Shown here: piece by piece, positions 1 through 64,000 of the stretch | How positions within the stretch are numbered: the first letter of the stretch is position 1 | Layout of the letters: each line of letters opens with the position of its first letter | From: Nitrososphaeria archaeon | GTDB lineage: Archaea > Thermoproteota > Nitrososphaeria > Conexivisphaerales > UBA164 | Direction: 5' to 3' | DNA: 64,000 nt | Assembly: GCA_046536595.1 (NCBI GenBank) | Contig: JAWDMM010000002.1 | Coordinates: 6,248 to 70,247, forward strand | Notes under the pieces: generated by a model | The model's input: the letters and a program-made list of their open reading frames with translations, nothing else | Database searches by the model: none | Told to the model about the DNA's origin: nothing | Translations under genes and position numbers: made by a program

Positions 1-390
1 TATCCTGCATGGAACAGGATGATTAATATGTACAGAGAAAACCATGATGATTATGCTAAGCATTACAACAGGAGAAGCGTAATAGAGAGTATTTTCAACA
101 ATGAAGAGGAGGATGCAATCTTCAATAAGGTCAAGGATATTTCATAATCAGGTTTTAGAAGCTATATGCAGGGCAGCAGTTTGGAATGCAATATCCCTGG
201 CATACCATATGGTATGAATGAAAGACAAAGATGGCTGTTAGCTAATGCCATGGCTCATAAAAAGGCAAATAAAAGGTGCAGCATTGCAACAATTAATCTG
301 CTGCAATGCAAACAAGCATCACGGAAAGCAATTGCGTTAGCTTATTTAAAGATTAAATTTGGGAATTTATGGTCAAAACCGATTAAATAA
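1..390 (+). pseudogene. C-terminal fragment of a DDE transposase (IS4/IS5-like), truncated by the window edge and broken by an in-frame TAA at 145-147
   Basis: Frame +1 reads ..HYNRRSVIESIFNNEEEDAIFNKVKDIS*SGFRSYMQGSSLECNIPG.. and continues into tracked ORF 166..390. The Y-x-R-R-S-x-I-E-S-x-F ... x-N-I pattern resembles the C-terminus of IS4/IS5-type transposases. Confidence 0.35.
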
Positions 391-399
391 AATATTTTA

Positions 400-678
400 T
401 TAACCTCCTCCAACAGGAGGAATGAGCATCACAACATCTCCGTTATTGAGCTTTAATTTGCTATAATTTTCCCTTTTCACATAAGCGTTGTTAACATAAA
501 CGAGAAAGTGTTCATGAAATTCTCTTTTGTTGTTCATGATAGCTCTCTCTGCTCTTTCTCCATATTTTTTTAAAATTGTATTTAGAAGATCTTCTACATT
601 CTCTGCATTTATTTCAGTTTCATGAGCCCCCAGAACATCTATAAGCTCGTAGAATACTCTAAGTTTAATTCTCGCCAT
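400..678 (-). CDS. MoaD/ThiS-family ubiquitin-like small protein (SAMP-like)
   Basis: 92 aa. The C-terminus ..DVVMLIPPVGGG ends in the diglycine typical of the beta-grasp sulfur-carrier/modifier family. Confidence 0.7.
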   Translation of the reverse strand: MARIKLRVFYELIDVLGAHETEINAENVEDLLNTILKKYGERAERAIMNNKREFHEHFLVYVNNAYVKRENYSKLKLNNGDVVMLIPPVGGG

Positions 679-698
679 AAAATTATCTTTTTAAAAAA

Positions 699-1673
699 TT
701 ATTTTATGCTTTCTAAAAATTTTTTAACGCCTCCGTCAAGATGGACTTCTGCCCTGGTTACATTTTTATCTACGTATAAAAGCACAGGCGCCTTCACGAT
801 GTACCCGAACTTATTAAATATCAGATTTCTCCCGCCATAAGTTTCTTTACTCATTGAAACGGCAACATCAACAATATCTACTTTGAATTTTTGAAGCTCG
901 CCTATTATAGCTTCTAAGGTTCCACCAGTAGATATGGCATCATCTATAAGAAGCACACTTTCGCCTTCAGATATTCCGTAAATATAATACGTCCCTTTTT
1001 CGTATCCAGATGCATAATCTACTTTGCTCAGAGGTTCATCTCCCAGGTTTCTTTTCCTGACTATTGCCATCGGTTTTCCCTTCCTTTCTGCTATAAGAGT
1101 AGCTATTGGTAACCCGAAGCTTTCTGGCACAAGCACCTTGTCAAAATCGTCCCTTGTTACGTTGTCTATCGTGTCAGCAAGGAATGACATAACTCTTGTC
1201 GATGGAGGAGGCACGTTTTCAGTTATAGGGTTAAGAATGTATTTGTAAACTTTTTCGCTTTCGTCTCTAACCCAGCTTTTCTCTATCAGCTTAGAATTTT
1301 CGTAATATCCTTTTATCTCTTCGATTATATCTTCCACCTTTTTATACCCTTCCAGAGACCTGTAAAAACAGGAGTAGTTTCCTGTGTGACAGGCTGGACC
1401 TTTTGGTTCCGCAACATATATCAGGCTGTCCCCGTCGCAATCTATGAGTATTTTCCTTACCTTTTGATAGTTGCCAGACGTTTCCCCCTTTAACCACAGC
1501 TCTTTTCTTGACCTTGAATAAAAGTGCGCCAGTCCCGTCTTTATTGTCAGCTCAACGGCTTCTCTGTTTGCATAAGCCTGCATTAGTATTTTTCCTGTGT
1601 TCCAGTCCTGAACTATCACAGGTACAAGCCCTTTTTCATCGTATTTTATATCATCTATTTTGAGCTCTATCAT
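699..1673 (-). CDS. hisI: Phosphoribosyl-AMP cyclohydrolase (HisI) fused to a C-terminal type I phosphoribosyltransferase domain
   Basis: N-terminal ~105 aa carry the HisI signature: [41 protein letters not shown]. The C-terminal ~200 aa carry the PRPP-binding loop [13 protein letters not shown]. The gene overlaps hisF by 4 nt. Confidence 0.8.
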
Positions 1674-2425
1674 ATTCTAACCACAACCCCTTTTTCCTTA
1701 AGGTAAAGCTTGAGCTCATTTATTAAAATCTCTTTAAAGTGAAACACTGAAGCCGCAAGCGCAGCATCCGCGTTGGCTTTTTTAAAAACTTCATAAAAGT
1801 GTTCAAGCCTGCCACCACCCCCGCTGGCTATTACAGGAAGGCTTACAGAATCCGTTATCATCTTTGTCAACTTTAAGTCATAACCCATCTTCGTTCCGTC
1901 CCTGTCTATGGACGTAATAAGTATTTCACCGGCTCCCAGCTCTTGAGCCTTTTTTGCCCAATCTTTTGCTCTTAATGCAGTTTTTTCTCTACCACCTTTT
2001 ATGTATACATAATAGTCATCGGCTTCTTTTTTAGCGTCTATCGATACAACAACGCTCTGAGACCCATAAACATCTGCTATTGCCGTTATCAGCTCAGGTT
2101 TGAGCACAGCATATGTGTTTAAAGACACTTTATCGGCACCGTTCCAGAGTATCTGTTTTGCATCTTCTAGGCTCGATATTCCCCCTCCCACAGTAAAAGG
2201 GATGTCAAGCCTTGATGCGACGTCCTTTACTTTTTCGATAAGTATTTTTCTTCCCTCATATGAAGCAGAAATGTCAAGAAAGACAACCTCATCTGCTCCC
2301 ATATCCCTGTACATTTCTGCCAGTTTTACAGGATCTCCAGCTTCTACAAGGTTAACGAACGACTTACCCTTTACAACTTTTCCTTTGTCAACGTCCAAAC
2401 ACGGAATTATTCTCTTGGCCAGCAT
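1670..2425 (-). CDS. hisF: Imidazole glycerol phosphate synthase, cyclase subunit
   Basis: 251 aa with [46 protein letters not shown] and IASGGGG motifs. Confidence 0.95.
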
Positions 2426-3096
2426 TACGCATCACCAAAGTACTTTTCATATAAGTCTTTTCCTACTATGCATCCTTTGTACCCAAGCATTTCAATTTCT
2501 TTAATTTCATTTAGCAGAACTCCTCCAGATAGCAGTATCTTCTTTCTGTATTCAAACGGTATGCTTTGAGCAATCTTCCTGTCAAAACCTTTCATGGTTC
2601 CATCTCTGTTTATCGAAGTAACTATGAACTCTTCAAACCCCATCTCTGAAAATTTTAAAAGCGCTTCAGTGAGCTTTAACCCGCTGTCCTTTTTCCATCC
2701 TTCGTACGATACTATTTCGTCTTTTACGTCTAGCGATATTGTAATCTTATCTTTTATAGGCAATAATGATTGTGGGTTTACAAAGGCAAGCGTGCTCAGA
2801 ACCACCCTGTTTGCACCACTATCAAGGTATTTCTTTATTTTTTTAACGTCTCTTATACCGCCTGCAACCTGTTTGTAACCTTTCTCTTTCAGCATTTCAG
2901 AAATAAGGTTAAAGTTATCGCCTAGGCCAAGGGCGGCGTCAAGGTCAACTATGTGAAAACGCTCAAAACCTTCATCATAAAAACGTCTGATTACTGTCAA
3001 CGGGTTTTCTGAGTATAGCTTTAGGTGTTCAGCCTTTCCTTCCTTAAGCCTTACAACTTTTCCAGACATTAAATCAATGGCGGCGTACACGTTCAT
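2425..3096 (-). CDS. hisA: ProFAR isomerase
   Basis: 223 aa with AAIDLMSGKVVRLKEG and VTSINRDGTMKGFD. It is a HisF paralog located inside the his cluster. Confidence 0.9.
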   Translation of the reverse strand: MNVYAAIDLMSGKVVRLKEGKAEHLKLYSENPLTVIRRFYDEGFERFHIVDLDAALGLGDNFNLISEMLKEKGYKQVAGGIRDVKKIKKYLDSGANRVVLSTLAFVNPQSLLPIKDKITISLDVKDEIVSYEGWKKDSGLKLTEALLKFSEMGFEEFIVTSINRDGTMKGFDRKIAQSIPFEYRKKILLSGGVLLNEIKEIEMLGYKGCIVGKDLYEKYFGDA

Positions 3097-3692
3097 TTTT
3101 TAACAGCCTCAAGCACTCCTTTAAGTATCATGAGCCCTGATTCCCCGGATTTTTCAGGGTGAAACTGCACTCCAATGAAGTTTTCCTTGATTATCAGCGC
3201 CGGTATCTTTATCTCGTTGTTTTCAGCCATAGCGTAAACAAACCTCTCTTCGCCAGGAACATAATAGGAATGTGCGTAATAGAACCAGTCTCCTTTTTTC
3301 TCGCTTTTCCACACATAATTTTCTTTTAAGAGCTCCGTGTATGACCATCCCATGTGAGGAACTTTCCCCCTGTTTAATTTCGTCACCGTTCCTCTAAGAA
3401 CGCCAAGCCCTTCGCCCTCTCCCTCTTCGCTTTTTTCGTAGAACATATGCAGCCCGAGGCATATCCCTAACACAAACGTTCCTTCTCTGGCCATTTGAAC
3501 GATAGATTCTTTTTGATCTTTAAGCGATTTTGAAGCCTGAGAAAAGTTTCCAACGCCGGGCAGAACTAGAAGGTCTGGTTGTTTTTCAGAATCTATTCTT
3601 TCTACAACTTTTGTGTCTTCATTCAACCTTTTAAGTGCGCTGTAAATGCTATACAGGTTGCTTGCCCCATAATTGTAAATGATTATTTTCAT
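3093..3692 (-). CDS. hisH: Imidazole glycerol phosphate synthase, glutamine amidotransferase subunit
   Basis: 199 aa class I GATase with the nucleophile elbow GICLG and the VQFHPEKSG motif. Confidence 0.9.
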   Translation of the reverse strand: MKIIIYNYGASNLYSIYSALKRLNEDTKVVERIDSEKQPDLLVLPGVGNFSQASKSLKDQKESIVQMAREGTFVLGICLGLHMFYEKSEEGEGEGLGVLRGTVTKLNRGKVPHMGWSYTELLKENYVWKSEKKGDWFYYAHSYYVPGEERFVYAMAENNEIKIPALIIKENFIGVQFHPEKSGESGLMILKGVLEAVKK

Positions 3693-4249
3693 AGTGATCC
3701 CTTTACTGACATACTGGTTTGAGATTTTTCTAAAGATTGTTTTAGAGCAGTTCCGAATGATTTGAAAGCAGCTTCGACTATATGATGAGGGTCTTTTCCG
3801 TTAAGCTGGTAAAGGTGGAGCGTCATAGGAGTGCTGAACGCGAGCGACCTGAAAAAATGCTCGATCAAGGCGGGGTCAAACTCCGAGCTGTTCGGGACGT
3901 TAAGACCATAGCTAAAGTAGGGTCTTCTGACCATATCAACAGAACTTATGATCAGCGCTTCATCCATGGGTATAACAGCATAACCGAACCTCTTGATCGA
4001 TTCCCTGTCTACGGCTTTATCTATCGCATATCCCAACGTAATACCTGTGTCCTCTATTATGTGGTGTGGGAGGTCACCGTTTGCCCTTATTTTTATGTCA
4101 ATGCTGCTGAACTTTGCTAAAGTAGCTATCATGTGCCGAAAAAATATATCTTCAACTTCCACGTCAGCTTTTCCGCTTCCATCAACGTTTAGCTCTACGT
4201 ATATTTGAGTTTCTTTTGTTTCTCTTTTTATTTCTGCTTTACGCAACAC
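3689..4249 (-). CDS. hisB: Imidazoleglycerol-phosphate dehydratase
   Basis: 186 aa with the paired HHxxE motifs (LPHHIIEDTGITLG, DPHHIVEAAFKSFG). Confidence 0.9.
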   Translation of the reverse strand: MLRKAEIKRETKETQIYVELNVDGSGKADVEVEDIFFRHMIATLAKFSSIDIKIRANGDLPHHIIEDTGITLGYAIDKAVDRESIKRFGYAVIPMDEALIISSVDMVRRPYFSYGLNVPNSSEFDPALIEHFFRSLAFSTPMTLHLYQLNGKDPHHIVEAAFKSFGTALKQSLEKSQTSMSVKGSL

Positions 4250-5204
4250 CTATCTCCTCCAGCGGCATTATGGAAGATGGTTTGTGAACTACGAGCCCCT
4301 GAGCATATTTCCTTAATATAGGAAGAACCTTTAGCAGCTCGTCTTCATCGATTACAGTATTCACAGCATACCAGCCTTCTTTTGAAAGCTTTGAAATTGT
4401 CGGCGATTTCAGCGCTGGAAGAGCTTTTAGAAGCTTCTGCAGGTTTTTCTCGCTAACGTTCAAAAATATATGCAGTTTCTTTCTTGCTTCCACAGCACCC
4501 TTTAACAGAGCCATTATATCCAGAATCTTCTCTTTTTTTAAATCATCGTTAATGGAATCCTTGTTTGCAACCAGCACTGCACTCGACCTCATAATTTCAG
4601 CTATTTCAACTAGGCCGTTTTCCTTGAGCGTTGTTCCGGTTTCAGTTACATCCACTACAAGCTCTGCTTCTTCAGGTGGTTTAGCTTCCGTAGCACCAAA
4701 GGAAAGGTATATTTCAACGCTTTGGTTATCCCCAAACGTATACCAGGGCGTTATTATTACAGGCCTGAGATTTCCGTAAGTTTCTTTGTAATACTGAAGA
4801 TTTTGAAAGAAAGCAGAAGTTATGTTTGGGTATTCTGTAGCAATCCTGAGCTTTTTACCTTTTTCATTGAACTCTTTTACTATCAAGTTCGGATCTTTTT
4901 TAAATTCTGGAAGACCTGCAAGAACAAGCTTTACTCTGCCATATTCCAAGTCAGCCAGAGTCTGAACTTTTGCGCCGGTTTCTTTGAGCCAATCCGTTCC
5001 TGTAATACCTATGTCGTATAGCCCCTGTTCAACATACTTTGGTATTTCCTGCGGTCTGAGTATTTTTACTATTATTTTGTCATCGTTTATAGAAGGTCTG
5101 TAACTCCTCTCGTTTCCTTTTATTTTCAGGATGGAAGAGTTTATGAGCGAAATGGTATCCTGCTCTAAAGAACCCTTTGGTATGGCCCATCTAACCTTTT
5201 TAAT
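4239..5204 (-). CDS. hisG: ATP phosphoribosyltransferase, long form. The 5' end is extended beyond tracked ORF 4239..4949.
   Basis: The frame stays open up to 5222, with a TGA at 5223-5225. The untracked part reads ..KKVRWAIPKGSLEQDTISLINSS..RPQEIPKYVEQGLYDIGITGTDWL.., the conserved HisG N-terminus. There is no ATG, GTG or TTG in that stretch, so the 5' coordinate is provisional (ATT at 5202-5204). Confidence 0.8.
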   Translation of the reverse strand: MKKVRWAIPKGSLEQDTISLINSSILKIKGNERSYRPSINDDKIIVKILRPQEIPKYVEQGLYDIGITGTDWLKETGAKVQTLADLEYGRVKLVLAGLPEFKKDPNLIVKEFNEKGKKLRIATEYPNITSAFFQNLQYYKETYGNLRPVIITPWYTFGDNQSVEIYLSFGATEAKPPEEAELVVDVTETGTTLKENGLVEIAEIMRSSAVLVANKDSINDDLKKEKILDIMALLKGAVEARKKLHIFLNVSEKNLQKLLKALPALKSPTISKLSKEGWYAVNTVIDEDELLKVLPILRKYAQGLVVHKPSSIMPLEEIGVA

Positions 5205-5238
5205 AGACGATATGAACTGACATCACAGCAGATGTTTT

Positions 5239-5784
5239 TTACAGGATTTTTAAACTTTTCTCAAAGAAAGATTTTACCAGGCTTTCGCCCTGCGAATTTG
5301 ATTTTTCTGGATGAAACATCAAAGCAAAGGAATTCCTGTATTCAAAAGCTTCAACGCCGAATATGCTGAACGCTACTGGTTTGCTGTACTTGTTAAGTCT
5401 TCCAATATTCAGGTGTCTAGAAACATAAAAGTTATACGTTCCGTCAGGAAAGTAGCTTGATCCTTTGAAATCTATCTTTATTTCTCCTTTTAGCAGACTT
5501 TCATGAACTTTCAGCGTGCCTCCAAGGTACATGTTAAAGGCTTCTGCTCCAAAACAGATATAAAGAGAAGGCTTGTCAATGATTCGCTCTATCAATATAA
5601 AAATATCTTTTAGCTTTGTCTGTTTTCTGGAAGACCTTCCGCTTAAAACATAAGCATCATAGCCATCTATTTTATCCCATGGACTGAGCACAATTACTTG
5701 ATTTTTCTCAAAGATTCTGTTCAATAGCTCGTTTAATTCCTGTAAATAAACTGAACCGTTCTGAATCAGCGCTATTCTAACCAC
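5239..5784 (-). CDS. Class I glutamine amidotransferase-like protein
   Basis: 181 aa with a candidate nucleophile elbow (LYICFGAEAF) and a C-terminal MFHPEKS motif. It lies directly upstream of hisG on the same strand. Confidence 0.55.
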   Translation of the reverse strand: MVRIALIQNGSVYLQELNELLNRIFEKNQVIVLSPWDKIDGYDAYVLSGRSSRKQTKLKDIFILIERIIDKPSLYICFGAEAFNMYLGGTLKVHESLLKGEIKIDFKGSSYFPDGTYNFYVSRHLNIGRLNKYSKPVAFSIFGVEAFEYRNSFALMFHPEKSNSQGESLVKSFFEKSLKIL

Positions 5785-5869
5785 ACCTTACGCTTTGATA
5801 CTCTTCGTTATATACCTTTAAAAATTATAACAAAGGTTAAGTTATTGACGCGCTGATTTTAAAAAGTTT

Positions 5870-7309
5870 ATGGACTATAAATTTCAGGAATATGAAGTAT
5901 CAAAAAAAGAGCTGATCATTGGCATCTTTGTAATAGTACTTGGCGTTCTTATGAGCGCAATAGACTCAACCATAGTGATCCTTGCGTTACCGGTCATGAT
6001 GAAGGATCTAAGGGCTAACATAGTTGAAATGGTATGGGTTATCTTGATTTACCTGCTTGTAGTAACAGTCCTCTCAACGCAGCTGGGAAGGATCGGAGAT
6101 AAGTATGGCAGGGTAAAGTTTTACAACGTCGGTTTCCTGATATTTACCGTAGGATCTGCGCTCAGTGCTGCTTCTATTAACGCGTACATGCTGCTAGCTT
6201 TCAGAGGACTTCAGGCGCTTGGAGGCGGACTGATAAGCAGCAACAGCGGGGCTGTAATCGCTGATCTTTTACCGCCAAACAGAAGGGGACAAGCTTACGG
6301 CTATACTGCTCTTGGATGGAACGTGGGCGCTATTTTGGGCATAATTTTGGGCGGCATAATAGTTACTTACGTATCGTGGCGTTACATATTTCTTATAAAC
6401 GTACCGATAGGGTTTCTGGCAACTTACATAGGATTCAAGTACTTAAAGGAAAGATCTCCGAAACTTGTTAAAAAGCTCGACATAAGAGGTTCAGCTTTAC
6501 TTGGCGCATCTCTTACATCACTTCTTATTGGGCTAACTACAGCAGTTGGATCGAAGATCAATCCATTTATTCAGACCTTGATAATAGGAGGGATAATACT
6601 GCTGGCGCTTTTTGTATATCACGAGGCAAAATTCAGCGATCCGATCATAAATATAGTAATGCTCAAAAACAGGGTTCTTTCAGGCTCGATACTTGCTGCA
6701 CTTCTTCAGGCGCTAGCAAACTATTCAGTTCTTTTTCTTGTAATAATGTACCTTCAGGGCGTAAGAGGTCTTACCCCTTTTAACGCAAGCCTCCTTGTGG
6801 TACCCGGATATATTTTAGGGGGAGTTTTAGGCCCGTTTATGGGGAGAATATCAGACAGGATAGGCGCTAGGATACCTGCCTCGATTGGGCTTTTTGCACA
6901 ATCAATAGGAATATATGTTTATTCTTTGCTGAACGTAAATTCTCCTCTCTGGTTAATAATTCTTGCAGCTTCTATCAACGGCATAGGTTCAGGAATGTTT
7001 TATCCTGCCAACAACAGCGCTGTGATGGCAAACGCACCCCGTGAACATTATGGTGCGGCTTCTGGAACTTTAAGGATGTTTGCTAACATAGGAATGGTAG
7101 TCAGCTTCGCTCTTTCTATTTATATTGCTTCGCTCACAATGCCATCATATCTAGCAGAGGAGATCTTCTTGGGCACCAGCGTTCTGAGCTCCAAATTCGC
7201 TTATGTATTTACAAGAGGAATAGAAACTTCATTTAAATTTTCAGTCATAATTATGTACATAGCTATAGTCTTTTCTTTACTAAGAGGAAAAGAAGTAAGA
7301 AAAAAATAA
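5870..7309 (+). CDS. MFS transporter, 14-TM drug:H+ antiporter (DHA2/EmrB-like)
   Basis: 479 aa and polytopic, with motifs GRIGDKYGRVK and LQALGGG typical of MFS DHA2 members. Confidence 0.8.
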   Translation: MDYKFQEYEVSKKELIIGIFVIVLGVLMSAIDSTIVILALPVMMKDLRANIVEMVWVILIYLLVVTVLSTQLGRIGDKYGRVKFYNVGFLIFTVGSALSAASINAYMLLAFRGLQALGGGLISSNSGAVIADLLPPNRRGQAYGYTALGWNVGAILGIILGGIIVTYVSWRYIFLINVPIGFLATYIGFKYLKERSPKLVKKLDIRGSALLGASLTSLLIGLTTAVGSKINPFIQTLIIGGIILLALFVYHEAKFSDPIINIVMLKNRVLSGSILAALLQALANYSVLFLVIMYLQGVRGLTPFNASLLVVPGYILGGVLGPFMGRISDRIGARIPASIGLFAQSIGIYVYSLLNVNSPLWLIILAASINGIGSGMFYPANNSAVMANAPREHYGAASGTLRMFANIGMVVSFALSIYIASLTMPSYLAEEIFLGTSVLSSKFAYVFTRGIETSFKFSVIIMYIAIVFSLLRGKEVRKK

Positions 7310-7315
7310 AATTTA

Positions 7316-7699
7316 TCAGTTTAACTTGTAATAAACCTTTCTTAACGATGGCTCCACTTTAGCGAGAGCAGTTCTTAGCTCTTCGGGGTCAAGTTTTGAT
7401 CCGTTTCCGTTTACTTTGTATACAAGATATTCTAAGGTTGAAACAAGGTAATTAACCCGATTCTTCTGTTCCCTTGATAGTGGTTTGCTGATTTCCGCCT
7501 CAATGATCAGTTTAAGAGTAAAAGGGGTATTTCCAACTTTATGCGTAACATTTATGTTGTTAAGCCCAACCTTTTTTAAGTATCTTTTAATTATATGCCT
7601 TACAAGTGATGGAACTATTGATTGAACTTCAATCTCAGCTATTGTAACCTTACCTTCCTCAACGACACCTTTTTCCTTTGAATTATTTCCACTTATCAT
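7316..7699 (-). CDS. Hypothetical protein
   Basis: 127-aa ORF with a TATA-like tttataaa about 35 nt upstream. No recognisable family. Confidence 0.4.
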   Translation of the reverse strand: MISGNNSKEKGVVEEGKVTIAEIEVQSIVPSLVRHIIKRYLKKVGLNNINVTHKVGNTPFTLKLIIEAEISKPLSREQKNRVNYLVSTLEYLVYKVNGNGSKLDPEELRTALAKVEPSLRKVYYKLN

Positions 7700-8031
7700 A
7701 TTAATAACACCGTTATAGGTATAACATTATGTATTTATAAACGTTACTTTTTACAAATTTTGTAAATTGAAAATAATATTATAATATTTAAAATTTTTGA
7801 CAGAATTAACAACCGTTTTTTACAACATGGCCACGTTTAAAATATACTTTTTTATTAGGTATAAGCGATTTGTTTGATGTTTTATAAACTTTTAACTCCT
7901 ATGAGGTAAAGTTTTACAAATAATATTTATAAAAAAATATTTTAGCCAGCTTGCAAAAACGCTCAAACATAAAAGATCATAAGATCTAAGGCTTTGCTCA
8001 TTCAAATCAGACAAAAGTTTTTTTGAAATTA

Positions 8032-9207
8032 TTATCTTTTATAATTTTTAAGTGAATGCAAAAATATTACAGGCAGAGGTATTAAAAGGAAAAAAAGCCC
8101 TCCGGTCCAGAAAGAGAAGAACGGATTTCTGAAGAAATAAAGAGAACTGCCAGCCATCGAACCTATAGCATAAGATAGATAGTATACGCCGTTTAGAGAA
8201 CCAAAGCCTGATCCCCACTGTTCTGAAGGCATAAATTTGGCGACCATATGCTGCATATAGATGGTCCAGACGCTCAAACCTACAGCTTCTATCCCCCATA
8301 AAAGGCTTAACATTATCAGGTTTGGAGAAAGAGGCAGCAAAAAAGCAATCAAAGCGCTTGTAATTGTTATAAAAGCTATGGATCTAGATTCTGAAAACCT
8401 GTTTATTATTGGTCCTGCAATTTTACTTGATATAAACCATCCGATTCCTGCAGGCGCATAAGCAAGCATCAAGATCAAAGGAGTTGTTCTGTACTTTGCT
8501 ACTACAAAAGGCACTATCATAGGGTAGACTATTCCTTGACCTATGCCCAAAAAGGAAGTTGAAGCTAGGATCAAAATGTGTATAAGTTTGTTTTCAGTTC
8601 CATGCTTTTTTTCGTTAACCGCTTCAATACCAGCAGAACTTAACTTAACGTTTATGGCAAATAGAAGAGCAAATAAAGCCAGTAAGCTGTAGATAAAAAA
8701 CGTAATTCTCAAAGAAAAAAGATACTTGCCGCTAAACTGAGAATAAAGAAAAAACAAAAAACCCACAAAAGCGCCTATACCAGAACCTAATATTCCAAAA
8801 TACATGAGCTGAGCGTATGCATTGGCATCCCTATAACCTCCTGAATAACCAACAAGGTAAAGCATCGAGGCGCTTATTATGCTGGAGGAAAAACCTATCA
8901 AAAATACTGAAACGTAAATTAATGGCATCTTAAGCAAAGAAAAAGAAAAAAGCCCGAAAAAAAGCAATACAAAACCTGTTAAAAGAGATCTTTTTACAGT
9001 GCTTGAATTTTTTAATATTTTTGAAAAAGGCATGAACACAATCCACGAAAAATTATATACAGCATAGGCAAGCCCAACATCCAGTGAGTTTCCTCCTAGA
9101 TAAAGCACATAAAGGCCAAGAGCAAACTCAAATATTGCAAAGTAAACGTTAGCAAAAAGGTTCAGAAACCTAAAATCATCAAAATAATGCGATAGATTCT
9201 TCATCAA
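8032..9207 (-). CDS. MFS-like polytopic membrane transporter
   Basis: 391 aa with about 12 hydrophobic segments in two halves separated by a charged loop (EAVNEKKHGTENK). Confidence 0.65.
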   Translation of the reverse strand: MMKNLSHYFDDFRFLNLFANVYFAIFEFALGLYVLYLGGNSLDVGLAYAVYNFSWIVFMPFSKILKNSSTVKRSLLTGFVLLFFGLFSFSLLKMPLIYVSVFLIGFSSSIISASMLYLVGYSGGYRDANAYAQLMYFGILGSGIGAFVGFLFFLYSQFSGKYLFSLRITFFIYSLLALFALLFAINVKLSSAGIEAVNEKKHGTENKLIHILILASTSFLGIGQGIVYPMIVPFVVAKYRTTPLILMLAYAPAGIGWFISSKIAGPIINRFSESRSIAFITITSALIAFLLPLSPNLIMLSLLWGIEAVGLSVWTIYMQHMVAKFMPSEQWGSGFGSLNGVYYLSYAIGSMAGSSLYFFRNPFFSFWTGGLFFLLIPLPVIFLHSLKNYKR

Positions 9208-9625
9208 ACAGCCGTTTATATTTAGATCCTTAATAATTTAACCTTATGTTGGTTAAGGGACCAGAATTCCCATTCTGCGAGATTGGGGCTGTTTGCTCCT
9301 ATACCTGTTTGATAGATTTGGCTAAATGGTGTAGAGTCATTTTTAAAATGGCTTAATCTTCGTAGTAGCACTTTATGACCCATTTCAGCATTGAACTGTG
9401 AGGCTTTAAGTCCATTTAAAACAACTTTATACATGTATTAAAAGAGCTCTGATCACGTTTAAAGCGGAAGAACGACGTTTCAAGTTATCAAAAACTTTTG
9501 TTTTTATTACAAGTGTAATTCTTGACGCATCAGGTGCCTTGCGCGCTGGTAAAAAATACGAATTAAGCATTATGTGAAAGATGAAAAACGTATAATCCGA
9601 TACTAATTTTTCATGTTAAGATTTT

Positions 9626-9865
9626 CTAGGACGTCAAAGGAGATATCAATATAACGTTATCTCCCCTGATTATAACAGATCCCAAAGACTTAAACGATCC
9701 ATCGTCCTGCAGTTCCTCGCCATTGTTAAGAAGTAAATTCATATGCTGATCAAAACCCTCTAAACTACCCCTTATTCTCTTTCCTCCCTTTAATCTGATC
9801 AGGACTTTTTTATGTAGACTGTCCGAAAGTACTTTTATTGTTATGTCCCTGTTTAATTCTGACAT
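9626..9865 (-). CDS. Sm-like (LSm) archaeal protein
   Basis: 79 aa with Sm1/Sm2 motifs: IRLKGGKRIRGSLEGFDQHMNLLL and VIIRGDNVILISP. Confidence 0.85.
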   Translation of the reverse strand: MSELNRDITIKVLSDSLHKKVLIRLKGGKRIRGSLEGFDQHMNLLLNNGEELQDDGSFKSLGSVIIRGDNVILISPLTS

Positions 9866-10034
9866 GACATTGAAGATAAATACGCCTCATATTTATACTT
9901 AACTATTTATCCTTAACGAGGATAAGAGACTACCGTCTGCTCCAGCATAAGGTTAAAATCAACTATAAACTCAGAAAAAAGCTTAACCGTGCTCTGAATA
10001 GATGTTGATAAAAAGCCTTAAACCCTAATAAAAA

Positions 10035-12788
10035 TCACTTAAGAATAAAAGCTGGCTTGAAAGGAAGAGCGTTTTTAGCCCTCTGAACCTCTTCGCTGCT
10101 CGCTTCGGAAACGGTCTTTATGTTTATGGGAACTCCTACTTGTCTTGCAATGTAATCCAAATGTTTTTCATATACCTCTTTTTCTTCAATTTTTCCAACA
10201 TAATTTTTCAACAAATCCGGCATAGAGACTTTAATCTTCATAAATTTGCTCAGCATATCTTTTCCTACCTTTCCATCAACAAAATTTATTGCATCGTTTT
10301 GTGACAGTACAAACACTGTTATCTGTGTTGGCTTTTTCTTTACTATTTTAATTACTTCTTTTATGTCCTCTACCAGCCTGTTAACAAGTTCTATTTCAAC
10401 ATCTTTGACTTCTTCATATTGTATTTCAGAAGGCCAGTCTTCAAGAAACACGCTATCCTTTTCACCAACTTTCTTATACATTTCTTCAGCTGTGAATGGA
10501 GCAAATGGAGCAAGAATTATTGCCCAGTATTTTATAAAATCTTTCAAGGTCGCATAGTTTATATTTGAATTTACGTATTTTTTATAATCCTTGTACGCAT
10601 TGTCCATTATGAAGAACGCTTCAGTTACAGATAGCTTGACGCTCATTTTCTCCATGTTCTCCTTTATGTTCTTTGAAACCTTTGAAGCCCTGTTCAAAAG
10701 CCAGACATCATAATCATTTTTATCTCTTTTGGATGACGATTTAAGGTCCTGATCTATATCCTGTAGGATCTTCGCAATCCGTTCTTTTATAGACGCCGCG
10801 TACTCTCTCTTAAAGTTGGCGTCGTCCATGTATTCGGAGCTGCTAAGCAGAGCGATCCTTAATGCGTCAGCCCCAAACTCCCTAATACCTTCTTCAAGAG
10901 TTATCACGTTTCCCTTAGATTTTGACATTTTTTCTCCTTCAACTCTAAGCATTCCGTTTACAGCTATTGCTTTTGGCCAGTGATTTCTCTCAAAAAGCGC
11001 AACATGATGAAATATGAAGAACGTAAGATGATTTGGAACAAGCTCCTTGGCTGATACCCTAAGGTCTACAGGGTACCAGTAAAGGAATTCCTCTCTCATT
11101 TCGCGAACCTCATCTTCAGGTATTCCAGTAATGGATGTTATAAACGATGGATCGCCTTTTCCAAAGAACACGTAATCGTATAGCTCTTTTTTTAACTGTT
11201 CATGGCTGTATTTTTTAAGTCTGTGCCCAACTGTATAATAGGCCATATATACAGTTGAATCGCTCAGAGTTTCTACAAGCCAGTTTTTATCCCATGGTAG
11301 AGGAGTTCCAAGCCCGCTTTGCCTCGCACACGGGTAATCGTTAAGCCAGTCTATGACGTCGAGGAACCATTGTCTGGCTTCTTCAGGGTAGATTCTCATT
11401 GTTCGTACACATTCCCTAGCGGCTTCTTTCCATCCTTCATCTGAATATTTCAAGAACCACTGGTCCTGAAGTATTTTAACGTGGCACCTTGCTGTGCATC
11501 TGCATATTACAGGTTCTGGAAGCTCCCACATAGAAGATGCCAATCCCAATTCTTCAAGCTTTTCATAAACGACTTTTCTCGCAGCGTTAACGGAAAGTCC
11601 GGCATAACCATCGCAATTTTGTTTTAAAACTCCTTTTCTGAATTCAGCTGAATAAATGTTTTTGGTAGCAACGTCGGCGTTTGGATCGTTCTGGTCTTTT
11701 ATTTTGAGTTTTTCAACCTCTTCAACAGCAGGAAATTCACCGTAACCTTCAACCTCGATTATGCTTATTGGGTTTATTCCCTGCACATCCTTATAACCGC
11801 TTTTCTGAAGGTCTCTGAGCGCGAGATAATCGTAGGGCGCGTGCGCGGGCACACTATAAACAACAGCGGTTCCTATCTCAGGATCTATAAAGCTTGCAGG
11901 AAGGATAGGAATTTCTTTATTAACCAGGGGGGCAATCGCCTTTTTACCTATGAGCTCTTTTCCCTTAATTTCTGAAATTACCTCGACTTCAAAGAGCTGG
12001 TCCTTCAACCTTTCAACAGCGCTTTTGCCTATTATCCAAAGTTTGCCGTTTATCCTAGCTTTTACGTACGTTAAATCAGGGCTCAACCAGATGTTTGTAA
12101 CTCCAAAAATTGTTTCTGGCCTGAGCGTTGAAGCAACCAGATAAGATTCTTCATCCTTTAGCTTAAAAAATATAAGCCTGAACTCAACCGGAAAAACGCC
12201 TTCTCCCTGAAGTCTATCATGGTCTCCTACTGGAGATTTATCTCTGGGGCACCAGACAACTGGGTGTGAGCCTTTTGTAACATAACCCCTATCTCTAAGC
12301 GTTAAAAACTGCCATTCTATAAAACTTGAAAACCTTTTATCATAAATTGTAGTGACGAATTCCCTTCTCCAGTCTATCCCAAGCCCAAGTTTTTTCATTG
12401 CTTCCCTGTTCCTATCTGTGTAGTACCTTGCCATAAACACAGGGTCTTTAAATTTTTCAAGTATTTCATCAGGTACTTTGTCAATCTCCTTGAACTCTCT
12501 GACCATTTTCTCATCGCCTTTCGCAAGCCTTTCGGCAGCAGAAACTATTGGCTGTCCTGTCCAGTGCCAGCCCTGAGGATAAAGCACGTTAAAACCGTTA
12601 AGTTTCTTGTACTTAGCGTAACTATCAACTCTGGATGCTGTAAACGCGTGTCCAAGATGAAGCGGGCCGTTCATATAGGGTATTGGAAAAGTTACAAACA
12701 CCTTATCCTTAGATTTATCAACTTCAGCCTTGAATATACCAAGGGTTTCCCATCTTTTAACCCAAGCATCCTCTACGCTATTATTCAT
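10035..12788 (-). CDS. leuS: Leucyl-tRNA synthetase (archaeal type)
   Basis: 917 aa with HIGH-type PLHLGHAF and the KMSKS loop GEKMSKSKGN. Confidence 0.95.
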   Translation of the reverse strand: MNNSVEDAWVKRWETLGIFKAEVDKSKDKVFVTFPIPYMNGPLHLGHAFTASRVDSYAKYKKLNGFNVLYPQGWHWTGQPIVSAAERLAKGDEKMVREFKEIDKVPDEILEKFKDPVFMARYYTDRNREAMKKLGLGIDWRREFVTTIYDKRFSSFIEWQFLTLRDRGYVTKGSHPVVWCPRDKSPVGDHDRLQGEGVFPVEFRLIFFKLKDEESYLVASTLRPETIFGVTNIWLSPDLTYVKARINGKLWIIGKSAVERLKDQLFEVEVISEIKGKELIGKKAIAPLVNKEIPILPASFIDPEIGTAVVYSVPAHAPYDYLALRDLQKSGYKDVQGINPISIIEVEGYGEFPAVEEVEKLKIKDQNDPNADVATKNIYSAEFRKGVLKQNCDGYAGLSVNAARKVVYEKLEELGLASSMWELPEPVICRCTARCHVKILQDQWFLKYSDEGWKEAARECVRTMRIYPEEARQWFLDVIDWLNDYPCARQSGLGTPLPWDKNWLVETLSDSTVYMAYYTVGHRLKKYSHEQLKKELYDYVFFGKGDPSFITSITGIPEDEVREMREEFLYWYPVDLRVSAKELVPNHLTFFIFHHVALFERNHWPKAIAVNGMLRVEGEKMSKSKGNVITLEEGIREFGADALRIALLSSSEYMDDANFKREYAASIKERIAKILQDIDQDLKSSSKRDKNDYDVWLLNRASKVSKNIKENMEKMSVKLSVTEAFFIMDNAYKDYKKYVNSNINYATLKDFIKYWAIILAPFAPFTAEEMYKKVGEKDSVFLEDWPSEIQYEEVKDVEIELVNRLVEDIKEVIKIVKKKPTQITVFVLSQNDAINFVDGKVGKDMLSKFMKIKVSMPDLLKNYVGKIEEKEVYEKHLDYIARQVGVPINIKTVSEASSEEVQRAKNALPFKPAFILK

Positions 12789-13256
12789 CTTTTCGATTTA
12801 AGCAGCTGATATTTATAAATATGTCGACCTAAGCTTTTATCTTTAGCTAATTCTATTTTGATATCATTTTAAATTTTTGCTGTAATTTTTATGGAGTGAA
12901 TTACCTCAACCTAGCGGTTGAAGTTTCTTGGTCTATCGCCACGCTTTAACGTGAGCTTTACCTTTTAGATCTTGATTGTTGTTAACCTTGAGCTAATATG
13001 TCATAACCTCCTCGGATGTTATCCTGAAAAGAGTTTCTTTTCTTATGTTTGCATTCTTTTCATCTTTTTACCAGAGACTCCGCAAGGACGGCGCAGTTTA
13101 TGCTTGTTATCAGCCTGTAGATCGCGCGCTGAAAGTCTTAAAAAATTTTCTGTAATAGATAGGACCCCCCCTTAACTCCCCGGTTAAGTTAAAGCAGAAC
13201 TGATGAGGAATAACAAAAAGGCTTTCAATGCGTGCTAAAGATCGGCTTTTTTAATA

Positions 13257-13567
13257 GCGGCGGCCGGCAGGTATCCCCAGACCCTGAACAGGATGCCCGC
13301 AGGCTTACGGTCTAGGCGGTGACGGCGCGGCGCCCCTTTCTCGCCTTAGGGCTGCTCCCTCCCGGGCCTGACCCGTTTCGGCGACTGGCGCTTACCCGAC
13401 CCCTTCGGATCAGGATAGCGCCAAGGTGGCCCACGCCGGCGCCATTTCATTCCTGCGGCCTGCGTTAACCCTGTTCAGGTTCTGGTTTTAACCTGCCTTA
13501 TCTGGCCCCCGCATATAGCCGGTTTCGGGAATGGGGGACGGCTAACCCCCCGGCCCTACCCGCCGCC
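13257..13567 (-). ncRNA. ffs: Signal recognition particle RNA (7S/SRP RNA)
   Basis: GC-rich ~310-nt block. The minus strand reads 5'-GGCGGCGGGUAGGGCCGGGGGGUUAGCC... and contains GGUCAGGCCCGGGAGGGAGCAGCC (complement of 13349-13373), matching the conserved helix-8 motif GGUCAGGUCCGGAAGGAAGCAGCC. The 5' and 3' ends are complementary (GCGGCGG/CCGCCGC). Confidence 0.85.
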
Positions 13568-13592
13568 ATTATTTTGTTTCTTGTATTTTGCT

Positions 13593-16253
13593 TTAAGCGT
13601 TACTGTCTTTCTCAAGCAAACTCGATAACACATTCTTTATAGATTCTTCATCGCACCTTGCAAAGCCCTGGGCTACGTTGTTCTTTGCCCCTCCGCCGCC
13701 TTTGCATTTTTCAGCCAGAACCTTGATTGCTTCCTGGACATCTTTAGACCTGTCTTTTGGAACCATTATAAAGAAAAAGCAGCCGTTCTGTTCACAGTTG
13801 AGCCACAAAAAGTTCTTGCCTAGGTTGTTTGCAACTGTATCCCCTATTATTATCGCATCGTCTTTTTTGATAGTTCTGTCTTCAAGCAGTACCAGGTTCT
13901 TTTTTACATTGCTTCCTATTACTAGGGCGTACTTTCTTAGAAGCTCTTCATACTTATTCTTCAGGTCTTCTGTTTCCTTTATCTTCTCGGTCACAGAGAT
14001 CTGAACAGAGTCAAGGTCAGGCGCGTTCAGAGTCTTTCTGAGGTTTTGAAAAGCTGAATACATTGTCTGCACGTATCTAACAGCTGCTTCTCCGGCAACG
14101 AACTCGATCCTGTCAACTCCGTCCTGAATCCTGTCAACGTTGGTTATCTTTATAAGCCCGATTTCGCCCGTCCAGTCACAGTGGGTTCCACCACAGGCTT
14201 CTACATCGTAATCGCCTACTTTGAGTATCCTTAACGTATTTCCAGGTACGGCACCTCCCTGATAGATTCTGAAACCAAACTGACTTTCAGCTACAGTTCT
14301 CGGCATGAGCAGCTTTTCTACTCTAACGTTTTTCTGTACGATGCTGTTAGCATAAAGCTCTATTGATTTAAGCTGCTCCTCAGTTATTGGGGAATGATGC
14401 GTTATGTCTATTCTAGCGTAACCTTCTTCCTTAAAAGCAGAGTGCTGCCACACCCACGGTCCTAAAACTGCTCTTGCAGCTGCGTTAACTATGTGCGTTG
14501 CTGTATGATGTCTCATCAAAGCTTCCCTTCTTTTTACGTCTATTTTCCCCATTACGGTTTCTCCTTCTTTAAATCCTGAAACGTTCTCAACCTTATGTCC
14601 TATTACCTCAGATATCTTTATAACGTCCACTACTTTAACGCCGTTAAGCTCTCCGTGATCTGGTTCCTGGCCTCCTGATCTTGGATAAAAGGCGGTCCTG
14701 TCAAGTATTACGTATCCGTTGTCAACTTTTAAGACTTTTGCTTCAAACTCTGTAACGTTCCTATCATAGTAAAGCTGTTCTGTCTTAGGTAGCCCCTGAG
14801 GGTTAAAAGCTGGCTTTACGCTTTCTGTCCTTGGATTTATGTGCTTTCCGGCAACATAGTTGTAGACTTCAGAAGGATCAAAATCTATCAACCCTTTTTC
14901 TCTAAGCACCTCTGGCGAAATGCCGTTTGATTCGTAAAGTTTTGCCGCTTCACTTATATCGAGCTTTTTGTTTTTGTAAGAACCTAGCATTTTTTCAGCA
15001 GTTTGAAGCGTTTTTTCGTATTTCTGTTGTTCCACGTCCACCACTTCCTTAAGCCTGTCTATGTTTTCTGTCAGCTCAGGGTACATGGGCTTAAGGTAAT
15101 CAGCGTGCAGCTTCATCAGGTCAAAAACGGTAACGTCCCATTTCCTTTTTTTGAGAATGTCAAGCATCCTCCTGAGGACAACCCTCAGGTTATATCCTCC
15201 GCCCACGTTGCTGGGAAGCTGTCCATCGCTCATGGCAAAAAGAAGCGTTCTGGAATGATCGAGGAGTATAAAAAGATCTTTAAGCTTCATTATCTCCTGA
15301 ATTTTTTCTTCTGGAATCTTTATCTTCGAATATAAGCTTTCCAGCGTGTCACCTTCTGAGAAATCCATCTCACCGGCGGTTTCATAGAAAGAAGATGCAA
15401 AATCTTCCTCAAGGATTACCGGGACAGTTTTTCTGAGCTTTTCAAGTATGCTTCCGAAAACAGCCTCATAGCTTGTAGGTGTCCCGTACGAAAGCCAGAC
15501 GAACCTTTCAAGCCCTGCCCCCATATCAACAACCGGAGGAGAGAACCTTGTATAGCTGGAAGGTGATCCTTCAAACTCTGTAAAAACAGCGTTTCCGAGC
15601 TCAAGGTTCTTTACAAAATACTCAAGGGAGTAGCCAAAAGCTCCATAACCTAACCAGACATCTTCCACAAAGACAACTTCTTCCTCAGGAATTCCGAGCC
15701 TCTTTGTCAAGAGATCAAAGTCGAGCTGTATGGTTCTATCTTTCCAGTAACCTTTTTCGTTGGCCAGAGCGTGCTGTCCTATCATGCAGAAAGAAGTATA
15801 ATGTCTGCCGGTAAGCCCGACGTTTGTTATATCGTTAAACCTGAGGCTCATCTGAGGAACTATAAGAGGGTTGGCAGGGAAGTCAAATATTATCTTACCC
15901 TCTTCAACCCTCTGAAAGTCAATTATCGAAGCGACTGTAAAATATAAATCGTCCCTCCACCTTGCGACAACAGGGTACCTTCTAACGTACTGATGCCCAT
16001 TTTCAACAAAAAAGTTCTTTATCTCGTCCCACATCTGTACGTAATCGAGCTTTTTTCCTGATGGATTTTTGATAAATTCATACCTTGAACAGGGCTGGTT
16101 TGGACAGTATTCCCTGTTTTTGTCAAGGGTCCAGAAATACCTGCCACATCGCCTGCACTTTTTTCTTATGAATCCCTTCTCTTTGAAAAGTTCCACTTGA
16201 TAAAGTTCGGGATGCTTTTCCGAAAACTCTTTTCTTAAGCTTTCCTTGTCCAT
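13593..16253 (-). CDS. alaS: Alanyl-tRNA synthetase (archaeal type)
   Basis: 886 aa with an N-terminal CRRCGRYFW zinc knuckle, the editing-domain motif HHTATHIV, and the C-terminal KCKGGGGAKNNVAQG. Confidence 0.95.
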   Translation of the reverse strand: MDKESLRKEFSEKHPELYQVELFKEKGFIRKKCRRCGRYFWTLDKNREYCPNQPCSRYEFIKNPSGKKLDYVQMWDEIKNFFVENGHQYVRRYPVVARWRDDLYFTVASIIDFQRVEEGKIIFDFPANPLIVPQMSLRFNDITNVGLTGRHYTSFCMIGQHALANEKGYWKDRTIQLDFDLLTKRLGIPEEEVVFVEDVWLGYGAFGYSLEYFVKNLELGNAVFTEFEGSPSSYTRFSPPVVDMGAGLERFVWLSYGTPTSYEAVFGSILEKLRKTVPVILEEDFASSFYETAGEMDFSEGDTLESLYSKIKIPEEKIQEIMKLKDLFILLDHSRTLLFAMSDGQLPSNVGGGYNLRVVLRRMLDILKKRKWDVTVFDLMKLHADYLKPMYPELTENIDRLKEVVDVEQQKYEKTLQTAEKMLGSYKNKKLDISEAAKLYESNGISPEVLREKGLIDFDPSEVYNYVAGKHINPRTESVKPAFNPQGLPKTEQLYYDRNVTEFEAKVLKVDNGYVILDRTAFYPRSGGQEPDHGELNGVKVVDVIKISEVIGHKVENVSGFKEGETVMGKIDVKRREALMRHHTATHIVNAAARAVLGPWVWQHSAFKEEGYARIDITHHSPITEEQLKSIELYANSIVQKNVRVEKLLMPRTVAESQFGFRIYQGGAVPGNTLRILKVGDYDVEACGGTHCDWTGEIGLIKITNVDRIQDGVDRIEFVAGEAAVRYVQTMYSAFQNLRKTLNAPDLDSVQISVTEKIKETEDLKNKYEELLRKYALVIGSNVKKNLVLLEDRTIKKDDAIIIGDTVANNLGKNFLWLNCEQNGCFFFIMVPKDRSKDVQEAIKVLAEKCKGGGGAKNNVAQGFARCDEESIKNVLSSLLEKDSNA

Positions 16254-16371
16254 TATACCTTTATGGAATGTATACCTTTGATTATAAATTTATCTTACGT
16301 TGTGTTTTTTTTGTCGAGCGCAAATATAAAAGAATGTTTATATAAACGGGAGGCATTCATTATGAACAGGT

Positions 16372-16815
16372 TTGGTCAAGATAGAGGTTGAAACTCCCCT
16401 AGACAAGTTCAGAGAATTTATAATACTCAGTACTTGCAGATCTTTTATACCGGATGAGCTTTATATGGACAGAGACGTTTTTCCAGAAAGAGAAACAGGC
16501 GTAGGACCTATATATGTTGAAGCTGAGGACAAAGTAACGGTTAAAAAAATAGGTGAAATATCTTTCGTAAAAGCCGTAAATGTTCTTGGAGTTATATACG
16601 AATCAAAGAGCGGCAATACAAAGCTTAGATGGAGGCAGACAAGGGACAGGTTTGGTAAGTTGAACGGCGAAGCATCAGGAAACTCGATTGTAAATTTGAT
16701 AACTGCAGGTGTCATAAACAAATCATATGTAGAAAAAGTTTTAAATACAGAAAAAAGTCCTAGTAAAAATGGACAATCCAATACTGATGATACCGGGTCC
16801 AACAAACCTCAGTGA
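16372..16815 (+). CDS. Hypothetical protein
   Basis: 147-aa ORF with a TTG start. No recognisable family. The low-complexity C-terminus overlaps the next gene by 47 nt. Confidence 0.35.
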   Translation: MVKIEVETPLDKFREFIILSTCRSFIPDELYMDRDVFPERETGVGPIYVEAEDKVTVKKIGEISFVKAVNVLGVIYESKSGNTKLRWRQTRDRFGKLNGEASGNSIVNLITAGVINKSYVEKVLNTEKSPSKNGQSNTDDTGSNKPQ

Positions 16816-17848
16816 TGACGTGTTAAAAGCCCTATGCCAGCCTATGATAGGCCACACCAGTCAGGAGTTCTATGAAGAGTTCAAGGAAGCTCATTCTTTA
16901 ACGTCTAAGCTCTTTGGTTCAGATCCAGAAAGGACCGTGCTTTTTAGCGGTTCCGGAACTTTCGGAATGGAAGCCCTTTTTTCAAGCTTTGCAAAGCCCG
17001 GAGATAACGTTTTATCGATCGTTAACGGATATTTTGGAGATAGGTTTGCTGAAATTGGATCAATATATGGCCTTAACGTAAAAACCATAAAGTTTGAACC
17101 CCATGAAGATGTTGATCTTGAACTTGTAAAAAATGAGCTTTCTTCCAAAAGCTACGATTTTGTGACTTTAACCCACATTGATACCAGCACCGGGACTATG
17201 AACGATCTTCGTGGAGTGGGAAAGGTTGTGAAGGAACACGGTGCCTTTTTTGTTGTGGATATGGTTTCAAGCCTTGGATGCGTAGAATTTAATTTTGATA
17301 CAGAACCCGTAGATTATGCTTTTTCAGCTTCTCAAAAATGTGTAGGAGCACCTCCTGGGGCAATAATGGTCGCTCTCTCAAAAGAATTGCTTGAAAAAAG
17401 AGGCTCTTTTAAGGGAAGGTCGTACTATTTCGACCTTAAAAGATGGTTACCTGTCATGAGAGATCCAAGCATTTACTTATCAACGCCAAACGTTGCAGTT
17501 ATGAGAGCATTAAGGGTTGCTCTTAATGAGGTTTTTGAGGAAGGTTTGCAAAACAAAATCAGGAGGCACAAGGAACTAGGAGAGATTGCGTATGAATTTG
17601 TAGTTAAACGGGGATGGCAGCCACTATCAAAAAGACCCTCACCTTCAGTAATAGCTTTTGATCTTGGAAAACCTGTAGCCAATGAAGTTGCCAAAAGCCT
17701 CTACAAACAAGGAATACTTGTAGCAAGAGGGTTGGGAGCTCTTAGCTCAAGAGTTATAAGGGTTGGTTACATGGGATGGACAACCAAAGAACTGCTTTAT
17801 AATACGTTAAAAAAGATAGAAGATGCTTTTAACGAGATAGTGCATTAA
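16769..17848 (+). CDS. Class V aminotransferase (serine-pyruvate/alanine-glyoxylate type)
   Basis: 359 aa with MIPGPTNL near the N-terminus and the PLP-lysine context FSASQKCVGAPPG. Confidence 0.85.
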   Translation: MDNPILMIPGPTNLSDDVLKALCQPMIGHTSQEFYEEFKEAHSLTSKLFGSDPERTVLFSGSGTFGMEALFSSFAKPGDNVLSIVNGYFGDRFAEIGSIYGLNVKTIKFEPHEDVDLELVKNELSSKSYDFVTLTHIDTSTGTMNDLRGVGKVVKEHGAFFVVDMVSSLGCVEFNFDTEPVDYAFSASQKCVGAPPGAIMVALSKELLEKRGSFKGRSYYFDLKRWLPVMRDPSIYLSTPNVAVMRALRVALNEVFEEGLQNKIRRHKELGEIAYEFVVKRGWQPLSKRPSPSVIAFDLGKPVANEVAKSLYKQGILVARGLGALSSRVIRVGYMGWTTKELLYNTLKKIEDAFNEIVH

Positions 17849-17855
17849 ACATTTT

Positions 17856-18950
17856 ATGATCGGTTCAAAACAGGCATACTTTCTGGCAATAACAATTCCT
17901 TTTCTTACAAGTTCAATGGTAGTATATTCTCTTTTATATAAGGCCGTTTTTTTATCGCAAATTCTGAACGTTCCCGCAAGCTATGTGGAAGCAACGATGT
18001 CTTATTCTTTTTACGGTGGAGCCGTTGGGGGTTTAGCGCTAGGGTACATAGCTGACAAATTTGGCAACAGGCTTGCAATGCTTGTTTCAGCGGCAATATA
18101 TTCAGCGGCATCGATTGCTGCCCCATTTGTCAGATCACTGCTGATACTTTCTTTTTTATGGGTCATAGTCGGGTTCGGGGTTAACGCTGAGAACGGGATA
18201 ACTTATGCAATAGTTGTGAAGCTGTTTGAAACTTCCAGGGGTACGTTTGGAGGTTTTTTGCAGGGGCTTTATTTCATAGGAATGTCAATCGACACTTTAC
18301 TAGCGCTTTTTTTAAAAGATGTTTATAGTTACTTTTTTATTATAGGTTTAGCTGGAGCTTTTTCTGCCGTTCTTTTCTTAATCTTGCCTGAATCAAAATC
18401 AGATAAAAGAAGGCCTTCAGAGTCATTAAAAAAATATTACAAAAGTTTTGCTCTAGGATCACTGATCTCTTTTTCTGCTTTCTTTTACACAATAATTCTG
18501 GTTACATTTGTCCCTCTTTTCGTAAAAGGATACCTTGTTACTTTTTATTCGCTTGCAGGTTTTACAGGCTTCATAATCTTTGGCTATCTATCAGATGCGT
18601 TTGACAGATCTTTGGTGTCAGTTTTCCTCCAGGCTGCTGGAATCGTTTTTGTAATCGCAGCGTTGACCAAAATCGTTGAGCTAGGTTATGTATTTTTTGG
18701 GCTTTATCTTGCATCTTCATTTTTTTCATACCTTGGTATCTGGGTTGGAGAATTCTTTCCTGAAAAAGCAAGGGCAACCGGAATAAACGCTTCGCTTTTT
18801 GTGGGAAGGCTCATGGGAGGGGCCGGCCCGCTGCTCGTAGCTTACCTTGGCCGGAACAATCTCTTTGGTTTTTACACAGGATCGCTCCTTACAGCGCTGA
18901 CTTTAGGGTTGTTTTCAAGCCTTCTGATAAAGAAGTACATAAAAGCTTAA
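17856..18950 (+). CDS. MFS transporter
   Basis: 364 aa and polytopic, with the loop motif GYIADKFGNR typical of MFS. Confidence 0.7.
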   Translation: MIGSKQAYFLAITIPFLTSSMVVYSLLYKAVFLSQILNVPASYVEATMSYSFYGGAVGGLALGYIADKFGNRLAMLVSAAIYSAASIAAPFVRSLLILSFLWVIVGFGVNAENGITYAIVVKLFETSRGTFGGFLQGLYFIGMSIDTLLALFLKDVYSYFFIIGLAGAFSAVLFLILPESKSDKRRPSESLKKYYKSFALGSLISFSAFFYTIILVTFVPLFVKGYLVTFYSLAGFTGFIIFGYLSDAFDRSLVSVFLQAAGIVFVIAALTKIVELGYVFFGLYLASSFFSYLGIWVGEFFPEKARATGINASLFVGRLMGGAGPLLVAYLGRNNLFGFYTGSLLTALTLGLFSSLLIKKYIKA

Positions 18951-19036
18951 AATTTTCCTGAATGTCAACAATTTATGGCTTTTGGGAAAAAATCATAGAC
19001 AACTTATTTTATTTCTAAATCCAGCGTGATCAGCTT

Positions 19037-19597
19037 ATGAGAAAGTTAAGGCTCGAAGATGTTCCTGATTATGGTGAGCTTGTTTCGGCTTTGGTCAAGA
19101 ACAGGTCAAAGGTAAAGCTCAAAGATCTTGCTTTTGTTTCGTTTTTGGCTTTTACAGGGGCTAGAATAGGTGAAGCGCTTAATTTAACGTGGAACGACCT
19201 TGACTTTAAAAACAGGACCGTAATAATAAAACAGGAGAAGAAAAGGGAAAACTTTGTGAGAAAGGTCCCTGTTCCGAACGATTTTTTCTGGGACGTTTTA
19301 AGAAGGCTGAGGGAGAAAAAACTGGGGAACAGACCTTTTAGCTTTACTGAAAGAAATGGTCGTTATATAGTTTATAAAGTTACAAGGAAGATCATGAAAA
19401 AGAGGTACAGACCTCACGCCATAAGGCATGCCTATGCAACTTTTATAATGAAAAAGACAAAGGATCTCGAAATGGTAAGGAGGCTTCTGGGACACAGAGA
19501 TTATACTGTAATCAGAGAGTACATGAACTACACCCAAGAGGATCTTGAAGATGAGCTCAGGGGTATATTCAGTGAACTAGAAAACTGGAACGAATAA
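19037..19597 (+). CDS. Tyrosine recombinase/integrase, catalytic domain only
   Basis: 186 aa with box I TGARIGEAL and box II HAIRHAYAT..LLGHRDYTVIREY (R..HxxR..H..Y). An in-frame TAA 7 codons upstream excludes an N-terminal core-binding domain. Confidence 0.8.
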   Translation: MRKLRLEDVPDYGELVSALVKNRSKVKLKDLAFVSFLAFTGARIGEALNLTWNDLDFKNRTVIIKQEKKRENFVRKVPVPNDFFWDVLRRLREKKLGNRPFSFTERNGRYIVYKVTRKIMKKRYRPHAIRHAYATFIMKKTKDLEMVRRLLGHRDYTVIREYMNYTQEDLEDELRGIFSELENWNE

Positions 19598-19621
19598 AAA
19601 TAAAAAATGAAAAAATGTTAT

Positions 19622-19951
19622 TTACTGTTTTTTCTTTACGACGATTTCTATTGTTGAAACGTTCCTCTTCTGGTCTCCTTCGCCTACTTCTTCAGTTCCT
19701 ATGGATATTTTGTCTACCTTGTAGACGTCCTTGCCGATCCTGTTGACCAGGACTTCAGCTACGTCTACAGCTCTTGATATAGCCCTGCCCCTAGCCCTGA
19801 GTATTACTTCAGGGTAGGAGGATAGCTGAAGCTGTGCTGAAAGTGCGTAGACCATCAGAGGCTTCTTCCCGATAAATATGTTGTTTGGCGGATAAGCCTT
19901 TTTTTGTTCAGCTGATTCGCCCTGTTGTTTTTCAGAAGGTTGTGATGCCAT
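19622..19951 (-). CDS. albA: Alba DNA/RNA-binding protein
   Basis: 109 aa with NNIFIGKKPLMVYA..VILRARGRAISRAVDVAEV..VSTIEIVVKKK, a strong Alba signature, plus a short acidic/Q-rich N-terminal extension. Confidence 0.9.
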   Translation of the reverse strand: MASQPSEKQQGESAEQKKAYPPNNIFIGKKPLMVYALSAQLQLSSYPEVILRARGRAISRAVDVAEVLVNRIGKDVYKVDKISIGTEEVGEGDQKRNVSTIEIVVKKKQ

Positions 19952-20112
19952 GTTTTCTCACTCACATAACCATAAGATAAGTTATATATATTCTTTTTGA
20001 ACAAAACGTTCTTAATTTTATTTTGCGTTTTGTGGAAAAAATTGAATAAAGCAGAAGGCTTCTGAAAATTATAATGATAATATTAATATCTGATTTTTGG
20101 CATTTTTTAAGC

Positions 20113-20637
20113 ATGGTAAGAGGAGTCTTCATAGGCAGGTTTCAACCTTTTCATCACGGTCACGGCGAAGCAATAAAGTTTGCTCTAGAAAACTCAGATG
20201 AACTGCTCATCGTGATAGGTAGCGCGCAGAAAAATCACGAGCTTGAAAACCCTTTTACAACCGGGGAAAGGTACGAAATGATACTGAGGTATCTGAAGAC
20301 GAAAGATTACAGAAAGCCCATACTAATAACTCACATGGACGATATAGCAAATCACAGCCTGTGGGTCAGAAACCTTATATCTTATTTGCCACGATTTGAT
20401 TATATATTTTCAAACAACAGGCTTGTCAAGATACTTGGGGAAGAAGCCGGGCTCAAGGTTATACCGGTTCCTTTTTATAAGAGGGAGGAGCTGATGGCTA
20501 CAAAGATACGCGAAAGGATAATAAAAGGCGAACCGTGGAAAGACCTGGTTCCTGAGCCAGTTTACGAATACATAAAAGAAATTGGAGGGGATTTGAGGAT
20601 AAAAGAGCTTGCCATAGCAAAGGAAGACGTTCACTGA
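20113..20637 (+). CDS. Nicotinamide-nucleotide adenylyltransferase (archaeal NMNAT)
   Basis: MVRGVFIGRFQPFHHGHGEAIKFAL..IGSAQKNHELENPFTTGER matches archaeal NMNAT. The tracked ORF starts at 20074, but the family N-terminus aligns with the internal ATG at 20113. Confidence 0.85.
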   Translation: MVRGVFIGRFQPFHHGHGEAIKFALENSDELLIVIGSAQKNHELENPFTTGERYEMILRYLKTKDYRKPILITHMDDIANHSLWVRNLISYLPRFDYIFSNNRLVKILGEEAGLKVIPVPFYKREELMATKIRERIIKGEPWKDLVPEPVYEYIKEIGGDLRIKELAIAKEDVH

Positions 20638-21068
20638 GAAAACAAAGATTCGTCCATAAAAATTGGCATGTTATAAAAAGTAGCTAAGGCGACAGCATCA
20701 GAGGCTCTGTAATTTTCAAGAACAAGATTTTTCCCGTTTCTACCTATAAAATAAATGTTCGCTCTAAAGACGCTTCCACGTGCATAAATTTCAACTTTCT
20801 CAAGCTCCAGGCCTTCGGAATTTGCGAGCTCTTCTATCAAGTTGTATACTGTCGGCAAAGATTTTCTGTCCCCCTGCATGAACCTTATTATATGGTATGA
20901 CACTTCGCCGCTGAAAGATCCCATCACTATCTTTCTCCCATCCTGAGCGGTAAACTCGATGAAGCCTTCTGTTCCGCTTTCGTCGAGGACACCAACGTTG
21001 GTTATCTTAACTTCTACAAACATGTTTCTGTCTATTTTTTCAAAGGCTCGGCTAAAAGCTTTTTGCAT
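20631..21068 (-). CDS. Bifunctional-nuclease-domain (DUF151/BFN-like) protein
   Basis: 145 aa. The C-terminal YRASDAVALATFYNMPIFMDESL resembles the BFN family core (RPSDAIALA..PI.v.e.v). Confidence 0.55.
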   Translation of the reverse strand: MQKAFSRAFEKIDRNMFVEVKITNVGVLDESGTEGFIEFTAQDGRKIVMGSFSGEVSYHIIRFMQGDRKSLPTVYNLIEELANSEGLELEKVEIYARGSVFRANIYFIGRNGKNLVLENYRASDAVALATFYNMPIFMDESLFSQ

Positions 21069-21126
21069 TTTTGCTTCGCGCAGTAAAAAAATGTTTTTAT
21101 CTTTGAACGATATAAAAAATCATTAA

Positions 21127-21552
21127 ATGCGTAAGGATGTATCACAGTCTACCATAATAGGAAGCCTGATAGTTATCGTTATAACGGTAATCTTAGGTAT
21201 AGCCATTCTTTCATGGGGGACCTCGCTTTTTACTTCACAACAAACAGGTTTTAACTCAATATTTTTTACAAAAACCCAGATGGTACTTGACAATTTTAAC
21301 ATTGAATATGCATACGAAAACTCTTCAAACACTTTGACTGTCTGGGTAGGAAATTACGGCCAAACCGGGGTACAGATTATAAGCGTAATGGTATATAACT
21401 CAACATATAGCTATATTTATAAGTGTAATATTATGGTGCCTCCTTCAGGTTTATCAAAGATTACAGTAAACGGGTTGCAGCTCATCAAGGGAAGCGTTTA
21501 TACAGTAAAGGTTGTTGCCTCTGATGGCAATACCGCGGTGAGTCAAACATGA
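21127..21552 (+). CDS. Small type IV pilin-like protein (class III signal peptide candidate)
   Basis: 141 aa. The N-terminus MRKDVSQSTIIGSLIVIVITVILGIAIL is paralogous to the N-terminus of the next gene (KKSGQAEIIGALFFIIILV): short basic leader, Q, then a hydrophobic helix. Confidence 0.5.
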   Translation: MRKDVSQSTIIGSLIVIVITVILGIAILSWGTSLFTSQQTGFNSIFFTKTQMVLDNFNIEYAYENSSNTLTVWVGNYGQTGVQIISVMVYNSTYSYIYKCNIMVPPSGLSKITVNGLQLIKGSVYTVKVVASDGNTAVSQT

Positions 21553-23672
21553 AGAAAAGCGGTCAGGCTGAAATCATAGGGGCCCTCTTCTTCATTATAA
21601 TACTGGTTATGGCTTTTGCTACATTTTACTATATGTATTACGATTTCTCAAACTTTGCTTATCTTGAAAATCAGAAAATTCAGCAAGAGAATATGGCGCA
21701 AGCTCAAATTCTTGTAGAAAATTACAACGTACAAGCACAGAACGTTCAGTTCAACGTATCTTCAACTAATTCTTTAGGTAGCTCACCATACCTTTACAAG
21801 CTTGACGGTATAGCTCCTGTAACTTTAAACGTAAGTACAGCGCAGATAAACATAACTGTGCCTATAAAGGCTAAGAGCTATGCCTTAGATCTTTATGGAT
21901 ATTTACAAAACCTTAACGCTACAAACCTTTTTGTATACGCCAAGAACTCTACAGGAGATTATGTGCTTATAGAAGGATATGTATTGCCCCATGGACCTTT
22001 CCAGCTTAACATTCCTCTATCATCGAGCTTTATAGTGAACGGCCTAGTCCAGCTAAAGCTTAACGCTTCACAGATTGCAAATTTTGCTGCTGGCTCTGTA
22101 GTCAACGGCGAAAATTATATCATTTTAACTATATTCAACACGCAGAACTCTCCCACACCTGCTCCGTTTCAGCAAAAGATTAACTTGACGAGCACAAACC
22201 AGATAGCGCAGCTTGTAAATCCAAACGGCTCCAATGTAGCTTTCGAATATCTAAACGGAAGTTTAATACCAAGCTGGTTCCAGGGAAAAGATAGTCACGG
22301 AGATTTTATATGGTGGATAAAGCTACAGAACGGGATACCGGCAGATTCATGGTTAACCATAAAGATGATGATCGGAACGTGGAATACAAATTTTTACAAG
22401 CTTTATAATGGAAAAATAGGCGAAGCGCCGCAACTTTCACCCAGATATGGAGAATACGACAATGGGCAAAACGTCTTTATCTTTTATGATAATTTTACTT
22501 CATTGAACAGCAGTAAATGGAAAGAAGGAGGAAATGGAAATATAACTGTAAACGATGGGTTGACGATTACTTGTTATGGCGGACAAGTCGCTTACTTGTA
22601 TTCTACATATAATTTTGGAGACAATTATTCGGTTGAAGCTTTAGGAAACATCATTATAACATCATCGAGTTCAGGGCAACAAGAAACTTTCGGATTGGGA
22701 TATCCTGGATCTAATAGTTATATAGTATTTAGCAGTACATCTCCGGGTAACAATAAAGTCACTTTAGAAGCAAACACAACAACTATTTCTAAATACAGTC
22801 CAGGAAAATATGATTGGCTTTTAGAACTAATAAACAATAATATATATGGCTTTCAAAATTATTCTAATAAAAATTCAATCTCAGATTCCCAACTTTCAAG
22901 CTTTTCTCAACCTATCTACTTTTATTGTTATAATCCAAAAAACTCAGCATCATCATCCTTAACTTTGGGACCTTTCTATTGGGTTCTGGTAAGGGCATCG
23001 CCTCCTAATGGTTATATGCCCAAAGTGCTTTTTGGTTATGTTCTAACGACGCTTATAGGAACTAATTACATTCAAAGCACAATGAAGAATTTTATCTTTT
23101 CAAAGATAGCTGTAACAGCTTCTCTTTCATTGCCATTGACAAACTATACCACGTACTATCCAAATGCAACAGATTTCTATTTAATAAACTGGCAAGGCAC
23201 AAACGCCACTTTTATTTACAAAAATATACTTTCAGCTTCGAAAAACATGAGCCTCTGCATGGACATTTATAATCCTAGTACATCTTCATCGGATACAGTT
23301 AGCATTTCATTTTCAGGTATTACAAAAACATACAACCTTAAACCTGAACAAGAGGAACGTATTTTCATCAACGTTCCTACAAGCGTTGCAAGCAATGGCT
23401 TTCTTGATGTTAAGGTTATAGCTTCACAGAACACTATAATCAGGGAAGCTATACTTCAGGCTATTGTTCCTCACGTAATTGTTGTAAACGACGGCTCTTA
23501 TCCAATAACTATAATACGAATCTGGAACAACTCAAACCCTCCAAAATACTTTAGCGTCTCTATAACTTTGATGCCAGGTCAGCAGGTTGACCTTTCAAAT
23601 TACTTTGTTCAGGGCTCTAACATAATAAAAGTGGTTTCTTCTGACGGCAACTATTATTCATTCTATTACTGA
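21549..23672 (+). CDS. Large secreted/surface pilin-like glycoprotein
   Basis: 707 aa. N-terminus MKKSGQAEIIGALFFIIILVMAF. About 20 N-x-S/T sequons counted by eye. A central segment (..FQQKINLTS..NVAFEYLNGSLIPSWF..IWWIKL..) resembles DUF2341/ConA-like lectin folds. The start overlaps the upstream gene by 4 nt. Confidence 0.55.
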   Translation: MKKSGQAEIIGALFFIIILVMAFATFYYMYYDFSNFAYLENQKIQQENMAQAQILVENYNVQAQNVQFNVSSTNSLGSSPYLYKLDGIAPVTLNVSTAQINITVPIKAKSYALDLYGYLQNLNATNLFVYAKNSTGDYVLIEGYVLPHGPFQLNIPLSSSFIVNGLVQLKLNASQIANFAAGSVVNGENYIILTIFNTQNSPTPAPFQQKINLTSTNQIAQLVNPNGSNVAFEYLNGSLIPSWFQGKDSHGDFIWWIKLQNGIPADSWLTIKMMIGTWNTNFYKLYNGKIGEAPQLSPRYGEYDNGQNVFIFYDNFTSLNSSKWKEGGNGNITVNDGLTITCYGGQVAYLYSTYNFGDNYSVEALGNIIITSSSSGQQETFGLGYPGSNSYIVFSSTSPGNNKVTLEANTTTISKYSPGKYDWLLELINNNIYGFQNYSNKNSISDSQLSSFSQPIYFYCYNPKNSASSSLTLGPFYWVLVRASPPNGYMPKVLFGYVLTTLIGTNYIQSTMKNFIFSKIAVTASLSLPLTNYTTYYPNATDFYLINWQGTNATFIYKNILSASKNMSLCMDIYNPSTSSSDTVSISFSGITKTYNLKPEQEERIFINVPTSVASNGFLDVKVIASQNTIIREAILQAIVPHVIVVNDGSYPITIIRIWNNSNPPKYFSVSITLMPGQQVDLSNYFVQGSNIIKVVSSDGNYYSFYY

Positions 23673-23718
23673 GCTTTAACCTTAAACGTTTTTATAACAT
23701 GAAAATCAAGTTGAATGT

Positions 23719-25083
23719 ATGGAAAATGTTCTCAGCAGAAAGACAAAGATCATAGCCACGATAGGACCTGCTACCATGAATCAAAATGTTATCGCTGACA
23801 TGCTTAAGGAAGGCGTCAACGCTTTCAGGATAAACTTTTCTCACAGTTCTCATGAACAGGCATCACAGATAGTTGATCTAATAAGGTCGGCCGAAAAGAT
23901 TGCAAACAGCAGGGTTCCGGTTATAGCAGACCTTCAGGGGCCAACTGTAAGGCTTGGCGACTTCAACGATATAGAAGTTAACAGAGAGAACGATTACGTT
24001 ATTTCAGAGAACGAAGGGATAATAGTTAATGAAGACGTTTTTTTCAACCTTGTTGAAACCGGAGATACTATTATAATAGATGGAGGCAGGTTTTGGGCAA
24101 AAGTCAAAGAAAAGGATGGAAGAAAGTTAAAAGTTAGGTTTATGACTGAAGGGGTAATCGGTTCTAGAAAGACGATAGCAATACAGGGCAAAGAGTATCC
24201 GTTAAAAGCTCCAACTGAAAAGGATATAAGCGATCTCCAGTTTGCGGTAAAGGCAGGAATAGAAGGTGTGGCTATTTCATTTATAAAGAATAAAGAAGAC
24301 GTTTTGAAGGTTAAAGAAATAGCAGAATCCTCAGGCGGTAGCGTATTTACTATTTCAAAGATAGAAACGATATCCGGGGTTAACAACATAAAGGACATAG
24401 TACAAGTATCTGATTATATACTAGTCGCAAGGGGAGATCTTGGTTCTCATTTTCCCCTGGTAAAGATCCCAGAAATTCAGAGGTATTTAATAGAAGTTGC
24501 CCTTGACCACGGGAAACCTTCTATTGTTGCCACACAGCTTCTCGACAGCATGACGGTGAACCCAATACCGACAAGAGCTGAAGTAACTGATGTGTATACC
24601 GCGGTTACCATGGGCGCGGATAGCCTTATGGTTTCAGGAGAAACAGCTGTTGGAAAGCATCCAGTTGACGTAATAAGATGGTTAAACGACATAGCTTTTG
24701 AAGCAGAAAGAAACCAGAATCTGAGGGTCAAAGGCAAGAGCCTTGACATCTATGATAAGTTTGCTGAGGGCGTAGTTATGATGAGCGAGCTTATAGATGC
24801 GAAACTCGTTGCAATAACCACTACAGGGAAAACCCCCATGAGGCTTGCCAGGTTCAGGCCAAAGAGCGAAATATTGGCTGCATGTGAAAGCGAATTCGTG
24901 TTTAAAAAGCTGCAGCTTACATACGGCGTTATGCCAGTTTTGCTCAATTCAATAAAGAACGATCAGCAGGTGGTTCAGGAGTTAAAGGCTTTAAAGTTTC
25001 TGAAAGCCGGAGAAAAGATAATCGTAACAAGAAGCTTAAAGCAGGGCGTAACGGATGCAATCAAAATTTTGGAAGTTCAGTGA
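23719..25083 (+). CDS. pyk: Pyruvate kinase
   Basis: 454 aa with KIIATIGPAT, AFRINFSHS and ILVARGDLG motifs. Confidence 0.9.
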   Translation: MENVLSRKTKIIATIGPATMNQNVIADMLKEGVNAFRINFSHSSHEQASQIVDLIRSAEKIANSRVPVIADLQGPTVRLGDFNDIEVNRENDYVISENEGIIVNEDVFFNLVETGDTIIIDGGRFWAKVKEKDGRKLKVRFMTEGVIGSRKTIAIQGKEYPLKAPTEKDISDLQFAVKAGIEGVAISFIKNKEDVLKVKEIAESSGGSVFTISKIETISGVNNIKDIVQVSDYILVARGDLGSHFPLVKIPEIQRYLIEVALDHGKPSIVATQLLDSMTVNPIPTRAEVTDVYTAVTMGADSLMVSGETAVGKHPVDVIRWLNDIAFEAERNQNLRVKGKSLDIYDKFAEGVVMMSELIDAKLVAITTTGKTPMRLARFRPKSEILAACESEFVFKKLQLTYGVMPVLLNSIKNDQQVVQELKALKFLKAGEKIIVTRSLKQGVTDAIKILEVQ

Positions 25084-25099
25084 TTTTTTATTCATTTTT
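25084..25099 (+). terminator. Oligo-T tract after pyk (candidate archaeal terminator)
   Basis: T6 at 25084-25089 and T5 at 25095-25099, immediately after the TGA stop at 25081-25083. Confidence 0.4.
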
Positions 25100-25360
25100 A
25101 GCTTCCCTTTATCGGGTGAACTACCACGCCCTCACGGACGGGGCTTCCCAGTTCATCGAAACGCTTACTTGCGGAATACTTTTCAAGTATTCCACTATTG
25201 CAGAGGCGTTTTCATCCCTGGGCGTCTCGCCTGCGTTCCACAGGCAAAGCCCATTTGGGCATCAATAATATAAAAATTTCTTTATATGAAAACATTTCTG
25301 TAAGGGGCTATCCAAAGCTCACGGAAGGGGTCTTTCGCCCCTTAACCCCAAAAAGTTAAA
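25100..25360. ncRNA. Candidate structured non-coding RNA; identity and strand unresolved
   Basis: 308-bp gap between pyk and the thiolase gene. Hand-counted lines give about 43-62 % G+C, like the tRNA/SRP genes and unlike neighbouring spacers. There is a perfect 9-bp inverted repeat at 25173-25181/25185-25193 and a 6-bp stem at 25325-25330/25338-25343. Confidence 0.3.
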
Positions 25361-25391
25361 AGTTAAATTGTAATAATTTTAATGGAAGCGC

Positions 25392-26573
25392 ATGGGAAGA
25401 AAAGTTGCGATAATAGGTGCAAAGATGACAAAGTTCGGGAACCTCATAGACAAGACGCTTATGGATCTGCTCGTAGAACCTTCAGAAAGCCTTATCGAGG
25501 AGTTTAAGGTGGAAAGGAGCAACATAACATCTGTTTATGTTAGCAACCTCCTGGGAGAGATAAGCTCAAGACAGACAGCTGTTGCAACTGCGCTGGCTGA
25601 TTACATTGGTTTAAAAAACGTTGCAGCTGAGAGGATCGAAAACGGACCAGCAAGCGGGGCTTCTGCTTTAAGGTATGCCTTCATGGAAATATCCTCAGGT
25701 AACTCAAACATGGTTCTTGTTGCAGGAGCTGAAAAGATGAGAACCGCTCCAACAGATGTGGTTACCGATCTTGTCTCAATGATGTCTCACCCTGAGGTTG
25801 AATACCCTTCAGGAGCAACAATGCCTTCTCTAGGGGCCCTTTTTGCAAGGCTTTATATGCAGAAGTATGACGTTAAGCCTGAACATCTTGCTATGGTAGC
25901 TGTGAAGAACCATTCAAACGCCATGAAGAACCCTTTTGCTCAGCTTAAAAAGGAAGTAACGCTTGAACAGCTCATAGGCCCTGGAAGCGAATCCTTTAAC
26001 CCTTATGTTGCAGAACCCCTCAGGCTTTATGATATGTCACCAATGACTGATGGAGGAGCCGCGCTGCTCTTGGCTGATCTGGATACAGCTCTGTCTTATA
26101 CAAAGAAACCTGTAATTTTGGAAGGAATCGGAGAATCAACTGACGCCCTGGCGCTTCAGGACAGGGATGATCCTACAGATCTTAAAGCTGTCAGACTTTC
26201 CGCTGAAAAAGCTTACAGGATGTCCGGAATAAAACCCGAAGAAATAAACGTTGCTGAGGTTCACGATGCCTTTACTGTCCTGGAAATAGCTATAAGCGAA
26301 GAAGTCGGATTCTTTAAGAAAGGTGAAGGTAAGCTGGCATTACAGAACGGGGTCACAAAAATAGATGGAGAGAAGCCCATAAACACATCAGGAGGGCTTA
26401 AAGCTAGAGGTCACCCTCTCGGAGCAACTGGGCTTGCTCAGGCTACCGAAATAACCTGGCAGTTGCAGGGAACAGCTGATCAGAGACAGGTAAAGGTTGC
26501 TAGCACAGGCTTTACAGTAAACATGGGAGGGTTTGGTTCCAACGCTGTAAGCATAGTTTACAGGAGGTACTAA
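25392..26573 (+). CDS. Thiolase-like acetyl-CoA acetyltransferase (archaeal type)
   Basis: 393 aa with the C-terminal motif SGGLKARGHPLGATG. It is followed 3 nt later by a DUF35 gene, the usual archaeal pairing. Confidence 0.85.
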   Translation: MGRKVAIIGAKMTKFGNLIDKTLMDLLVEPSESLIEEFKVERSNITSVYVSNLLGEISSRQTAVATALADYIGLKNVAAERIENGPASGASALRYAFMEISSGNSNMVLVAGAEKMRTAPTDVVTDLVSMMSHPEVEYPSGATMPSLGALFARLYMQKYDVKPEHLAMVAVKNHSNAMKNPFAQLKKEVTLEQLIGPGSESFNPYVAEPLRLYDMSPMTDGGAALLLADLDTALSYTKKPVILEGIGESTDALALQDRDDPTDLKAVRLSAEKAYRMSGIKPEEINVAEVHDAFTVLEIAISEEVGFFKKGEGKLALQNGVTKIDGEKPINTSGGLKARGHPLGATGLAQATEITWQLQGTADQRQVKVASTGFTVNMGGFGSNAVSIVYRRY

Positions 26574-26576
26574 AAA

Positions 26577-26903
26577 ATGAAAGGGTACAGATGTAATAAA
26601 TGCGGAAAAGTCTACACTTACAAAAGAAAGGTCTGCGTAAACTGTGGGTGCACAAGCTTTAACGAAACTGAGCTCGGCGATGAAGCCAAACTCATAACTT
26701 ACACAGTGCTTTACGTTGTTCCTGCTGGTATTGAAAGGTCTCCGCTAGTCCTGGGAATCGTAGAATTTAACGATGGGGCCAGGATGTTTGGACAGATCAT
26801 GACAGATAAGCCTCAGGTTGGCATGAAACTAAAGCCACAGTACGGAAAGCTTAGAGTAAAAGACGGCAAAGAAATAAACGGTTACTATTTTGTTCCAGCA
26901 TAA
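26577..26903 (+). CDS. DUF35 OB-fold/zinc-ribbon protein (thiolase-associated)
   Basis: 108 aa with the zinc ribbon CNKCGKVY..CVNCGC followed by an OB-like region. Confidence 0.8.
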   Translation: MKGYRCNKCGKVYTYKRKVCVNCGCTSFNETELGDEAKLITYTVLYVVPAGIERSPLVLGIVEFNDGARMFGQIMTDKPQVGMKLKPQYGKLRVKDGKEINGYYFVPA

Positions 26904-26927
26904 AAAACAAAAACAATAATTAAAATT

Positions 26928-27710
26928 TTATTCTTCTACGAAAGCTACGACCCTGCAGAAAGCAGCTTCTCCGCCTTTAAAAAGCCACGGGAATGCCCCA
27001 AGTGTTGTCCTTATTGCTTTCCTGCCGTGCAGCAGCTCTTCAATCTGTCCCCCAATGTGTTCTACGTGAACAATGTCGTAAGGGAAAAGGGCGTTATGCA
27101 AAAGCTGATAATCTTCCTCCGGGAAAAGCTTCTTTATAGCTTCAGGGCCTCCAAACTTTTGCTCTGAAAGCCTCCTAACTCTGTCAGAAACTCTTGGTAA
27201 AAACCTTCCCAGAGGGAGGTTCATCGGATGGTCTGGTGACGGAGTGTCAACACCAAACCACTTGATCTTCTTTTTGATCATCCAATCTACCATATCCCTT
27301 CCCATACCAGGATGCAAAAGGGTGTACTTTTCTTCGTCAGCGGTTGGCTGGTACCATGCGTACTTGACCCATCCAGTATAGAAAACTATTATATCTCTTT
27401 CTTTTACGTCAATCTTTGATTCTACCATTTCTGGCGTTATGAGCCCAAGTTCTCCCGCCTCTGTAACATCTACAACTACTCCTGTTCCATAAAGCTGTTC
27501 GAGCGGTATCTGGTCAATTGTCTTTCCATGAGTTACAAAGTGTCTTGGAGCATCAAGGTGCGTCCCTATATGGTTTGAAGTCATTATGTACTGCGCGTTA
27601 ACTCCGTGTTCTGATTTCCTTTTTATGTACTTGACTTCAAAAGGAGGGTACAGAGGCCAGAAAGGAAAGTCTGCGTTCAGTGGCTGTGAAAGATCGTAAA
27701 GTTTTACCAT
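26928..27710 (-). CDS. Cyclase-family protein (kynurenine formamidase-like)
   Basis: 260 aa carrying the family signature HIGTHLDAPRHF. Confidence 0.8.
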   Translation of the reverse strand: MVKLYDLSQPLNADFPFWPLYPPFEVKYIKRKSEHGVNAQYIMTSNHIGTHLDAPRHFVTHGKTIDQIPLEQLYGTGVVVDVTEAGELGLITPEMVESKIDVKERDIIVFYTGWVKYAWYQPTADEEKYTLLHPGMGRDMVDWMIKKKIKWFGVDTPSPDHPMNLPLGRFLPRVSDRVRRLSEQKFGGPEAIKKLFPEEDYQLLHNALFPYDIVHVEHIGGQIEELLHGRKAIRTTLGAFPWLFKGGEAAFCRVVAFVEE

Positions 27711-27903
27711 ACTTTATTGTTACTAAACCTTGATATTTTAATGTTTCTTAGTTTGTTTTAAAGCAAGAGGAACTTTGCGCTTTTATAATAATACATCAAT
27801 TCTAAAATTCGCTAAACTAAGTCATGTACATAGATTATTGACGAAATGGTCTAAAAAATTAGCCATACTTGATTAATTAAGTAATAACCAACCTTTGTAT
27901 TAG

Positions 27904-28152
27904 GTGAAAATAAAAATGGGAAGAGTTGCCGTGCTGTTCGGTATATGGCTTATAGGATACGTAGTTGGGTTCATAGGTTATATTCTCCTTGCAGAAACAA
28001 ACGCGCTGGCTTACCTAATAACTTACTTAACAAGAATATTTGGGAACAGCCAGATCGTTGCAGCTGGGCTTGTAGGATTAGCGACTTCTTTCTTAGCGCT
28101 GGCAGTTGTAGTTGCCTGGAGCTATTGGAGCCCATCTGTAAGCAAAGTTTAA
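27904..28152 (+). CDS. Small membrane protein (hypothetical)
   Basis: 82 aa with three hydrophobic segments and a GTG start. No family assigned. Confidence 0.35.
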   Translation: MKIKMGRVAVLFGIWLIGYVVGFIGYILLAETNALAYLITYLTRIFGNSQIVAAGLVGLATSFLALAVVVAWSYWSPSVSKV

Positions 28153-28177
28153 AAACGCTAATTTTTTATTTCTTTAA

Positions 28178-28819
28178 ATGAGCACGATTTTTTTAGATCT
28201 TGGCGGAACATTAGTTGATTTTAAGCCTACGTATCACGAACCAATTTATTATATTCTTTTAAAAAACGGCTACGAAGTTGAACTCAAGAATGTCTACAGA
28301 GCTGTATCAAAGTACTTGGGCAAAAGTAACCTCCCTGTTGTAGAAGGAAACCCGGTCATAGACGTTAAAGAAGTTTTAAACATCATGAACGTGAACGTGG
28401 ACTCATCTACGATGCAAGAGTTGTCATCGCTAAAGTTCTCCTCATCCTTTTACACTTTATACCACGATACTATACCTTTTTTGACATCTCTTAAAAACAA
28501 AGGTTATAAAATCATAGTAATAAGCAACGCCAGTCAGAAGATAAACGAAGTTATCAAGAACACTGGCATATCAGAGTATTTGAACGGATTGGTAGCATCT
28601 TACAGCTTTGGGAAAATAAAACCGGATCCAGAAATATTTAAAGAGGGCATAAGGATCGCGGGAGAAACTGGTTATTATGTAGGGGACCTTTTTGAGGTCG
28701 ATTATTTAGGTGCCGCTAGAGCTGGACTTGAGCCAATACTTCTTGACAGGAATGGTTTTTATGATGACGTTGATGCTAAAAAAGCTAAAAGCCTTACTGA
28801 AATCTTAAAGCTTTTTTGA
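28178..28819 (+). CDS. HAD-superfamily hydrolase
   Basis: 213 aa with motif I FLDLGGTLVD, motif II VISNAS, and motif IV YVGDLFEVDYLGA. Confidence 0.75.
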   Translation: MSTIFLDLGGTLVDFKPTYHEPIYYILLKNGYEVELKNVYRAVSKYLGKSNLPVVEGNPVIDVKEVLNIMNVNVDSSTMQELSSLKFSSSFYTLYHDTIPFLTSLKNKGYKIIVISNASQKINEVIKNTGISEYLNGLVASYSFGKIKPDPEIFKEGIRIAGETGYYVGDLFEVDYLGAARAGLEPILLDRNGFYDDVDAKKAKSLTEILKLF

Positions 28820-30358
28820 TACGTATGGCCCATCCTTAAAATATCCCAGCTTCATGTAGTACTCCCTTACCCCAACCCCGCTTATGACAGCTATTTTTTC
28901 AAGTCCGTACTCTTCTTTTGCTATTCTTTCAGCTTCACTTAAAAGCGTTCTGCCCACTCCTTTGTGCTGCCATCCTGAACCCTTTTCATAAACAGGTATG
29001 ACTTTCCCAACAACCTTGAGCTCTCTTACTATGGCTGCACCCTTTAATTCGCTTCTGTGAACCTTTTTTGATGGAATCCTGAGCCTTAAGTACCCTGCAA
29101 GATGTCCTTCATCATCTTCAAAAGAAATAAAATGTTCTTTTCCTTCTGAAGCTTCGTAAACAATGCTTTTGATCTTGAATTCTGATAGCTTTTCTTCTGG
29201 TATTCTCCTGTGTCCTACTTCTCTGCACCTTATCTCCATACATTTCTTTCCCCTTTCTTTAAGTATTTTGACCGCAAGCTCTCTTAGGTTACCGGCAGTA
29301 GGGCCTGCGATTATCTTGAAAGCAGGTATATCCCTCTGTATCCTCATAACCCTTACCCATGGAGGCGTAATTTCTAGAACATCAGCTACGAGCTCAGCAG
29401 CCTCTTCGTTGGTTAGAGGCCTGTAAAGGTTTTTCCTGTAAACCTTTTCTAGCAAAGTGCCTCCTACAACAAGCGTAGGGTAGATCTTTAGCATATCAGG
29501 TTTAAACCTTTCATCGTAGAAAAGTTTCTTGAAAGATTCTAGGTCTTTTTCCCTGTCAGAACCCGGGTAGCCGGGCATCATATGAGCTACTACTTTAAAG
29601 CCAGCATCTTTGGCTATCCTGAACGCCTCGACAGTATCGGCAACAGTGTGTCCGCGGTGGGTCTTTTTAAGGAGACGATCGTCAAGAGTCTGGACTCCAA
29701 TTTCTACTCTTGTCCCCCCATACCTTAACATCATATCAACGTGCTCCTCCCTGCAAAAATCAGGCCTCGTTTCTATTGTAAGCCCTATGCACCTGTGATT
29801 GGCTTTCTCGTTTTCTTCTATAGCTTCTTCAAGAGTTGTGCTTATCCTGCCGTTCAGAGCGTCGTAGATGTTCTTGACAAACCATTCTTGATAATCTGGC
29901 TGATAGCTTAAGAACGTTCCTCCCATTATAATTATTTCGTTTTTAGTTGTCGTGTGCCCAAGGCTTTCAAGATGTTCTAGCCTGTGGTGAACCTGCTGAA
30001 AAGGATCGTAGTTAAACTGCTTACCCCTAGCTGAAGCAGGTTCAAACCCGGTATAAGATTTAGGCGTCCCATAGTCAACTCCTCCTGGGCAGTATATGCA
30101 CTGGGCCTGAGGGGGACACGGAAAAGGTTTTGACATTACGGCAATTACAGTTACTCCAGAAATTCCTCGCGTTGGTTTAACCACAAGGTTCAAGTTCAAA
30201 CCTTCGATCTTCGCAAACCTTATTATGTCAGAGTTCTTTGGGACCCTATCCAGGTGATACTTTTTCGCCACCTCTATCTTCATTTTTTCAAGCTCTTCAA
30301 AGCTATCCTTTTCACGAATCCTTTGAACAAGCTCTTTTATCGCAACTTCATAAGACAC
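28805..30358 (-). CDS. elp3: Elp3-type radical SAM/GNAT tRNA wobble-uridine modification enzyme
   Basis: 517 aa with the radical-SAM cysteine cluster PCPPQAQCIYCPGG and the C-terminal GNAT motif WQHKGVGRTLLSEAERIA. Confidence 0.9.
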   Translation of the reverse strand: MSYEVAIKELVQRIREKDSFEELEKMKIEVAKKYHLDRVPKNSDIIRFAKIEGLNLNLVVKPTRGISGVTVIAVMSKPFPCPPQAQCIYCPGGVDYGTPKSYTGFEPASARGKQFNYDPFQQVHHRLEHLESLGHTTTKNEIIIMGGTFLSYQPDYQEWFVKNIYDALNGRISTTLEEAIEENEKANHRCIGLTIETRPDFCREEHVDMMLRYGGTRVEIGVQTLDDRLLKKTHRGHTVADTVEAFRIAKDAGFKVVAHMMPGYPGSDREKDLESFKKLFYDERFKPDMLKIYPTLVVGGTLLEKVYRKNLYRPLTNEEAAELVADVLEITPPWVRVMRIQRDIPAFKIIAGPTAGNLRELAVKILKERGKKCMEIRCREVGHRRIPEEKLSEFKIKSIVYEASEGKEHFISFEDDEGHLAGYLRLRIPSKKVHRSELKGAAIVRELKVVGKVIPVYEKGSGWQHKGVGRTLLSEAERIAKEEYGLEKIAVISGVGVREYYMKLGYFKDGPYVSKKL

Positions 30359-30408
30359 GTTCAGATATTTTTACCTTGATTATATTTATTTTTCTGAAAA
30401 TGTTTTTG

Positions 30409-30930
30409 TTAAAGCCAGTTTTCGTCTGCAGTAAACCTGACAAGCGCCATTACGATTCCTTCCTTTAAATAGTCTTTTCTCGTTACTTTTCCTTTTGTAT
30501 ATATACCTATGGCCCCTAAACCTTTTTTCAGGTCTTTCATGCCAGTGATTTTGTCCATAACTTCGCCGAGCTCTTCGCCATTTTTAATTCTTGTCCAAAC
30601 GCTATCAGGTACAGGGAAGCTACCCGTCATTCCGAAGGAAATTAAGCCGTCTTTTCTTGCTATGCATACAGCTGTAGTTATGAACCTATAGCCGTAAAGC
30701 TCAAGGGCCCCACCCTCTATCCCTACTCCGTATTCTGCTCCAGAAACAAGATTTATCGACTTTAAAGCTCTGTTCTTTGCACCTGTGAAGAGCATCTCGT
30801 TAAAAGGCTGGGGCGGCACTTCAGGATCAACTTCTACGCCTTTGACGTTTACGTCTTTAAAAAAGGTTCGAAAAGCTTCGAGCGTAGCTTCAACCTTCAA
30901 CTCGTTTGATGTGCCCACTGCAACAATCAT
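30409..30930 (-). CDS. Non-canonical purine NTP phosphatase (YjjX/DUF84 family)
   Basis: 173 aa. N-terminus MIVAVGTSNELKVEA and overall size match the inosine/xanthosine triphosphatase family. Confidence 0.7.
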   Translation of the reverse strand: MIVAVGTSNELKVEATLEAFRTFFKDVNVKGVEVDPEVPPQPFNEMLFTGAKNRALKSINLVSGAEYGVGIEGGALELYGYRFITTAVCIARKDGLISFGMTGSFPVPDSVWTRIKNGEELGEVMDKITGMKDLKKGLGAIGIYTKGKVTRKDYLKEGIVMALVRFTADENWL

Positions 30931-30985
30931 ACAATGGGTTTAATAAAAAAGGCTAATAAAATTTGGGAAAATATTGTTAAATAAA

Positions 30986-33238
30986 TCACAAAAGTAAAAA
31001 AAGCAGATGGTTTATTGCTGCTGGTAAATAAAGCGACATAGATACAGAGTAAGTTCCTAAAAGCTTGTCGAGGATGACTATAGCTGAAGCAAACACCACT
31101 GAAACCGTGTTTACCACCTTTATAAGGGGGTTCAGTGAAGGTCCTGTTGTGTCCTTAAATGGGTCGCCAACCACATCGCCAACTACAGCGTTCTTGTGCG
31201 CAGGGCTTCCTTTACCTCCGAGAGAAGGATCCCCGTTAGCTTCGATGAATTTTTTGGCGTTATCCCAAGCGCTGCCGGCGTTAGCCATGAGAAGAGCCCT
31301 TGGAAAGCCTACAATGATTGTTCCGAGTATAAGTCCTACAAGCGTAACCCATCCAAGGAATACTCCAACCACCACCGGTAGTATTACGGCAAGTAATCCT
31401 GGAAGCATGAACTCGGCGAGTGCGTGTCTGGTAACTATGTCTATAGCCTTTTCGTATTCAGGGCTTGATTTTCCATCAAGTATTCCAGGTATTTCCTTGA
31501 ACTGTCTCCTTATTTCTTGTACGAGCTCCATTGCTGTTTTGCTTACAGAGCTCAACGTTCTGCTGCTGAAAGTGTACACCAATACAGCTCCAAGAAAAGC
31601 CCCTATTATGAGATCCGGGTTTAGCACTGAAGTGCTCGAGAAAGCAAAATCCATTATTTTAGTTACCGGTAAGCCAACGTAAAATCTCTTGACGACTTCA
31701 TAGACAAACCCTATAAAAAGAACTATGGCGGCAAGCCCTGCAGAAGCGATTGCATACCCCTTTGTGGTTGCCTTTGTTGTGTTACCTATAGCATCCAGAG
31801 TGTCCGTATGTTTTCTTACATCTTCAGCCAAACCAGCCATTTCAGCAAGTCCTGAAGCGTTATCAGACACCGGGCCAAAAGAATCCAGAGTTATTACTAT
31901 TCCTGCCATAGAAAGAAGTCCTGTAGATGCAACGGCCGTACCGTATATACCGGCTGTTACCGGCGTGGGATAAGCAATCATAAAGTACCCAAGGTAAAAG
32001 CTTATACCAAGTACAGCTGAAACTGTTAAGAGCACCGGTACTGAGCTCATCAGACCGTAAGCGTATCCAGTAACTATCACGTTGGATGGGCTGATCGCAG
32101 ATTGCTTTGCTATATCCTTTACAGGCCTGTGAGTATAGTGCGTATAGTACTCTGTTATATGTAAAACCATTATGGTCGTTATCATTCCTAGCAGGTCGCA
32201 TATCCAGAGAGCTATAGAGCTCATGTTAAGCCCAAATAAATAATAAAGGAATCCAAGGACTAACAAAGCTGTAACGACTGTAACAAAGTAAAGCGAAAGG
32301 TTAAGCTTCTTCATAACATCTTCTGCATTTTCGGCCTTACCTCTTACAGCCTGAAAACCTGCTATGGTGCTTAGCAGCGCAGAAGCAACTATCAGAAGGG
32401 GTAAGAGATAAAACTTCTCTTGCATACCGAAAACAGATGCTATGAACATAGAACCTGTTACCACTACTACGAGGCTTTCATAAACATCGCTGGACATGCC
32501 TGCAACGTCTCCTACGTTATCTCCTACGTTGTCTGCTATCGTTCCCGGGTTTCTTGGATCGTCTTCAGGGATATTTTCTTCTACCTTTCCTACTATGTCA
32601 GCCCCCCAGTCTGCAGCCTTTGTGTATATACCTCCAGCAACCCTTATGAAAAGGCTCATAAGGCTGGCTCCAAAAGCAACCGGAATCAGCGCTTCAGCCC
32701 ATTGCTGGTTCCAACCAAACAGTAAAAACAAAACTGATATGACAAGGAGCGCTATGCTTGCCAGAACTGTTCCCATAACGCTGCCTGCCCTGAATGATAT
32801 GCTTAATGCTCCTCCAAGGCCGTTTTTCTTAGCTGCCTGGGCAGTCCTCGAAGCGCTTCTCGTAGTTATGTACATTCCAATATAACCCGCAAGGCCGCTG
32901 CCCAAAGCCCCCAGCACAAAAGATATGATAGCCATAAAAGCAAGGATCGGGCTGTTAAGGCCGAAAAAGTAAACAACCCCAACAAGCAAAGCCAGCAAAG
33001 TTCCAACCGGAAGTATGGTTCTGTATTCTCTTGAAAGGAAAGCCCTTGCTCCTGAAGCTATGAGGGAGCTTATCTTTTGCATGTATTCAGTTCCAGGGTC
33101 CTGTTTAAGAACCCAGTAAGCCATGTAGCCTCCATAAACCATGCCTATGAAAGAAATTATCAAAGGAAAAGCCAGAACGCTGTAGTTATAGCCTAATCCT
33201 ATAAGGGCCATGAAGTAAAATGAGAACATTTCGAACAT
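30986..33238 (-). CDS. hppA: Membrane-bound ion-translocating pyrophosphatase
   Basis: 750 aa and polytopic, with GGIYTKAADWGADIVGKVE, DNVGDNVGDVAG, GNTTKATTKG and GDVVGDPFKDTTGPSLNPLIKV motifs. Confidence 0.95.
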   Translation of the reverse strand: MFEMFSFYFMALIGLGYNYSVLAFPLIISFIGMVYGGYMAYWVLKQDPGTEYMQKISSLIASGARAFLSREYRTILPVGTLLALLVGVVYFFGLNSPILAFMAIISFVLGALGSGLAGYIGMYITTRSASRTAQAAKKNGLGGALSISFRAGSVMGTVLASIALLVISVLFLLFGWNQQWAEALIPVAFGASLMSLFIRVAGGIYTKAADWGADIVGKVEENIPEDDPRNPGTIADNVGDNVGDVAGMSSDVYESLVVVVTGSMFIASVFGMQEKFYLLPLLIVASALLSTIAGFQAVRGKAENAEDVMKKLNLSLYFVTVVTALLVLGFLYYLFGLNMSSIALWICDLLGMITTIMVLHITEYYTHYTHRPVKDIAKQSAISPSNVIVTGYAYGLMSSVPVLLTVSAVLGISFYLGYFMIAYPTPVTAGIYGTAVASTGLLSMAGIVITLDSFGPVSDNASGLAEMAGLAEDVRKHTDTLDAIGNTTKATTKGYAIASAGLAAIVLFIGFVYEVVKRFYVGLPVTKIMDFAFSSTSVLNPDLIIGAFLGAVLVYTFSSRTLSSVSKTAMELVQEIRRQFKEIPGILDGKSSPEYEKAIDIVTRHALAEFMLPGLLAVILPVVVGVFLGWVTLVGLILGTIIVGFPRALLMANAGSAWDNAKKFIEANGDPSLGGKGSPAHKNAVVGDVVGDPFKDTTGPSLNPLIKVVNTVSVVFASAIVILDKLLGTYSVSMSLYLPAAINHLLFLLL

Positions 33239-33395
33239 TTTTTCTTCGATTATATATATGTTTTGTGTCCTTATAACTTTAATCCTCTATATCCGTGAAT
33301 AAGGGCTGTAACAGAGTAAAAAAATTTTGTAACCATTTGTATAAATTTAACAAACGTTTATATTTTTATAATAATAATAATTCTGCAGAATAAAA

Positions 33396-34034
33396 TTGTA
33401 TGTTGGCGAACCAGAAATTCAAGCAAAAAGGAAGATACTTGCTGTACTTATTGATGAATGTAGAAAATCGGTAGATGCTATAAGGGAATTTTCGAAGATG
33501 ATCGGCGACAGCAGGAATGCTGATGAAAGTTATTTAAGGATAAAGAATGCTGCAGAAGATGTAAAGGGTTACAGAAGGGCTCTTACAAGAAGCCTTGCCG
33601 AACTTGGAAGCATGATAATCAACAAGGAAGACATAATGAGAGCTGCATATCAGATTGAGGATCTTCTGGACCTGATTGAGGGTACCGCTTTCAGGCTTAA
33701 GCAGTTAACTCCAGAAAGATATTCAAAGTACGGGCTTAACGACGCATTCGCAAAACTGACTGACAGGTTGATCGAAATGATAATAAAGCTGAACGACATG
33801 GTAAAAATGTTACAGATAAATCCAGAAAAAGCGGTTGATATACTACCCGGCATTGAGTTGATAGAAAAAGACATAGATGATACATACAGACAGACGCTTG
33901 TTGAAGCGTTTAACAACATCAGCGATGCAAAGCTGTACATACTGATCAAGGACATACTGGAAAGAATCGATGAAATCTCAGACCTGGTCCTTTCAATTTC
34001 AGATTCAATAATGATAGTTTCGATAGGACTTTGA
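33396..34034 (+). CDS. DUF47/PhoU-like helical protein
   Basis: 212 aa, all-helical with heptad-like repeats, TTG start. The family call rests on overall resemblance only. Confidence 0.45.
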   Translation: MYVGEPEIQAKRKILAVLIDECRKSVDAIREFSKMIGDSRNADESYLRIKNAAEDVKGYRRALTRSLAELGSMIINKEDIMRAAYQIEDLLDLIEGTAFRLKQLTPERYSKYGLNDAFAKLTDRLIEMIIKLNDMVKMLQINPEKAVDILPGIELIEKDIDDTYRQTLVEAFNNISDAKLYILIKDILERIDEISDLVLSISDSIMIVSIGL

Positions 34035-34570
34035 TAAAACCAGCTAAAGGAATTTTATCTGAAAGAAACGTAATAATCTGGGACATCGATCAAGCTAATG
34101 TCATCTATTTCTCAGGATTCTTTGGAAAGCCAATGAACATAAAAAAACCAAAGGGGCCTTTTAAAGAACCGCTGGTGCTTGATCCAATAGAGAGCATTTA
34201 TCTTTCAGAAAAAAAGAAGCTTGAAGTTTACGATGGAGATAAAAAAATTGGACCCACAAGGCTCATGGATTTTTTTAAGAAAAGCTATGAAAGCTTGGAG
34301 GAAAAGTATGCGGTTTACTCTTTTCTGAGAGATCAAGGTTATGTTGTTCTTCCGGGAATAAAGTTTGGCGGAGACTTTGCGGTTTACAGAAAGGGCCCGG
34401 GACTTGAACACGCTCCATACATTTTAAACGTGGTAAAAGAAGGTAAAATTCTTTCTGTAGCAGAAATAGTTTTAGCAGGAAGGTTGGCCAGATCCGTAAA
34501 GAAAAAGTACATTTTTGCTTTAGCATCAGAAAGGCCACTTCTTATAGGGCTCGAATGGTGGAAGCCTTAG
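34031..34570 (+). CDS. endA: tRNA-splicing endonuclease, short (179 aa) homotetramer-type subunit
   Basis: Aligns along its length with the 179-aa M. jannaschii EndA pattern: YSFLRDQGYVVLPGIKFGGDFAVYRKG..HAPYIL..RLARSVKKK..WWKP. Confidence 0.85.
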   Translation: MIKPAKGILSERNVIIWDIDQANVIYFSGFFGKPMNIKKPKGPFKEPLVLDPIESIYLSEKKKLEVYDGDKKIGPTRLMDFFKKSYESLEEKYAVYSFLRDQGYVVLPGIKFGGDFAVYRKGPGLEHAPYILNVVKEGKILSVAEIVLAGRLARSVKKKYIFALASERPLLIGLEWWKP

Positions 34571-34644
34571 TTTATAAATAACTGCCAATTTTCATCTTTT
34601 TACTAGAGATCACGCTCTCACGGACAGGGTAGTTAACGATTTAA

Positions 34645-34719
34645 CGGGCCCGGTGGGATTCGAACCCACGACCTACAGCTTAGGAGGCTGCCGCGCTATC
34701 CAGGCTGCGCTACGGGCCC
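34645..34719 (-). tRNA. tRNA-Arg (anticodon CCU)
   Basis: The reverse complement folds as a cloverleaf: GGGCCCG UA GCGC AGCCUGGAUA GCGC G GCAGC CUCCUAA GCUGU AGGUC GUGGG UUCGAAU CCCAC CGGGCCC G. No CCA is encoded. Confidence 0.9.
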
Positions 34720-34720
34720 G

Positions 34721-34805
34721 TGCGGGGGGTGGGATTTGAACCCACGCACCCCAACGGGACGAGGTTCTAAGCCTCGCGCCATTGACCAGGCTAGGCGACC
34801 CCCGC
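34721..34805 (-). tRNA. tRNA-Leu (anticodon UAG), class II with a long variable arm
   Basis: Reverse complement: GCGGGGG..CGAGG CUUAGAA CCUCG UCCCGUUGGGGUG.. GUGGG UUCAAAU CCCAC CCCCCGC A. Confidence 0.9.
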
Positions 34806-34807
34806 GA

Positions 34808-34879
34808 TGGACCGGGGGGGACTCGAACCCCCGACCTCTCCCATGCCACGGGAGCGTTCTACCCCTGAACTACCGGCCC
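34808..34879 (-). tRNA. tRNA-Ala (anticodon GGC)
   Basis: Reverse complement: GGGCCGG UA GUUC AGGGGUA GAAC G CUCCC GUGGCAU GGGAG AGGUC GGGGG UUCGAGU CCCCC CCGGUCC A. It has the G3:U70 alanine identity pair. Confidence 0.9.
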
Positions 34880-35035
34880 GCATTTATATTTAAAACCTAG
34901 TCCGTTTTTATCCTTTTTGTTCAGATTTGAGTAACTACCTAGTGCTTCTAAGCTCATCGCTGAACTTAACGCATCAGCTCGTTAGTCATGATTTTTTTCC
35001 TAGCGAAGTTTCTTTCTTCTTATCCTTGTGTTCTC

Positions 35036-35187
35036 GGTTCCGTTAACTTAAGCTCATAACCCGTTTACCTTATGCAATCAACAAAATTGGCTTAATCCAT
35101 TCTGAAAGCTGATCTTTGATGTTGCACTGTACCAATTTTTTCGTGAGCACATAGTAAAAGAACCTTAAGGCTTAAGTTAACGGCACC
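35036..35187. mobile_element. 152-bp MITE, an internal-deletion derivative of the IS6-like element at 49290-50052
   Basis: Terminal inverted repeats are ggttccgttaacttaag (35036-35052) and cttaagttaacggcacc (35171-35187). The interior (..caacaaaattggcttaatccattctgaaagctgatc..) matches the reverse complement of the right end of the IS copy (..taacaaaattggcttaatccattcagacagctgatc..). No ORF. Confidence 0.8.
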
Positions 35188-35232
35188 CTCGCGTATAACT
35201 AAAATAAAAAGGAATTATTCAATAGAGCATTA

Positions 35233-36426
35233 TTATTTTGTATTATATTCCCCATGGTTTACTTCTCTAAAGAATTTCAATAATAAAATGATCGAAGAAA
35301 TTTGAAGAATGATAATATATGTAATAATTATACTAATTTGGTTGAAAAAATATCCTACTAAGATGTCAGCTACTAATAACCCATATCCATAAGAGGTATT
35401 TAATATCCCGAATGAGGATCCTCTTTGTTTCTCCTCTATATAACTGCCTACTATTGATCTTGCAACTGTATCGTTGATCCCAGTAAATGCACCAAATAAT
35501 AGACCAAGGAACATGTAAAACAAAATATTGTGAAAACTAACCATTGAAATGATTAATATTGCTAATATAGGACCAAAAATTATTATCTCTTTTCCAATTT
35601 TATCGTATGCTACGCCAAAGATAAATCCGAATATACCTTCACCTACCATAGCAAGCGTGAATATCAATGTTACCTCATACTGTGCCAAAAATCCCTGAGC
35701 CGAAACCAATATAAATGGGATATTATAGATTCCAGCTGCGCTCAAGCCTATCCCGAGAATATAGTACATAAGATGTCTTTTTTTAATTCCTTTTTCTATA
35801 TTTTTTCTAGCTTCAAAGTTTTTCTCCTTTTTTGAATATCTATATGAAGTATATAGAAATAGAATGCTCAAAGTTGCTGGTATTGCCAAAAATAGAAATG
35901 CATGCCTGAAACCATAATTATAAAAAAGCATCGCGGAAATTATTAAGGGACCTATTACAGCACCAGCTTGATCAAGCAAATTCTGTAATGCGAATGAATA
36001 GCCTATCCTATTTTCAGAACCCATTGTTGAAATAACATAATCCCTTGGCGGAATTCTTGTTGCACGACCCAGCCTCTCCATAATGATTAAAATTGACGCA
36101 ACAATGTAATTATTTGCTAGCGCAAGTAATGGTACTGCAAAAAGATTTATTACATAACCTAAAAACATCATCCCCCAGTAGTTTCTTGTTATGTCTGAAA
36201 TCTTTCCTGAAACGGATCTGAATGAATATCCCAAAAAGTCTCCAAGACCCATTACAATACCTAAGGCAAATACGGACCCGCCAAGCACATATGTAAAATA
36301 TTGCGGTATTATGCTTCTTGCGCTTTCGTATGTCATGTCAGCGAAAAAACTCACTATCCCTATCAGAATTATTAGCTTTAAATTTGGACTTATTTTCTTT
36401 ATTCCCTTACTCATATTTGAACTCAC
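35233..36426 (-). CDS. MFS transporter
   Basis: 397 aa and polytopic, with N-terminal FFADMTYESARS and the loop ERLGRATRIPPRD. It is a distant paralog of the MFS gene at 50830-51978. AT-rich. Confidence 0.7.
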   Translation of the reverse strand: MSSNMSKGIKKISPNLKLIILIGIVSFFADMTYESARSIIPQYFTYVLGGSVFALGIVMGLGDFLGYSFRSVSGKISDITRNYWGMMFLGYVINLFAVPLLALANNYIVASILIIMERLGRATRIPPRDYVISTMGSENRIGYSFALQNLLDQAGAVIGPLIISAMLFYNYGFRHAFLFLAIPATLSILFLYTSYRYSKKEKNFEARKNIEKGIKKRHLMYYILGIGLSAAGIYNIPFILVSAQGFLAQYEVTLIFTLAMVGEGIFGFIFGVAYDKIGKEIIIFGPILAILIISMVSFHNILFYMFLGLLFGAFTGINDTVARSIVGSYIEEKQRGSSFGILNTSYGYGLLVADILVGYFFNQISIIITYIIILQISSIILLLKFFREVNHGEYNTK

Positions 36427-36591
36427 TCTGAATTATGTGCATTTCCATCAGCTTATCTATTTCTTGATTTTTTTGTTTTTATAAATTTTTTTATCTTGTT
36501 TAAAATTAAAAATTGTGACATAAGCCCAGAAAGATTAAATGCAAAGACTTGATTTCCCTTTAATATTTGGAATATTTCAAATTTATCAATC

Positions 36592-38086
36592 TGACCTCCT
36601 CCCCGCCCTTGAAGAGGCGAGGGTTACCTGAAGGTCTCAAGGGTTACACCCCTTTACGGGTGCTACTCTGTTGTGATCTACTATGAAAGATATAGGCTTC
36701 TTTACTTTTGAAACAATTACGTTCACTGCTTTTTTGAGAATGTTCAATGCGCCGTTAAGGTCTGAATGAAGTCTGTGTCATTTAGGGCAACTAACTACTC
36801 CTCTCGGGTTTCTGCTGACTTCTACATCATGATAAGCACAGTTCTTTGAAGTATTGTACTCAACAACCTCAAACACTTTCATGCCATACTCTTGAGCCTT
36901 AAATTCTATTGTATCCATGAATTTGCGATAAGACCACAAGTTTACCGTAAATTTATTGCCCTTCTCCTGAGCTATCTCAAAAGGGTAGCCTAAGTATATA
37001 GTTGAAACGCCTAGTTAGTGCAACTCTTTTATTAAGTGCGAAGCAAAGTTCCTGTACAAGTGACGAAATCTTCTCTTTAATTTCCCGTGTAACTTCCTCT
37101 TCTCTTTTAACAACTCCTCATACGCTTTGTATTCGCCCATGTTTTTCGTTTTGTCTGCTAATGATTGTGCTTCTGCTATTTTATTTTCAAAGTAGAAATA
37201 ATCTTCCTTAGCCCTAACGCCTTTGTACAGCAACCAAGTTCCGTCTTCTACTATCACGCTTGCCAAAACGTTGATGCCTAAGTCTATTGAAGTCATTTTG
37301 TTTCCTTTAGGCGATTCGAGCTGAACACTTTTCCTTTCGCCGTGAACAATGTATTTGCTTTTATTTCCCTTTTTAGTTATTTCAACTCCTACATCAACAG
37401 GGATTGAAGCGTACCATGCGTTCTTTGCTTCGTCGTAGTATATTTCAAGCCTTCCCTGTTTACCGTACCACCTCAGCCTGCCTACGAAATCAATTTCAAG
37501 CTCAAAATCCTTGAGGATTAACTTATGGTTCTGCTCGTCCACAACGTACCTGTTTTGTCTAATCACGAGCATTAGCTTCCTCTTCTTTGTTTCTTTATCC
37601 TTCCAGTACTTCGGTGGGCTAATGCGTTTCATGAAGGGTGGCAATTTTCCTTCTTTCTTCAGCTTCAGTAAGGAAAAGAATGAGCTCCAGGCTTCGTTGT
37701 TCTTTTTCATGACTGCTTGAGCGTTAACTCCTAATTCTTCTTTATACTTTTCATAGCATTTGTCCCACGTTGTATCGAAGTCGACATGATGTTGCTGAAA
37801 GAACTGTTGTCTCCTTTCGTAGTTAATTTCGTTGAAGAGTTTCGCTGATATGTTCGCTAACCTTTTTAGTTTCCTTTCTTGGAAACCGTTCGGAAAAAGA
37901 CGCACAATGCTTGTCCTCTTATTCGTGTGCTTAACTTCGTAGATGCCCTCCTCTGGCATTGCGGGAGAATTCGGCTCCCGCCCCTCATGCCCTAAGAGTT
38001 GACCAGAAGAGAGCATTTCAAAACAAAATAGCATTTTTAATTTAAAAGCTTTTACCTCGCCATTTATGGCGAGGTTTGTCATTCAC
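36592..38086 (-). mobile_element. IS200/IS605-family element of the tnpB-only (IS1341-like) type, decayed
   Basis: Bounded by the 10-bp direct repeat tttatcaatc (36582-36591 and 38087-38096). The left end has a perfect subterminal hairpin cctcgcc-atttat-ggcgagg (38055-38074). The right end has a related imperfect hairpin ccccgcc-cttgaaga-ggcgagg (36601-36622). There is no tnpA. Confidence 0.75.
36637..38082 (-). pseudogene. tnpB: tnpB (RNA-guided nuclease family) with two in-frame stops and an eroded zinc finger
   Basis: The tracked ORF 37015..38082 ends at TAA 37015-37017. The same frame continues LGVSTIYLGYPFEIAQEKGNKF..EYNTSKNCAYHDVEVSRNPRGVVSCPK*HRLHSDLNGALNILKKA.. with a second stop at 36778-36780. 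RuvC motifs are present (SIDLGINV, YNTSK, SDLNGALNI). Confidence 0.8.
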
Positions 38087-38129
38087 TTTATCAATCAGAA
38101 GGGTACAGCAGCTTTACAGCGAATACAAA

Positions 38130-38422
38130 AGTACAGGGGTTATTCATGTTCAGAAAAAGGCTGGAAGGCATAAACGGTCCTTGAATCAGATGTAAGGGAG
38201 AAGATAACATTGATGGTTGGAAAGGTTAATCATCCTCAAACAAACGTAAAAGTTGAGTTCTTCGATTCTGTTGATGAATTCATGCAATGGTACAACTTCA
38301 TAAGGCCTCTTGAAGCGTTTGACATTGAAAGATTTGAAACTTCAGCAATAATCTATTATAAGAGGCTTCCTAAAAAGGAGATCGTTGAGCAATCATTCTT
38401 TGATATGCTGGAAGGGGTGTAA
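38130..38422 (+). pseudogene. Heavily deleted remnant of an rve (integrase-core DDE) transposase; copy A
   Basis: 38133-38190 (aaaagtacaggggttattcatgttcagaaaaaggct..) matches 50200-50255. The ORF 38210..38422 encodes only the C-terminal tail: HPQTNVKVEFFDSVDEFMQWYNFIRPLEAFD..ETSAIIYYKRL. Confidence 0.7.
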
Positions 38423-38574
38423 TAATTTGGGAATAAATCTCACTGCAAAAAGTTCGTATATGGTTAAATATTACTTTGGTTAGTTTATTAACATGCTCCT
38501 AAAGGAGCATTAACGGGATGGAGTCCCCTATTAACCGCCTTTTTGGCTGATGACTCCTTTCGAGGTGATATTAA

Positions 38575-40050
38575 TTGGAGTATAAAAGCCTATTAGGTTC
38601 AAAAGGGTCAAAGGCCAATGAAGAGACAATTAGAGACCTAAGAATAGAAGAACTCATAAATGATATTTTGGGGAGTGATAAAAACCAGTTTTTAATTGAT
38701 GTATTTAAAGAGCCACTAAGCAACAAGAATGCAATTGATTTTAGGCTAAAAATATTCAACGATCTTATGGATGAAAAAATTTATAATGCCATAAAAAATT
38801 TTGTAAATAAAATAAAAGATTGCAACAGGTTGATGGATTTAGAGGCTAAAACATATGAAGAGTTTAAGTACGGTTTTCATATTGATGTAGCTCTAATTTA
38901 TGTAAATACGGTCGAAAATACATTAAATTTGATGCGCGAATTAAATACAAAATCAGATGGTATACTTTATTTCATTAACTATCTCGAAAATCTGATTCAG
39001 AGTGATAGATTTCAGGCTTTGAAGAGGATTACATATGAAGCGAAGACTGCCAGGGAAAAAATAAAGGTCAGAATAAACATAAACGGGGACCGAATAAGGG
39101 TTGCAAAGGAAGAAAACGGAGAAGATTTAACATCTAAGATTGAACAGTTGTTTTCGAAATTTAAAGGGCAGCAGGTCCGTGAACTTAAGTTTGATAGATA
39201 TTATGAGCAAATTACTCATATACACGCTGGAATATTAAATGGTGTTTACAGGATATTTAAAGAAGAATTTAACATTATGAAAAAATTAAAAGACGAATTC
39301 CCCGACATAGTAGATGAAGGCATCAAATCGTTTGCAAATGAGTTTGAGTTCTATCTTAAATATATCGAATATATGAAAAGCATTCAATCCAATGGATATA
39401 AATTTTCGATACCTCAATTTACCGAAGATGGGTCAATACACGTCAAAGGATTTTATAATTTGTTATTGGCTAGGAAGAATGTTGCTGTAGCTAATGATAT
39501 CCATACTACAGGTGATAAAAGGGTGTTTATAATAACAGGCATAAATAGCGGGGGAAAAACTACGTTTGCCATTACTTTTGGACAATTAGCATTTCTCTCT
39601 TTAATAGGCGTGCCTATCCCTGCAGAAGAGGCCAAAATATTCTTGTTTTCTAATATAATGACGGCTTTTCCAACAGAAGAGGATAAAATGGAGGATTTAA
39701 GCAGGTTAGAAAAGGATGTAGAAAGAGTACACAACATTTTAAAAACAGCTGATGATAAAACGCTCGTCATAGTTAACGAGCTTTTCTCTTCCACAACTTC
39801 GGAGGAAGGCTTTGAACTAGCAAAGCGTTTTATAGAAAAAATAACAAGCAAAGGATCATATCTTGTTTATGTGACATTTATTACAAAGATAGCCACACTT
39901 GAAAACGTTATCAGTCTTGTGACACAAATACAAGACGAGAAACCGACTTTCAAAATCATAGAAAGCAATCCTCTTTCTAAATATATGGCAATTCAAATAG
40001 CATCTAAGCATCGCCTACTTTATGAAGATATTAAAAGTGATCTTGGATGA
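38575..40050 (+). CDS. MutS-family ABC ATPase (core/lever plus domain V only), paralog 1
   Basis: 491 aa with Walker A ITGINSGGKTTF, a MutS-like signature region EDLSRLEKDVERV, and Walker B TLVIVNELFSSTT. There is no mismatch-binding, Smr or other nuclease domain. TTG start. Confidence 0.75.
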   Translation: MEYKSLLGSKGSKANEETIRDLRIEELINDILGSDKNQFLIDVFKEPLSNKNAIDFRLKIFNDLMDEKIYNAIKNFVNKIKDCNRLMDLEAKTYEEFKYGFHIDVALIYVNTVENTLNLMRELNTKSDGILYFINYLENLIQSDRFQALKRITYEAKTAREKIKVRININGDRIRVAKEENGEDLTSKIEQLFSKFKGQQVRELKFDRYYEQITHIHAGILNGVYRIFKEEFNIMKKLKDEFPDIVDEGIKSFANEFEFYLKYIEYMKSIQSNGYKFSIPQFTEDGSIHVKGFYNLLLARKNVAVANDIHTTGDKRVFIITGINSGGKTTFAITFGQLAFLSLIGVPIPAEEAKIFLFSNIMTAFPTEEDKMEDLSRLEKDVERVHNILKTADDKTLVIVNELFSSTTSEEGFELAKRFIEKITSKGSYLVYVTFITKIATLENVISLVTQIQDEKPTFKIIESNPLSKYMAIQIASKHRLLYEDIKSDLG

Positions 40051-41507
40051 TCCAGTTTGACCTTCTAAAGCTAAGCGATGCCCCTGAAATTGAAGACAAA
40101 AATAATCTAAAGAAAGATTTAGAGCTGGAGAAAATAATAGAAATAATAGCCCAAAAGGATGATCTGGTACAAAAGGTATGGGAGCATGTGCTTTTGTTAT
40201 CTAAAGCCGATATCAATTCTATAAAATACAGACAGGAAGCTGTTAAAGATGCTATTCAGAATAGAGATACAGTATTAAACATGTACAAATTTACGGGGGA
40301 GGTCATAGATAGGACAATAAGGGCGGCATTTATTGTTACGTACGATAATCCAGAGTTAATAGTTTACGATACAGCAAATGGGATAAAGGTAATGATAGAT
40401 GCGTTAAAAGATTTAAAAGACATTCTTGATAGATCGAGCTTCTTATCTGAAGCTTTTCGGGAACTGATAAGCTCTATAAAAGAGAACATAGATGACAATT
40501 TTATAGTTTCCGCAAAAGAACTAATGGGTTTTCTTGATATTAGAAGTGGCACAGAATTTTCTGTTAGGCTCAGCATGTACAACACTTTAAGTGACCCTGT
40601 ATTTTTAATTCATGAAAAGGAAAGGAGCTTAATGAAAAGAATAATTAGCAGGAAAAATGATTACGTTTTTAGATTGGAGCCGCGAGATGAAGTAGGTGCA
40701 GAAATTTTGGGAAAGATTAATGAATGGGTTTTAAGTGGTTTGGCTCCAACAATGCTTGAGGCTTATGAGCATTTATTGCAGTTTTTCACAACCTTACATA
40801 CGCAACTGGCTTTCTTTGTAGGCGCCATAAACCTTTACGATTTCTTTAAAAAGATCGAACTGCCTTTGGCTTATCCAGATTTTTCTGAAGGTACAATATC
40901 ATTTCGCGATCTATACTGCCTCTCCTTGGCAATATCAAAAAATGAAAAACCTGTCCCAAATTCTCTTGATGTCCATAACATAAATGCATTCATAATAAGT
41001 GGGATCAATAAAGGCGGCAAAACTACATTCTTAAAAGCTATAGGTCAAGCAATACTGCTTGCAAGGGCCGGGCTCTTTGTGCCGGCCAATAATTTTATAA
41101 TTCCATCTTCGGGGAATGTTTTTACTCATTTTCAGAGAGAGGAAGAAAGGACACTGTCATATGGGAAATTTGAAGAAGAAATAATAAGGTTCAGAAAAAT
41201 AATTGAATCGCTAAAGGCTGGAGACTATGTTTTAATGAACGAAAGCTTCTCATCAACTAACCAGGTTGAGGCATCCGTAGTAGCTAAACAAGTTGTATCT
41301 GCCCTAATAGATAGCAAAATAACTGTTTTTTACGTTACGTTTTTGCAGGACTTCATATATGATTTTATTAAAGAAAATAAAAATAAGGCCGTTCTATTAA
41401 CCCCTGAAAGGCTAAAAGATGGAACAAGAACGTTCAAGTTAGTACAAGGCTTTGTTCAGTCAGGATATGCGTTAGAGATATGGGACAAATATTTTATGGA
41501 AAATTGA
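40047..41507 (+). CDS. MutS-family ABC ATPase (core/lever plus domain V only), paralog 2
   Basis: 486 aa with Walker A ISGINKGGKTTF, the signature region TLSYGKFEEEIIRF, and Walker B YVLMNESFSSTN. The start ATG overlaps the upstream stop by 4 nt. Confidence 0.75.
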   Translation: MIQFDLLKLSDAPEIEDKNNLKKDLELEKIIEIIAQKDDLVQKVWEHVLLLSKADINSIKYRQEAVKDAIQNRDTVLNMYKFTGEVIDRTIRAAFIVTYDNPELIVYDTANGIKVMIDALKDLKDILDRSSFLSEAFRELISSIKENIDDNFIVSAKELMGFLDIRSGTEFSVRLSMYNTLSDPVFLIHEKERSLMKRIISRKNDYVFRLEPRDEVGAEILGKINEWVLSGLAPTMLEAYEHLLQFFTTLHTQLAFFVGAINLYDFFKKIELPLAYPDFSEGTISFRDLYCLSLAISKNEKPVPNSLDVHNINAFIISGINKGGKTTFLKAIGQAILLARAGLFVPANNFIIPSSGNVFTHFQREEERTLSYGKFEEEIIRFRKIIESLKAGDYVLMNESFSSTNQVEASVVAKQVVSALIDSKITVFYVTFLQDFIYDFIKENKNKAVLLTPERLKDGTRTFKLVQGFVQSGYALEIWDKYFMEN

Positions 41508-41891
41508 AAATATAACTAGATCAAACTTTTAAACCCCTTCCCATAACTAGCGATATTATTGCAGCTATTACAGAAGCTAACCGTTACATCATATGCACAA
41601 ACCTTTTGAATAGCTTCACCTAGCAACCCAATAACGCTTCTTGCTCTAAGGTCTTCGGCAAGCTTCCTTTTTATAGAAAAACCTTCTATAAGTCATCGAA
41701 TGCCATAATTTGTTGTCTTTTTTGTATCCAAGCTCTGTGTACTTCCTGCCTTCTTCAGCTACCTCTATAGCTATAAGTTGCTGTTTTGTCCATTATTTTA
41801 GAAGCTTTGCATACTTAGCAACAACCTCATCTGGGAATCTCGCTCCTTGAAAACCCAAAAAAGTTAAATATTAAAATATTCAAGGCTTGTT

Positions 41892-42536
41892 ATGATTTCA
41901 GGCGTGGTGTTTGATCTTGATGGGACGCTGATAGATAGTGCAGAACAGCTTGCGATAGCATGGTCTAAAGCTTTAAAAGAGTTTGGGTACGATGTAAAAC
42001 CATCAGAAATAAGAAAGTATGTTGGTCTTTCGCCAGCTGTGCTTATCTCAAAGTTCATAAGCAACCTGAGTAACGATGATTTAGAAATGATAAAGAGCTT
42101 AAGGAAAAGGCACTTTATAGAAAACATAAATAGAATTAAGATGTTTCCAGATGCTGTTTCCTGCTTATCAAATTTAAGGAGTATTGGGGTCAATGCTTCA
42201 ATAGCAACAAGCTTGGGCAGGGATATGATTGATGAAATAGTAAAGCACTTTAACCTTGATAGGATGGTCTGCTGCTGGGTTACCGGTGAAGACGTAAAAA
42301 ACCCAAAGCCAGAGCCCGACGTATTCTTAAAGGCATTTGAAAAAATGAATTTAACGCCAAGGGAGGGCATCGTTGTGGGAGACAGAGAATATGACATAAT
42401 AGGTGGTAAAAGGGCCGGTTCACTTACAGCACTCATTGTAAGGGATCAGTACAGCAAAACAAATAGCGTGCAGCCAGACTACATAATACACAGCTTGGAT
42501 GAACTTCTTGAAATAATAAAGAAGATTAATTTCTAA
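41892..42536 (+). CDS. HAD-superfamily phosphatase (PGP/beta-PGM-like)
   Basis: 214 aa with motif I VVFDLDGTLIDS, motif II IATS, and motif IV VVGDREYDIIGGKRAG. Confidence 0.8.
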   Translation: MISGVVFDLDGTLIDSAEQLAIAWSKALKEFGYDVKPSEIRKYVGLSPAVLISKFISNLSNDDLEMIKSLRKRHFIENINRIKMFPDAVSCLSNLRSIGVNASIATSLGRDMIDEIVKHFNLDRMVCCWVTGEDVKNPKPEPDVFLKAFEKMNLTPREGIVVGDREYDIIGGKRAGSLTALIVRDQYSKTNSVQPDYIIHSLDELLEIIKKINF

Positions 42537-42833
42537 CACATCCTATCTTCTGAAGGTCATAGTTTTACTGCTTCCCAAAAACCCCTAACATCCTATAAGA
42601 GCTTTTCCTCTTCTTTGTGAGTGATTTTTGCTTTAATTCATTTCGCTTAATTTAATGTTTTATTTAAGAAATTTTTGGAGGATACTCATGATTGCTCTTT
42701 TATTAGTCGTATTTTTCAGGTTTTGCGCGGGGCTGCTAATGGTTGCTTTATGAAGATTCATTGTAATGTAAATACGCTTAATTTTAGACTAATATTTTTA
42801 TTTATGCATAAGCATTACATTTCAGCTTTTACA

Positions 42834-44564
42834 TTAAAACCTAGATATATAAATTATAATAAATAGAAACATTATAATTAGATATATTATGTATATATTT
42901 ATTTGGCTGTTCATTACATAATATGATATATATTTGGCAATTTTTTTGCATGTCAGTGTAAATTTGACTAGCGAATCCCAGAATATGTTTCTTGCATATG
43001 TATATTCATTAGGTGTATACAATGATTTGAGTATAAGTTTTAGGTTATTGCTAAATGCACTTGGTGTATACTTTTCCTGAATTGCTTCTCCATTGTTCCA
43101 AACTGGTACTCTCCTAAGTTTGTTCTTTCCAAATGCAAAATATGTCACTAATGTAAACAAGCCTATAAGAAGGCCTACATATAAAGGCGAAATTCCACCA
43201 AAAGTTGACCCAGATTCTTTAAGGGAGATTATAATGAAATATGTAAAAAGATTTGGTGCAGAGCTAGTAAAAATTGAATCAAGCGCATTAACTATTATTG
43301 AAGAGATCATGCCAGAAAATAGCACGATTAGACCCATTATAAAAATGGAAAAGTTTCCCTTTTTTTCTGATGAAGAAAATACACCCGAAAAGGCTATGAA
43401 TTTAATCATAACTGCCGTGATCAAACCTTCAGTCATTGCCATTATCGTTCCCACAAATAAGAAGAGAAGACCAAATAATGAATTTCTTTCAACGAATGCT
43501 GACATGAACATTATCTCGAGAAGCATCCAGGTTGCAACGCCTCCTATATTAGGAAGCAAACCTGAAAGTGACGATGCAAGAAGAAGCCTGCCCACATCAA
43601 CCTGTCTAGAACTTATTCCGGTTGAACTTGACATATATTCGCTTTTTATAAGCCCACTTATCATAAATATTCCGCTTTTTGCAAAAGAATGGGCCAAGCT
43701 GAAAAGGGCAACACCTATAACAGAAAATAATGCAATAGTATTATTAGGGGCAAACAGCGAAACCCCCAGCAGAAGAAGAATTGACCCATAACTTTCGACT
43801 GAACTATATGCTGGAAGCATCTTATAATGATCTGAAGCGTGTGAATACAGTGCGCCAAAGAATGCAGTAAATGCGCCTACACTTATAAGCAGTAACCCCA
43901 GATCGGGGTCAATTGGGCTAAGCATTGACATTTTAATTATTCCATAAACACCCATGAGTGGCATTGTTGCACTTAATGCTGCAGAAACGTTTGCCGGTGC
44001 ACTGCTATGGGCTATTGGCAGCCATTCTACAAGTAAAAATGGAAATGCCCCCATTTTTAATAGAAAGCCTATTACTGTTAAATCCAATGGAAGCGTCGAC
44101 GTAAGACGAGTAAAGGCAATTGAGCCTGTCTGCGAATATGCTAGCGCAAACCCCAGCAGTATAAATATAGTGCTAAGTTCGCTAAACGCCATAAAAATAA
44201 ATGATGGAAAGCTCTTTTCCCTATGTATGCCCAAAATAAAATATGCAGATATACTCATTATTTCCCAGCCGCTCAAAAATATCAGATAGTTCCCTGAAGT
44301 CAGCACCAACGACATGCCAGCTAACATAATTGCAAACAGAGGAGAAAGCCACCTGCCATATCTGTCATAGGAAATCGAATAGATTGATATCATTGCCCAA
44401 GATACGCTGGTTATAAGCCAAAACAGGTGCAATATGTTAAAGCTAAAAACTGCTACTGCAGCCATAAAAATCGAAGTAATGACTAACGCAAAATATCCAG
44501 TTTTTCTATTTGCTATAGCCAATATGGCTGAAAAGAAAAATAATGTAGGTATGATAATATTCAT
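42834..44564 (-). CDS. NuoL/HycC/HyfB-like antiporter-type membrane subunit
   Basis: 576 aa and polytopic, with the proton-pumping-subunit motif LVEWLPIAHSSAPANVSAALSATM. Confidence 0.8.
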   Translation of the reverse strand: MNIIIPTLFFFSAILAIANRKTGYFALVITSIFMAAVAVFSFNILHLFWLITSVSWAMISIYSISYDRYGRWLSPLFAIMLAGMSLVLTSGNYLIFLSGWEIMSISAYFILGIHREKSFPSFIFMAFSELSTIFILLGFALAYSQTGSIAFTRLTSTLPLDLTVIGFLLKMGAFPFLLVEWLPIAHSSAPANVSAALSATMPLMGVYGIIKMSMLSPIDPDLGLLLISVGAFTAFFGALYSHASDHYKMLPAYSSVESYGSILLLLGVSLFAPNNTIALFSVIGVALFSLAHSFAKSGIFMISGLIKSEYMSSSTGISSRQVDVGRLLLASSLSGLLPNIGGVATWMLLEIMFMSAFVERNSLFGLLFLFVGTIMAMTEGLITAVMIKFIAFSGVFSSSEKKGNFSIFIMGLIVLFSGMISSIIVNALDSIFTSSAPNLFTYFIIISLKESGSTFGGISPLYVGLLIGLFTLVTYFAFGKNKLRRVPVWNNGEAIQEKYTPSAFSNNLKLILKSLYTPNEYTYARNIFWDSLVKFTLTCKKIAKYISYYVMNSQINIYIIYLIIMFLFIIIYISRF

Positions 44565-45166
44565 TGCATTTCACCGTATTTTATTTTAACCAAGGTGTAA
44601 AGATATGTGTATGGATTTGGGGGGCATCCAGGCACCACGGCATCAAACTTTATGGGCATTTTGCTCATAATGGCACCACTGCAACCAGCTATCGCAATTT
44701 TTGGTTCAGGCATTGAATCATATGCTCTTACTAATGGTTCTATCATTTTTTCTGATAACTTCCCAAGGACTATAAGGGCATCAGCGTGTTTTGGAGTGTT
44801 AACAAAAAAAATCCCAAATCTACTAATATCATAATGTGGACTTGTCAAAGCATTTAATTCTAAATTGCATCCGCCGCATGATCCAACATCTATTGGATAA
44901 ATAAACAAAGATTTCTTAAACGCTTTATTATAATTGTTAACAATTCCTATTCTGGAATCACCTGTTGGATGGTAATTAGGAAAACACATTCTGCAAAAAA
45001 TGCATTTTTCAGGATCCCATTTACCTTCGTTTATGGCACCAGTTGGACAGTAGCTATTGCCCTTTCCCGTGATTCTGGTTGACCAACCGGGCAAGTATTC
45101 TTGATTCCCCACTGGAAATCTTTCAGTCTTTATTCCATTTTTTAATCCCTTTAAAAACCAGTTCAT
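44561..45166 (-). CDS. NuoB/HycG-like [4Fe-4S] small subunit with an N-terminal single-cluster ferredoxin stub
   Basis: 201 aa. The C-terminal part has VGSCGGCNLE .. IAGCSGA .. VPGCPPNP (HycG/NuoB cysteine pattern). The N-terminal part has ..YCPTGAI..(12 aa)..CIFCRMCFPNYHP, which is one CP plus one CxxCxxC. Confidence 0.75.
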   Translation of the reverse strand: MNWFLKGLKNGIKTERFPVGNQEYLPGWSTRITGKGNSYCPTGAINEGKWDPEKCIFCRMCFPNYHPTGDSRIGIVNNYNKAFKKSLFIYPIDVGSCGGCNLELNALTSPHYDISRFGIFFVNTPKHADALIVLGKLSEKMIEPLVRAYDSMPEPKIAIAGCSGAIMSKMPIKFDAVVPGCPPNPYTYLYTLVKIKYGEMQ

Positions 45167-46284
45167 ACAAATTTCACCCCCAATTCAGACGACCAAATCC
45201 CAAAACTTTCCCAGTTAAATGGAAAATCAGTAAATATATTACCCACCATTGACTTTACAAAAAAATCTAAATTGATTTCTGATGGCGAAAGCAAATAAAC
45301 TTCTTTTATTTTTTCATCAATTATTTTTACAAAATACGCCAGGTCCCCTGATGGCGATTCCACCCTTCCAATCCCATCGCCGTTAATCACTGGCGGCGTA
45401 ATCGCATACTTGGTTTTGATTATGTCAAGTGCGTTGTAAATTATTTCTGCAGATTTTTCTATTTCTGAAGCTCTGACCATGAACCTTCCAAGTGCATCAC
45501 CGCTTTCTTGTAATATACCGCCTTTAAAATCAAGGTCGCTATAAGGTAAGTAGTCAGCGTCAATTCTCGCATCATAGTTAAAGCCTGCTGCACGAGCTGC
45601 AGGTCCAATTAAGCTATCATCCTTTATGATACCATTTTTGTCCAATCTATCAAGAAATATTCTAGTATCAAGCAGGTCATTAAATATTTCATTAAACTGT
45701 TTAACAATAATTGAAAGCTGACCCCTAAGTTCTTGAAATTTACCAACTTCGCTGTTAAAGAAAAATCTATGACCATAAGCTACATCTATGGCTCTATTTA
45801 TAAGTTCACGAAGATAAAAAAGCATGTTTGATGCAACTCCCTGGGAAGATGCTTCAACCATTCGGCCTATCACATGTAAATTATTTCTTATCCTTTCTAG
45901 TTCAATTCTAACTATCATATCAAGCTTCATATTATAATCTATATCCTTGCTACATGCAATAAGAAACGCAGCGCGATGAGCCGCTGAAAAGTTGGCATTT
46001 ATGCGCTCCACTACTGCAAGAGCGTCTTTGACCTTCATGCCAGATATCGTAAAAATTCTATCCTTATATAGCATTGGCCTTATCTTCAATATTTTTTCTC
46101 CAGAAGTATGTATGTTAAATCCAATCGATTCTATTAAACCCCCAGCAGAAGGGCCATACATAAAATTAAACGTCCCATATTCCTGTTCTATAGTGGGCTC
46201 AGGGCTTATTACTTCAGCTTTTTCTAGTCCATTTGAAAAAAGCACATAATCACCCAGTCTTCCAATTTTTCTACCTCTGTTCAT
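45163..46284 (-). CDS. NuoD/HycE-like large subunit homolog lacking NiFe-binding cysteines
   Basis: 373 aa. VERINANFSAAHRAAF sits where hydrogenases have ERxCGxCxxxH. The C-terminus ..NWESFGIWSSELGVKFV sits where DPCxxCxxR/H is expected. The only cysteine is a single residue in FLIACSKD. No NuoC-like domain. Confidence 0.75.
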   Translation of the reverse strand: MNRGRKIGRLGDYVLFSNGLEKAEVISPEPTIEQEYGTFNFMYGPSAGGLIESIGFNIHTSGEKILKIRPMLYKDRIFTISGMKVKDALAVVERINANFSAAHRAAFLIACSKDIDYNMKLDMIVRIELERIRNNLHVIGRMVEASSQGVASNMLFYLRELINRAIDVAYGHRFFFNSEVGKFQELRGQLSIIVKQFNEIFNDLLDTRIFLDRLDKNGIIKDDSLIGPAARAAGFNYDARIDADYLPYSDLDFKGGILQESGDALGRFMVRASEIEKSAEIIYNALDIIKTKYAITPPVINGDGIGRVESPSGDLAYFVKIIDEKIKEVYLLSPSEINLDFFVKSMVGNIFTDFPFNWESFGIWSSELGVKFV

Positions 46285-47591
46285 ATATAAATCACCAAAA
46301 ATAATCCTAATAATAGAGGCACTAAAGATGCTATAACTGCTACTGCCGCCATAATTTTTGGATCAGACTGCCTTTTGTTTCCGCTAAATACCATCTTTGT
46401 TACATTGTAGTTTACTGATATAAATGCCAGAGCTATGATTAAGGCAAGAAATATTGCCTCATACGTTAGTCCAATTTTAAAAAGCTGTATCAATATAAGG
46501 AATTCTCCTACAAAGTTTGCAAATGGGGGTGCTCCTGTAACTGCAAGTGAAGAAAGTATCAATGATGATGATGTAAATCTTAATCCTTGGGCACCGTTTA
46601 CATCATCAATATTTTTTGTGCCATACTTGCGGTTTATTATGCCAGAAGAATAAAACGCACCTGCTTTCGCAAACGCATGGGCTATGAGCAAAATCTCGGC
46701 ACCAATTATACCAAGCCCGCCTATAACAAATCCTATCAATGCTATATTCATGTTTTCCATTGAGGAATAAGCAAACATCCTCTTGAAATTCTTTTGATTG
46801 AGCAATGCTATTGAAGCAAAGGTAACTGACATCATTCCGAATGCAATAAAAAGTACCATTTCGGGATCAAGCTGGTAAACCATATAAAGCACGTAAAGCG
46901 CAGTGGGGAGCAGTATTCCAGAAAACATGGCACTTACTGGGGCTGGAGCCTCGCTATGAGCATCAGGAAGCCATGTGTGTACAGGGAAAACCCCTATCTT
47001 AGTACCAAACCCGACAAGAGCTATTCCTACGGCAAGTGCGAGAACCTTGGAATTTTTAGTGATCGCTAGGGCCGTAGATACTGTCAGCGTGCCCAACGAA
47101 TAATAAATAAGTATAATTGAAATAAAAGCCACAGCGACACCGGCAGAAACTAGCACAATGTATCTCCATGCAGCTTCTATGGAGGTTTCAGACTTCTCCA
47201 TAAATAGCAATAGAGCGGAAGTGATAGTTGTTGCCTCTATACCTACCCACATAAGCCCATAGTTATTGACCATAACGGTAAAAATCATAGATGCTGCAAA
47301 TAGGTCAATTAAAGCATAGTATAAATTTTCAGAAAGTGAAGGATTAGCAATGTAATTCAAGGAATAGATCGTAGATAACAGATAAATTGAAACGATCATA
47401 ATAACAAACAACCATGAAATTTTATTAATTAGATAAAAATTTACCTGCAAGTGCTTATAAAGTAGCAGTGAAAGCAGAAGGTCGACAGAAGATGTAGCAA
47501 TAGATGTTTGCTTGTACCACCGCGTAAATCCTGAAAGTGAAGCCAAAGCCGGCATCATAATTATCAGAGTAGGCAATAACATGGTTATCAA
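46281..47591 (-). CDS. NuoM/N/HyfF-like antiporter-type membrane subunit
   Basis: 436 aa and polytopic, with the motif FPVHTWLPDAHSEAPAPVSAMFSGILL. Confidence 0.8.
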   Translation of the reverse strand: MITMLLPTLIIMMPALASLSGFTRWYKQTSIATSSVDLLLSLLLYKHLQVNFYLINKISWLFVIMIVSIYLLSTIYSLNYIANPSLSENLYYALIDLFAASMIFTVMVNNYGLMWVGIEATTITSALLLFMEKSETSIEAAWRYIVLVSAGVAVAFISIILIYYSLGTLTVSTALAITKNSKVLALAVGIALVGFGTKIGVFPVHTWLPDAHSEAPAPVSAMFSGILLPTALYVLYMVYQLDPEMVLFIAFGMMSVTFASIALLNQKNFKRMFAYSSMENMNIALIGFVIGGLGIIGAEILLIAHAFAKAGAFYSSGIINRKYGTKNIDDVNGAQGLRFTSSSLILSSLAVTGAPPFANFVGEFLILIQLFKIGLTYEAIFLALIIALAFISVNYNVTKMVFSGNKRQSDPKIMAAVAVIASLVPLLLGLFLVIYI

Positions 47592-48214
47592 CCTCTTAAT
47601 TCTTCCATGGGGAAGTGCTCTTCCTTTTCAATTATAACTACGGTAGAAATTATGACGAGGCCTATAACATCGAGAAGCACACTAGCTTCAATAAGAAGCG
47701 GTAGGCTTATTATAAAAAGGCCAAACAGCACAAGTGCATTTTCCTCTTCCACATAACCTATTATCTGAATATGCGTATTCCTCCTTGATGCTATAAGAAA
47801 CAGGCCTTGGAAAAACAGTGCAGTTGCAAAAAGCAGCAGTGCATTGTTTAATTCTAAATACGATATAAAGAAGAATTGAAATATTATAAGTACAAACATT
47901 GTCATGAAAAGATCTATTATAAGAGATGATGCTACACCTTTCAGGGATTCCCTTTTTAGCTCTGGAATAAATTTAAGAGATTTATTTAGCATATGTGTAA
48001 TAGCAATAGCCCTTAATACTATTACCAGAAATCCAAATTCGATCAGATACAAATTGGGTTCTAAGAAACCTATTGCAAGTATCATAACCCCAATGATTAA
48101 CGATTCAATTTCCAACCCAGTAATTGCCGGCTTTATATAGGCCTGTCCCTGAATGTAAAATGCATTTAAAAGTACCAGCATTAAAATTATTTCATAAAAA
48201 GAGTATTGAATCAT
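47588..48214 (-). CDS. HyfE-like (extended NuoK-like) membrane subunit
   Basis: 208 aa. ASRRNTHIQIIGYVEEENALVLFGLF..EASVLLDVIGLVII parallels E. coli HyfE ..SQRNILRQIFGYCLMENGSHLV..EIGIATDAIFAVIV. Confidence 0.7.
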   Translation of the reverse strand: MIQYSFYEIILMLVLLNAFYIQGQAYIKPAITGLEIESLIIGVMILAIGFLEPNLYLIEFGFLVIVLRAIAITHMLNKSLKFIPELKRESLKGVASSLIIDLFMTMFVLIIFQFFFISYLELNNALLLFATALFFQGLFLIASRRNTHIQIIGYVEEENALVLFGLFIISLPLLIEASVLLDVIGLVIISTVVIIEKEEHFPMEELRG

Positions 48215-49158
48215 ATTCCTCCACCAATTATTGTAAATATTAATGAAAGTACAGACACTGTAAAAGCTATTGAAAGATAATCCTGAATTTTAAATAGCCT
48301 TAATTTTGCCAATGATGTTTCAATTATAAGCGATATCCCTATCAGAATTAACCATTTTAAAAACATAACAGCTGGGTCTAAAAGGTAGCCAAATTGCCCA
48401 TTAAACAACCAAAAAGGCATCAAAAATACATTTAGTAGGACGGAACCAAGTAGATATTGTTTCATATAAGACCCCCACTTTAAAATCCCAAGGAGCTTCC
48501 CGCTGTATTCATAGTTAAGCCCCTCATCAATCATTCCCATTTCAGATAAACCAGAGCTTTCTACTGGGAGTCTGCCACTTTCAAACAGCCATAACATAAA
48601 AAATGCTATCGTGCCAAATAAATGATCTAGCAAAAGGTAATTTTCAGGATTACTAACTGTATTTAAAGTTATATAAGGATTGTTTGTTCCTGTAATTAAT
48701 GCAACCGCAAAGAAAACCGAAATCAAGGTACCTTCGCTTAAAAACATAAAGGATGTAACTCTGGCAGCAGATAAAGCCACAAAATTGCTCCTGCTGCTCA
48801 ATGCACCATTGATTTTTATAAATGATGCAAGAGTAAAAAGTATAGCACCCCCAAGAAAATCTACCGTTGCTGTAAAGGCTATGGGCGATGGAATAACAAC
48901 AGGAATAACAAACGAAATAAGTATGTAAATTGCAAATATAATATAGGGAGCAGCTATAAATATCTGGCTGGCTTCAACTGGTATTAAGGTTTCTTTTTTT
49001 AATAATTTGAATATATCATAATATGGTTGCAGAATACTTGGACCTTGCTTGCCTTCTATCATCGCCTTAGCTTTACCAAAAATACCTACATACAATGGCG
49101 CAGAAAATACAGTAAATAAAACCTGTATGACGGCGCCTTCTATGATTTGTAATGACAT
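48211..49158 (-). CDS. NuoH/HycD-like membrane subunit
   Basis: 315 aa. The N-terminus ..APLYVGIFGKAKAMIEGKQGPSILQPYYDIFKLLKKE parallels HycD ..APLLSGITRVARARLHNRRGPGVLQEYRDIIKLL. Confidence 0.8.
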   Translation of the reverse strand: MSLQIIEGAVIQVLFTVFSAPLYVGIFGKAKAMIEGKQGPSILQPYYDIFKLLKKETLIPVEASQIFIAAPYIIFAIYILISFVIPVVIPSPIAFTATVDFLGGAILFTLASFIKINGALSSRSNFVALSAARVTSFMFLSEGTLISVFFAVALITGTNNPYITLNTVSNPENYLLLDHLFGTIAFFMLWLFESGRLPVESSGLSEMGMIDEGLNYEYSGKLLGILKWGSYMKQYLLGSVLLNVFLMPFWLFNGQFGYLLDPAVMFLKWLILIGISLIIETSLAKLRLFKIQDYLSIAFTVSVLSLIFTIIGGGI

Positions 49159-49281
49159 TTTTTAACACCTTTTGATTTTTTGATTGGCAGGCGTCATTAG
49201 CATACGCGGTTCAGGATTTTATCCTAGGAGGACGCCATCTCCTGATTTAGGAGAAAATATGGATATTTATAAATTTGTCCG

Positions 49282-49289
49282 TGTTTTTC
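49282..49289. repeat. Left copy of the 8-bp target-site duplication TGTTTTTC
   Basis: Identical octamer at 50053-50060, immediately outside the two IS terminal repeats. Confidence 0.85.
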
Positions 49290-50052
49290 GGTGCCGTTAA
49301 CTTAAGGCTTAAAATTTATTTTTCAGCGGGGCCCTATTTATAGCAAATGATCTTACAAACCAGAAAAAGGACCCCAATAGCACTTATACTCTATGCCTTA
49401 TATCTTTATTTCTCCAGTTTGAGCTTGAGGAGGGCTTCCCATGTACTCGAGCCAATAATTAAGAGAAGCCACGTTGCAATATGGAAATGGATTCAGAAGT
49501 ATTCTTTCGTATTCGACTCTGACGTTGACAAACACGATGTCAATTTCATATTTATTAATGAAACTAAAATAAACATTGGTGGAAAGAAAGCTTGGCTATG
49601 GGTAGCGTATGAACCTCAACTCAAAGCGTTCCTATCGTTTTACATAAGCTGGCACCAGAACTCTCTTATGCTTTTTCATAAGGAAGCTTGTAAAGAAGTA
49701 TGGTAAGAAGACTATCTACACAGAGCTCTTAGGTACGTTGATGCTCGCAGGTGGGCAAGGGTAGATCATGTTGTATATGAACATAGCCTGAAGAACCTCA
49801 TGTAAAGGATGAATGAATATATAAAGGACAGGACAGAAGCTTTTGACGACCTTTTCCCGTGCAAAAAGCCAAAATTTGAGCACGTAAAGAACTGGTTCAA
49901 AGCATTCATTCAGGTTCTTCTATAACTATGTATTCACGAACGAAGAAATTGGTGCAGCGCCATTATCAAATGATCAGCTGTCTGAATGGATTAAGCCAAT
50001 TTTGTTAATTGCAAGCATGAGGTGATCAGAATGAGCTTAAGTTAACGGCACC
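49290..50052 (+). mobile_element. IS6-family-like insertion sequence (763 bp), non-autonomous copy
   Basis: Perfect 17-bp terminal inverted repeats: ggtgccgttaacttaag (49290-49306) and its complement (50036-50052). It is flanked by an 8-bp direct duplication. The size, GG-initiated repeats, 8-bp duplication and single DDE gene fit the IS6 family. Confidence 0.8.
49347..49925 (+). pseudogene. Frameshifted DDE transposase of the IS6-like element
   Basis: ORF 49347..49706 reads ..HVAIWKWIQKYS..FIFINETKINIGGKKAWLWVAYEP.., so the expected first catalytic D (DET) is N. Downstream the protein continues only across other frames and stops (..VKKYGKKTIYT.., ..ARRWARVDHVVYEHSLKNLM*RMNEYIKDRTEAFDDLFP..). 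Confidence 0.7.
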
Positions 50053-50060
50053 TGTTTTTC
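50053..50060. repeat. Right copy of the 8-bp target-site duplication TGTTTTTC
   Basis: See 49282-49289. Confidence 0.85.
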
Positions 50061-50188
50061 CGTCTCTTTTCTGTTATCTGGAAATTATTTCATGCTATCT
50101 TATCCCGAAATTATTACATACCCTTAGATATTTAAAAAATAAAAGTTATTTAAGCAGTTTTTGGATAAGCATTGTTAAGAAACACAGG

Positions 50189-50762
50189 ATGAGAAGACTT
50201 AGTACAGGGGTTATACATGTTCAGAAAAAAGCTGTAAGACATAAAAGGCCTGTTCCTGAGAGCGTTAGGAATGAAATCGTTGAGCTGTACAGAAAATACA
50301 GAATTAGCGCAAGCTATAACGGCAAAATTCTCAAAGCGAAAGGATTACACATCAGAAATGAAAAGATGAACCAAGTCCTCAAGGAGGTTGGTTTTGCAAT
50401 GAGCGAGCCTAAAAAGTAGCACAGAAAGAAGTGGATAAGGTATGAGAGAGAAAATTCTAATTCATTATGGCAAGTTGATTGGCACGAAATGAAGGATCCA
50501 AGGTGGAAGGGTTTATGGCTGATCGTGTATGAAGATGATTCATCAAGATTTATAGTGGGTTATGGCGTTTATCCAACTCCGGCATCAAAGTTCTTCGATT
50601 TTTGTTGATAAATTTATGCACTTGTACAACTTCATAAGGCCACATGGAGCATTTGACTTTGAAAGGCTTGAAACTCCAGCAGTTATATTTTATCAAAAGC
50701 TATCTAAGAGGAGAGTTATAATGGACACAACATTGCTGGAGAATATTCAAGGGATCAAATGA
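50189..50762 (+). pseudogene. Internally deleted rve (integrase-core DDE) transposase; copy B
   Basis: The HTH part is intact (ORF 50189..50419). After a stop the frame reads ..KKWIRYERENSNSLWQVDWHEMKDPRWKGLWLIVYEDDSSRFIVGYGVY.. and then jumps directly to the C-terminal tail ..FVDKFMHLYNFIRPHGAFD..ETPAVIFYQKL (50562..50762). The catalytic middle is missing. Confidence 0.7.
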
Positions 50763-50829
50763 TTTGCAGATAAAACGGCTTAGACCAACCAAAAAACTCT
50801 TATAAATAAATGACTACAGGTTAGGTGAT

Positions 50830-51978
50830 ATGCCAGTCAGATGGTTAAACAAAAATATACTGTTGATTTCCTTCTCAGCATTCTTCTCAGATCTGGGTTA
50901 TCAGGCCGTACTTGCTGTGTTGCCAGTACTTTTGGTTATCATTTATCATGCTCCAGTATACATTTATGGAATAACTGTGGCAGTATCATATGGGTTTGGA
51001 GCTATACTTGGATATCTGGGAGGCAGGCTTGCCGATAAATTTGGAAGAAAGAAGGTTGCTGTAGTAGGAAATGCTTTAATTACCTTGCTTTCATTTAGCG
51101 GACTGACGAACAACGCATATGAAGCATCAGCACTATTCAGCGCTGGATGGTTATCCAGAAACTTTAGGTCCCCAGCAAGGAAGGCATTGATAAGCGAAGA
51201 AATAAATGAAGATAACAGGGGTAGGGTGTTCGCGTTGTTAAATGCGCTTGACGTTGGTGGAGGAGTGTGTTCGATATTAATACTGTTAGCGCTTATCTAC
51301 CTAGGCATACCTCTCAGATACATAATACTGCTTACAGCCATACCCATAGTCATGGCTACAGCACTTTTGGTAATGGTCAAGGAAAAACACAACGAGACTA
51401 GGAAAGTTAACGAGGAAGCTTCAGGCCACGGAGCATATAGGGGCGTGCTACTTGCAACGGCCCTGTACGGGTTTAGCATTTACAGTCTCGGGTTCCCCGT
51501 TTTGACCATAGCACAGGCAACACATATGAACGTGCCTGCCTTTGCATCATACGGCCTTTTCCTGCTTGCTTCTGCTGTGTTTGGATACTTTATCGGTACA
51601 AGAAAGTTAAAGTTGGTTCCGGCACTTGGATTTTTAGGCTACCTGCTATCAGCGATTGGGACATTTATGCTTGGACTTTCATATTTTTTTAGATGGGGAC
51701 TTCCAGCTCTAATGTTTTCTGTATTGATAATAGGAATGGCCATTGGTACAATAGACACATTGGAACCAAACCTCATAACCCAAGTAAAGAAACAGCTTGG
51801 TGAAGGTATGGGTTCTTTAACAGCTTCAAGAAGCGCTGGATTATTTATAGGCAATCTCACAATGGGGTTCCTTTATTATTTTAATCCGTTGTATTCATAT
51901 TCATATGCTGCAGCCGCCTCAGCCATAGCAGCCGCAATGCTGTTTATCCTTGGAGGAAAGTTCAGCGGCCTTATTTGA
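50830..51978 (+). CDS. MFS transporter
   Basis: 382 aa and polytopic, with GGRLADKFGRKK and the loop SRNFRSPARKALISE. Confidence 0.75.
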   Translation: MPVRWLNKNILLISFSAFFSDLGYQAVLAVLPVLLVIIYHAPVYIYGITVAVSYGFGAILGYLGGRLADKFGRKKVAVVGNALITLLSFSGLTNNAYEASALFSAGWLSRNFRSPARKALISEEINEDNRGRVFALLNALDVGGGVCSILILLALIYLGIPLRYIILLTAIPIVMATALLVMVKEKHNETRKVNEEASGHGAYRGVLLATALYGFSIYSLGFPVLTIAQATHMNVPAFASYGLFLLASAVFGYFIGTRKLKLVPALGFLGYLLSAIGTFMLGLSYFFRWGLPALMFSVLIIGMAIGTIDTLEPNLITQVKKQLGEGMGSLTASRSAGLFIGNLTMGFLYYFNPLYSYSYAAAASAIAAAMLFILGGKFSGLI

Positions 51979-51984
51979 CTTCAC

Positions 51985-52050
51985 TCTGACATCCTCACAG
52001 CCCCTAGAAGAGGCGAGGCTTTCGTTCATTTTGTAATAGTAGATCTACTT
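51985..52050 (-). repeat. Solo fragment resembling the right end (hairpin/omega-RNA region) of the tnpB element
   Basis: tctgacatcctcacagcccctagaagaggcgaggctt matches 36590-36625 tctgacctcctccccgcccttgaagaggcgagggtt at about 30 of 36 positions with one indel. A shared gatctact motif follows in both. Confidence 0.55.
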
Positions 52051-52906
52051 TTATACGAGGATCTTGCGGTGAGGAACCCAGCAATTTATGAACAGTTTTT
52101 GAAGGAAGTAACAGAAATGGATTCAAAAATGGCATATCGGCGCTTCTCTTCGGTTATGAAGGGTTTGAAACCATTAGAATGGAAAAAAGTACGCGGCTTC
52201 TATAAGGGAAATTGACTTTCGAAACGGAACGCTGTTCTGGAGAAGCATAACACCTCAGGGATCTATATTTGCTCTCGAGTTCGCATTCCATGAAGGTAAA
52301 GTAAATCAATGGGAGATGGTCTAGGCTTTAGTATAAAGTAGGTCGCCTCAGGGAATTCCAGCACTTTATGCTATCAAACGCGGGTCTGGAGCTTTACAGG
52401 CTCTCGTGCTGACCATTAAACCATGGCTGCCACATCATCGCATCTAGAATCTTGATTTATTCCTTGTGCTTTATCATTCATAAAGCTAGTTATTTTAAGG
52501 ATCTGTTTGCTTATGAGCATAATATATTTCAGCGAGCAGGCTCATTGCTATGCTACATTGATTTATAATTTTTTCTTCAGTACTTCCCAAGTAAAGCATT
52601 TCAATTACACTTAACAATGTAATCGATGATTTTTTAATTAATTTTTGGTTTAATGCAGTATAGCTTTTTAGACTAGATTTTAGCCCCCAGCTTATAGTTT
52701 TAGGATATCCATATCAACCTGTTCAAATAATCAATTAAGATGCCAAGTCCGCTTAAAGTTATTTCCATTTTAACAATATGCTTGAAAAAGTATGCTGCCG
52801 TGCTTTGAATTTCAACTCGCTTCATTTCCACACTATATAGTTCTTCTCAAACCCTAGGCAGTTAAAACCGGAACCTCTAATAAATTTCCTTAATGAGTTA
52901 AGCGTT

Positions 52907-54010
52907 ATGCTTGTGGGAGTACTGACGTATAAAAATTCAGAGATTTATACAAATCGTTTAAATTCCTTGGTAAACACCTATTTTATAAGTGGTGAGAGGA
53001 TGCCATCTATAGGGATAGCAGGGCTAGGTCCTGCAGGCGCTTACCTCGGAGCGCTGTTGCAGGATAAAGCTGAAATCTTCGAAGCACAAAAAGAGGAAAG
53101 GTTTACTTCGGTATGTGCGTGGGGTACAGGTTATTATCGCATGAAGGACCTTATAAAACAAACCGGTTTAAACTTCGATGAATATATTTTGCATAAAGGT
53201 AAAAAAATCTTCGTCGGTTGGAAGGGGAAACTTATAGAATTTGACGCATACGGTCTGAGCACGTTCGACAAACCAAGGCTATTGAAAGATCTATCAAAAA
53301 ACTCAAGGGTGCATTTTGGTTCGAGAGTCGATAGGGGTTACCTTGAGTCACGTTACATATTAGCTGTAGATGCCACAGGGGTCAACAGGACGCTTTTAGG
53401 CAGGCTCAGCAAAGATTTTTTGGTACCAACAATCGAGTATAAAGTTAAATTTGAAAACCCTCCGTTTGACGATTTTTATATAGAACCGTTTAGCGGCTAC
53501 TCTGGTTATCTTTGGTATTTTCCGCTGTCCGAAAAAGAGTACTTCGTTGGCGCAGGAGATGTAAATATGAATCATGAAGATAAAGTGTTAGAATTCATAA
53601 AAAAACACCGTGGAGAAATTGTGGAAGGTTCAAGGATGGGCAAAGCCATCAGGCTTCTTCCAACTGAATACGTAGAGCCGCTTTACTTTATGAACGCTGT
53701 AGCAGTGGGCGAGGCTGCAGGCGCAGTATACCCGTTGCTGGGCGAAGGGATACTACCTAGCATGATCTCGGCTAAAATACTTTACGATAACGATCTTAAC
53801 GTTAGAAAGTACATAGCTGAGCTCAAGAACTACTTTTTGCCATATAAAAAGGCGTATGACTACCTTACCAGAAAAATGAAAGGACAGGGGAACGCGTTAA
53901 GCGATGCTATAAGCGTCTTCAACATAATAAGGGATGCGATAAAGTTTAAGGACGTCCTTGGGGTAGATTTAAAGATCTCTTACGTTTTTAAGATACTCTC
54001 GATACTATAA
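52907..54010 (+). CDS. FAD-dependent oxidoreductase, geranylgeranyl-reductase-like
   Basis: Dinucleotide-binding motif IGIAGLGPAGAYLG at aa 35-48, plus AVGEAAGAVYPLLGEGI near the C-terminal third. The real start is probably the ATG at 53000 (MPSIGIAG..). Confidence 0.65.
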   Translation: MLVGVLTYKNSEIYTNRLNSLVNTYFISGERMPSIGIAGLGPAGAYLGALLQDKAEIFEAQKEERFTSVCAWGTGYYRMKDLIKQTGLNFDEYILHKGKKIFVGWKGKLIEFDAYGLSTFDKPRLLKDLSKNSRVHFGSRVDRGYLESRYILAVDATGVNRTLLGRLSKDFLVPTIEYKVKFENPPFDDFYIEPFSGYSGYLWYFPLSEKEYFVGAGDVNMNHEDKVLEFIKKHRGEIVEGSRMGKAIRLLPTEYVEPLYFMNAVAVGEAAGAVYPLLGEGILPSMISAKILYDNDLNVRKYIAELKNYFLPYKKAYDYLTRKMKGQGNALSDAISVFNIIRDAIKFKDVLGVDLKISYVFKILSIL

Positions 54011-54958
54011 TTGATACATAATAAGGTTGCTTTCAGCAGATCCGGGATTCTTATAAAACACAATGATAAAGTCATAGCTTTGGACCCAGAAGAAAGAGTA
54101 AAAGCTGACCTTACTTTTGTCTCGCACGCTCATATGGATCATCTGTTAAAGAATGAGAAAAATACTGTGCTAGCTTCAAAGGAGACGATCGAGCTTGCGC
54201 GGGAAAGAGGAATTAAAATAAACGATTACGTTGAAGCGTTTGATGATGTACAGCTGATAGACTCAGGGCACATACTTGGTTCAAGAGCAATAATCATCGG
54301 AAAAAATGTAATAATGTATACAGGAGATTTCTCTCAAAGGGATAGAGGCTTCTTAAAGAAGCTTGAACCTGTAAACGTAAGGTTACTCATTATGGAAAGC
54401 ACATACGGGAAAAAAGGTTACAGGTTTCCGCCAACTGCGTCTATAATAGAAAGCGTAATGAAGATTATATCAGAAGCTTATGATGCGGGTATGGGAGTTT
54501 CCCTTCATGGCTACACGCTGGGCAAAGCGCAGCTTATTGAATATCTTTTTCAGAGCTGGAGGCCGCTTATAGTGCACAGAAATATAGAGAAAATGAACGT
54601 CGTTTACAGAAAGTTCGGGATAAACATACCAAAGCCCGATGTCGTAGTACAAAACCTTTCACATGTTCCTGATACACCCTTTGTCTACGTAGCCCCCACT
54701 TATGAATATGTAAGTAATGTATACTGTAGCATAAAGTTCACAGGATGGGCTAAGTACATTAGCAATTATGCTGTACCTCTTAGCGACCACGCAGATCACG
54801 ATGAACTCATTAGTTTTGTTAAAAAGGTTAACCCCGAAATTATAATAACAGTTCACGGTTTTGATAAAGAATTTGCAAAAGAACTCAGAAGCTTAGGGTT
54901 CAGAGCATTTGCCTTTACAGATCAGCAGCTTGACCTTGATTCTTTTATTTACGTTTAA
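54011..54958 (+). CDS. MBL-fold (beta-CASP-like) metallo-hydrolase
   Basis: 315 aa with the HxHxDH motif VSHAHMDHL and the C-terminal motif PLSDHADHDELISFVKKVNPEIIITVHG. TTG start directly abutting the upstream stop. Confidence 0.7.
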   Translation: MIHNKVAFSRSGILIKHNDKVIALDPEERVKADLTFVSHAHMDHLLKNEKNTVLASKETIELARERGIKINDYVEAFDDVQLIDSGHILGSRAIIIGKNVIMYTGDFSQRDRGFLKKLEPVNVRLLIMESTYGKKGYRFPPTASIIESVMKIISEAYDAGMGVSLHGYTLGKAQLIEYLFQSWRPLIVHRNIEKMNVVYRKFGINIPKPDVVVQNLSHVPDTPFVYVAPTYEYVSNVYCSIKFTGWAKYISNYAVPLSDHADHDELISFVKKVNPEIIITVHGFDKEFAKELRSLGFRAFAFTDQQLDLDSFIYV

Positions 54959-56511
54959 GCCGTTATTGTAAGAGCTTTTTCCGGATCGTAACCCCGTGCT
55001 TTACCCCAAGCTCCAAGCGCGTCCAGAACTTTTTTTGATCCATACCTGAAGAACCTGGTCAAGATTCCCTTTGCAAGCGAATTCTTAACTACGTGCGGTA
55101 AAAACCTTTCAACTTCAAGAACTGTATGCCTCCAGGTCCTGTATATAAGGTAAAACCTCATTTCTGTAAGCTGTGATTCAACGTCAAAGAATTCGCTGTC
55201 AGCTAAAGCTGCCAGAGGATCAAAGCTAAGGACTGTTACTGTCCAGTGTGCCTTTTCCCCTATTTTTTCAGGAAGCTCTTTTTCCAACCTGTCGATAAGC
55301 CTTATCGTATCTATGACGTCATCGTCAGTTTCTCCTGGAAATCCTACTATTGCTGTAAATGCTGGAACCCAGTAGTTTTCGTTTAACACCTTAGTTCCTT
55401 CAAAAACCACTTCGGGCCACTCATCAGCTGAAAAAGGAAGCGCTTTTCTCGGCATGTACTTTTTAACGAGTTTTACAGAACCGGTTTCAAGCCCAGGCTG
55501 GAGCCCGATTATGTTGTCAGAAGAAGCTTTCATGACTTCAGAAAGTTTTTTAAACTTTTCCGGGTTTGAAGCTGGCGCTGAAATCGTTCCGTGAGTGGGG
55601 TTTGTATGTTTTACGCCTTCCGCACCTGTTATTGCGCTGAAAAGTTCTACAAGCGCATCCCAGTTAGGGTTCATGTACCTGTGATCTTCGAGATTATAAA
55701 GAAATATATCTTCGCTCTGAGCCCAGACGCTGTGTTCTCCATACTTAACGTTAATGCTTATGTTTTTAAGTATATGCTCAATAGGTAAGTTCCTTGCGCT
55801 CCTTAAGTTAGGCAAACAGAATTCGCAGTTTCTTCCACAACCCCTGTTAACCTCGAGCAGCCCATGCAGGGTAGCTCCTTTGATCAGAGGTATTTGCTCT
55901 ACTTTTGGATAGTCTTTTACCTTTATTATCCTGTCAACTCTACCTTCAACGATATCATCCATTATCTGGGGCAGAACATGTTCTGTTTCTCCTACAACAA
56001 GATGGTCGATTCCTAGTTCATCCATTACTTTACTTCTTATCTCTATCTGCCATGTTCCAGGACCCCCAACTACTATCTTGAACCTTTTGCCATCTGCATT
56101 TCTTAAAAAGTTGAGCTTTCTTATAAGCTGATAAAAGTAGTACTTTGTATACCCTGTGTCACGACCGCCGTTAGTAAACATCATCGTTACAGGTCCAAGC
56201 CCCAGCGGGTCCATTGTTGATACGCCAACTACTTTTGTATCATTATCTATGTACCTCTCTATGTTCTTTGGCGTGACAACCTTGACTTTTTCTCTCCCAA
56301 GGTGATCTACAAGGACGCTTTCAACAAGCCTTACATCATACGGAGCTCTAACTGGCAAACCTTCTTGTAGCTCTGTATAAGGCGAAAGGGCGTCGAAGAT
56401 CACCTTTGGTACTTTTTCAGCAGGCGCACACCCTAGAAACTGTAGGAGCGGTACATTTCTGTATTCGCTGAAGAGGGTTTTATCTGCGGTAAGTAAGATG
56501 CTATAATCCAT
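54955..56511 (-). CDS. Radical SAM protein with an N-terminal B12-binding-like domain
   Basis: 518 aa with the CxxxCxxC cluster VNRGCGRNCEFCLPN, preceded by a Rossmann-like ~190-aa domain. Confidence 0.75.
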   Translation of the reverse strand: MDYSILLTADKTLFSEYRNVPLLQFLGCAPAEKVPKVIFDALSPYTELQEGLPVRAPYDVRLVESVLVDHLGREKVKVVTPKNIERYIDNDTKVVGVSTMDPLGLGPVTMMFTNGGRDTGYTKYYFYQLIRKLNFLRNADGKRFKIVVGGPGTWQIEIRSKVMDELGIDHLVVGETEHVLPQIMDDIVEGRVDRIIKVKDYPKVEQIPLIKGATLHGLLEVNRGCGRNCEFCLPNLRSARNLPIEHILKNISINVKYGEHSVWAQSEDIFLYNLEDHRYMNPNWDALVELFSAITGAEGVKHTNPTHGTISAPASNPEKFKKLSEVMKASSDNIIGLQPGLETGSVKLVKKYMPRKALPFSADEWPEVVFEGTKVLNENYWVPAFTAIVGFPGETDDDVIDTIRLIDRLEKELPEKIGEKAHWTVTVLSFDPLAALADSEFFDVESQLTEMRFYLIYRTWRHTVLEVERFLPHVVKNSLAKGILTRFFRYGSKKVLDALGAWGKARGYDPEKALTITA

Positions 56512-56574
56512 AAAATATTTTTTATGAAGATCTTAAAAAACGCTTCGCTCAAAATTTGTGCTGTATAGATAAAA

Positions 56575-58110
56575 TCAATCCTTTTTGGGCTTGATTATAA
56601 CCCTTTTACCAACTTCTTTTTCTATTTTTTCTATGTTCTCCCCGCCTTTGCCTATAATCTTCCCTATAACGTCACGGTTAACCCTTATTATAACGTTCTT
56701 TTTTCCTATTTCTATTACAGCTGTTTTGTCGTACTGCGATACCATTTCTTGTATCTTGTTTTTTATAACCCCGACAGGGACAACGACCTTTTCATCACCA
56801 TACGTGTATATTTCATATTCGAGCTGTTTGGTTTCAAAGTTTCTCACTTCGACTACAGGCCTGGCCAAGTCTTCTGAAGTCATTCCTGTAGGAACTTTAA
56901 CAACTAGGTTTAGCTCGTAAACTGTCTTGATCTGCCCGCTCTGAAGGAATATTACAGTATCAACAATTCTCGGCACCATCCCTATATCTATTCTTTCAAC
57001 AAGCCTCTGCACTGCATCTATGGGGCTGCTCGAATGAACAACTCCAACCATACCAACGCCGGCCAGCCTCATGTCTGCATAAACTGTAAAGTCCTGAGTT
57101 TTTCTAACCTCGTCAAAAATAGTATAATCTGGCCTTACAAGCAAAAGTATTTCAGCAGTCTTTTCAAAGTCGCCTTCAAGTGGAGCATACTGCGTTATCT
57201 CTGGACCAACCTGAAGATCTCTGGGAGATTCTAAAGTTTTAACAACTTTTCCTTTTTTGATGTAAAATTCAGCGAGAGATGCAGCGAGCGTGGACTTACC
57301 TGAGCCCGGAGGACCTGCTATTATTATTCCTTCTGCCTTTTCTAACCTCTGTTTTAAAGCTGCTGAAACGTTATAATCTTCTAAAGTGAGCTTTATTATT
57401 GGTCTAACCAAAGTAACTTCAAGACCATCAGAAAAAGGAGGCCTTGCTATGGTTATCCTGTAGTTTCCTAGCTGTATAACTGTTGCACCCCCTGTTTTCA
57501 TTTCTATGAATGAATTGGGTTCAATTCTTGCCCTTTGATCTATTTCAGAAATGATTTCCTCAAGCTCATCAGCAGTTATGGGCGCGTCTGAAACTTTTTC
57601 AAGCCTAAAGTCTCCAGGTTTTCCCCTCTTAACATATGGAGGAACGTTCTCTTTTAGATGCACGCTCATCACATCATCTTTAAGATAGTTTTCTATTTTC
57701 ATCGGTCTTTTCTCTTCTTCTGGAACCATATGCTTTGAGTTTACACCTTCAGCTTCTGCAACCAGATGCAGAACATAATCTGAAGTGTAAAGGATCGCTC
57801 CGTTCTTTTTTGCTACTTCCAGGATCATGTAATCTATCCTCCCTGAATGGGCAAGCCTTATGTCGTCGATCGAAGGCAGAGAACCCTTTACTACATACTT
57901 GATGCTTTTTTCAGTGCTAAGCTGCCTTATCTTTTTTAGCTCTTCAAGACCTTTAAATCCTATTTCAAGACCTTTTGTAGCCTGATTTTGCAGTTCTCCA
58001 ATGACCGCACGGGGGATTATAATAGTCGCTTCTTTAATTTCTCCTTTTTCAATAAGTTTTGAAACAAAACCGTTTATAATAACGCTAGTGTCAAGGACTA
58101 TTTTTTCCAA
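56575..58110 (-). CDS. PIN domain - PilT-like ATPase - KH domain protein
   Basis: 511 aa with the N-terminal PIN acidic motif VLDTSVIING, Walker A IIAGPPGSGKSTLA, and a C-terminal KH GKIIGKGGENIEKIEKEVG. Confidence 0.8.
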   Translation of the reverse strand: MEKIVLDTSVIINGFVSKLIEKGEIKEATIIIPRAVIGELQNQATKGLEIGFKGLEELKKIRQLSTEKSIKYVVKGSLPSIDDIRLAHSGRIDYMILEVAKKNGAILYTSDYVLHLVAEAEGVNSKHMVPEEEKRPMKIENYLKDDVMSVHLKENVPPYVKRGKPGDFRLEKVSDAPITADELEEIISEIDQRARIEPNSFIEMKTGGATVIQLGNYRITIARPPFSDGLEVTLVRPIIKLTLEDYNVSAALKQRLEKAEGIIIAGPPGSGKSTLAASLAEFYIKKGKVVKTLESPRDLQVGPEITQYAPLEGDFEKTAEILLLVRPDYTIFDEVRKTQDFTVYADMRLAGVGMVGVVHSSSPIDAVQRLVERIDIGMVPRIVDTVIFLQSGQIKTVYELNLVVKVPTGMTSEDLARPVVEVRNFETKQLEYEIYTYGDEKVVVPVGVIKNKIQEMVSQYDKTAVIEIGKKNVIIRVNRDVIGKIIGKGGENIEKIEKEVGKRVIIKPKKD

Positions 58111-58115
58111 TTTGC

Positions 58116-58709
58116 TTACCTAGAAGCGGCTGCCATTTTTTCCTGTTCCTGCTTCTTTCTTATTGCGTACGAACTCGGGTCATTGTTTGCAGCGAGGATA
58201 AGCTCTTCAGCTAAAGCTTCTTCAATAGGTTTACCCGTCTTCCACGATGCCATTCTGACTCCCTGCGAGATGAACCTAAGCGCAAGATCAAACCTTCTGT
58301 TCGGAGATACGTCTACTGAAACGTGATAGACCACACCACCATAGCTTATTCTTGTAGTATCTTCGTTTGGCCCTGCATTTGTAACTGCGTCAACAAGTAC
58401 TTGAATGGGGTTCTTTTTTGTTTTAAGGTAAATCATTTCAAACGCTGACTTTACTATGTTTATGGCCTTCTGTTTCTTCCCAGCCATTCTTCCTGTGTTT
58501 TTTGCCCATATTTTTCCATAGTGCATCAAGTTGTTGACCAGTCTTTCAACTATGTTTACTTTTTCCTTTGCAAACCTATTTTCTGCGTGCCTTCCAAAAG
58601 AGTGCGGATAATAAACAGGGTTTATGTTTATTACCTGCTTAAGGCTTATGTCTTTTACTTGTACTTCAGAAAAGTCCCATTTATCAAACAGAAGTATTTT
58701 TTCGCTCAT
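58116..58709 (-). CDS. rps7: Ribosomal protein uS7
   Basis: 197 aa with ..[49 protein letters not shown]... Confidence 0.95.
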
Positions 58710-59155
58710 CTTTTAGGCTTCTCCTTTTTACCCAAAACTAAAAGGTTTAACGGTACCCCGTTAACTTTTACAACTTTCCACCTTACTCCAGGAATGTCAC
58801 CCATTGATCTGCCCTGTGATCCACCAATACCTTCCACAAGTACTTCATCGTGTTCATCTACATAGTTCAAAGCACCGTCCCCAGGAAGGAATGCAGTGAT
58901 CTGTTTACCGTTCTTTATTAGCTGTACCCTAACACATTTTCTCACAGCTGAGTTTGGTTGTTTTGATTCTATTCCAACTTTCTCTATGACTATCCCCTTT
59001 GCCATTGGTGCGCCTTCAAGAGGATCAGCTTTGATGTCAAGCTTTAACATTCTCCTTTTGTAGTATTTATCAGACCACCTGAACTTCTGCCTTTTCTTTC
59101 CAAGCCCTCTTGCTCCAAATTCACCTAACGGAGATTTACCTTTTCCCATTTTCAA
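58706..59155 (-). CDS. rps12: Ribosomal protein uS12
   Basis: 149 aa with ..[51 protein letters not shown]... Confidence 0.95.
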
Positions 59156-59547
59156 ACCACCTTAACATAAGACACATCAAAGTAACGTTTTAACAACAAC
59201 TTAATCTTTTCTATGTTTTGCCCCTTGGTTCCAAACACCAAACCTTTTTGTTCCTGTGGAACCTGGATTATTACCGTTTTTCCGCCATTTGGCGAAGTAG
59301 ATTCTTTAACGCTCAGGTTCACGTTTTCCCCCACCATACCCTTTACAAACTCTGCTAAATCATCAGAATAACCCACAATCACTATATCTTTCCTGATTGT
59401 TTTCTTAATATAACTTACGTTGCTCCCTTCTTTTCCTATAGCTTTTGCTATGTCGTCCTTCTTTACTACGACTATTATCCTGTTAAACTTGTCATCCCTT
59501 ATTACGTCCATAGGAAATATTCCTGATACTGAAGAAAACAGCTTCAT
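59152..59547 (-). CDS. nusA: Archaeal NusA-like protein (two KH domains)
   Basis: 131 aa with KH GxxG loops AIGKEGSNV and VFGTKGQNI. Canonical position between L30e and S12. Confidence 0.85.
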
Positions 59548-59587
59548 AAAATTAATGTCGTCGTTTGTATACTTGATTTCTGACAGT

Positions 59588-59872
59588 TCAGCTCACCTTT
59601 TTCAGTTCTAGCTCTACCCTTTCGCTCAAGCTTTTCAGTCCAACGACTTTTACAGGATGGTTTCTTCCTAAAGCTCTTCCTAATTGATATGGGGATCCAT
59701 TGTACACTAACACTTTGGCATCCTTTGACGTTATAGAATCAACTTCATCTTTTTTCAAGTCTTTGGAATGAATGATTAATTTCATCATTTTTAAATCTTT
59801 CTTTACTTCTTTCAAACCCATAGCTATCTTTTTTTCCTGCGCGATTACCTTTAAAAGTTCTTCAATTCCCAT
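59588..59872 (-). CDS. rpl30e: Ribosomal protein eL30
   Basis: 94 aa, L7Ae/L30e fold pattern, canonical position directly after rpoA. Confidence 0.8.
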   Translation of the reverse strand: MGIEELLKVIAQEKKIAMGLKEVKKDLKMMKLIIHSKDLKKDEVDSITSKDAKVLVYNGSPYQLGRALGRNHPVKVVGLKSLSERVELELKKVS

Positions 59873-59882
59873 CTTTTTTCAC

Positions 59883-62800
59883 CTACATGTATATTTGAAC
59901 CATACCAGTGCCTACAGGTATGGTGGAGCCAACTATAACGTTTTCTGTTACTCCAAGAAGTTCATCTGAAAGGCCTCTGGCTGCAGCTTCAGCAATGGTC
60001 GGGACTGTTATTTCGAACGCTGCCTTTGCAAGCACGCTAGTTTTGAATCCAACTATTCCGTGCCTTCCAACAGGCAGCACGACGCCCCTGCTTGTCATGA
60101 TGTCAGCTATCAGCGAAACATGTCTGTAATCGACTTCAAGGCCCTGTTCGTTCAACACCTCAAGTATTTCCTTAATAAGCACGTTTCTTGCGGCCTCTAT
60201 GCCAAGTACGTTTGCCACTTCATGGATGTTGTTGGTTATAGTCCTTGTAGGATCTACGTGAGGGATTGCTAGTACTTTTGAAAGGTTAGATCCGCTGGTC
60301 TCTATCATCCATTCCCCTTCTTTGTTAACAACTGAAGCGTTTATAATTCCTGGAACACCGCTTATTCTCGAATTAAGCATCTTTTTCTGTATGGCTTGAA
60401 GTCCTGTCAGTTCATAGGTGTTAGCGTATACTGTTATCTGATTACCGTTAACTTCAATCTTTCTTTTACCCCCTTCGATCGATCTGGCCACTTCCTCTGG
60501 AGTAAGACCTCTGTCTTTTAATTTTTGAGGTGAGAGAGTGAAGACTATTATTCCATCAGTAGGTTCCACTGCAGTATCAGAAACAACGCTTTCAAGCTTT
60601 GTAAATATTATCGACCTTGCAACCTCCTGAGCCTTATCTGCTGACGATCTGTACTCTTCATCAAGATATATCTCCATTAACGGCGTTGTAGGCTCCTTAC
60701 GTGCATCAAGGAGTTCTATCAACCTTGGCAAACCAAGTGTTACATCTCTTTCTTTTACTCCTGCAAAGTGGAAGGTTCTGAGCGTCATCTGTGTACCGGG
60801 TTCTCCAACAGATTGAGCTGATACCACTCCTACCGCTTCTCCGGGTTCCACTAAGCTGTAAATGTATTTTTCAACTGTTTTGTTGCAGACTTCAGTCACT
60901 GCTTTTTCGCTTAATCCTGAACCCAGCAAGGCGTTTTCCAAATCTTTTACGAGCCTCGGATTTAATCTCTCCTTTACTTTTTCAACTTCTGACTTAATGT
61001 AACTTTGTGAAGCTGGCTTTCCAGAATCTGTTGTCTTGATTATTTCAACAAGCCTCTTTATGTTGACCGCAAGACCGTGATCGCTTTTTGATACGTCAAC
61101 ACCGTCTTCTCCGTACGTAAACTGTATGATCCCGCCTTCAGGATCCCTTACGGTAAGGTCGTACTCAACCCTCAGGTGTTCAAGAGCGTTTATAAGTCTT
61201 CTCTGTAGGTAACCGCTTTGCTGTGTCCTAACAGCTGTATCTACTAAGCCTTCTCTTCCTGCCATCGAATGGAACACAAACTCAAGTACGTTCAGGCCGT
61301 CCCTGAAACAGCTGCTCACGAAGCCTGTTGCTTCAGGGGTAATGTCTCCTTTCTTAAAGTGGCTCAAAGCCCTCTGTGTATAACCTCTAGTTATCCTCTT
61401 GCCCCTTATGCTTTGTTGTCCGAGCATTGCCATCATCTGCCCAAGGTTAAGGCTGCTTCCCCTTGCTCCTGTTCTGGCCATTATATAGCCGCTGTTTTCT
61501 TCGTTAATTACTCTTTCAACTACTTTAGCAGCTTTATCCCTGGCTTTACTCAGTTCGTTCATTATGTAGTTTTCCAGCATGTCTTCGGGCCTTACTCCTT
61601 TAAGTATGGGCAGCTTGTTTTCCCTGTACTGTGTTATATAGTTGAGAACGTTTTCGTATGCTTCTTTAACGACTTCCTTTAGCTGTCTTTTGACGTTTTC
61701 CGGTATTTCAAGCTCATCATATCCGTAAGAAAAGCCTCTACGGGTTAAGTGTTCAACGAACATCTTTAATAATGAGTTTAAAAGCTTTCTTGAAGTTTCA
61801 GGGCCGTAATCTTTAGTTATCCTGTGAAGCATACTATCGGGTTCTTCAGCCCCAAGAGAAGATTTATCGAGCACTCCGGAAATCAGTTGGCCGTTCTTAA
61901 CAAGTATATCGTTTTTAGCGCCTCCAACCCATTTGGACGTTCCGACAAAATTAAAGTCCTTTGGCAGGAAAAGAGATACGAGCTCTTTCCCAGTATAATA
62001 TTCCTTTTCTGGTATCTCCCCTTTATAACCTCCTACGTATGCAAGGTTCATCAGATCCTGTTTGCTCAGCTTTGTTTTATCTCTTGTAAGCATGTAAGCA
62101 CCGGTTATATAATCCCTTATAGCGCCCATGATCGGCGCTCCATATCTGGGCGTTATTATCTGGTTCTGAACTGCCATCAGATGCTTTGCCTCTGCCTGAG
62201 CGTCCAGGCTCTGAGGTACATGAAGGTTCATTTCGTCACCGTCAAAGTCAGCGTTGTAAGGCGGACACACAGCAGGATGTAACCTGAAAGTTCTGCCCGG
62301 CAGAACTTTTACAAAGTGCGCCATTATTGACATCCTGTGCAAAGAAGGCTGTCTGTTAAATAAGACGACATCGCCGTTCATTAAGTGCCTTTCCACAACA
62401 TAATCATACGTTAAAGTGTTTGCCAGAGATTCCCTATCCTGCACATAATCCAACCTTATCTTAATTCCATCAGGCCTTATGACGTAGTTAGCCCCTGGAT
62501 AGTTATCCGGCCCGTTCTTTACCATTTCTTTAAGGAAATCGATGTTCCAGGGGGTTACTCTTTCCGGGACTGTTAATCTTTTTGCTATTTCAAAAGGTAT
62601 TCCAACCTCAGCCATGTCTATGTTTGGATCCGGAGAAATAACAGTCCTGCTTGAGAAATCAACCCTTTTTCCTGAAAGGTTCCCTCTGAACCTACCTTCC
62701 TTACCCTTGAGCCTTTGTGCCAAAGTCCTTAGAGGCCTTCCTGACCTGTGATGAGCTTGAGGTATTCCAGAGACCTCATTGTCGAAATAAGTTGTTACGT

Positions 62801-63626
62801 GATACTGCAAAAGATCGGACAGATCCTGAATTATCAGCGGTGGAGTACCTGATTCTTTTGATTCAGCTACCCTCTGATTAACTCTCAGTATATCAACCAG
62901 CTTATGGGTTAGATCGTCTTCAGACCTTGTACCTGTTTCAAGTATTATGCTAGGTCTTACGGACACTGGCGGAACCGGCAGTACCTGAAGAACCATCCAT
63001 TCTGGTCTTGCAGACTTTGGATCGTATCCAAGAACTTCAACATCAGAATCGGAAATTCTTTCTAGCCACTCCCTTATCTGGGATGGCATAAGCCTAACTG
63101 GAGCTCCATCCTCAGTTATTTCGTGAAATGTATGAGGTTTTGTAAATTCAATCTCAAGTTTCTTTGCTCCGCAGTGTGGGCATATTTTTGTTTTCTTAGC
63201 TTTCGCAACTATCTCTTTTGTTATTTTTTGAAGGACAACCGGGCTGTTGTGTGATTCTTCAATTTGCTTTCTGTAAGCCTCTAATTCATCATCAGGCAAA
63301 AGAATTCTGCCGCACTTTTTACATGTAGTTACAAGGAACTTGTTAACGTCATCTACAAAAGCTATGTGCAGCACTGGTTCAGCCAGCTCTATATACCCAA
63401 AGTGACCTGGGCAGTTGCTCGCTGTATTTCCGCATGTTCCGCATTTTTGTCCCGGTTCAAGAACACCAAGACGGTTATCCATAAGTCCACCCTGCACTGG
63501 CATTCCGTCTTCATCGTATGTCTCTGGCACTGTTATTTCTACTACTGCATACTTTCTTATCTCAGCAGGAGACATCAAGGCAAACTTGATGGCACCTATC
63601 TTGTTTAAAAAGACGTTTTCACTCAT
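59883..63626 (-). CDS. rpoA: RNA polymerase largest subunit, A' and A'' portions in one uninterrupted ORF
   Basis: 1247 aa. A'-type motifs are CGTCGNTASNCPGHFGYIEL and YNADFDGDEMNLHVPQS. The A''-type trigger-loop region VGEPGTQMTLRTFHFAGV lies at about aa 941-957. There is no stop or restart at the expected junction (about 60959-61034). Confidence 0.9.
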   Translation of the reverse strand: MSENVFLNKIGAIKFALMSPAEIRKYAVVEITVPETYDEDGMPVQGGLMDNRLGVLEPGQKCGTCGNTASNCPGHFGYIELAEPVLHIAFVDDVNKFLVTTCKKCGRILLPDDELEAYRKQIEESHNSPVVLQKITKEIVAKAKKTKICPHCGAKKLEIEFTKPHTFHEITEDGAPVRLMPSQIREWLERISDSDVEVLGYDPKSARPEWMVLQVLPVPPVSVRPSIILETGTRSEDDLTHKLVDILRVNQRVAESKESGTPPLIIQDLSDLLQYHVTTYFDNEVSGIPQAHHRSGRPLRTLAQRLKGKEGRFRGNLSGKRVDFSSRTVISPDPNIDMAEVGIPFEIAKRLTVPERVTPWNIDFLKEMVKNGPDNYPGANYVIRPDGIKIRLDYVQDRESLANTLTYDYVVERHLMNGDVVLFNRQPSLHRMSIMAHFVKVLPGRTFRLHPAVCPPYNADFDGDEMNLHVPQSLDAQAEAKHLMAVQNQIITPRYGAPIMGAIRDYITGAYMLTRDKTKLSKQDLMNLAYVGGYKGEIPEKEYYTGKELVSLFLPKDFNFVGTSKWVGGAKNDILVKNGQLISGVLDKSSLGAEEPDSMLHRITKDYGPETSRKLLNSLLKMFVEHLTRRGFSYGYDELEIPENVKRQLKEVVKEAYENVLNYITQYRENKLPILKGVRPEDMLENYIMNELSKARDKAAKVVERVINEENSGYIMARTGARGSSLNLGQMMAMLGQQSIRGKRITRGYTQRALSHFKKGDITPEATGFVSSCFRDGLNVLEFVFHSMAGREGLVDTAVRTQQSGYLQRRLINALEHLRVEYDLTVRDPEGGIIQFTYGEDGVDVSKSDHGLAVNIKRLVEIIKTTDSGKPASQSYIKSEVEKVKERLNPRLVKDLENALLGSGLSEKAVTEVCNKTVEKYIYSLVEPGEAVGVVSAQSVGEPGTQMTLRTFHFAGVKERDVTLGLPRLIELLDARKEPTTPLMEIYLDEEYRSSADKAQEVARSIIFTKLESVVSDTAVEPTDGIIVFTLSPQKLKDRGLTPEEVARSIEGGKRKIEVNGNQITVYANTYELTGLQAIQKKMLNSRISGVPGIINASVVNKEGEWMIETSGSNLSKVLAIPHVDPTRTITNNIHEVANVLGIEAARNVLIKEILEVLNEQGLEVDYRHVSLIADIMTSRGVVLPVGRHGIVGFKTSVLAKAAFEITVPTIAEAAARGLSDELLGVTENVIVGSTIPVGTGMVQIYM

Positions 63627-63629
63627 ATC

Positions 63630-64000
63630 CTACACCTCCTCCTTAACCTTAACTCTGGGCGCAATCCCAAGACTCATAATCTCTTGTAAAAGCAGCTTAA
63701 AAGCGTATGCCACGTTCAGCGGAACTATTTTAACATCTGAACCGTCCTGAGGGCATTCAAGCTTCTTGGTTTTTGCGTTGTAATGGGCTAAAAGTCCGCA
63801 TCTTGTACAAACGTAAATGGTAGTTTTATCAGACTCTTCAAGCAACCTGTCCTTCAAAACCATAGCTGCACCGTACGCTACCAGACAATCCCTCTCCATT
63901 TCCCCAAACCTTAAACCTCCACCCCTCGACCTCCCTTCCGTAGGCTGTCTTGTAAGCATCTGTACCTGCCCTCTGGCCCTTGCATGTATTTTATCTGCAA
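63630..64000 (-). CDS. rpoB: RNA polymerase subunit B, C-terminal part (runs off the window)
   Basis: ..GGLRFGEMERDCLVAYGAAMVLKDRL..CTRCG..ECPQDG.. is the conserved RpoB C-terminus with its zinc ribbon. The frame is still open at 64000. Confidence 0.9.
   Translation of the reverse strand, partial: ADKIHARARGQVQMLTRQPTEGRSRGGGLRFGEMERDCLVAYGAAMVLKDRLLEESDKTTIYVCTRCGLLAHYNAKTKKLECPQDGSDVKIVPLNVAYAFKLLLQEIMSLGIAPRVKVKEEV

Follow-up and report, generated by a model that had tools for sequence, protein, structure and literature searches.

An intact hydrogenase-like operon without NiFe motifs in an uncultured hot-spring archaeon, a very probable member of the Ehr class

Six genes on the minus strand of a contig from a Nitrososphaeria archaeon (JAWDMM010000002.1) raise the question of what a hydrogenase-like membrane complex might do when its large subunit carries no NiFe motifs. 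The window, the whole stretch of DNA analysed here, spans 64,000 nucleotides, and the genes occupy 42834–49158. We find that the operon of this uncultured hot-spring archaeon is intact and encodes a small membrane complex whose relatives are hydrogenases and respiratory complex I. With a probability of about 0.9 it specifies a complete six-subunit complex of the energy-converting-hydrogenase-related (Ehr) type, and the Ehr-type complex here is a nickel-free descendant of an Mbh/Hyf-like group 4 hydrogenase. The Ehr class has been recognized since 2005–2013, and the operon adds a further member. Recent literature still calls its function unknown (PMC10284858, 2023; PMC10432482, 2023; PMC13194489, 2026), in agreement with the original prediction that no role has been established.

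Operon architecture and integrity

The open reading frames lie exactly where they had been predicted. In transcription order (genes 1 to 6, abbreviated H, E, F, D, B and L), they encode a HycD/HyfC/NuoH-like membrane subunit (315 aa; 48211–49158), a HyfE-like membrane subunit (208 aa; 47588–48214), a HyfF/NuoM-N-like antiporter-type subunit (46281–47591), a NuoD/HycE-like large subunit without a NiFe site (373 aa; 45163–46284), a NuoB/HycG-like small subunit with a fused N-terminal half-ferredoxin (201 aa; 44561–45166) and a HyfB/HycC/NuoL-like antiporter-type subunit (576 aa; 42834–44564). Pfam and NCBIfam matches, together with hhalign comparisons, bear out this Hyf/FHL-like set. All five junctions had been described as overlaps of exactly 4 nt; four of them (H/E, F/D, D/B and B/L) are ATGA start/stop overlaps, but the E/F junction reads TTGA and overlaps by 4 nt only with TTG at 47591 as the start of gene 3 (436 aa). 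An alternative ATG lies 9 nt downstream, at 47582, and on contigs that are ~97–98% identical the JGI gene caller chose its equivalent, which yields a 433-aa product and a 5-nt E/F spacer with no overlap.

Among the annotated open reading frames of at least 100 aa in the window, none corresponds to hyp, a maturation protease, fdh or nuoA/C/E/F/G/I/J, so the absence claimed for hyp, the maturation endopeptidase, formate dehydrogenase and NuoA/J/E/F/G holds at that scope. The operon is under purifying selection (pN/pS 0.20–0.23 against three environmental strains, in which all of the open reading frames are intact), and the complex is selectively maintained.

A large subunit without NiFe ligands

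The product of gene 4 matches PF00346, and its AF2 model (pLDDT 89.4) has the NuoD/HycE fold. It contains a single cysteine in 373 residues, outside the conserved columns of the family, and no CxxC motif, as had been claimed; the family as a whole has no conserved cysteine. In the alignment, the HycE ligands C241, C244, C531 and C534 correspond to N96, F99, W364 and E367, and these positions are themselves conserved across 119 homologues (N in 100%, F or H, W in 97% and E in 98%). The pocket residues N96, W364, E367, E52 and R94 are almost unvarying in the family. A C-terminal extension for protease maturation is absent from the subunit. From these sequence features, the complex is predicted to be unable to bind nickel.

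The complex I quinone ligands are also replaced: the equivalents of E. coli NuoCD H224 and Y273 are L/M/I and G/A in the family. The predicted lack of a NuoC-like domain is confirmed, as the family profile begins to align to HycE at approximately residue 208 of the deposited chain. Among solved homologues, that profile scores MbhL (6cfw_L) highest at 138 bits, followed by NuoD and HycE at ~100 bits and MbsL at 83 bits; by contrast, a PDB search with the single sequence returns MbsL as the top match.

A small subunit fused to half a ferredoxin

Gene 5 encodes a PF01058 protein with a Fer4 half motif, and its closest solved homologues are HycG (7z0s_G) and then MbhJ (6cfw_J); the AF2 model has a pLDDT of 83. 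The proximal [4Fe-4S] cysteines are C97, C100, C162 and C181, with the CxxC spacing of hydrogenases rather than the CC motif of complex I. Residues 1 to ~75 (44942–45166, minus strand) form a stub that hhalign relates to the N-terminal half of E. coli HycF, HyfH and NuoI (probability 95%, E = 1e-8 to 3e-8). The ‘ferredoxin stub’ of the original prediction is thus real: a truncated half of a HycF/HyfH/NuoI protein, fused to the small subunit. It retains the CP cysteine of motif 1 (C40) and the CxxCxxC of motif 2 (C55, C58 and C61), whereas the other four cysteines are lost. The four that remain are kept in 96% of 78 orthologues, and all eight Fe–S cysteines, enough for two clusters, are conserved in 96–100% of orthologues. 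The small subunit therefore holds the proximal [4Fe-4S] ligands plus the ligand set of exactly one more [4Fe-4S] cluster, in the fused remnant, and the peripheral arm has shrunk to two proteins. The location of the stub, between the large and small subunits, matches the position of hycF and hyfH in the E. coli operons.

Membrane arm

Conserved Glu, Lys and His residues of the HycD-type and the two antiporter-like subunits are retained in the membrane arm. Gene 1 (PF00146, E = 3.6e-30) keeps, across 71 orthologues, the residues common to HycD, HyfC and NuoH (Q44, D48, K51, R133, E142, E217, Y218, K268 and R287) as well as D100, E193 and K233, which occur only in the hydrogenase type; from this pattern the subunit looks hydrogenase-type rather than NuoH-type. 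The evidence for gene 2 is a score of 26.8 bits to NF008556 (‘hydrogenase 4 membrane subunit’), under the model cut-off, and an hhalign match of its family to E. coli HyfE (probability 91.5%, 172 columns), with no significant match to NuoK, NuoJ or NuoA.

Both antiporter-like subunits match PF00361 and exceed the cut-offs of dedicated models: gene 3 scores 561.7 bits to NF005042 (cut-off, 437) and gene 6 scores 568.3 bits to NF005046 (cut-off, 460), so that NCBIfam models already exist for two subunits of this family. In gene 3, E119, K198 and E363 are equivalent to NuoM E144, K234 and E407 and are kept in 71–72 of 72 orthologues. Gene 6 has invariant E101, K170 and K296, with H292 in 69 of 70 orthologues, and ends in a non-transmembrane stretch of ~70 residues followed by a last transmembrane segment (550–576), as in the lateral helix and anchor of NuoL and HyfB. 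The conserved module, the conserved proton-channel residues and a pN/pS of ~0.2 therefore point to a functional complex, very probably of the Ehr type.

Relationship to known complexes

The proposed match to Ehr is supported on every testable feature: six subunits, a set like that of Hyf and FHL, no NiFe site and no NuoC domain. Likened by subunit set, the complex has the same six kinds as ehrABCDLS of Geobacter sulfurreducens, Methylacidiphilum and Sulfobacillus and the Ehr of Thermoplasmatales, namely NuoL-, NuoH-, HyfE- and NuoM/N-like proteins, a large subunit without NiFe motifs and a small subunit (PMC7894505, PMC6688271, PMC4378227, PMC3750248). The exact archaeal family was noticed in 2013 in acid-mine Thermoplasmatales as ‘putative group 4 hydrogenases’ (PMC3750248). 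What sets this archaeal clade apart from other Ehr is a signature of N, F/H, W and E where the ligands used to be; in a library of 1.8 billion proteins, the R-N start of the N-terminal motif occurred only in the top ~20 representative clusters, most of them with the full signature. Bacterial relatives differ in carrying a full two-cluster ferredoxin domain, also fused, in place of the one-cluster stub.

Compared with E. coli hydrogenase 4/FHL-2 (hyfABCDEFGHI), the operon has homologues of HyfC, HyfE, HyfF, HyfG, HyfH (the stub), HyfI and HyfB; their relative order is that of E. coli, except that the HyfB homologue is at the operon end. It lacks the NiFe site, the NuoC-like N-terminal domain, HyfA, HyfD, HyfJ, FdhF and any hyp context, and HyfH is cut to one cluster and fused to HyfI. 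Ech (EchA–F), the minimal energy-converting hydrogenase, is likewise a ferredoxin-linked, complex-I-like core of six subunits, but it contains EchD, a separate EchF with two clusters, only one antiporter-like subunit and a NiFe site; the present complex lacks the NiFe site, has a second antiporter-like subunit and adds a HyfE-like one. The published structure of Pyrococcus furiosus MBH comprises 14 subunits, with NuoC-like and NuoI-like proteins that are separate, and includes an Mrp module and a NiFe site; all of these features are missing here. It nevertheless provides the closest solved large subunit and the second-closest small subunit (PDB 6CFW), and is described in the literature as ferredoxin-dependent and ion-translocating. 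Cyanobacterial NDH-1 and Fpo-like complexes, which have no NuoEFG module and couple the oxidation of ferredoxin by a membrane carrier to proton pumping, offer a possible functional analogy; they have at least 11 core subunits, the NuoD His/Tyr quinone ligands and the NuoB CC motif, and we looked for these ligands and this motif here and found neither.

Possible function and alternatives

We put slightly short of an even chance on redox energy driving ion translocation by the complex, with the stub cluster as the point of electron entry. In this scheme a soluble low-potential carrier, for which ferredoxin is the most plausible candidate, would donate electrons singly to the surface cluster of the stub. 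From there they would move on to the proximal cluster and then to an acceptor bound in the remodelled pocket where the large, small and HycD-like subunits meet. The free energy would power the translocation of protons (or cations) by way of the HycD-like and HyfE-like subunits and the two antiporter-like ones. The acceptor would not be H+; a membrane quinone is the leading candidate, an identification that we hold as doubtful. With the equivalents of NuoCD H224 and Y273 lost and a HycD-like subunit that looks hydrogenase-type, any quinone site would be non-canonical. Consistent with a ferredoxin-fed complex, it has been described as an unsettled matter how Sulfolobus and Thermoplasma reoxidize reduced ferredoxin (PMC2946596).

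The architecture and conserved residues are equally compatible with the opposite direction, in which the large inward proton gradient of acidophiles would push electrons uphill from quinol or another mid-potential donor to ferredoxin for biosynthesis, as in Ech or Rnf running backwards. Machines of the complex I superfamily are reversible, and the family is found mostly in acidophile lineages. We nevertheless consider reverse operation unlikely, because for many carriers, which are heterotrophs, reduced ferredoxin is a product rather than a requirement (PMC2946596), and because no acceptor or donor site is defined. The acidophile bias would also suit a cation or proton transporter for pH or ion homeostasis, with the hydrogenase-like cap as a structural element or a redox sensor or gate and no turnover at the old NiFe pocket. 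A role in pH homeostasis has been suggested for ehrABCDLS of Methylacidiphilum (PMC6688271), and the transporter reading agrees with a pocket free of metal or quinone ligands, with the lack of an electron-input or -output partner linked to the operon and with the complete loss of the stub cluster in some family members. This reading is similarly improbable, as the eight Fe–S cysteines (96–100% of orthologues) and N96, W364, E367, E52 and R94 are nearly invariant, and such conservation is more easily explained by a working electron path and site than by a passive cap.

Less probable again is a respiratory reductase that depends on ferredoxin and reduces sulfur or polysulfide (MBS/Mbx-like) or another non-quinone acceptor. 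Several carriers reduce sulfur (Acidianus, Stygiolobus and relatives of Thermoplasma and Conexivisphaera), MbsL is the top single-sequence match and the decayed copy of the operon belongs to an aerobe, S. solfataricus; yet the family profile places MbsL lowest of the relevant homologues (83 versus 138 bits for MbhL), the large subunit has no conserved cysteine, the six subunits include no Mrp-type extra module and the operon is intact in aerobic Metallosphaera. Clear homology to both families could suggest a true [NiFe] hydrogenase whose ligands have shifted, or one half of a canonical nuo/fpo operon that has been split, both raised in the original prediction. We regard either as highly improbable: the lone cysteine lies outside conserved columns, the maturation extension is missing, the small subunit has CxxC rather than CC, the NuoD quinone ligands are absent and the module is self-contained in 66 loci. 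Just as improbable is a decaying relic without function, even with broken copies in S. solfataricus and a Geobacter Ehr treated as non-functional (PMC13194489); disabling mutations, suggested as possible in other isolates, were not found in three other strains, where the six reading frames are intact and pN/pS is ~0.2, and the full ordered set recurs in 66 loci with functional residues nearly invariant.

Distribution and lateral transfer

The same six-gene module occurs in ~77 archaeal genomes, chiefly Sulfolobales and Thermoplasmata. Full ordered sets were found in 66 loci, as HEFDBL in 60 and as its circular permutation FDBLHE in 6. Carriers belong mostly to lineages named as acidophile (Sulfolobales, Thermoplasmatales, Marsarchaeota, Micrarchaeota and the Conexivisphaerales-like host). 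The operon of Saccharolobus solfataricus carries a frameshift in one gene and an IS that splits another; given this decay and no Sulfolobus acidocaldarius match among the named ones, the complex is not a universal route of ferredoxin oxidation in aerobic Sulfolobales. No conserved partner gene flanks the module across the compared loci, a lack that we count against the ferredoxin-fed reading. The stub is absent from copies in Methanobacteriaceae MAGs and, to our knowledge, Methanobacteriaceae have no quinones; these copies count against a quinone reductase fed by ferredoxin through the stub.

The operon had been placed on an AT-rich, IS-flanked block, taken to imply lateral mobility of the module. 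The IS flanking is confirmed, but the AT-richness is only modest (gene GC 0.34–0.38 versus ~0.39–0.45 for housekeeping genes; GC3 0.28–0.34 versus 0.35–0.45). The operon start is preceded, at a distance of 132 bp, by a decayed IS6-family element of 763 bp (49290–50052) whose 17-bp terminal inverted repeats are perfect (the window holds 4 matches versus 0.06 expected); its open reading frame (49347–49706) matches only the N-terminal half of the NF033587 transposase model, below cut-off (E = 1.7e-18). On the other side, 4.7 kb downstream, is an IS605-family TnpB (OrfB; 37015–38082, minus strand; PF01385, E = 1.1e-22) of 355 aa, compared with 434 aa in strain L006. Strains L004 and L005, ~98% identical and with the operon at the same locus, have no IS6 copy at this site; the insertion is thus strain-specific and does not demonstrate mobility of the module. 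A relative at 66% nucleotide identity retains these MFS and MutS-like genes as neighbours of the operon. Low GC3, the patchy distribution and some misplaced tree branches suggest lateral transfer only on a deeper time scale.

A six-gene Ehr operon without a NiFe site

Complexes of the energy-converting hydrogenase-related (Ehr) type are a widespread 'known unknown' within the complex I superfamily: they have been in the catalogues for some twenty years, and no substrate has been assigned to them. The name is traced to Geobacter (Coppi 2005, as cited in PMC7894505) and also to Marreiros et al. 2013 (cited in PMC6349859). Methylacidiphilum (PMC6688271) and Sulfobacillus (PMC4378227) are described as having six-gene ehrABCDLS sets, and Ehr has been reported in some ammonia-oxidizing archaea (PMC10432482). 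Named references for the class also include Geobacter GSU0739-45, Mycobacterium tuberculosis Rv0082-87 and Nitrospira. In 2013, the copies of acid-mine Thermoplasmatales were observed to be missing the nickel motifs, 'possibly indicating some other function' (PMC3750248). The role of Ehr is called unknown, or is assumed absent, in the cited Ehr sources up to May 2026 (PMC13194489).

The window adds a member from an uncultured Conexivisphaerales-like Nitrososphaeria archaeon. Open reading frames (ORFs), together with Pfam, NCBIfam and hhalign matches, bear out the six predicted minus-strand genes at 42834–49158 and their subunit types. In transcription order (H, E, F, D, B and L), the genes encode a NuoH/HycD-type protein (315 amino acids; PF00146), a HyfE-like protein (208 amino acids; weak match to NF008556, hhalign 91.5% to Escherichia coli HyfE), a HyfF-like protein (436 amino acids; PF00361 and NF005042 'hydrogenase 4 subunit F', 562 bits, above cut-off), a NuoD/HycE-type large subunit (373 amino acids; PF00346), a NuoB/HycG-like small subunit (201 amino acids; PF01058 and a partial Fer4 motif) and a HyfB/NuoL-like protein (576 amino acids; PF00361 and NF005046 'hydrogenase 4 subunit B', 568 bits, above cut-off). 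The NuoH/HycD-, HyfE- and NuoL/M/N-like membrane subunits, equivalent to ehrABCD, are all in this one operon.

Every gene had been described as overlapping its neighbour by exactly 4 nt. This is correct for the ATGA overlaps at four of the five junctions (H/E, 48211–48214; F/D, 46281–46284; D/B, 45163–45166; B/L, 44561–44564), but at the E/F junction (TTGA, 47588–47591) it depends on the use of TTG at 47591 as the start codon. An alternative ATG 9 nt downstream would leave a 5-nt spacer; the equivalent ATG was chosen by the JGI gene caller in contigs that are ~97–98% identical, from samples such as 3300026821 and 3300005977, giving a product of 433 amino acids. The six genes are tightly packed under either start.

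The observation is thus confirmed and its interpretation as Ehr is supported: the subunit set, the missing NiFe motifs, the proximal-cluster ligands and the ehrABCD equivalents all agree with this class, of which the operon is a further member. Group 4 [NiFe]-hydrogenases (Hyf/FHL, Mbh and Ech) have four cysteine NiFe ligands and a C-terminal extension, whereas the complex here has neither. The window ORFs that we annotated, each 100 amino acids or longer, include no hyp gene, maturation protease, formate dehydrogenase or NuoA, C, E, F, G, I or J. Complex I, NDH-1 and Fpo have eleven core subunits, with NuoA, C, I, J and K separate, whereas here there are six genes, NuoI is present only as a fused half, and the NuoD quinone His/Tyr and the NuoB tandem CC are absent. 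The HyfE-like subunit was considered as a NuoK, NuoJ or NuoA counterpart, but the hhalign matches were not significant and its likeness to NuoK is confined to a local RRN-type motif. Mrp-type cation/proton antiporters (MrpA–G) have no redox subunits; here, in contrast, NuoB-, NuoD- and NuoH-like subunits and Fe–S ligands are conserved, and the operon has no MrpE-, MrpF- or MrpG-like genes.

The NCBIfam 'equivalog' models NF005042 and NF005046 match 46281–47591 and 42834–44564 over their full length, and these matches above cut-off mean that dedicated NCBI models for two of the subunits already exist under hydrogenase names. Naming the proteins 'hydrogenase 4 subunit F/B' is a systematic misnaming, as the complex cannot be a NiFe hydrogenase.

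A conserved pocket in the large subunit

The large subunit contains a single cysteine. The positions of the NiFe motifs RxCGxCxxxH and DPCxxCxxH/R read R-I-N-A-N-F-S-A-A-H and F-G-I-W-S-S-E-L-G, and both motifs are absent from this protein and from all 119 homologues that we aligned with E. coli HycE, HyfG and NuoCD. Intact metal ligands at shifted positions had been named as a finding that would overturn the prediction; the alignment contains no such cryptic NiFe ligands, nor shifted quinone ligands. The four NiFe cysteines of HycE are instead replaced by N96 (for C241; 100% of the family), F99 (for C244; F or H in the family), W364 (for C531; 97%) and E367 (for C534; 98%). The complex I quinone ligands H224 and Y273 of NuoCD are not present in the alignment, their positions being L/M/I and G/A. 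Judged by these residues, the pocket at the site of the former NiFe centre is neither a NiFe site nor a canonical quinone site, and its strong conservation argues for a retained function. The protein stops soon after the second motif and therefore has no protease-cleaved C-terminal extension. The NuoC-like domain is also absent, as predicted, because the alignment of the family profile with HycE does not begin until about residue 208 in the deposited chain.

Searched against the PDB, the family profile found MbhL of Pyrococcus furiosus as the closest chain (138 bits, 3.3e-39), followed by Nqo4 (6e-28) and HycE (8.7e-28); NuoD-type chains and HycE scored about 100 bits. An AlphaFold2 (AF2) model of the large subunit (pLDDT 89.4, pTM 0.91) has the NuoD/HycE fold, with a TM score of ~0.8 to NuoD and HycE chains, and a fold search with this model did not tell complex I, NDH-1 and FHL apart. 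A profile search of 1.84 billion representative proteins returned 384 matches below 1e-30. The R-N start of the N-terminal motif occurs only in the top ~20 clusters, most of which have the full R-N-[FHY]...W-E signature; these are followed by other Cys-less groups, and true RxCxxC hydrogenases appear from ~190 bits down. With E. coli HycE and HyfG as outgroups and the representative protein library as the wider set, the comparison marks out a tight archaeal sub-family in which the replacement of the NiFe ligands is invariant.

A predicted minimal electron wire and a membrane arm

The best solved homologues of the small subunit are HycG and MbhJ, and its C97-x-x-C100 is of the hydrogenase type (CGGC) rather than the tandem CC of complex I. 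The predicted ligands of the proximal [4Fe–4S] cluster are C97, C100, C162 and C181; C97 and C100 are invariant among orthologues and C181 is present in 99%. The third and fourth ligands are within GxCAISGG and GCPP in most orthologues, and here C162 is in a shortened loop, AGCSGA. In the nearest relative (61–66% identity; L001 11128–11730, P0387), the fourth proximal cysteine is replaced by serine (PGSPP for GCPP) and the third-ligand loop reads GCSC, with one extra cysteine, which suggests a ligand swap within the Nitrososphaeria clade.

The 'ferredoxin stub' that had been noted on this subunit proved to be half of a HycF/HyfH/NuoI protein. Residues 1 to ~75 align with the N-terminal half of E. 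coli HycF, HyfH and NuoI (hhalign 95%, E values of 1e-8 to 3e-8), including an N-terminal G-x-x-T-x-x-(Y/F)-P motif. From the two CxxCxxCxxxCP motifs, the stub retains the CP cysteine of the first (C40) and the CxxCxxC of the second (C55, C58 and C61), without the remaining four ferredoxin cysteines. In 2×[4Fe–4S] ferredoxins, the CP cysteine of one motif and the CxxCxxC of the other form the ligand set of one cluster, which in the stub we take to correspond to N6b, adjoining N2, in the Thermus thermophilus complex I structure. Of 78 orthologues, 96% have these four cysteines. The E. coli genes hycF and hyfH are located between the large- and small-subunit genes, from which we infer that the stub occupies the ancestral position as a truncated copy that has become fused. 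In bacterial relatives that are more distant (such as Sphingomonas; 261–268 amino acids), the complete two-cluster domain is fused, with 12–13 cysteines, and a second archaeal group (Nitrososphaerales-type; ~240–256 amino acids) has a reduced form with 8 cysteines. The AF2 model of the small subunit has a pLDDT of 83, with values of 68–90 in the stub. The stub and its four cysteines are missing from the small subunits of Methanobacteriaceae metagenome-assembled genomes (MAGs) and one Micrarchaeota MAG (L015, L069 and L085). The large subunits of L015 and L085 pair in the neighbour-joining tree, from which L069, with a split large-subunit gene, was left out.

Neither the large nor the small subunit has hydrophobic segments. 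The HycD-like subunit retains residues common to HycD, HyfC and NuoH (Q44, D48, K51, R133, E142, E217, Y218, K268 and R287), as well as D100, E193 and K233, which are exclusive to hydrogenase-type proteins. In the HyfF-like subunit, the Glu of transmembrane helix 5 (E119), the Lys of helix 7 (K198) and the Glu of helix 12 (E363) occur in 71–72 of 72 orthologues. E101, K170 and K296 of the HyfB/NuoL-like subunit are invariant and H292 is found in 69 of 70 orthologues; at its C terminus, a non-membrane stretch of ~70 residues and a final transmembrane helix resemble the lateral helix and anchor of NuoL.

Distribution and maintenance of the module

A pattern scan with one genome per species located the module at 77 loci. 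The majority are in Thermoplasmata, and the Sulfolobales loci are in Stygiolobus, Metallosphaera and Acidianus. Single or few loci are in Marsarchaeota, Micrarchaeota, a few Methanobacteriaceae MAGs and a 'Thaumarchaeota' MAG, which is the nearest (61% identity). The gene order H-E-F-D-B-L is found at 60 loci and its circular permutation F-D-B-L-H-E at 6, which form one clade. The module contains only these six genes at all 66 complete loci, and clustering of all ORFs within 6 kb across the fetched loci revealed no flanking family that recurs across lineages, and hence no linked partner for electron input or output. The module is therefore self-contained and not a fragment of a nuo operon, which argues strongly against the possibility, raised with the original prediction, that it is part of a split nuo or fpo operon.

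Disabling mutations in other isolates had also been considered. All six ORFs are intact in comparison with three environmental strains that are ~97–98% identical, with pN/pS of 0.20–0.23. Among cultured hosts, Metallosphaera, Acidianus, Stygiolobus and Oxyplasma have an apparently intact operon. The module of Saccharolobus solfataricus, which comes from a separate look-up outside the pattern scan, is decayed (L002 8681–14685, and L003): its HyfF-like gene is frameshifted and split into two frames, and a DDE_Tnp_2 transposase gene breaks up the NuoL-like one. The module is thus dispensable in at least that aerobe. A gene for a 657-amino-acid molybdopterin oxidoreductase is located ~4 kb upstream of the S. 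solfataricus copy on the opposite strand; as a candidate partner it was set aside, as it is not conserved elsewhere.

A possible ferredoxin-fed ion pump

By comparison of orthologues and strains, we show that the predicted two-cluster ligand set (a minimal electron wire in which half of a HycF/NuoI ferredoxin is fused to the small subunit), the metal-free pocket and the putative proton-channel residues are all conserved, and that the genes are under purifying selection. Together with the sub-family signature, these features lead to a concrete, testable hypothesis of a ferredoxin-fed ion pump. A soluble one-electron carrier, most plausibly ferredoxin, would donate to the stub cluster; electrons would pass via the proximal cluster to an acceptor at the interface of the large, small and HycD-like subunits; and this transfer would drive the translocation of protons or other cations. 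Quinone is the simplest guess for the acceptor, although its site would be non-canonical. To our knowledge, Methanobacteriaceae lack quinones, and their stub-less copies may work differently.

Other modes of action are conceivable for the same subunits. The complex could run in reverse, with ΔpH driving the reduction of ferredoxin, or the redox subunits could cap an ion transporter that serves pH homeostasis, either as a redox gate or in a purely structural role. It could also be a sulfur reductase like MBS, but MBS and Mbx sulfane reductases have thirteen subunits and contain Mrp modules, whereas there are six subunits here, and the family profile scores MbsL at 83 bits against 138 for MbhL. 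We found nothing specific in the literature on expression or biochemistry of the Sulfolobales, Thermoplasmatales or Conexivisphaera copies.

The strongest form of the ferredoxin-fed pump hypothesis, to which we give roughly one chance in four, is that the acidophile-associated archaeal Ehr clade is the long-missing ferredoxin-reoxidizing membrane enzyme of thermoacidophilic archaea. With its six subunits and two Fe–S clusters, no smaller proton pump of the complex I type would be known, and it would reduce quinone or another acceptor in a metal-free, non-canonical pocket of invariant N96, W364 and E367 (with F/H99). The route by which reduced ferredoxin is reoxidized in Sulfolobus and Thermoplasma has been stated to be open (PMC2946596), which makes the hypothesis worth testing; if true, such a pump would address this question. 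Given the decayed S. solfataricus copy, the complex cannot be the sole route of ferredoxin reoxidation.

Insertion elements and chromosomal surroundings

The operon had been placed on an AT-rich block flanked by insertion sequences (IS), and lateral mobility of the module was read from this setting. The IS flanking is literally true, but the mobility reading is not upheld. GC3 is 0.28–0.34 in the six genes and 0.35–0.45 in housekeeping genes, a modest shift, and is also low in the neighbouring MutS-like genes and one MFS gene beside them. A 763-bp element (49290–50052) with perfect 17-bp terminal inverted repeats (GGTGCCGTTAACTTAAG) is located 132 bp upstream of the operon ATG. It has no Pfam match; its 119-amino-acid ORF corresponds to the N-terminal half of an IS6 transposase model (NCBIfam, E = 1.7e-18), and the remainder is broken. 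A miniature copy of 152 bp (35036–35187), which has the same ends, is beside a tRNA cluster, a TnpB gene is at 37015–38082, and the two IS6 copies bracket 14.1 kb that includes the operon. We rejected a compound transposon as evidence of mobility because the same operon and HAD gene occupy this place in two ~98% identical strains (L004 and L005) that have no IS6 copy there. In a relative at 66% nucleotide identity, the MFS and MutS-like neighbours are kept and the operon is inverted relative to them. It follows that the IS elements arrived later. Older lateral transfer of the module is plausible from its patchy distribution and from a neighbour-joining tree in which Marsarchaeota fall inside a Sulfolobales clade and Methanobacterium is grouped with Micrarchaeota.

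The window consists of ordinary archaeal chromosome, with a his operon, LeuRS, AlaRS, pyruvate kinase, H+-pyrophosphatase, S7, S12, NusA and an unsplit RpoA. This RNA polymerase subunit A (59883–63626) is one 1,247-amino-acid protein with Rpb1 domains 1–5, and its close homologues in Nitrososphaeria and Conexivisphaerales are all similar in length. It is 87% identical to that of a 'Nitrososphaeria archaeon' MAG and 77% to that of a Conexivisphaerales MAG, which identifies the host as an uncultured Conexivisphaerales-like member of the Nitrososphaeria.

Two overlapping genes for MutS-domain-V ATPases of ~490 amino acids adjoin the Ehr operon as a pair, here at 38575–41507 and elsewhere at L001 2430–5389, L024 10261–13280, L026 15924–18952 and L043 252–3324. 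The pair occurs with Ehr in Nitrososphaeria, a Thermoprotei MAG, Marsarchaeota and a Thermoplasmata MAG, usually co-directionally and 126–830 bp from the operon. Between lineages, the pairs share only ~30–36% identity, including cases in which the Ehr proteins share 59–73%. PADLOC gave one marginal match (mad8, E = 8e-4), which we did not count as evidence.

Genes for tRNA Arg-CCT, Leu-TAG and Ala-GGC are arranged end to end at 34644–34879, directly adjoining the miniature IS6 copy and the low-GC3 block; by ARAGORN coordinates, the tRNA-Arg and tRNA-Leu genes overlap by one base. Repeats that are 80–90% identical occur just past the TnpB gene (38130–38373) and just past the IS6 element (50201–50707). 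Further away, a short ORF of the phage integrase family (19037–19597; 186 amino acids) adjoins an Alba gene, and a 707-amino-acid ORF at 21549–23672 has no Pfam match.

Follow-up and report, generated by a model that had tools for sequence, protein, structure and literature searches.

We examined a six-gene membrane operon whose large subunit, the homolog of the catalytic subunit of group-4 hydrogenases, lacks the cysteines that would hold a Ni-Fe centre. The operon lies in the window (the whole stretch of DNA analysed here, 64,000 nucleotides), which comes from an uncultured Nitrososphaeria (Conexivisphaerales-like) archaeon. Proteins of this kind belong to the Ehr class, defined in 2013 (PMID 23000657, as cited in PMC4758237, PMC6349859 and PMC4378227). 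The function of Ehr has been open ever since, and genome reports repeatedly give it as 'function unknown'. The genes run in the order NuoH-like, HyfE-like, HyfF-like, large subunit (fourth), NuoI-half/NuoB fusion and HyfB-like, with a 4-nt overlap at all five junctions.

48211..49158, (-), NuoH/HyfC/HycD-like membrane anchor subunit, 315 aa (Pfam PF00146, E 3.6e-30)
47588..48214, (-), HyfE-like small membrane subunit, 208 aa (NCBIfam NF008556, hydrogenase 4 membrane subunit, E 4e-6)
46281..47591, (-), HyfF/NuoM-N-like antiporter-like subunit, 436 aa (NCBIfam NF005042, hydrogenase 4 subunit F, 561.7 bits, cutoff 437)
45163..46284, (-), large-subunit homolog, NuoD/HyfG-like, without NuoC domain, 373 aa, ATG start
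44561..45166, (-), small subunit, 201 aa, NuoI/HycF-like half-ferredoxin plus NuoB/HycG-like domain (Pfam PF01058, E 1.7e-15, and PF00037)
42834..44564, (-), HyfB/NuoL-like antiporter-like subunit, 576 aa (NCBIfam NF005046, hydrogenase 4 subunit B, 568.3 bits, cutoff 460)

Fold and ligand positions of the large subunit

An earlier sequence-only reading had placed the large-subunit reading frame at exactly 45163-46284, quoted strings that are all present in the translation, and proposed that the protein keeps its fold while both cysteine pairs are replaced. The fold is indeed retained. The protein matched Pfam PF00346 (Complex1_49kDa) with E 1.1e-19, and the profile of its family matched P. furiosus MbhL (E 3e-39), T. 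thermophilus Nqo4 (E 1e-28) and E. coli HycE (E 4e-28). Foldseek aligned an AlphaFold2 model of the protein (mean pLDDT 90, pTM 0.91) with complex I 49-kDa/Nqo4 subunits and HycE at TM-scores of 0.75-0.83. The cysteine positions were read from HMMER alignments to MbhL and HycE and from a MAFFT alignment with E. coli HycE, HyfG and NuoCD, and the two agreed. In place of the L1 motif RxCGxCxxxH the protein reads ERINANFSAAH (DRVCGICGFAH in HycE, ERMCGICSFSH in MbhL), with N96 for Cys1 and F99 for Cys2. In place of the L2 motif DPCxxCxx(H/R), MAFFT aligned SFGIWSSELGV to SLDPCYSCTDR of HycE, with W364 for Cys3 and E367 for Cys4. The chain ends 3 residues past the position of the HycE motif Arg in this alignment and has no cleavable C-terminal extension. 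Its sole cysteine is C111 in FLIACSKD, as had been noted, and this residue is unconserved, being V or I in relatives.

The comparison with relatives showed that the replacements are family-wide. Among 76 sequences, the four Ni-Fe positions are occupied by N (71/76), H/F/L, W (65/76) and E (74/76), and all but a few relatives have no Ni-Fe cysteine, those few retaining at most one. Because they are conserved across 76 sequences, the four replacements are traits of the family and not chance events; and because all four cysteines are gone, a canonical Ni-Fe centre in the pocket is impossible, which bears out the sequence-only reading on this point. H172 and E367 are invariant and Ehr-specific (Glu in 74/76 at E367), and the large-subunit family alignment contains 39 invariant columns.

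Two analogies that had been suggested for the pocket, the quinone site of NuoD and MbsL, were not supported in that form. HMMER and MAFFT placed I51 (L/I/M/R/T in the family) at the Nqo4 quinone ligand His38 and A97 (G/A in the family) at Tyr87; in the alignments with HycE, MbhL, Nqo4, HyfG and NuoCD the protein has neither cysteines at the metal positions nor the quinone His/Tyr. The likeness to NuoD/Nqo4 lies in the fold (TM 0.75-0.79), in the loss of the four cysteines and in an acidic residue at the Cys4 position (Asp in NuoD, E367 here). Unlike NuoD/Nqo4, the protein has no NuoA/C/E/F/G/I/J/K context and falls far under the equivalog cutoffs (NuoD model NF004739, 66.9 bits against a cutoff of 360); low-sensitivity tblastn searches with E. 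coli queries gave no match to NuoA/C/I/J/K in the window or the archaeal loci. With P. furiosus MBS/Mbx (PDB 6u8y) the complex shares a hydrogenase ancestry, a lost Ni-Fe site and the absence of the NuoD His/Tyr, and MbsL was the best single-sequence PDB match of the large subunit. However, MbsL keeps two of the four cysteines (C85, C385) and has no E21 equivalent, the shortened motif of MbsJ results in a three-Cys proximal [4Fe-4S] that is itself the catalyst, and MBS has 13 subunits with an Mrp module (PMC7684303). Here no cysteine is kept in the large subunit, E52 is kept, the small subunit has four conserved proximal cysteines with normal hydrogenase-type spacing, and there are six subunits.

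P. furiosus MBH (PDB 6cfw) provided the best sequence-profile match through MbhL and has equal proximal-cluster spacing. The MbhL residue E21, which has a proton-relay role (PMC7684303), is kept here as E52, a Glu of the same type retained in 75/76 sequences. In MBH, MbhL binds Ni-Fe through four cysteines within a complex of 14 subunits with an Mrp-type Na+ module (PMC7684303, PMC8165549), whereas the complex encoded here has six subunits and no metal site. E. coli Hyf is approached in gene order (hyfC-E-F-G-(H/I)-B-like) and in membrane subunits that pass the HyfB and HyfF equivalog models, and Hyc/Hyf in the hydrogenase-type CxxC of the small subunit and in the best TM-score, that to HycE (0.83; FHL, PDB 7z0s). 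Unlike Hyf (HyfA-J) and Hyc (HycB-G), the locus has no Ni-Fe cysteines, NuoC domain, HyfA/HycB, FdhF or Hyp/HycI, and what corresponds to HyfH and HyfI is shortened and joined in a single protein of 201 aa.

The large subunit keeps the hydrogenase/complex-I fold but has neither a Ni-Fe site nor NuoD-type quinone ligands. Ehr complexes have been described as lacking Ni-Fe ligands and being encoded with NuoB/NuoH/antiporter-like (Mrp) subunits (PMC6349859, PMC4758237), and HydDB explicitly excludes them as not metabolising H2 (PMC5037454). We found both features, a ligand-less group-4/NuoD-homologous large subunit and co-encoded NuoB-like, NuoH-like and antiporter-like subunits, in line with the Ehr assignment raised earlier. 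The protein is a member of this already described class, and the cysteine loss itself is not new. Cassettes of this kind have been reported before, as the six-gene nuoH/hyfE/hyfB-type cluster of Sulfobacillus (PMC4378227) and, in AMD Thermoplasmatales, as 'putative group 4 hydrogenases lacking Ni-binding motifs' (PMC3750248). Compared with described Ehr, the archaeal clade studied here has shed the NuoC-like domain and carries a NuoI-half/NuoB fusion with two clusters only.

Conserved residues and distribution of the cassette

The N-terminal half-ferredoxin of the small subunit carries C40, C55, C58 and C61 for one [4Fe-4S], and its NuoB/HycG-like domain carries C97-x2-C100, C162 and C181 for the proximal [4Fe-4S]. 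All eight cysteines are conserved in 71-74 of 74 sequences, and the CxxC spacing, with all four proximal cysteines conserved, is of the hydrogenase type and identical to HycG/HyfI. A short deletion in the window's small subunit shifts the MAFFT alignment at the third NuoB-type cysteine; the cysteine itself is conserved. In the NuoH-like subunit, D48, K51, R133, E142, E217-Y218-S219, K268 and R287 are conserved and common to E. coli NuoH/HyfC/HycD, and the HyfE-like subunit has the conserved membrane charges R68, E89, R144, E158 and D182. The TM5 Glu and TM7 Lys are conserved in both antiporter-like subunits. The HyfF-like subunit keeps E119 (TM5), K198 (TM7) and the TM12 Glu E363 in 74-75 of 75 sequences; in the HyfB-like subunit E101, K170, H292 and K296 are conserved, and the TM12 charge is unconserved.

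All 77 related loci contained the cassette, or whatever part of it the contig reaches. Since the cassette, the Fe-S cysteines, the ion-path residues and E52 are conserved and the genes overlap by 4 nt, purifying selection on a working machine is indicated. The taxa with the archaeal cassette clade come almost all from lineages known as acidophiles. Cysteine-less sister cassettes occur in bacteria (Acidithiobacillus, Bacteroidota, Acidoferrum), where a NuoC-like domain is fused to the large subunit. Three relatives (two Methanobacteriaceae, one Micrarchaeota) are without the ferredoxin-like input domain. In the source annotations, relatives are called 'formate hydrogenlyase' or 'Ni,Fe-hydrogenase III large subunit'.

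Beside the cassette we found no conserved gene for an electron donor or acceptor; synteny was only lineage-specific and reached at most 14 of the 77 loci. The 77 loci had no conserved flanking FDH, CODH or Hyp gene, and no FdhF homolog was found in these loci or the window. Low-sensitivity tblastn searches with E. coli HypA, HycI, HycB and HyfA gave no match in the window or within 10 kb on either side in the 77 loci.

A fluoride riboswitch and its neighbourhood

The strongest functional clue lies outside the large-subunit coordinates, in the leader of the operon, and consists of a fluoride riboswitch at 49181-49251.

49181..49251, (-), fluoride riboswitch aptamer (crcB motif, RF01734; Rfam cmscan 47.9 bits, gathering score 34, E 3.6e-10)
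49262..49275, (-), putative archaeal TATA/BRE-like promoter element AAATTTATAAATAT, by sequence reading, about 10-25 nt upstream of the aptamer
49165..49170, (-), Shine-Dalgarno-like AAGGTG, read from the sequence, 6 nt upstream of the ATG

The aptamer ends 23 nt 5' of the start codon of the first operon gene. Every conserved nucleotide of the consensus is present, with conserved cores GAUGGCGU...AACCG...CUAAUGACGCCU and complementary GGCGU/ACGCC pseudoknot strands, plus a 12-nt hairpin insert; an extra hairpin is frequent in Ehr-linked aptamers. Boxes resembling TTTAAATA stand at the equivalent relative position in many related loci. In the minimum free energy fold of the window leader, GACGCCUG was paired with the AGGUGUUA region at -21 kcal/mol, with a weak z-score of -2.1. 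The 3' pseudoknot strand is predicted to pair with the Shine-Dalgarno AAGGTG when fluoride is absent.

Riboswitches were counted as Rfam hits plus matches of a motif search requiring pseudoknot complementarity, and our own covariance model R1 (one 6-bp helix) served as a locator only. On this basis at least 58 of 67 archaeal loci and 3 bacterial sister loci have a riboswitch ahead of the cassette, and matches at the Rfam gathering score were found at the equivalent position in Thaumarchaeota, Sulfolobales, Metallosphaera, Marsarchaeota and Methanobacterium loci. The motif search placed the riboswitch 12-53 nt from the first gene in 55 loci and 160-179 nt in 3. It produced 89 matches over all 2.5 Mb of sequence, a density at which chance alone would put about 0.25 matches into the upstream windows. 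Of the nine loci that it missed, eight have visibly divergent riboswitch copies when the upstream sequences are inspected by eye. Putative copies in Thermoplasmata read AAUGG for GAUGG (G-to-A) and fall below the Rfam gathering score. Across the 58 loci the pseudoknot covaries, with seven complementary strand combinations that include GCGU/ACGC, ACGU/ACGU, GAGU/ACUC, AAGC/GCUU and AUAU/AUAU. The position of the riboswitch directly ahead of the operon points to survival of fluoride or acid stress rather than to hydrogen metabolism. The searchable Ehr literature makes no mention of a fluoride riboswitch, which is a weak statement of absence.

Further elements of the island lie near the operon.

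38506..38566, (+), second fluoride riboswitch, same island, upstream of the MutS-like pair (Rfam 40.4 bits, gathering score 34)
38575..41507, (+), two MutS-domain-V ATPase genes behind the second riboswitch, 491 and 486 aa (Pfam PF00488)
41892..42536, (+), HAD-family hydrolase, convergent with the Ehr operon (Pfam PF13419, E 5.6e-37)

Orthologous riboswitch-preceded MutS-like pairs adjoin the cassette in four further loci (L001, L012, L014, L031) and in the bacterial locus L088. The HAD hydrolase neighbour is found in all near-identical metagenome contigs, and a HAD gene also adjoins the cassette in L089. The bacterial sister cassettes are flanked by crcB, DUF190, enolase, HAD, MutS-like pairs and MFS genes, and crcB-DUF190 directly adjoins the cassette in Acidithiobacillus and Acidoferrum. 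Neither the window nor the 10 kb around the archaeal cassettes yielded a crcB or CLC-F gene, and bacterial CrcB and DUF190 queries gave no tblastn match there, at low sensitivity. HAD hydrolases and Na+/H+ antiporters have been reported with fluoride riboswitches, the latter as the second most common gene class (PMC11139923), and 'formate hydrogen lyase' genes form an established group behind crcB/fluoride riboswitches (PMC2864571, Weinberg 2010; review PMC11139923). The literature classes of the fluoride regulon, namely mutS-like, 'formate hydrogen lyase', HAD hydrolases, enolase and crcB, are all seen around the cassettes studied here. That literature counts 'formate hydrogen lyase' among the commonest genes under riboswitch control and takes it as a real FHL that signals a fermentative shift (PMC11139923), whereas the genes studied here encode cysteine-less Ehr, which cannot make H2.

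Possible functions of the cassette

What we observed is the anatomy, the ligand loss, conserved Fe-S and ion-path residues, and a riboswitch set among fluoride-regulon genes; from these we infer a switch mechanism, an electron donor, pumping and a physiological role. The best reading is a fluoride-induced, probably ferredoxin-driven proton/cation pump built as a six-subunit, Hyf-derived membrane complex of the Ehr type; we put its probability at about 45%, somewhat short of even. Fluoride would stabilise the aptamer pseudoknot and thereby free the ribosome-binding site, which is the likely mechanism by which the operon is switched on. Electrons from a low-potential donor, probably ferredoxin, would enter at the half-ferredoxin [4Fe-4S], move on to the small subunit's proximal [4Fe-4S] and end on an acceptor where the large, small and NuoH-like subunits meet. 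Ions would be translocated by the NuoH-like, HyfE-like and two antiporter-like subunits. Fluoride stress has been tied to HF entry and pH homeostasis (PMC11139923), and the pump would remove protons brought in by HF and rebuild the membrane potential and pH gradient during fluoride export, a need that is acute in acidophiles. Against the pump reading stand a pocket without either metal-ligand cysteines or the quinone His/Tyr, a HyfB-like subunit without a conserved TM12 charge, archaeal cassettes with no crcB or CLC-F gene within 10 kb, Thermoplasmata aptamer copies below the Rfam gathering score and a weak z-score for the predicted Shine-Dalgarno pairing. Since Methanobacteria are not known to have quinones and three relatives lack the ferredoxin-like domain, redox drive may not be universal or essential.

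If quinone is the acceptor, the cassette would be a minimal complex-I-like ferredoxin:quinone oxidoreductase that reduces the host quinone in the cavity between the large, small and NuoH-like subunits, and fluoride control would serve to replace or supplement fluoride-sensitive energy metabolism. The close fold match to the complex I 49-kDa subunit and HycE, the two-cluster Fe-S wire ending at the NuoB-like proximal cluster, the charged residues kept in the NuoH-like subunit and the acidic E367 at Cys4, as Asp in NuoD, are all consistent with such an enzyme. Its low NuoD equivalog score and the I51/A97 pair argue against it, although Sulfolobus NuoD is reportedly without H38/Y87 (PMC4758237), and their absence therefore does not exclude quinone chemistry. 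The cassette is also present in Methanobacteriaceae, which are not known to have quinones and in which it is without the ferredoxin-like domain, and on balance we consider the oxidoreductase unlikely. The loss of that input domain in some relatives would instead suit a Mrp-like secondary cation/proton antiporter serving fluoride-induced pH and ion homeostasis, in which the hydrogenase-like module is a structural or regulatory relic without net electron flow. The Glu/Lys pairs of the two antiporter-like subunits, the lack of a donor or acceptor partner encoded nearby and the rank of Na+/H+ antiporters among fluoride-riboswitch genes (PMC11139923) favour it too. If the module were purely structural, however, then the conservation of eight Fe-S cysteines, of E52 and of the Ehr-specific polar residues H172 and E367, presumably around the former active site, would be hard to explain, and we hold this antiporter to be rather doubtful.

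The near-universal riboswitch link, the cassettes directly beside crcB-DUF190 in Acidithiobacillus and Acidoferrum, the archaeal loci without crcB within 10 kb and the invariant Asn/Glu/His/Arg of the putative pocket could also suggest primary, energy-coupled extrusion of fluoride (or HF), with the polar pocket or the membrane arm handling fluoride itself. Yet the conserved Glu/Lys are proton/cation path residues, the bacterial crcB adjacency suggests cooperation with a separate exporter and not its replacement, and no anion transporter is known in the complex I/hydrogenase superfamily; such extrusion is improbable. A decaying pseudo-enzyme or functionless relic operon could account for the lost catalytic ligands and absent partner genes, but it is scarcely credible for six genes that are intact (except at contig ends) in 77 loci across several archaeal phyla and again in bacteria, with 39 invariant large-subunit columns and a dedicated riboswitch conserved upstream. 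Equally hard to credit is a genuine formate hydrogenlyase or H2-evolving group-4 hydrogenase, the identity given by the annotations and the fluoride literature and suggested by the 'hydrogenase 4 subunit B/F' cutoffs and the Hyf-like gene order, since the Ni-Fe cysteines are absent here with at most one in a few relatives, no FdhF, HycB, HyfA, Hyp or HycI homolog was found in the window or the 77 loci, and HydDB excludes Ehr (PMC5037454). This candidate was rejected at the level of sequence.

A further step beyond the fluoride-induced pump would be that Ehr cassettes of this type are dedicated fluoride-stress machines for the primary, redox-energised extrusion of HF components, and not general respiratory enzymes. 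We regard this as a long shot. In a mild version the complex may remove H+ in cooperation with a separate F- exporter; in an extreme version fluoride may be handled by the putative polar pocket (E52, N96, H172, E367) or the membrane arm. If true, it would give the complex I/hydrogenase superfamily a new physiological function and would answer the question of the role of Ehr.

The new lead is the fluoride riboswitch, which nearly every cassette of this clade carries and which makes Ehr function directly testable in cultivable Sulfolobales, Thermoplasmatales or Acidithiobacillus. The riboswitch-controlled 'FHL' genes examined (the window and about 80 related loci) are cysteine-less Ehr cassettes that cannot make hydrogen, which corrects a widespread mis-annotation and bears on the fluoride tolerance of bioleaching acidophiles. 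The Sulfolobales and Thermoplasmatales relatives have carried the label 'formate hydrogenlyase' for a long time, and their lack of Ni motifs had been noted before.

The large subunit and its pocket

The 373-aa ORF at 45163-46284 (-) is real, and its translation agreed with the sequence quoted in the sequence-only reading. It matched Complex1_49kDa in Pfam (E 1e-19), while several NuoD/hydrogenase models in NCBIfam were matched weakly, every one far under its cutoff. A profile of 39 relatives matched P. furiosus MbhL (E 3e-39), T. thermophilus Nqo4 (1e-28) and E. coli HycE (4e-28). The AlphaFold2 model calculated with the alignment of this profile as input had a pLDDT of 90 and a pTM of 0.91, and Foldseek aligned it with HycE and with the 49-kDa subunits of complex I (TM 0.75-0.83). 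Taken together, these matches indicated that the hydrogenase/complex-I fold is kept in the large subunit.

Residues were mapped using HMMER alignments and MAFFT with E. coli HycE, HyfG and NuoCD (NC_000913.3), and the two methods agreed. Both bore out the proposed loss of all four Ni-Fe cysteines; the sole cysteine of the protein, C111, is unconserved.

Ligand and pocket positions in the large subunit, with column composition among 76 family sequences
Ni-Fe Cys1 (L1 motif): N96; N 71, C 4, Q 1
Ni-Fe Cys2 (L1 motif): F99; H 51, F 18, L 7
Ni-Fe Cys3 (L2 motif): W364; W 65
Ni-Fe Cys4 (L2 motif): E367; E 74
Nqo4 His38 (quinone ligand): I51; L/I/M/R/T in the family
Nqo4 Tyr87 (quinone ligand): A97; G/A in the family
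MbhL E21 (proton-reduction Glu): E52; E 75

The suggested analogy with the pockets of NuoD and MbsL did not survive these residue-level comparisons. Both quinone ligands of Nqo4 are replaced, and the glutamate corresponding to MbhL E21 is kept, whereas MBS and complex I lack it (PMC7684303). H172 (in the motif GHR) and E367 are kept throughout the family; Cys-less relatives from bacteria have them too, whereas HycE does not. Since E52, H172 and E367 are conserved and the substitutions are family-wide, the pocket has been remodelled under selection and is not merely a decayed site.

We assign the complex to the Ehr (energy-converting hydrogenase-related) type and not to the hydrogenases or NuoD, with a probability of about 0.95, and this is the family in which the operon is best placed. 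Ehr members are group-4 hydrogenase homologs without Ni-Fe ligands, with Mrp-like subunits and no known function (PMC6349859, PMC4758237, PMC5037454, PMC10432482). A six-gene cluster of the same kind has been described for Sulfobacillus (PMC4378227), and Thermoplasmatales members without Ni-binding motifs were noted in 2013 (PMC3750248), so the cysteine loss itself is not new. The family is publicly annotated as 'formate hydrogenlyase', and genes of that name were reported downstream of crcB RNAs by Weinberg et al. 2010 (PMC2864571); at least the riboswitch-linked genes examined here cannot be hydrogenlyases. A literature search of limited coverage turned up no publication that connects Ehr with fluoride. 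The value of the present locus lies in its context, since the fluoride riboswitch present at nearly every such cassette brings the long-standing question of Ehr function within reach of experiment.

The six-gene cassette and its relatives

The large subunit is encoded in a cassette of six genes on the (-) strand, with a 4-nt overlap at each junction.

Genes of the cassette, identified by Pfam/NCBIfam matches
48211-49158 (-): NuoH/HyfC-like gene
47588-48214 (-): HyfE-like gene
46281-47591 (-): HyfF-like gene
45163-46284 (-): large-subunit gene
44561-45166 (-): small-subunit gene, 201 aa
42834-44564 (-): HyfB-like gene

In the small subunit a NuoI/HycF-like N-terminus is fused to a NuoB/HycG-like domain. 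The former has the ligands for a single complete cluster, C40-P from motif 1 with C55xxC58xxC61 from motif 2, and the latter carries the hydrogenase-type C97xxC100 followed by C162 and C181. This half-ferredoxin set and the NuoB-like cysteines therefore indicated a two-cluster electron wire ending at the remodelled pocket. Both antiporter-like subunits have a conserved Glu in TM5 and a conserved Lys in TM7; also conserved are the TM12 Glu of the HyfF-like subunit, the TM8 His and Lys of the HyfB-like subunit, and in the NuoH-like subunit the charged residues common to NuoH, HyfC and HycD. Low-sensitivity tblastn searches of the window and 77 archaeal loci with E. coli queries returned no NuoC-like domain, NuoA/I/J/K, HycB, HyfA, Hyp or HycI. 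An N-terminal ferredoxin-like domain with four Cys is present in 71 small subunits and missing from those of L003 and L057 (Methanobacteriaceae) and L073 (Micrarchaeota). The closest genome relative (L001 11104-11736) has GSPP in place of GCPP, where the fourth Cys of the proximal cluster would lie, and an additional Cys two residues past the third (GCSC), which may be a ligand swap.

All 77 genome loci contained the six genes, or the portion lying within the contig, in the order H-E-F-L-S-B or permuted as F-L-S-B-H-E. No flanking gene was conserved across lineages among them, the best occurring in 14 of 77. Relatives were found in Sulfolobales (Saccharolobus, Acidianus, Metallosphaera, Stygiolobus, Sulfuracidifex), Thermoplasmata (Ferroplasma, Acidiplasma, Oxyplasma, Cuniculiplasma and many MAGs), Marsarchaeota, Micrarchaeota, a few Methanobacteriaceae MAGs and Thaumarchaeota/Conexivisphaerales. 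The nearest named relative shares 61-63% identity, and 98%-identical copies occur on metagenome contigs with neighbours unchanged. RNA polymerase A' and A'' form one unsplit 1247-aa ORF (RpoA, 59883-63626 (-)), an arrangement typical of Thaumarchaeota/Nitrososphaeria, fitting a Nitrososphaeria host and the Conexivisphaerales-like affinity of the cassette. The chromosomal context is otherwise ordinary, with a membrane-bound ion-translocating pyrophosphatase (30986-33238 (-)), an archaeal SRP RNA (13258-13565 (-)) and a tRNA-Arg/Leu/Ala cluster (34644-34879 (-)).

Fluoride riboswitches and neighbouring genes

An Rfam scan of the window identified a fluoride riboswitch (RF01734) at 49181-49251 (-) (47.9 bits; gathering score 34), with its 3' end 23 nt ahead of the operon's first start codon. 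Matches at the Rfam gathering level occupied the equivalent position in the scanned Thaumarchaeota, Sulfolobales, Metallosphaera, Marsarchaeota and Methanobacterium loci, and 40 of 47 matches to a home-made covariance model, weak ones included, lay directly 5' of the first cassette gene. We also ran a motif search requiring pseudoknot complementarity over 2.5 Mb, including 67 loci with upstream DNA; 58 of these carried the aptamer 5' of their first cassette gene. The whole 2.5 Mb held 89 matches, so that ~0.25 chance matches were expected in the searched upstream windows. Divergent copies were visible by eye in eight of the nine missed loci; L071 alone, read by eye, had none upstream of its cassette. 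The pseudoknot covaried through seven strand combinations. These results make control of the cassette by a fluoride riboswitch highly probable.

The aptamer lay 12-53 nt from the first gene in 55 loci and 160-179 nt away in the three Methanobacteriaceae loci. In the hosts whose small subunit lacks the ferredoxin-like domain (L003, L057 and L073) the distance is likewise 160-179 nt, against a usual ~20 nt. Thermoplasmata aptamers (L010, L011, L016, L020-L056; GGAAUGGCGUUUCC, ~15-90 nt 5' of the NuoH-like gene) have AAUGG in place of the conserved GAUGG, a shorter P1 and scores below Rfam gathering, with a canonical 3' half and pseudoknot. Judged by sequence, they could be a variant class of altered affinity or specificity. 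An extra hairpin between P1 and the AACCG core (49205-49218 (-), AGGAUAAAAUCC) recurs in cassette-linked aptamers of Crenarchaeota/Thaumarchaeota (L002, L006 and L014 too), and the MutS-linked aptamers of these genomes lack it.

A second fluoride riboswitch (38506-38566 (+), 40.4 bits in the Rfam scan) lies directly 5' of a tandem pair of MutS-domain-V ATPase genes coding for 491 and 486 aa. Riboswitch and pair together span 38506-41507 (+), and a HAD hydrolase gene comes next. The riboswitch and MutS-like pair also adjoin the cassette in L001, L012, L014, L031 and a Bacteroidota locus. Two MFS genes flank this island (35233-36426 (-) and 50830-51978 (+)); the window scan detected no riboswitch 5' of either. 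Both, like the MutS pair, are homologous to riboswitch-controlled genes of Bacteroidota locus L088, whose MFS gene has its own fluoride riboswitch. L001 carries riboswitch-MutS-MutS-MFS-riboswitch-cassette on a single strand, the MFS gene sitting between MutS pair and cassette, and the window cassette is inverted relative to it, possibly through IS-mediated rearrangement. The island borders (37015-38082 (-) and 49347-50762 (+)) hold an IS605 OrfB/TnpB-like ORF and short ORFs, putative transposase remnants.

In the bacterial sister cassettes the large subunit is NuoC-fused and likewise Cys-less, and an Rfam-level riboswitch precedes the cassette in 3/3 loci. Acidithiobacillus has two cassettes on either side of crcB-DUF190: in A. 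albertensis (L087, MOAD01000001.1, 2556150-2575721) tandem Cys-less cassettes surround crcB, DUF190 and a HEAT-repeat gene, with the riboswitch between them, 5' of a 124-aa ORF preceding the second. In the Bacteroidota MAG, enolase lies upstream of the cassette, and downstream of it come the MutS-like pair and genes for a CMAS methyltransferase and an MFS transporter; the Acidoferrum cassette neighbours HAD, DUF190-crcB, MutS and MFS genes. Low-sensitivity tblastn with bacterial CrcB queries found no crcB within 10 kb of the archaeal cassettes.

A possible role in HF stress

Conserved in the cassette are the ligands of the Fe-S clusters, the residues of the ion path and the remodelled, polar pocket; its leader holds a fluoride aptamer, and its neighbours are genes of the fluoride regulon. 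We tentatively propose, at rather less than even odds, a redox-driven proton/cation pump serving HF stress. In the MFE fold of the window leader the SD pairs with the 3' pseudoknot strand; fluoride would stabilise the aptamer pseudoknot and release the SD. Ferredoxin would then feed electrons into the half-ferredoxin domain, and their passage to some acceptor at the large/small/NuoH interface could drive proton or cation export. HF entry is maximal in acidophiles. Since F- export alone leaves the proton behind, an inducible, ATP-independent pump would be valuable. It is as HF that fluoride permeates membranes, fluoride stress has been connected with pH homeostasis, and Na+/H+ antiporters are the second most common fluoride-riboswitch class (PMC11139923). 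The pump model is weak on several points: three relatives lack the ferredoxin-like domain, crcB is unlinked in archaea, the Thermoplasmata aptamers are variant, and the pocket has neither Ni-Fe cysteines nor Nqo4-type quinone ligands that would point to an acceptor. The Methanobacteria, which are not known to have quinones, are a further weak point.

The Methanobacterium locus has an additional fluoride riboswitch immediately 3' of its cassette (L003, region 13468-15082). This riboswitch precedes a 267-aa ORF and, by eye, a putative soluble inorganic pyrophosphatase, a gene listed with fluoride riboswitches (PMC11139923).
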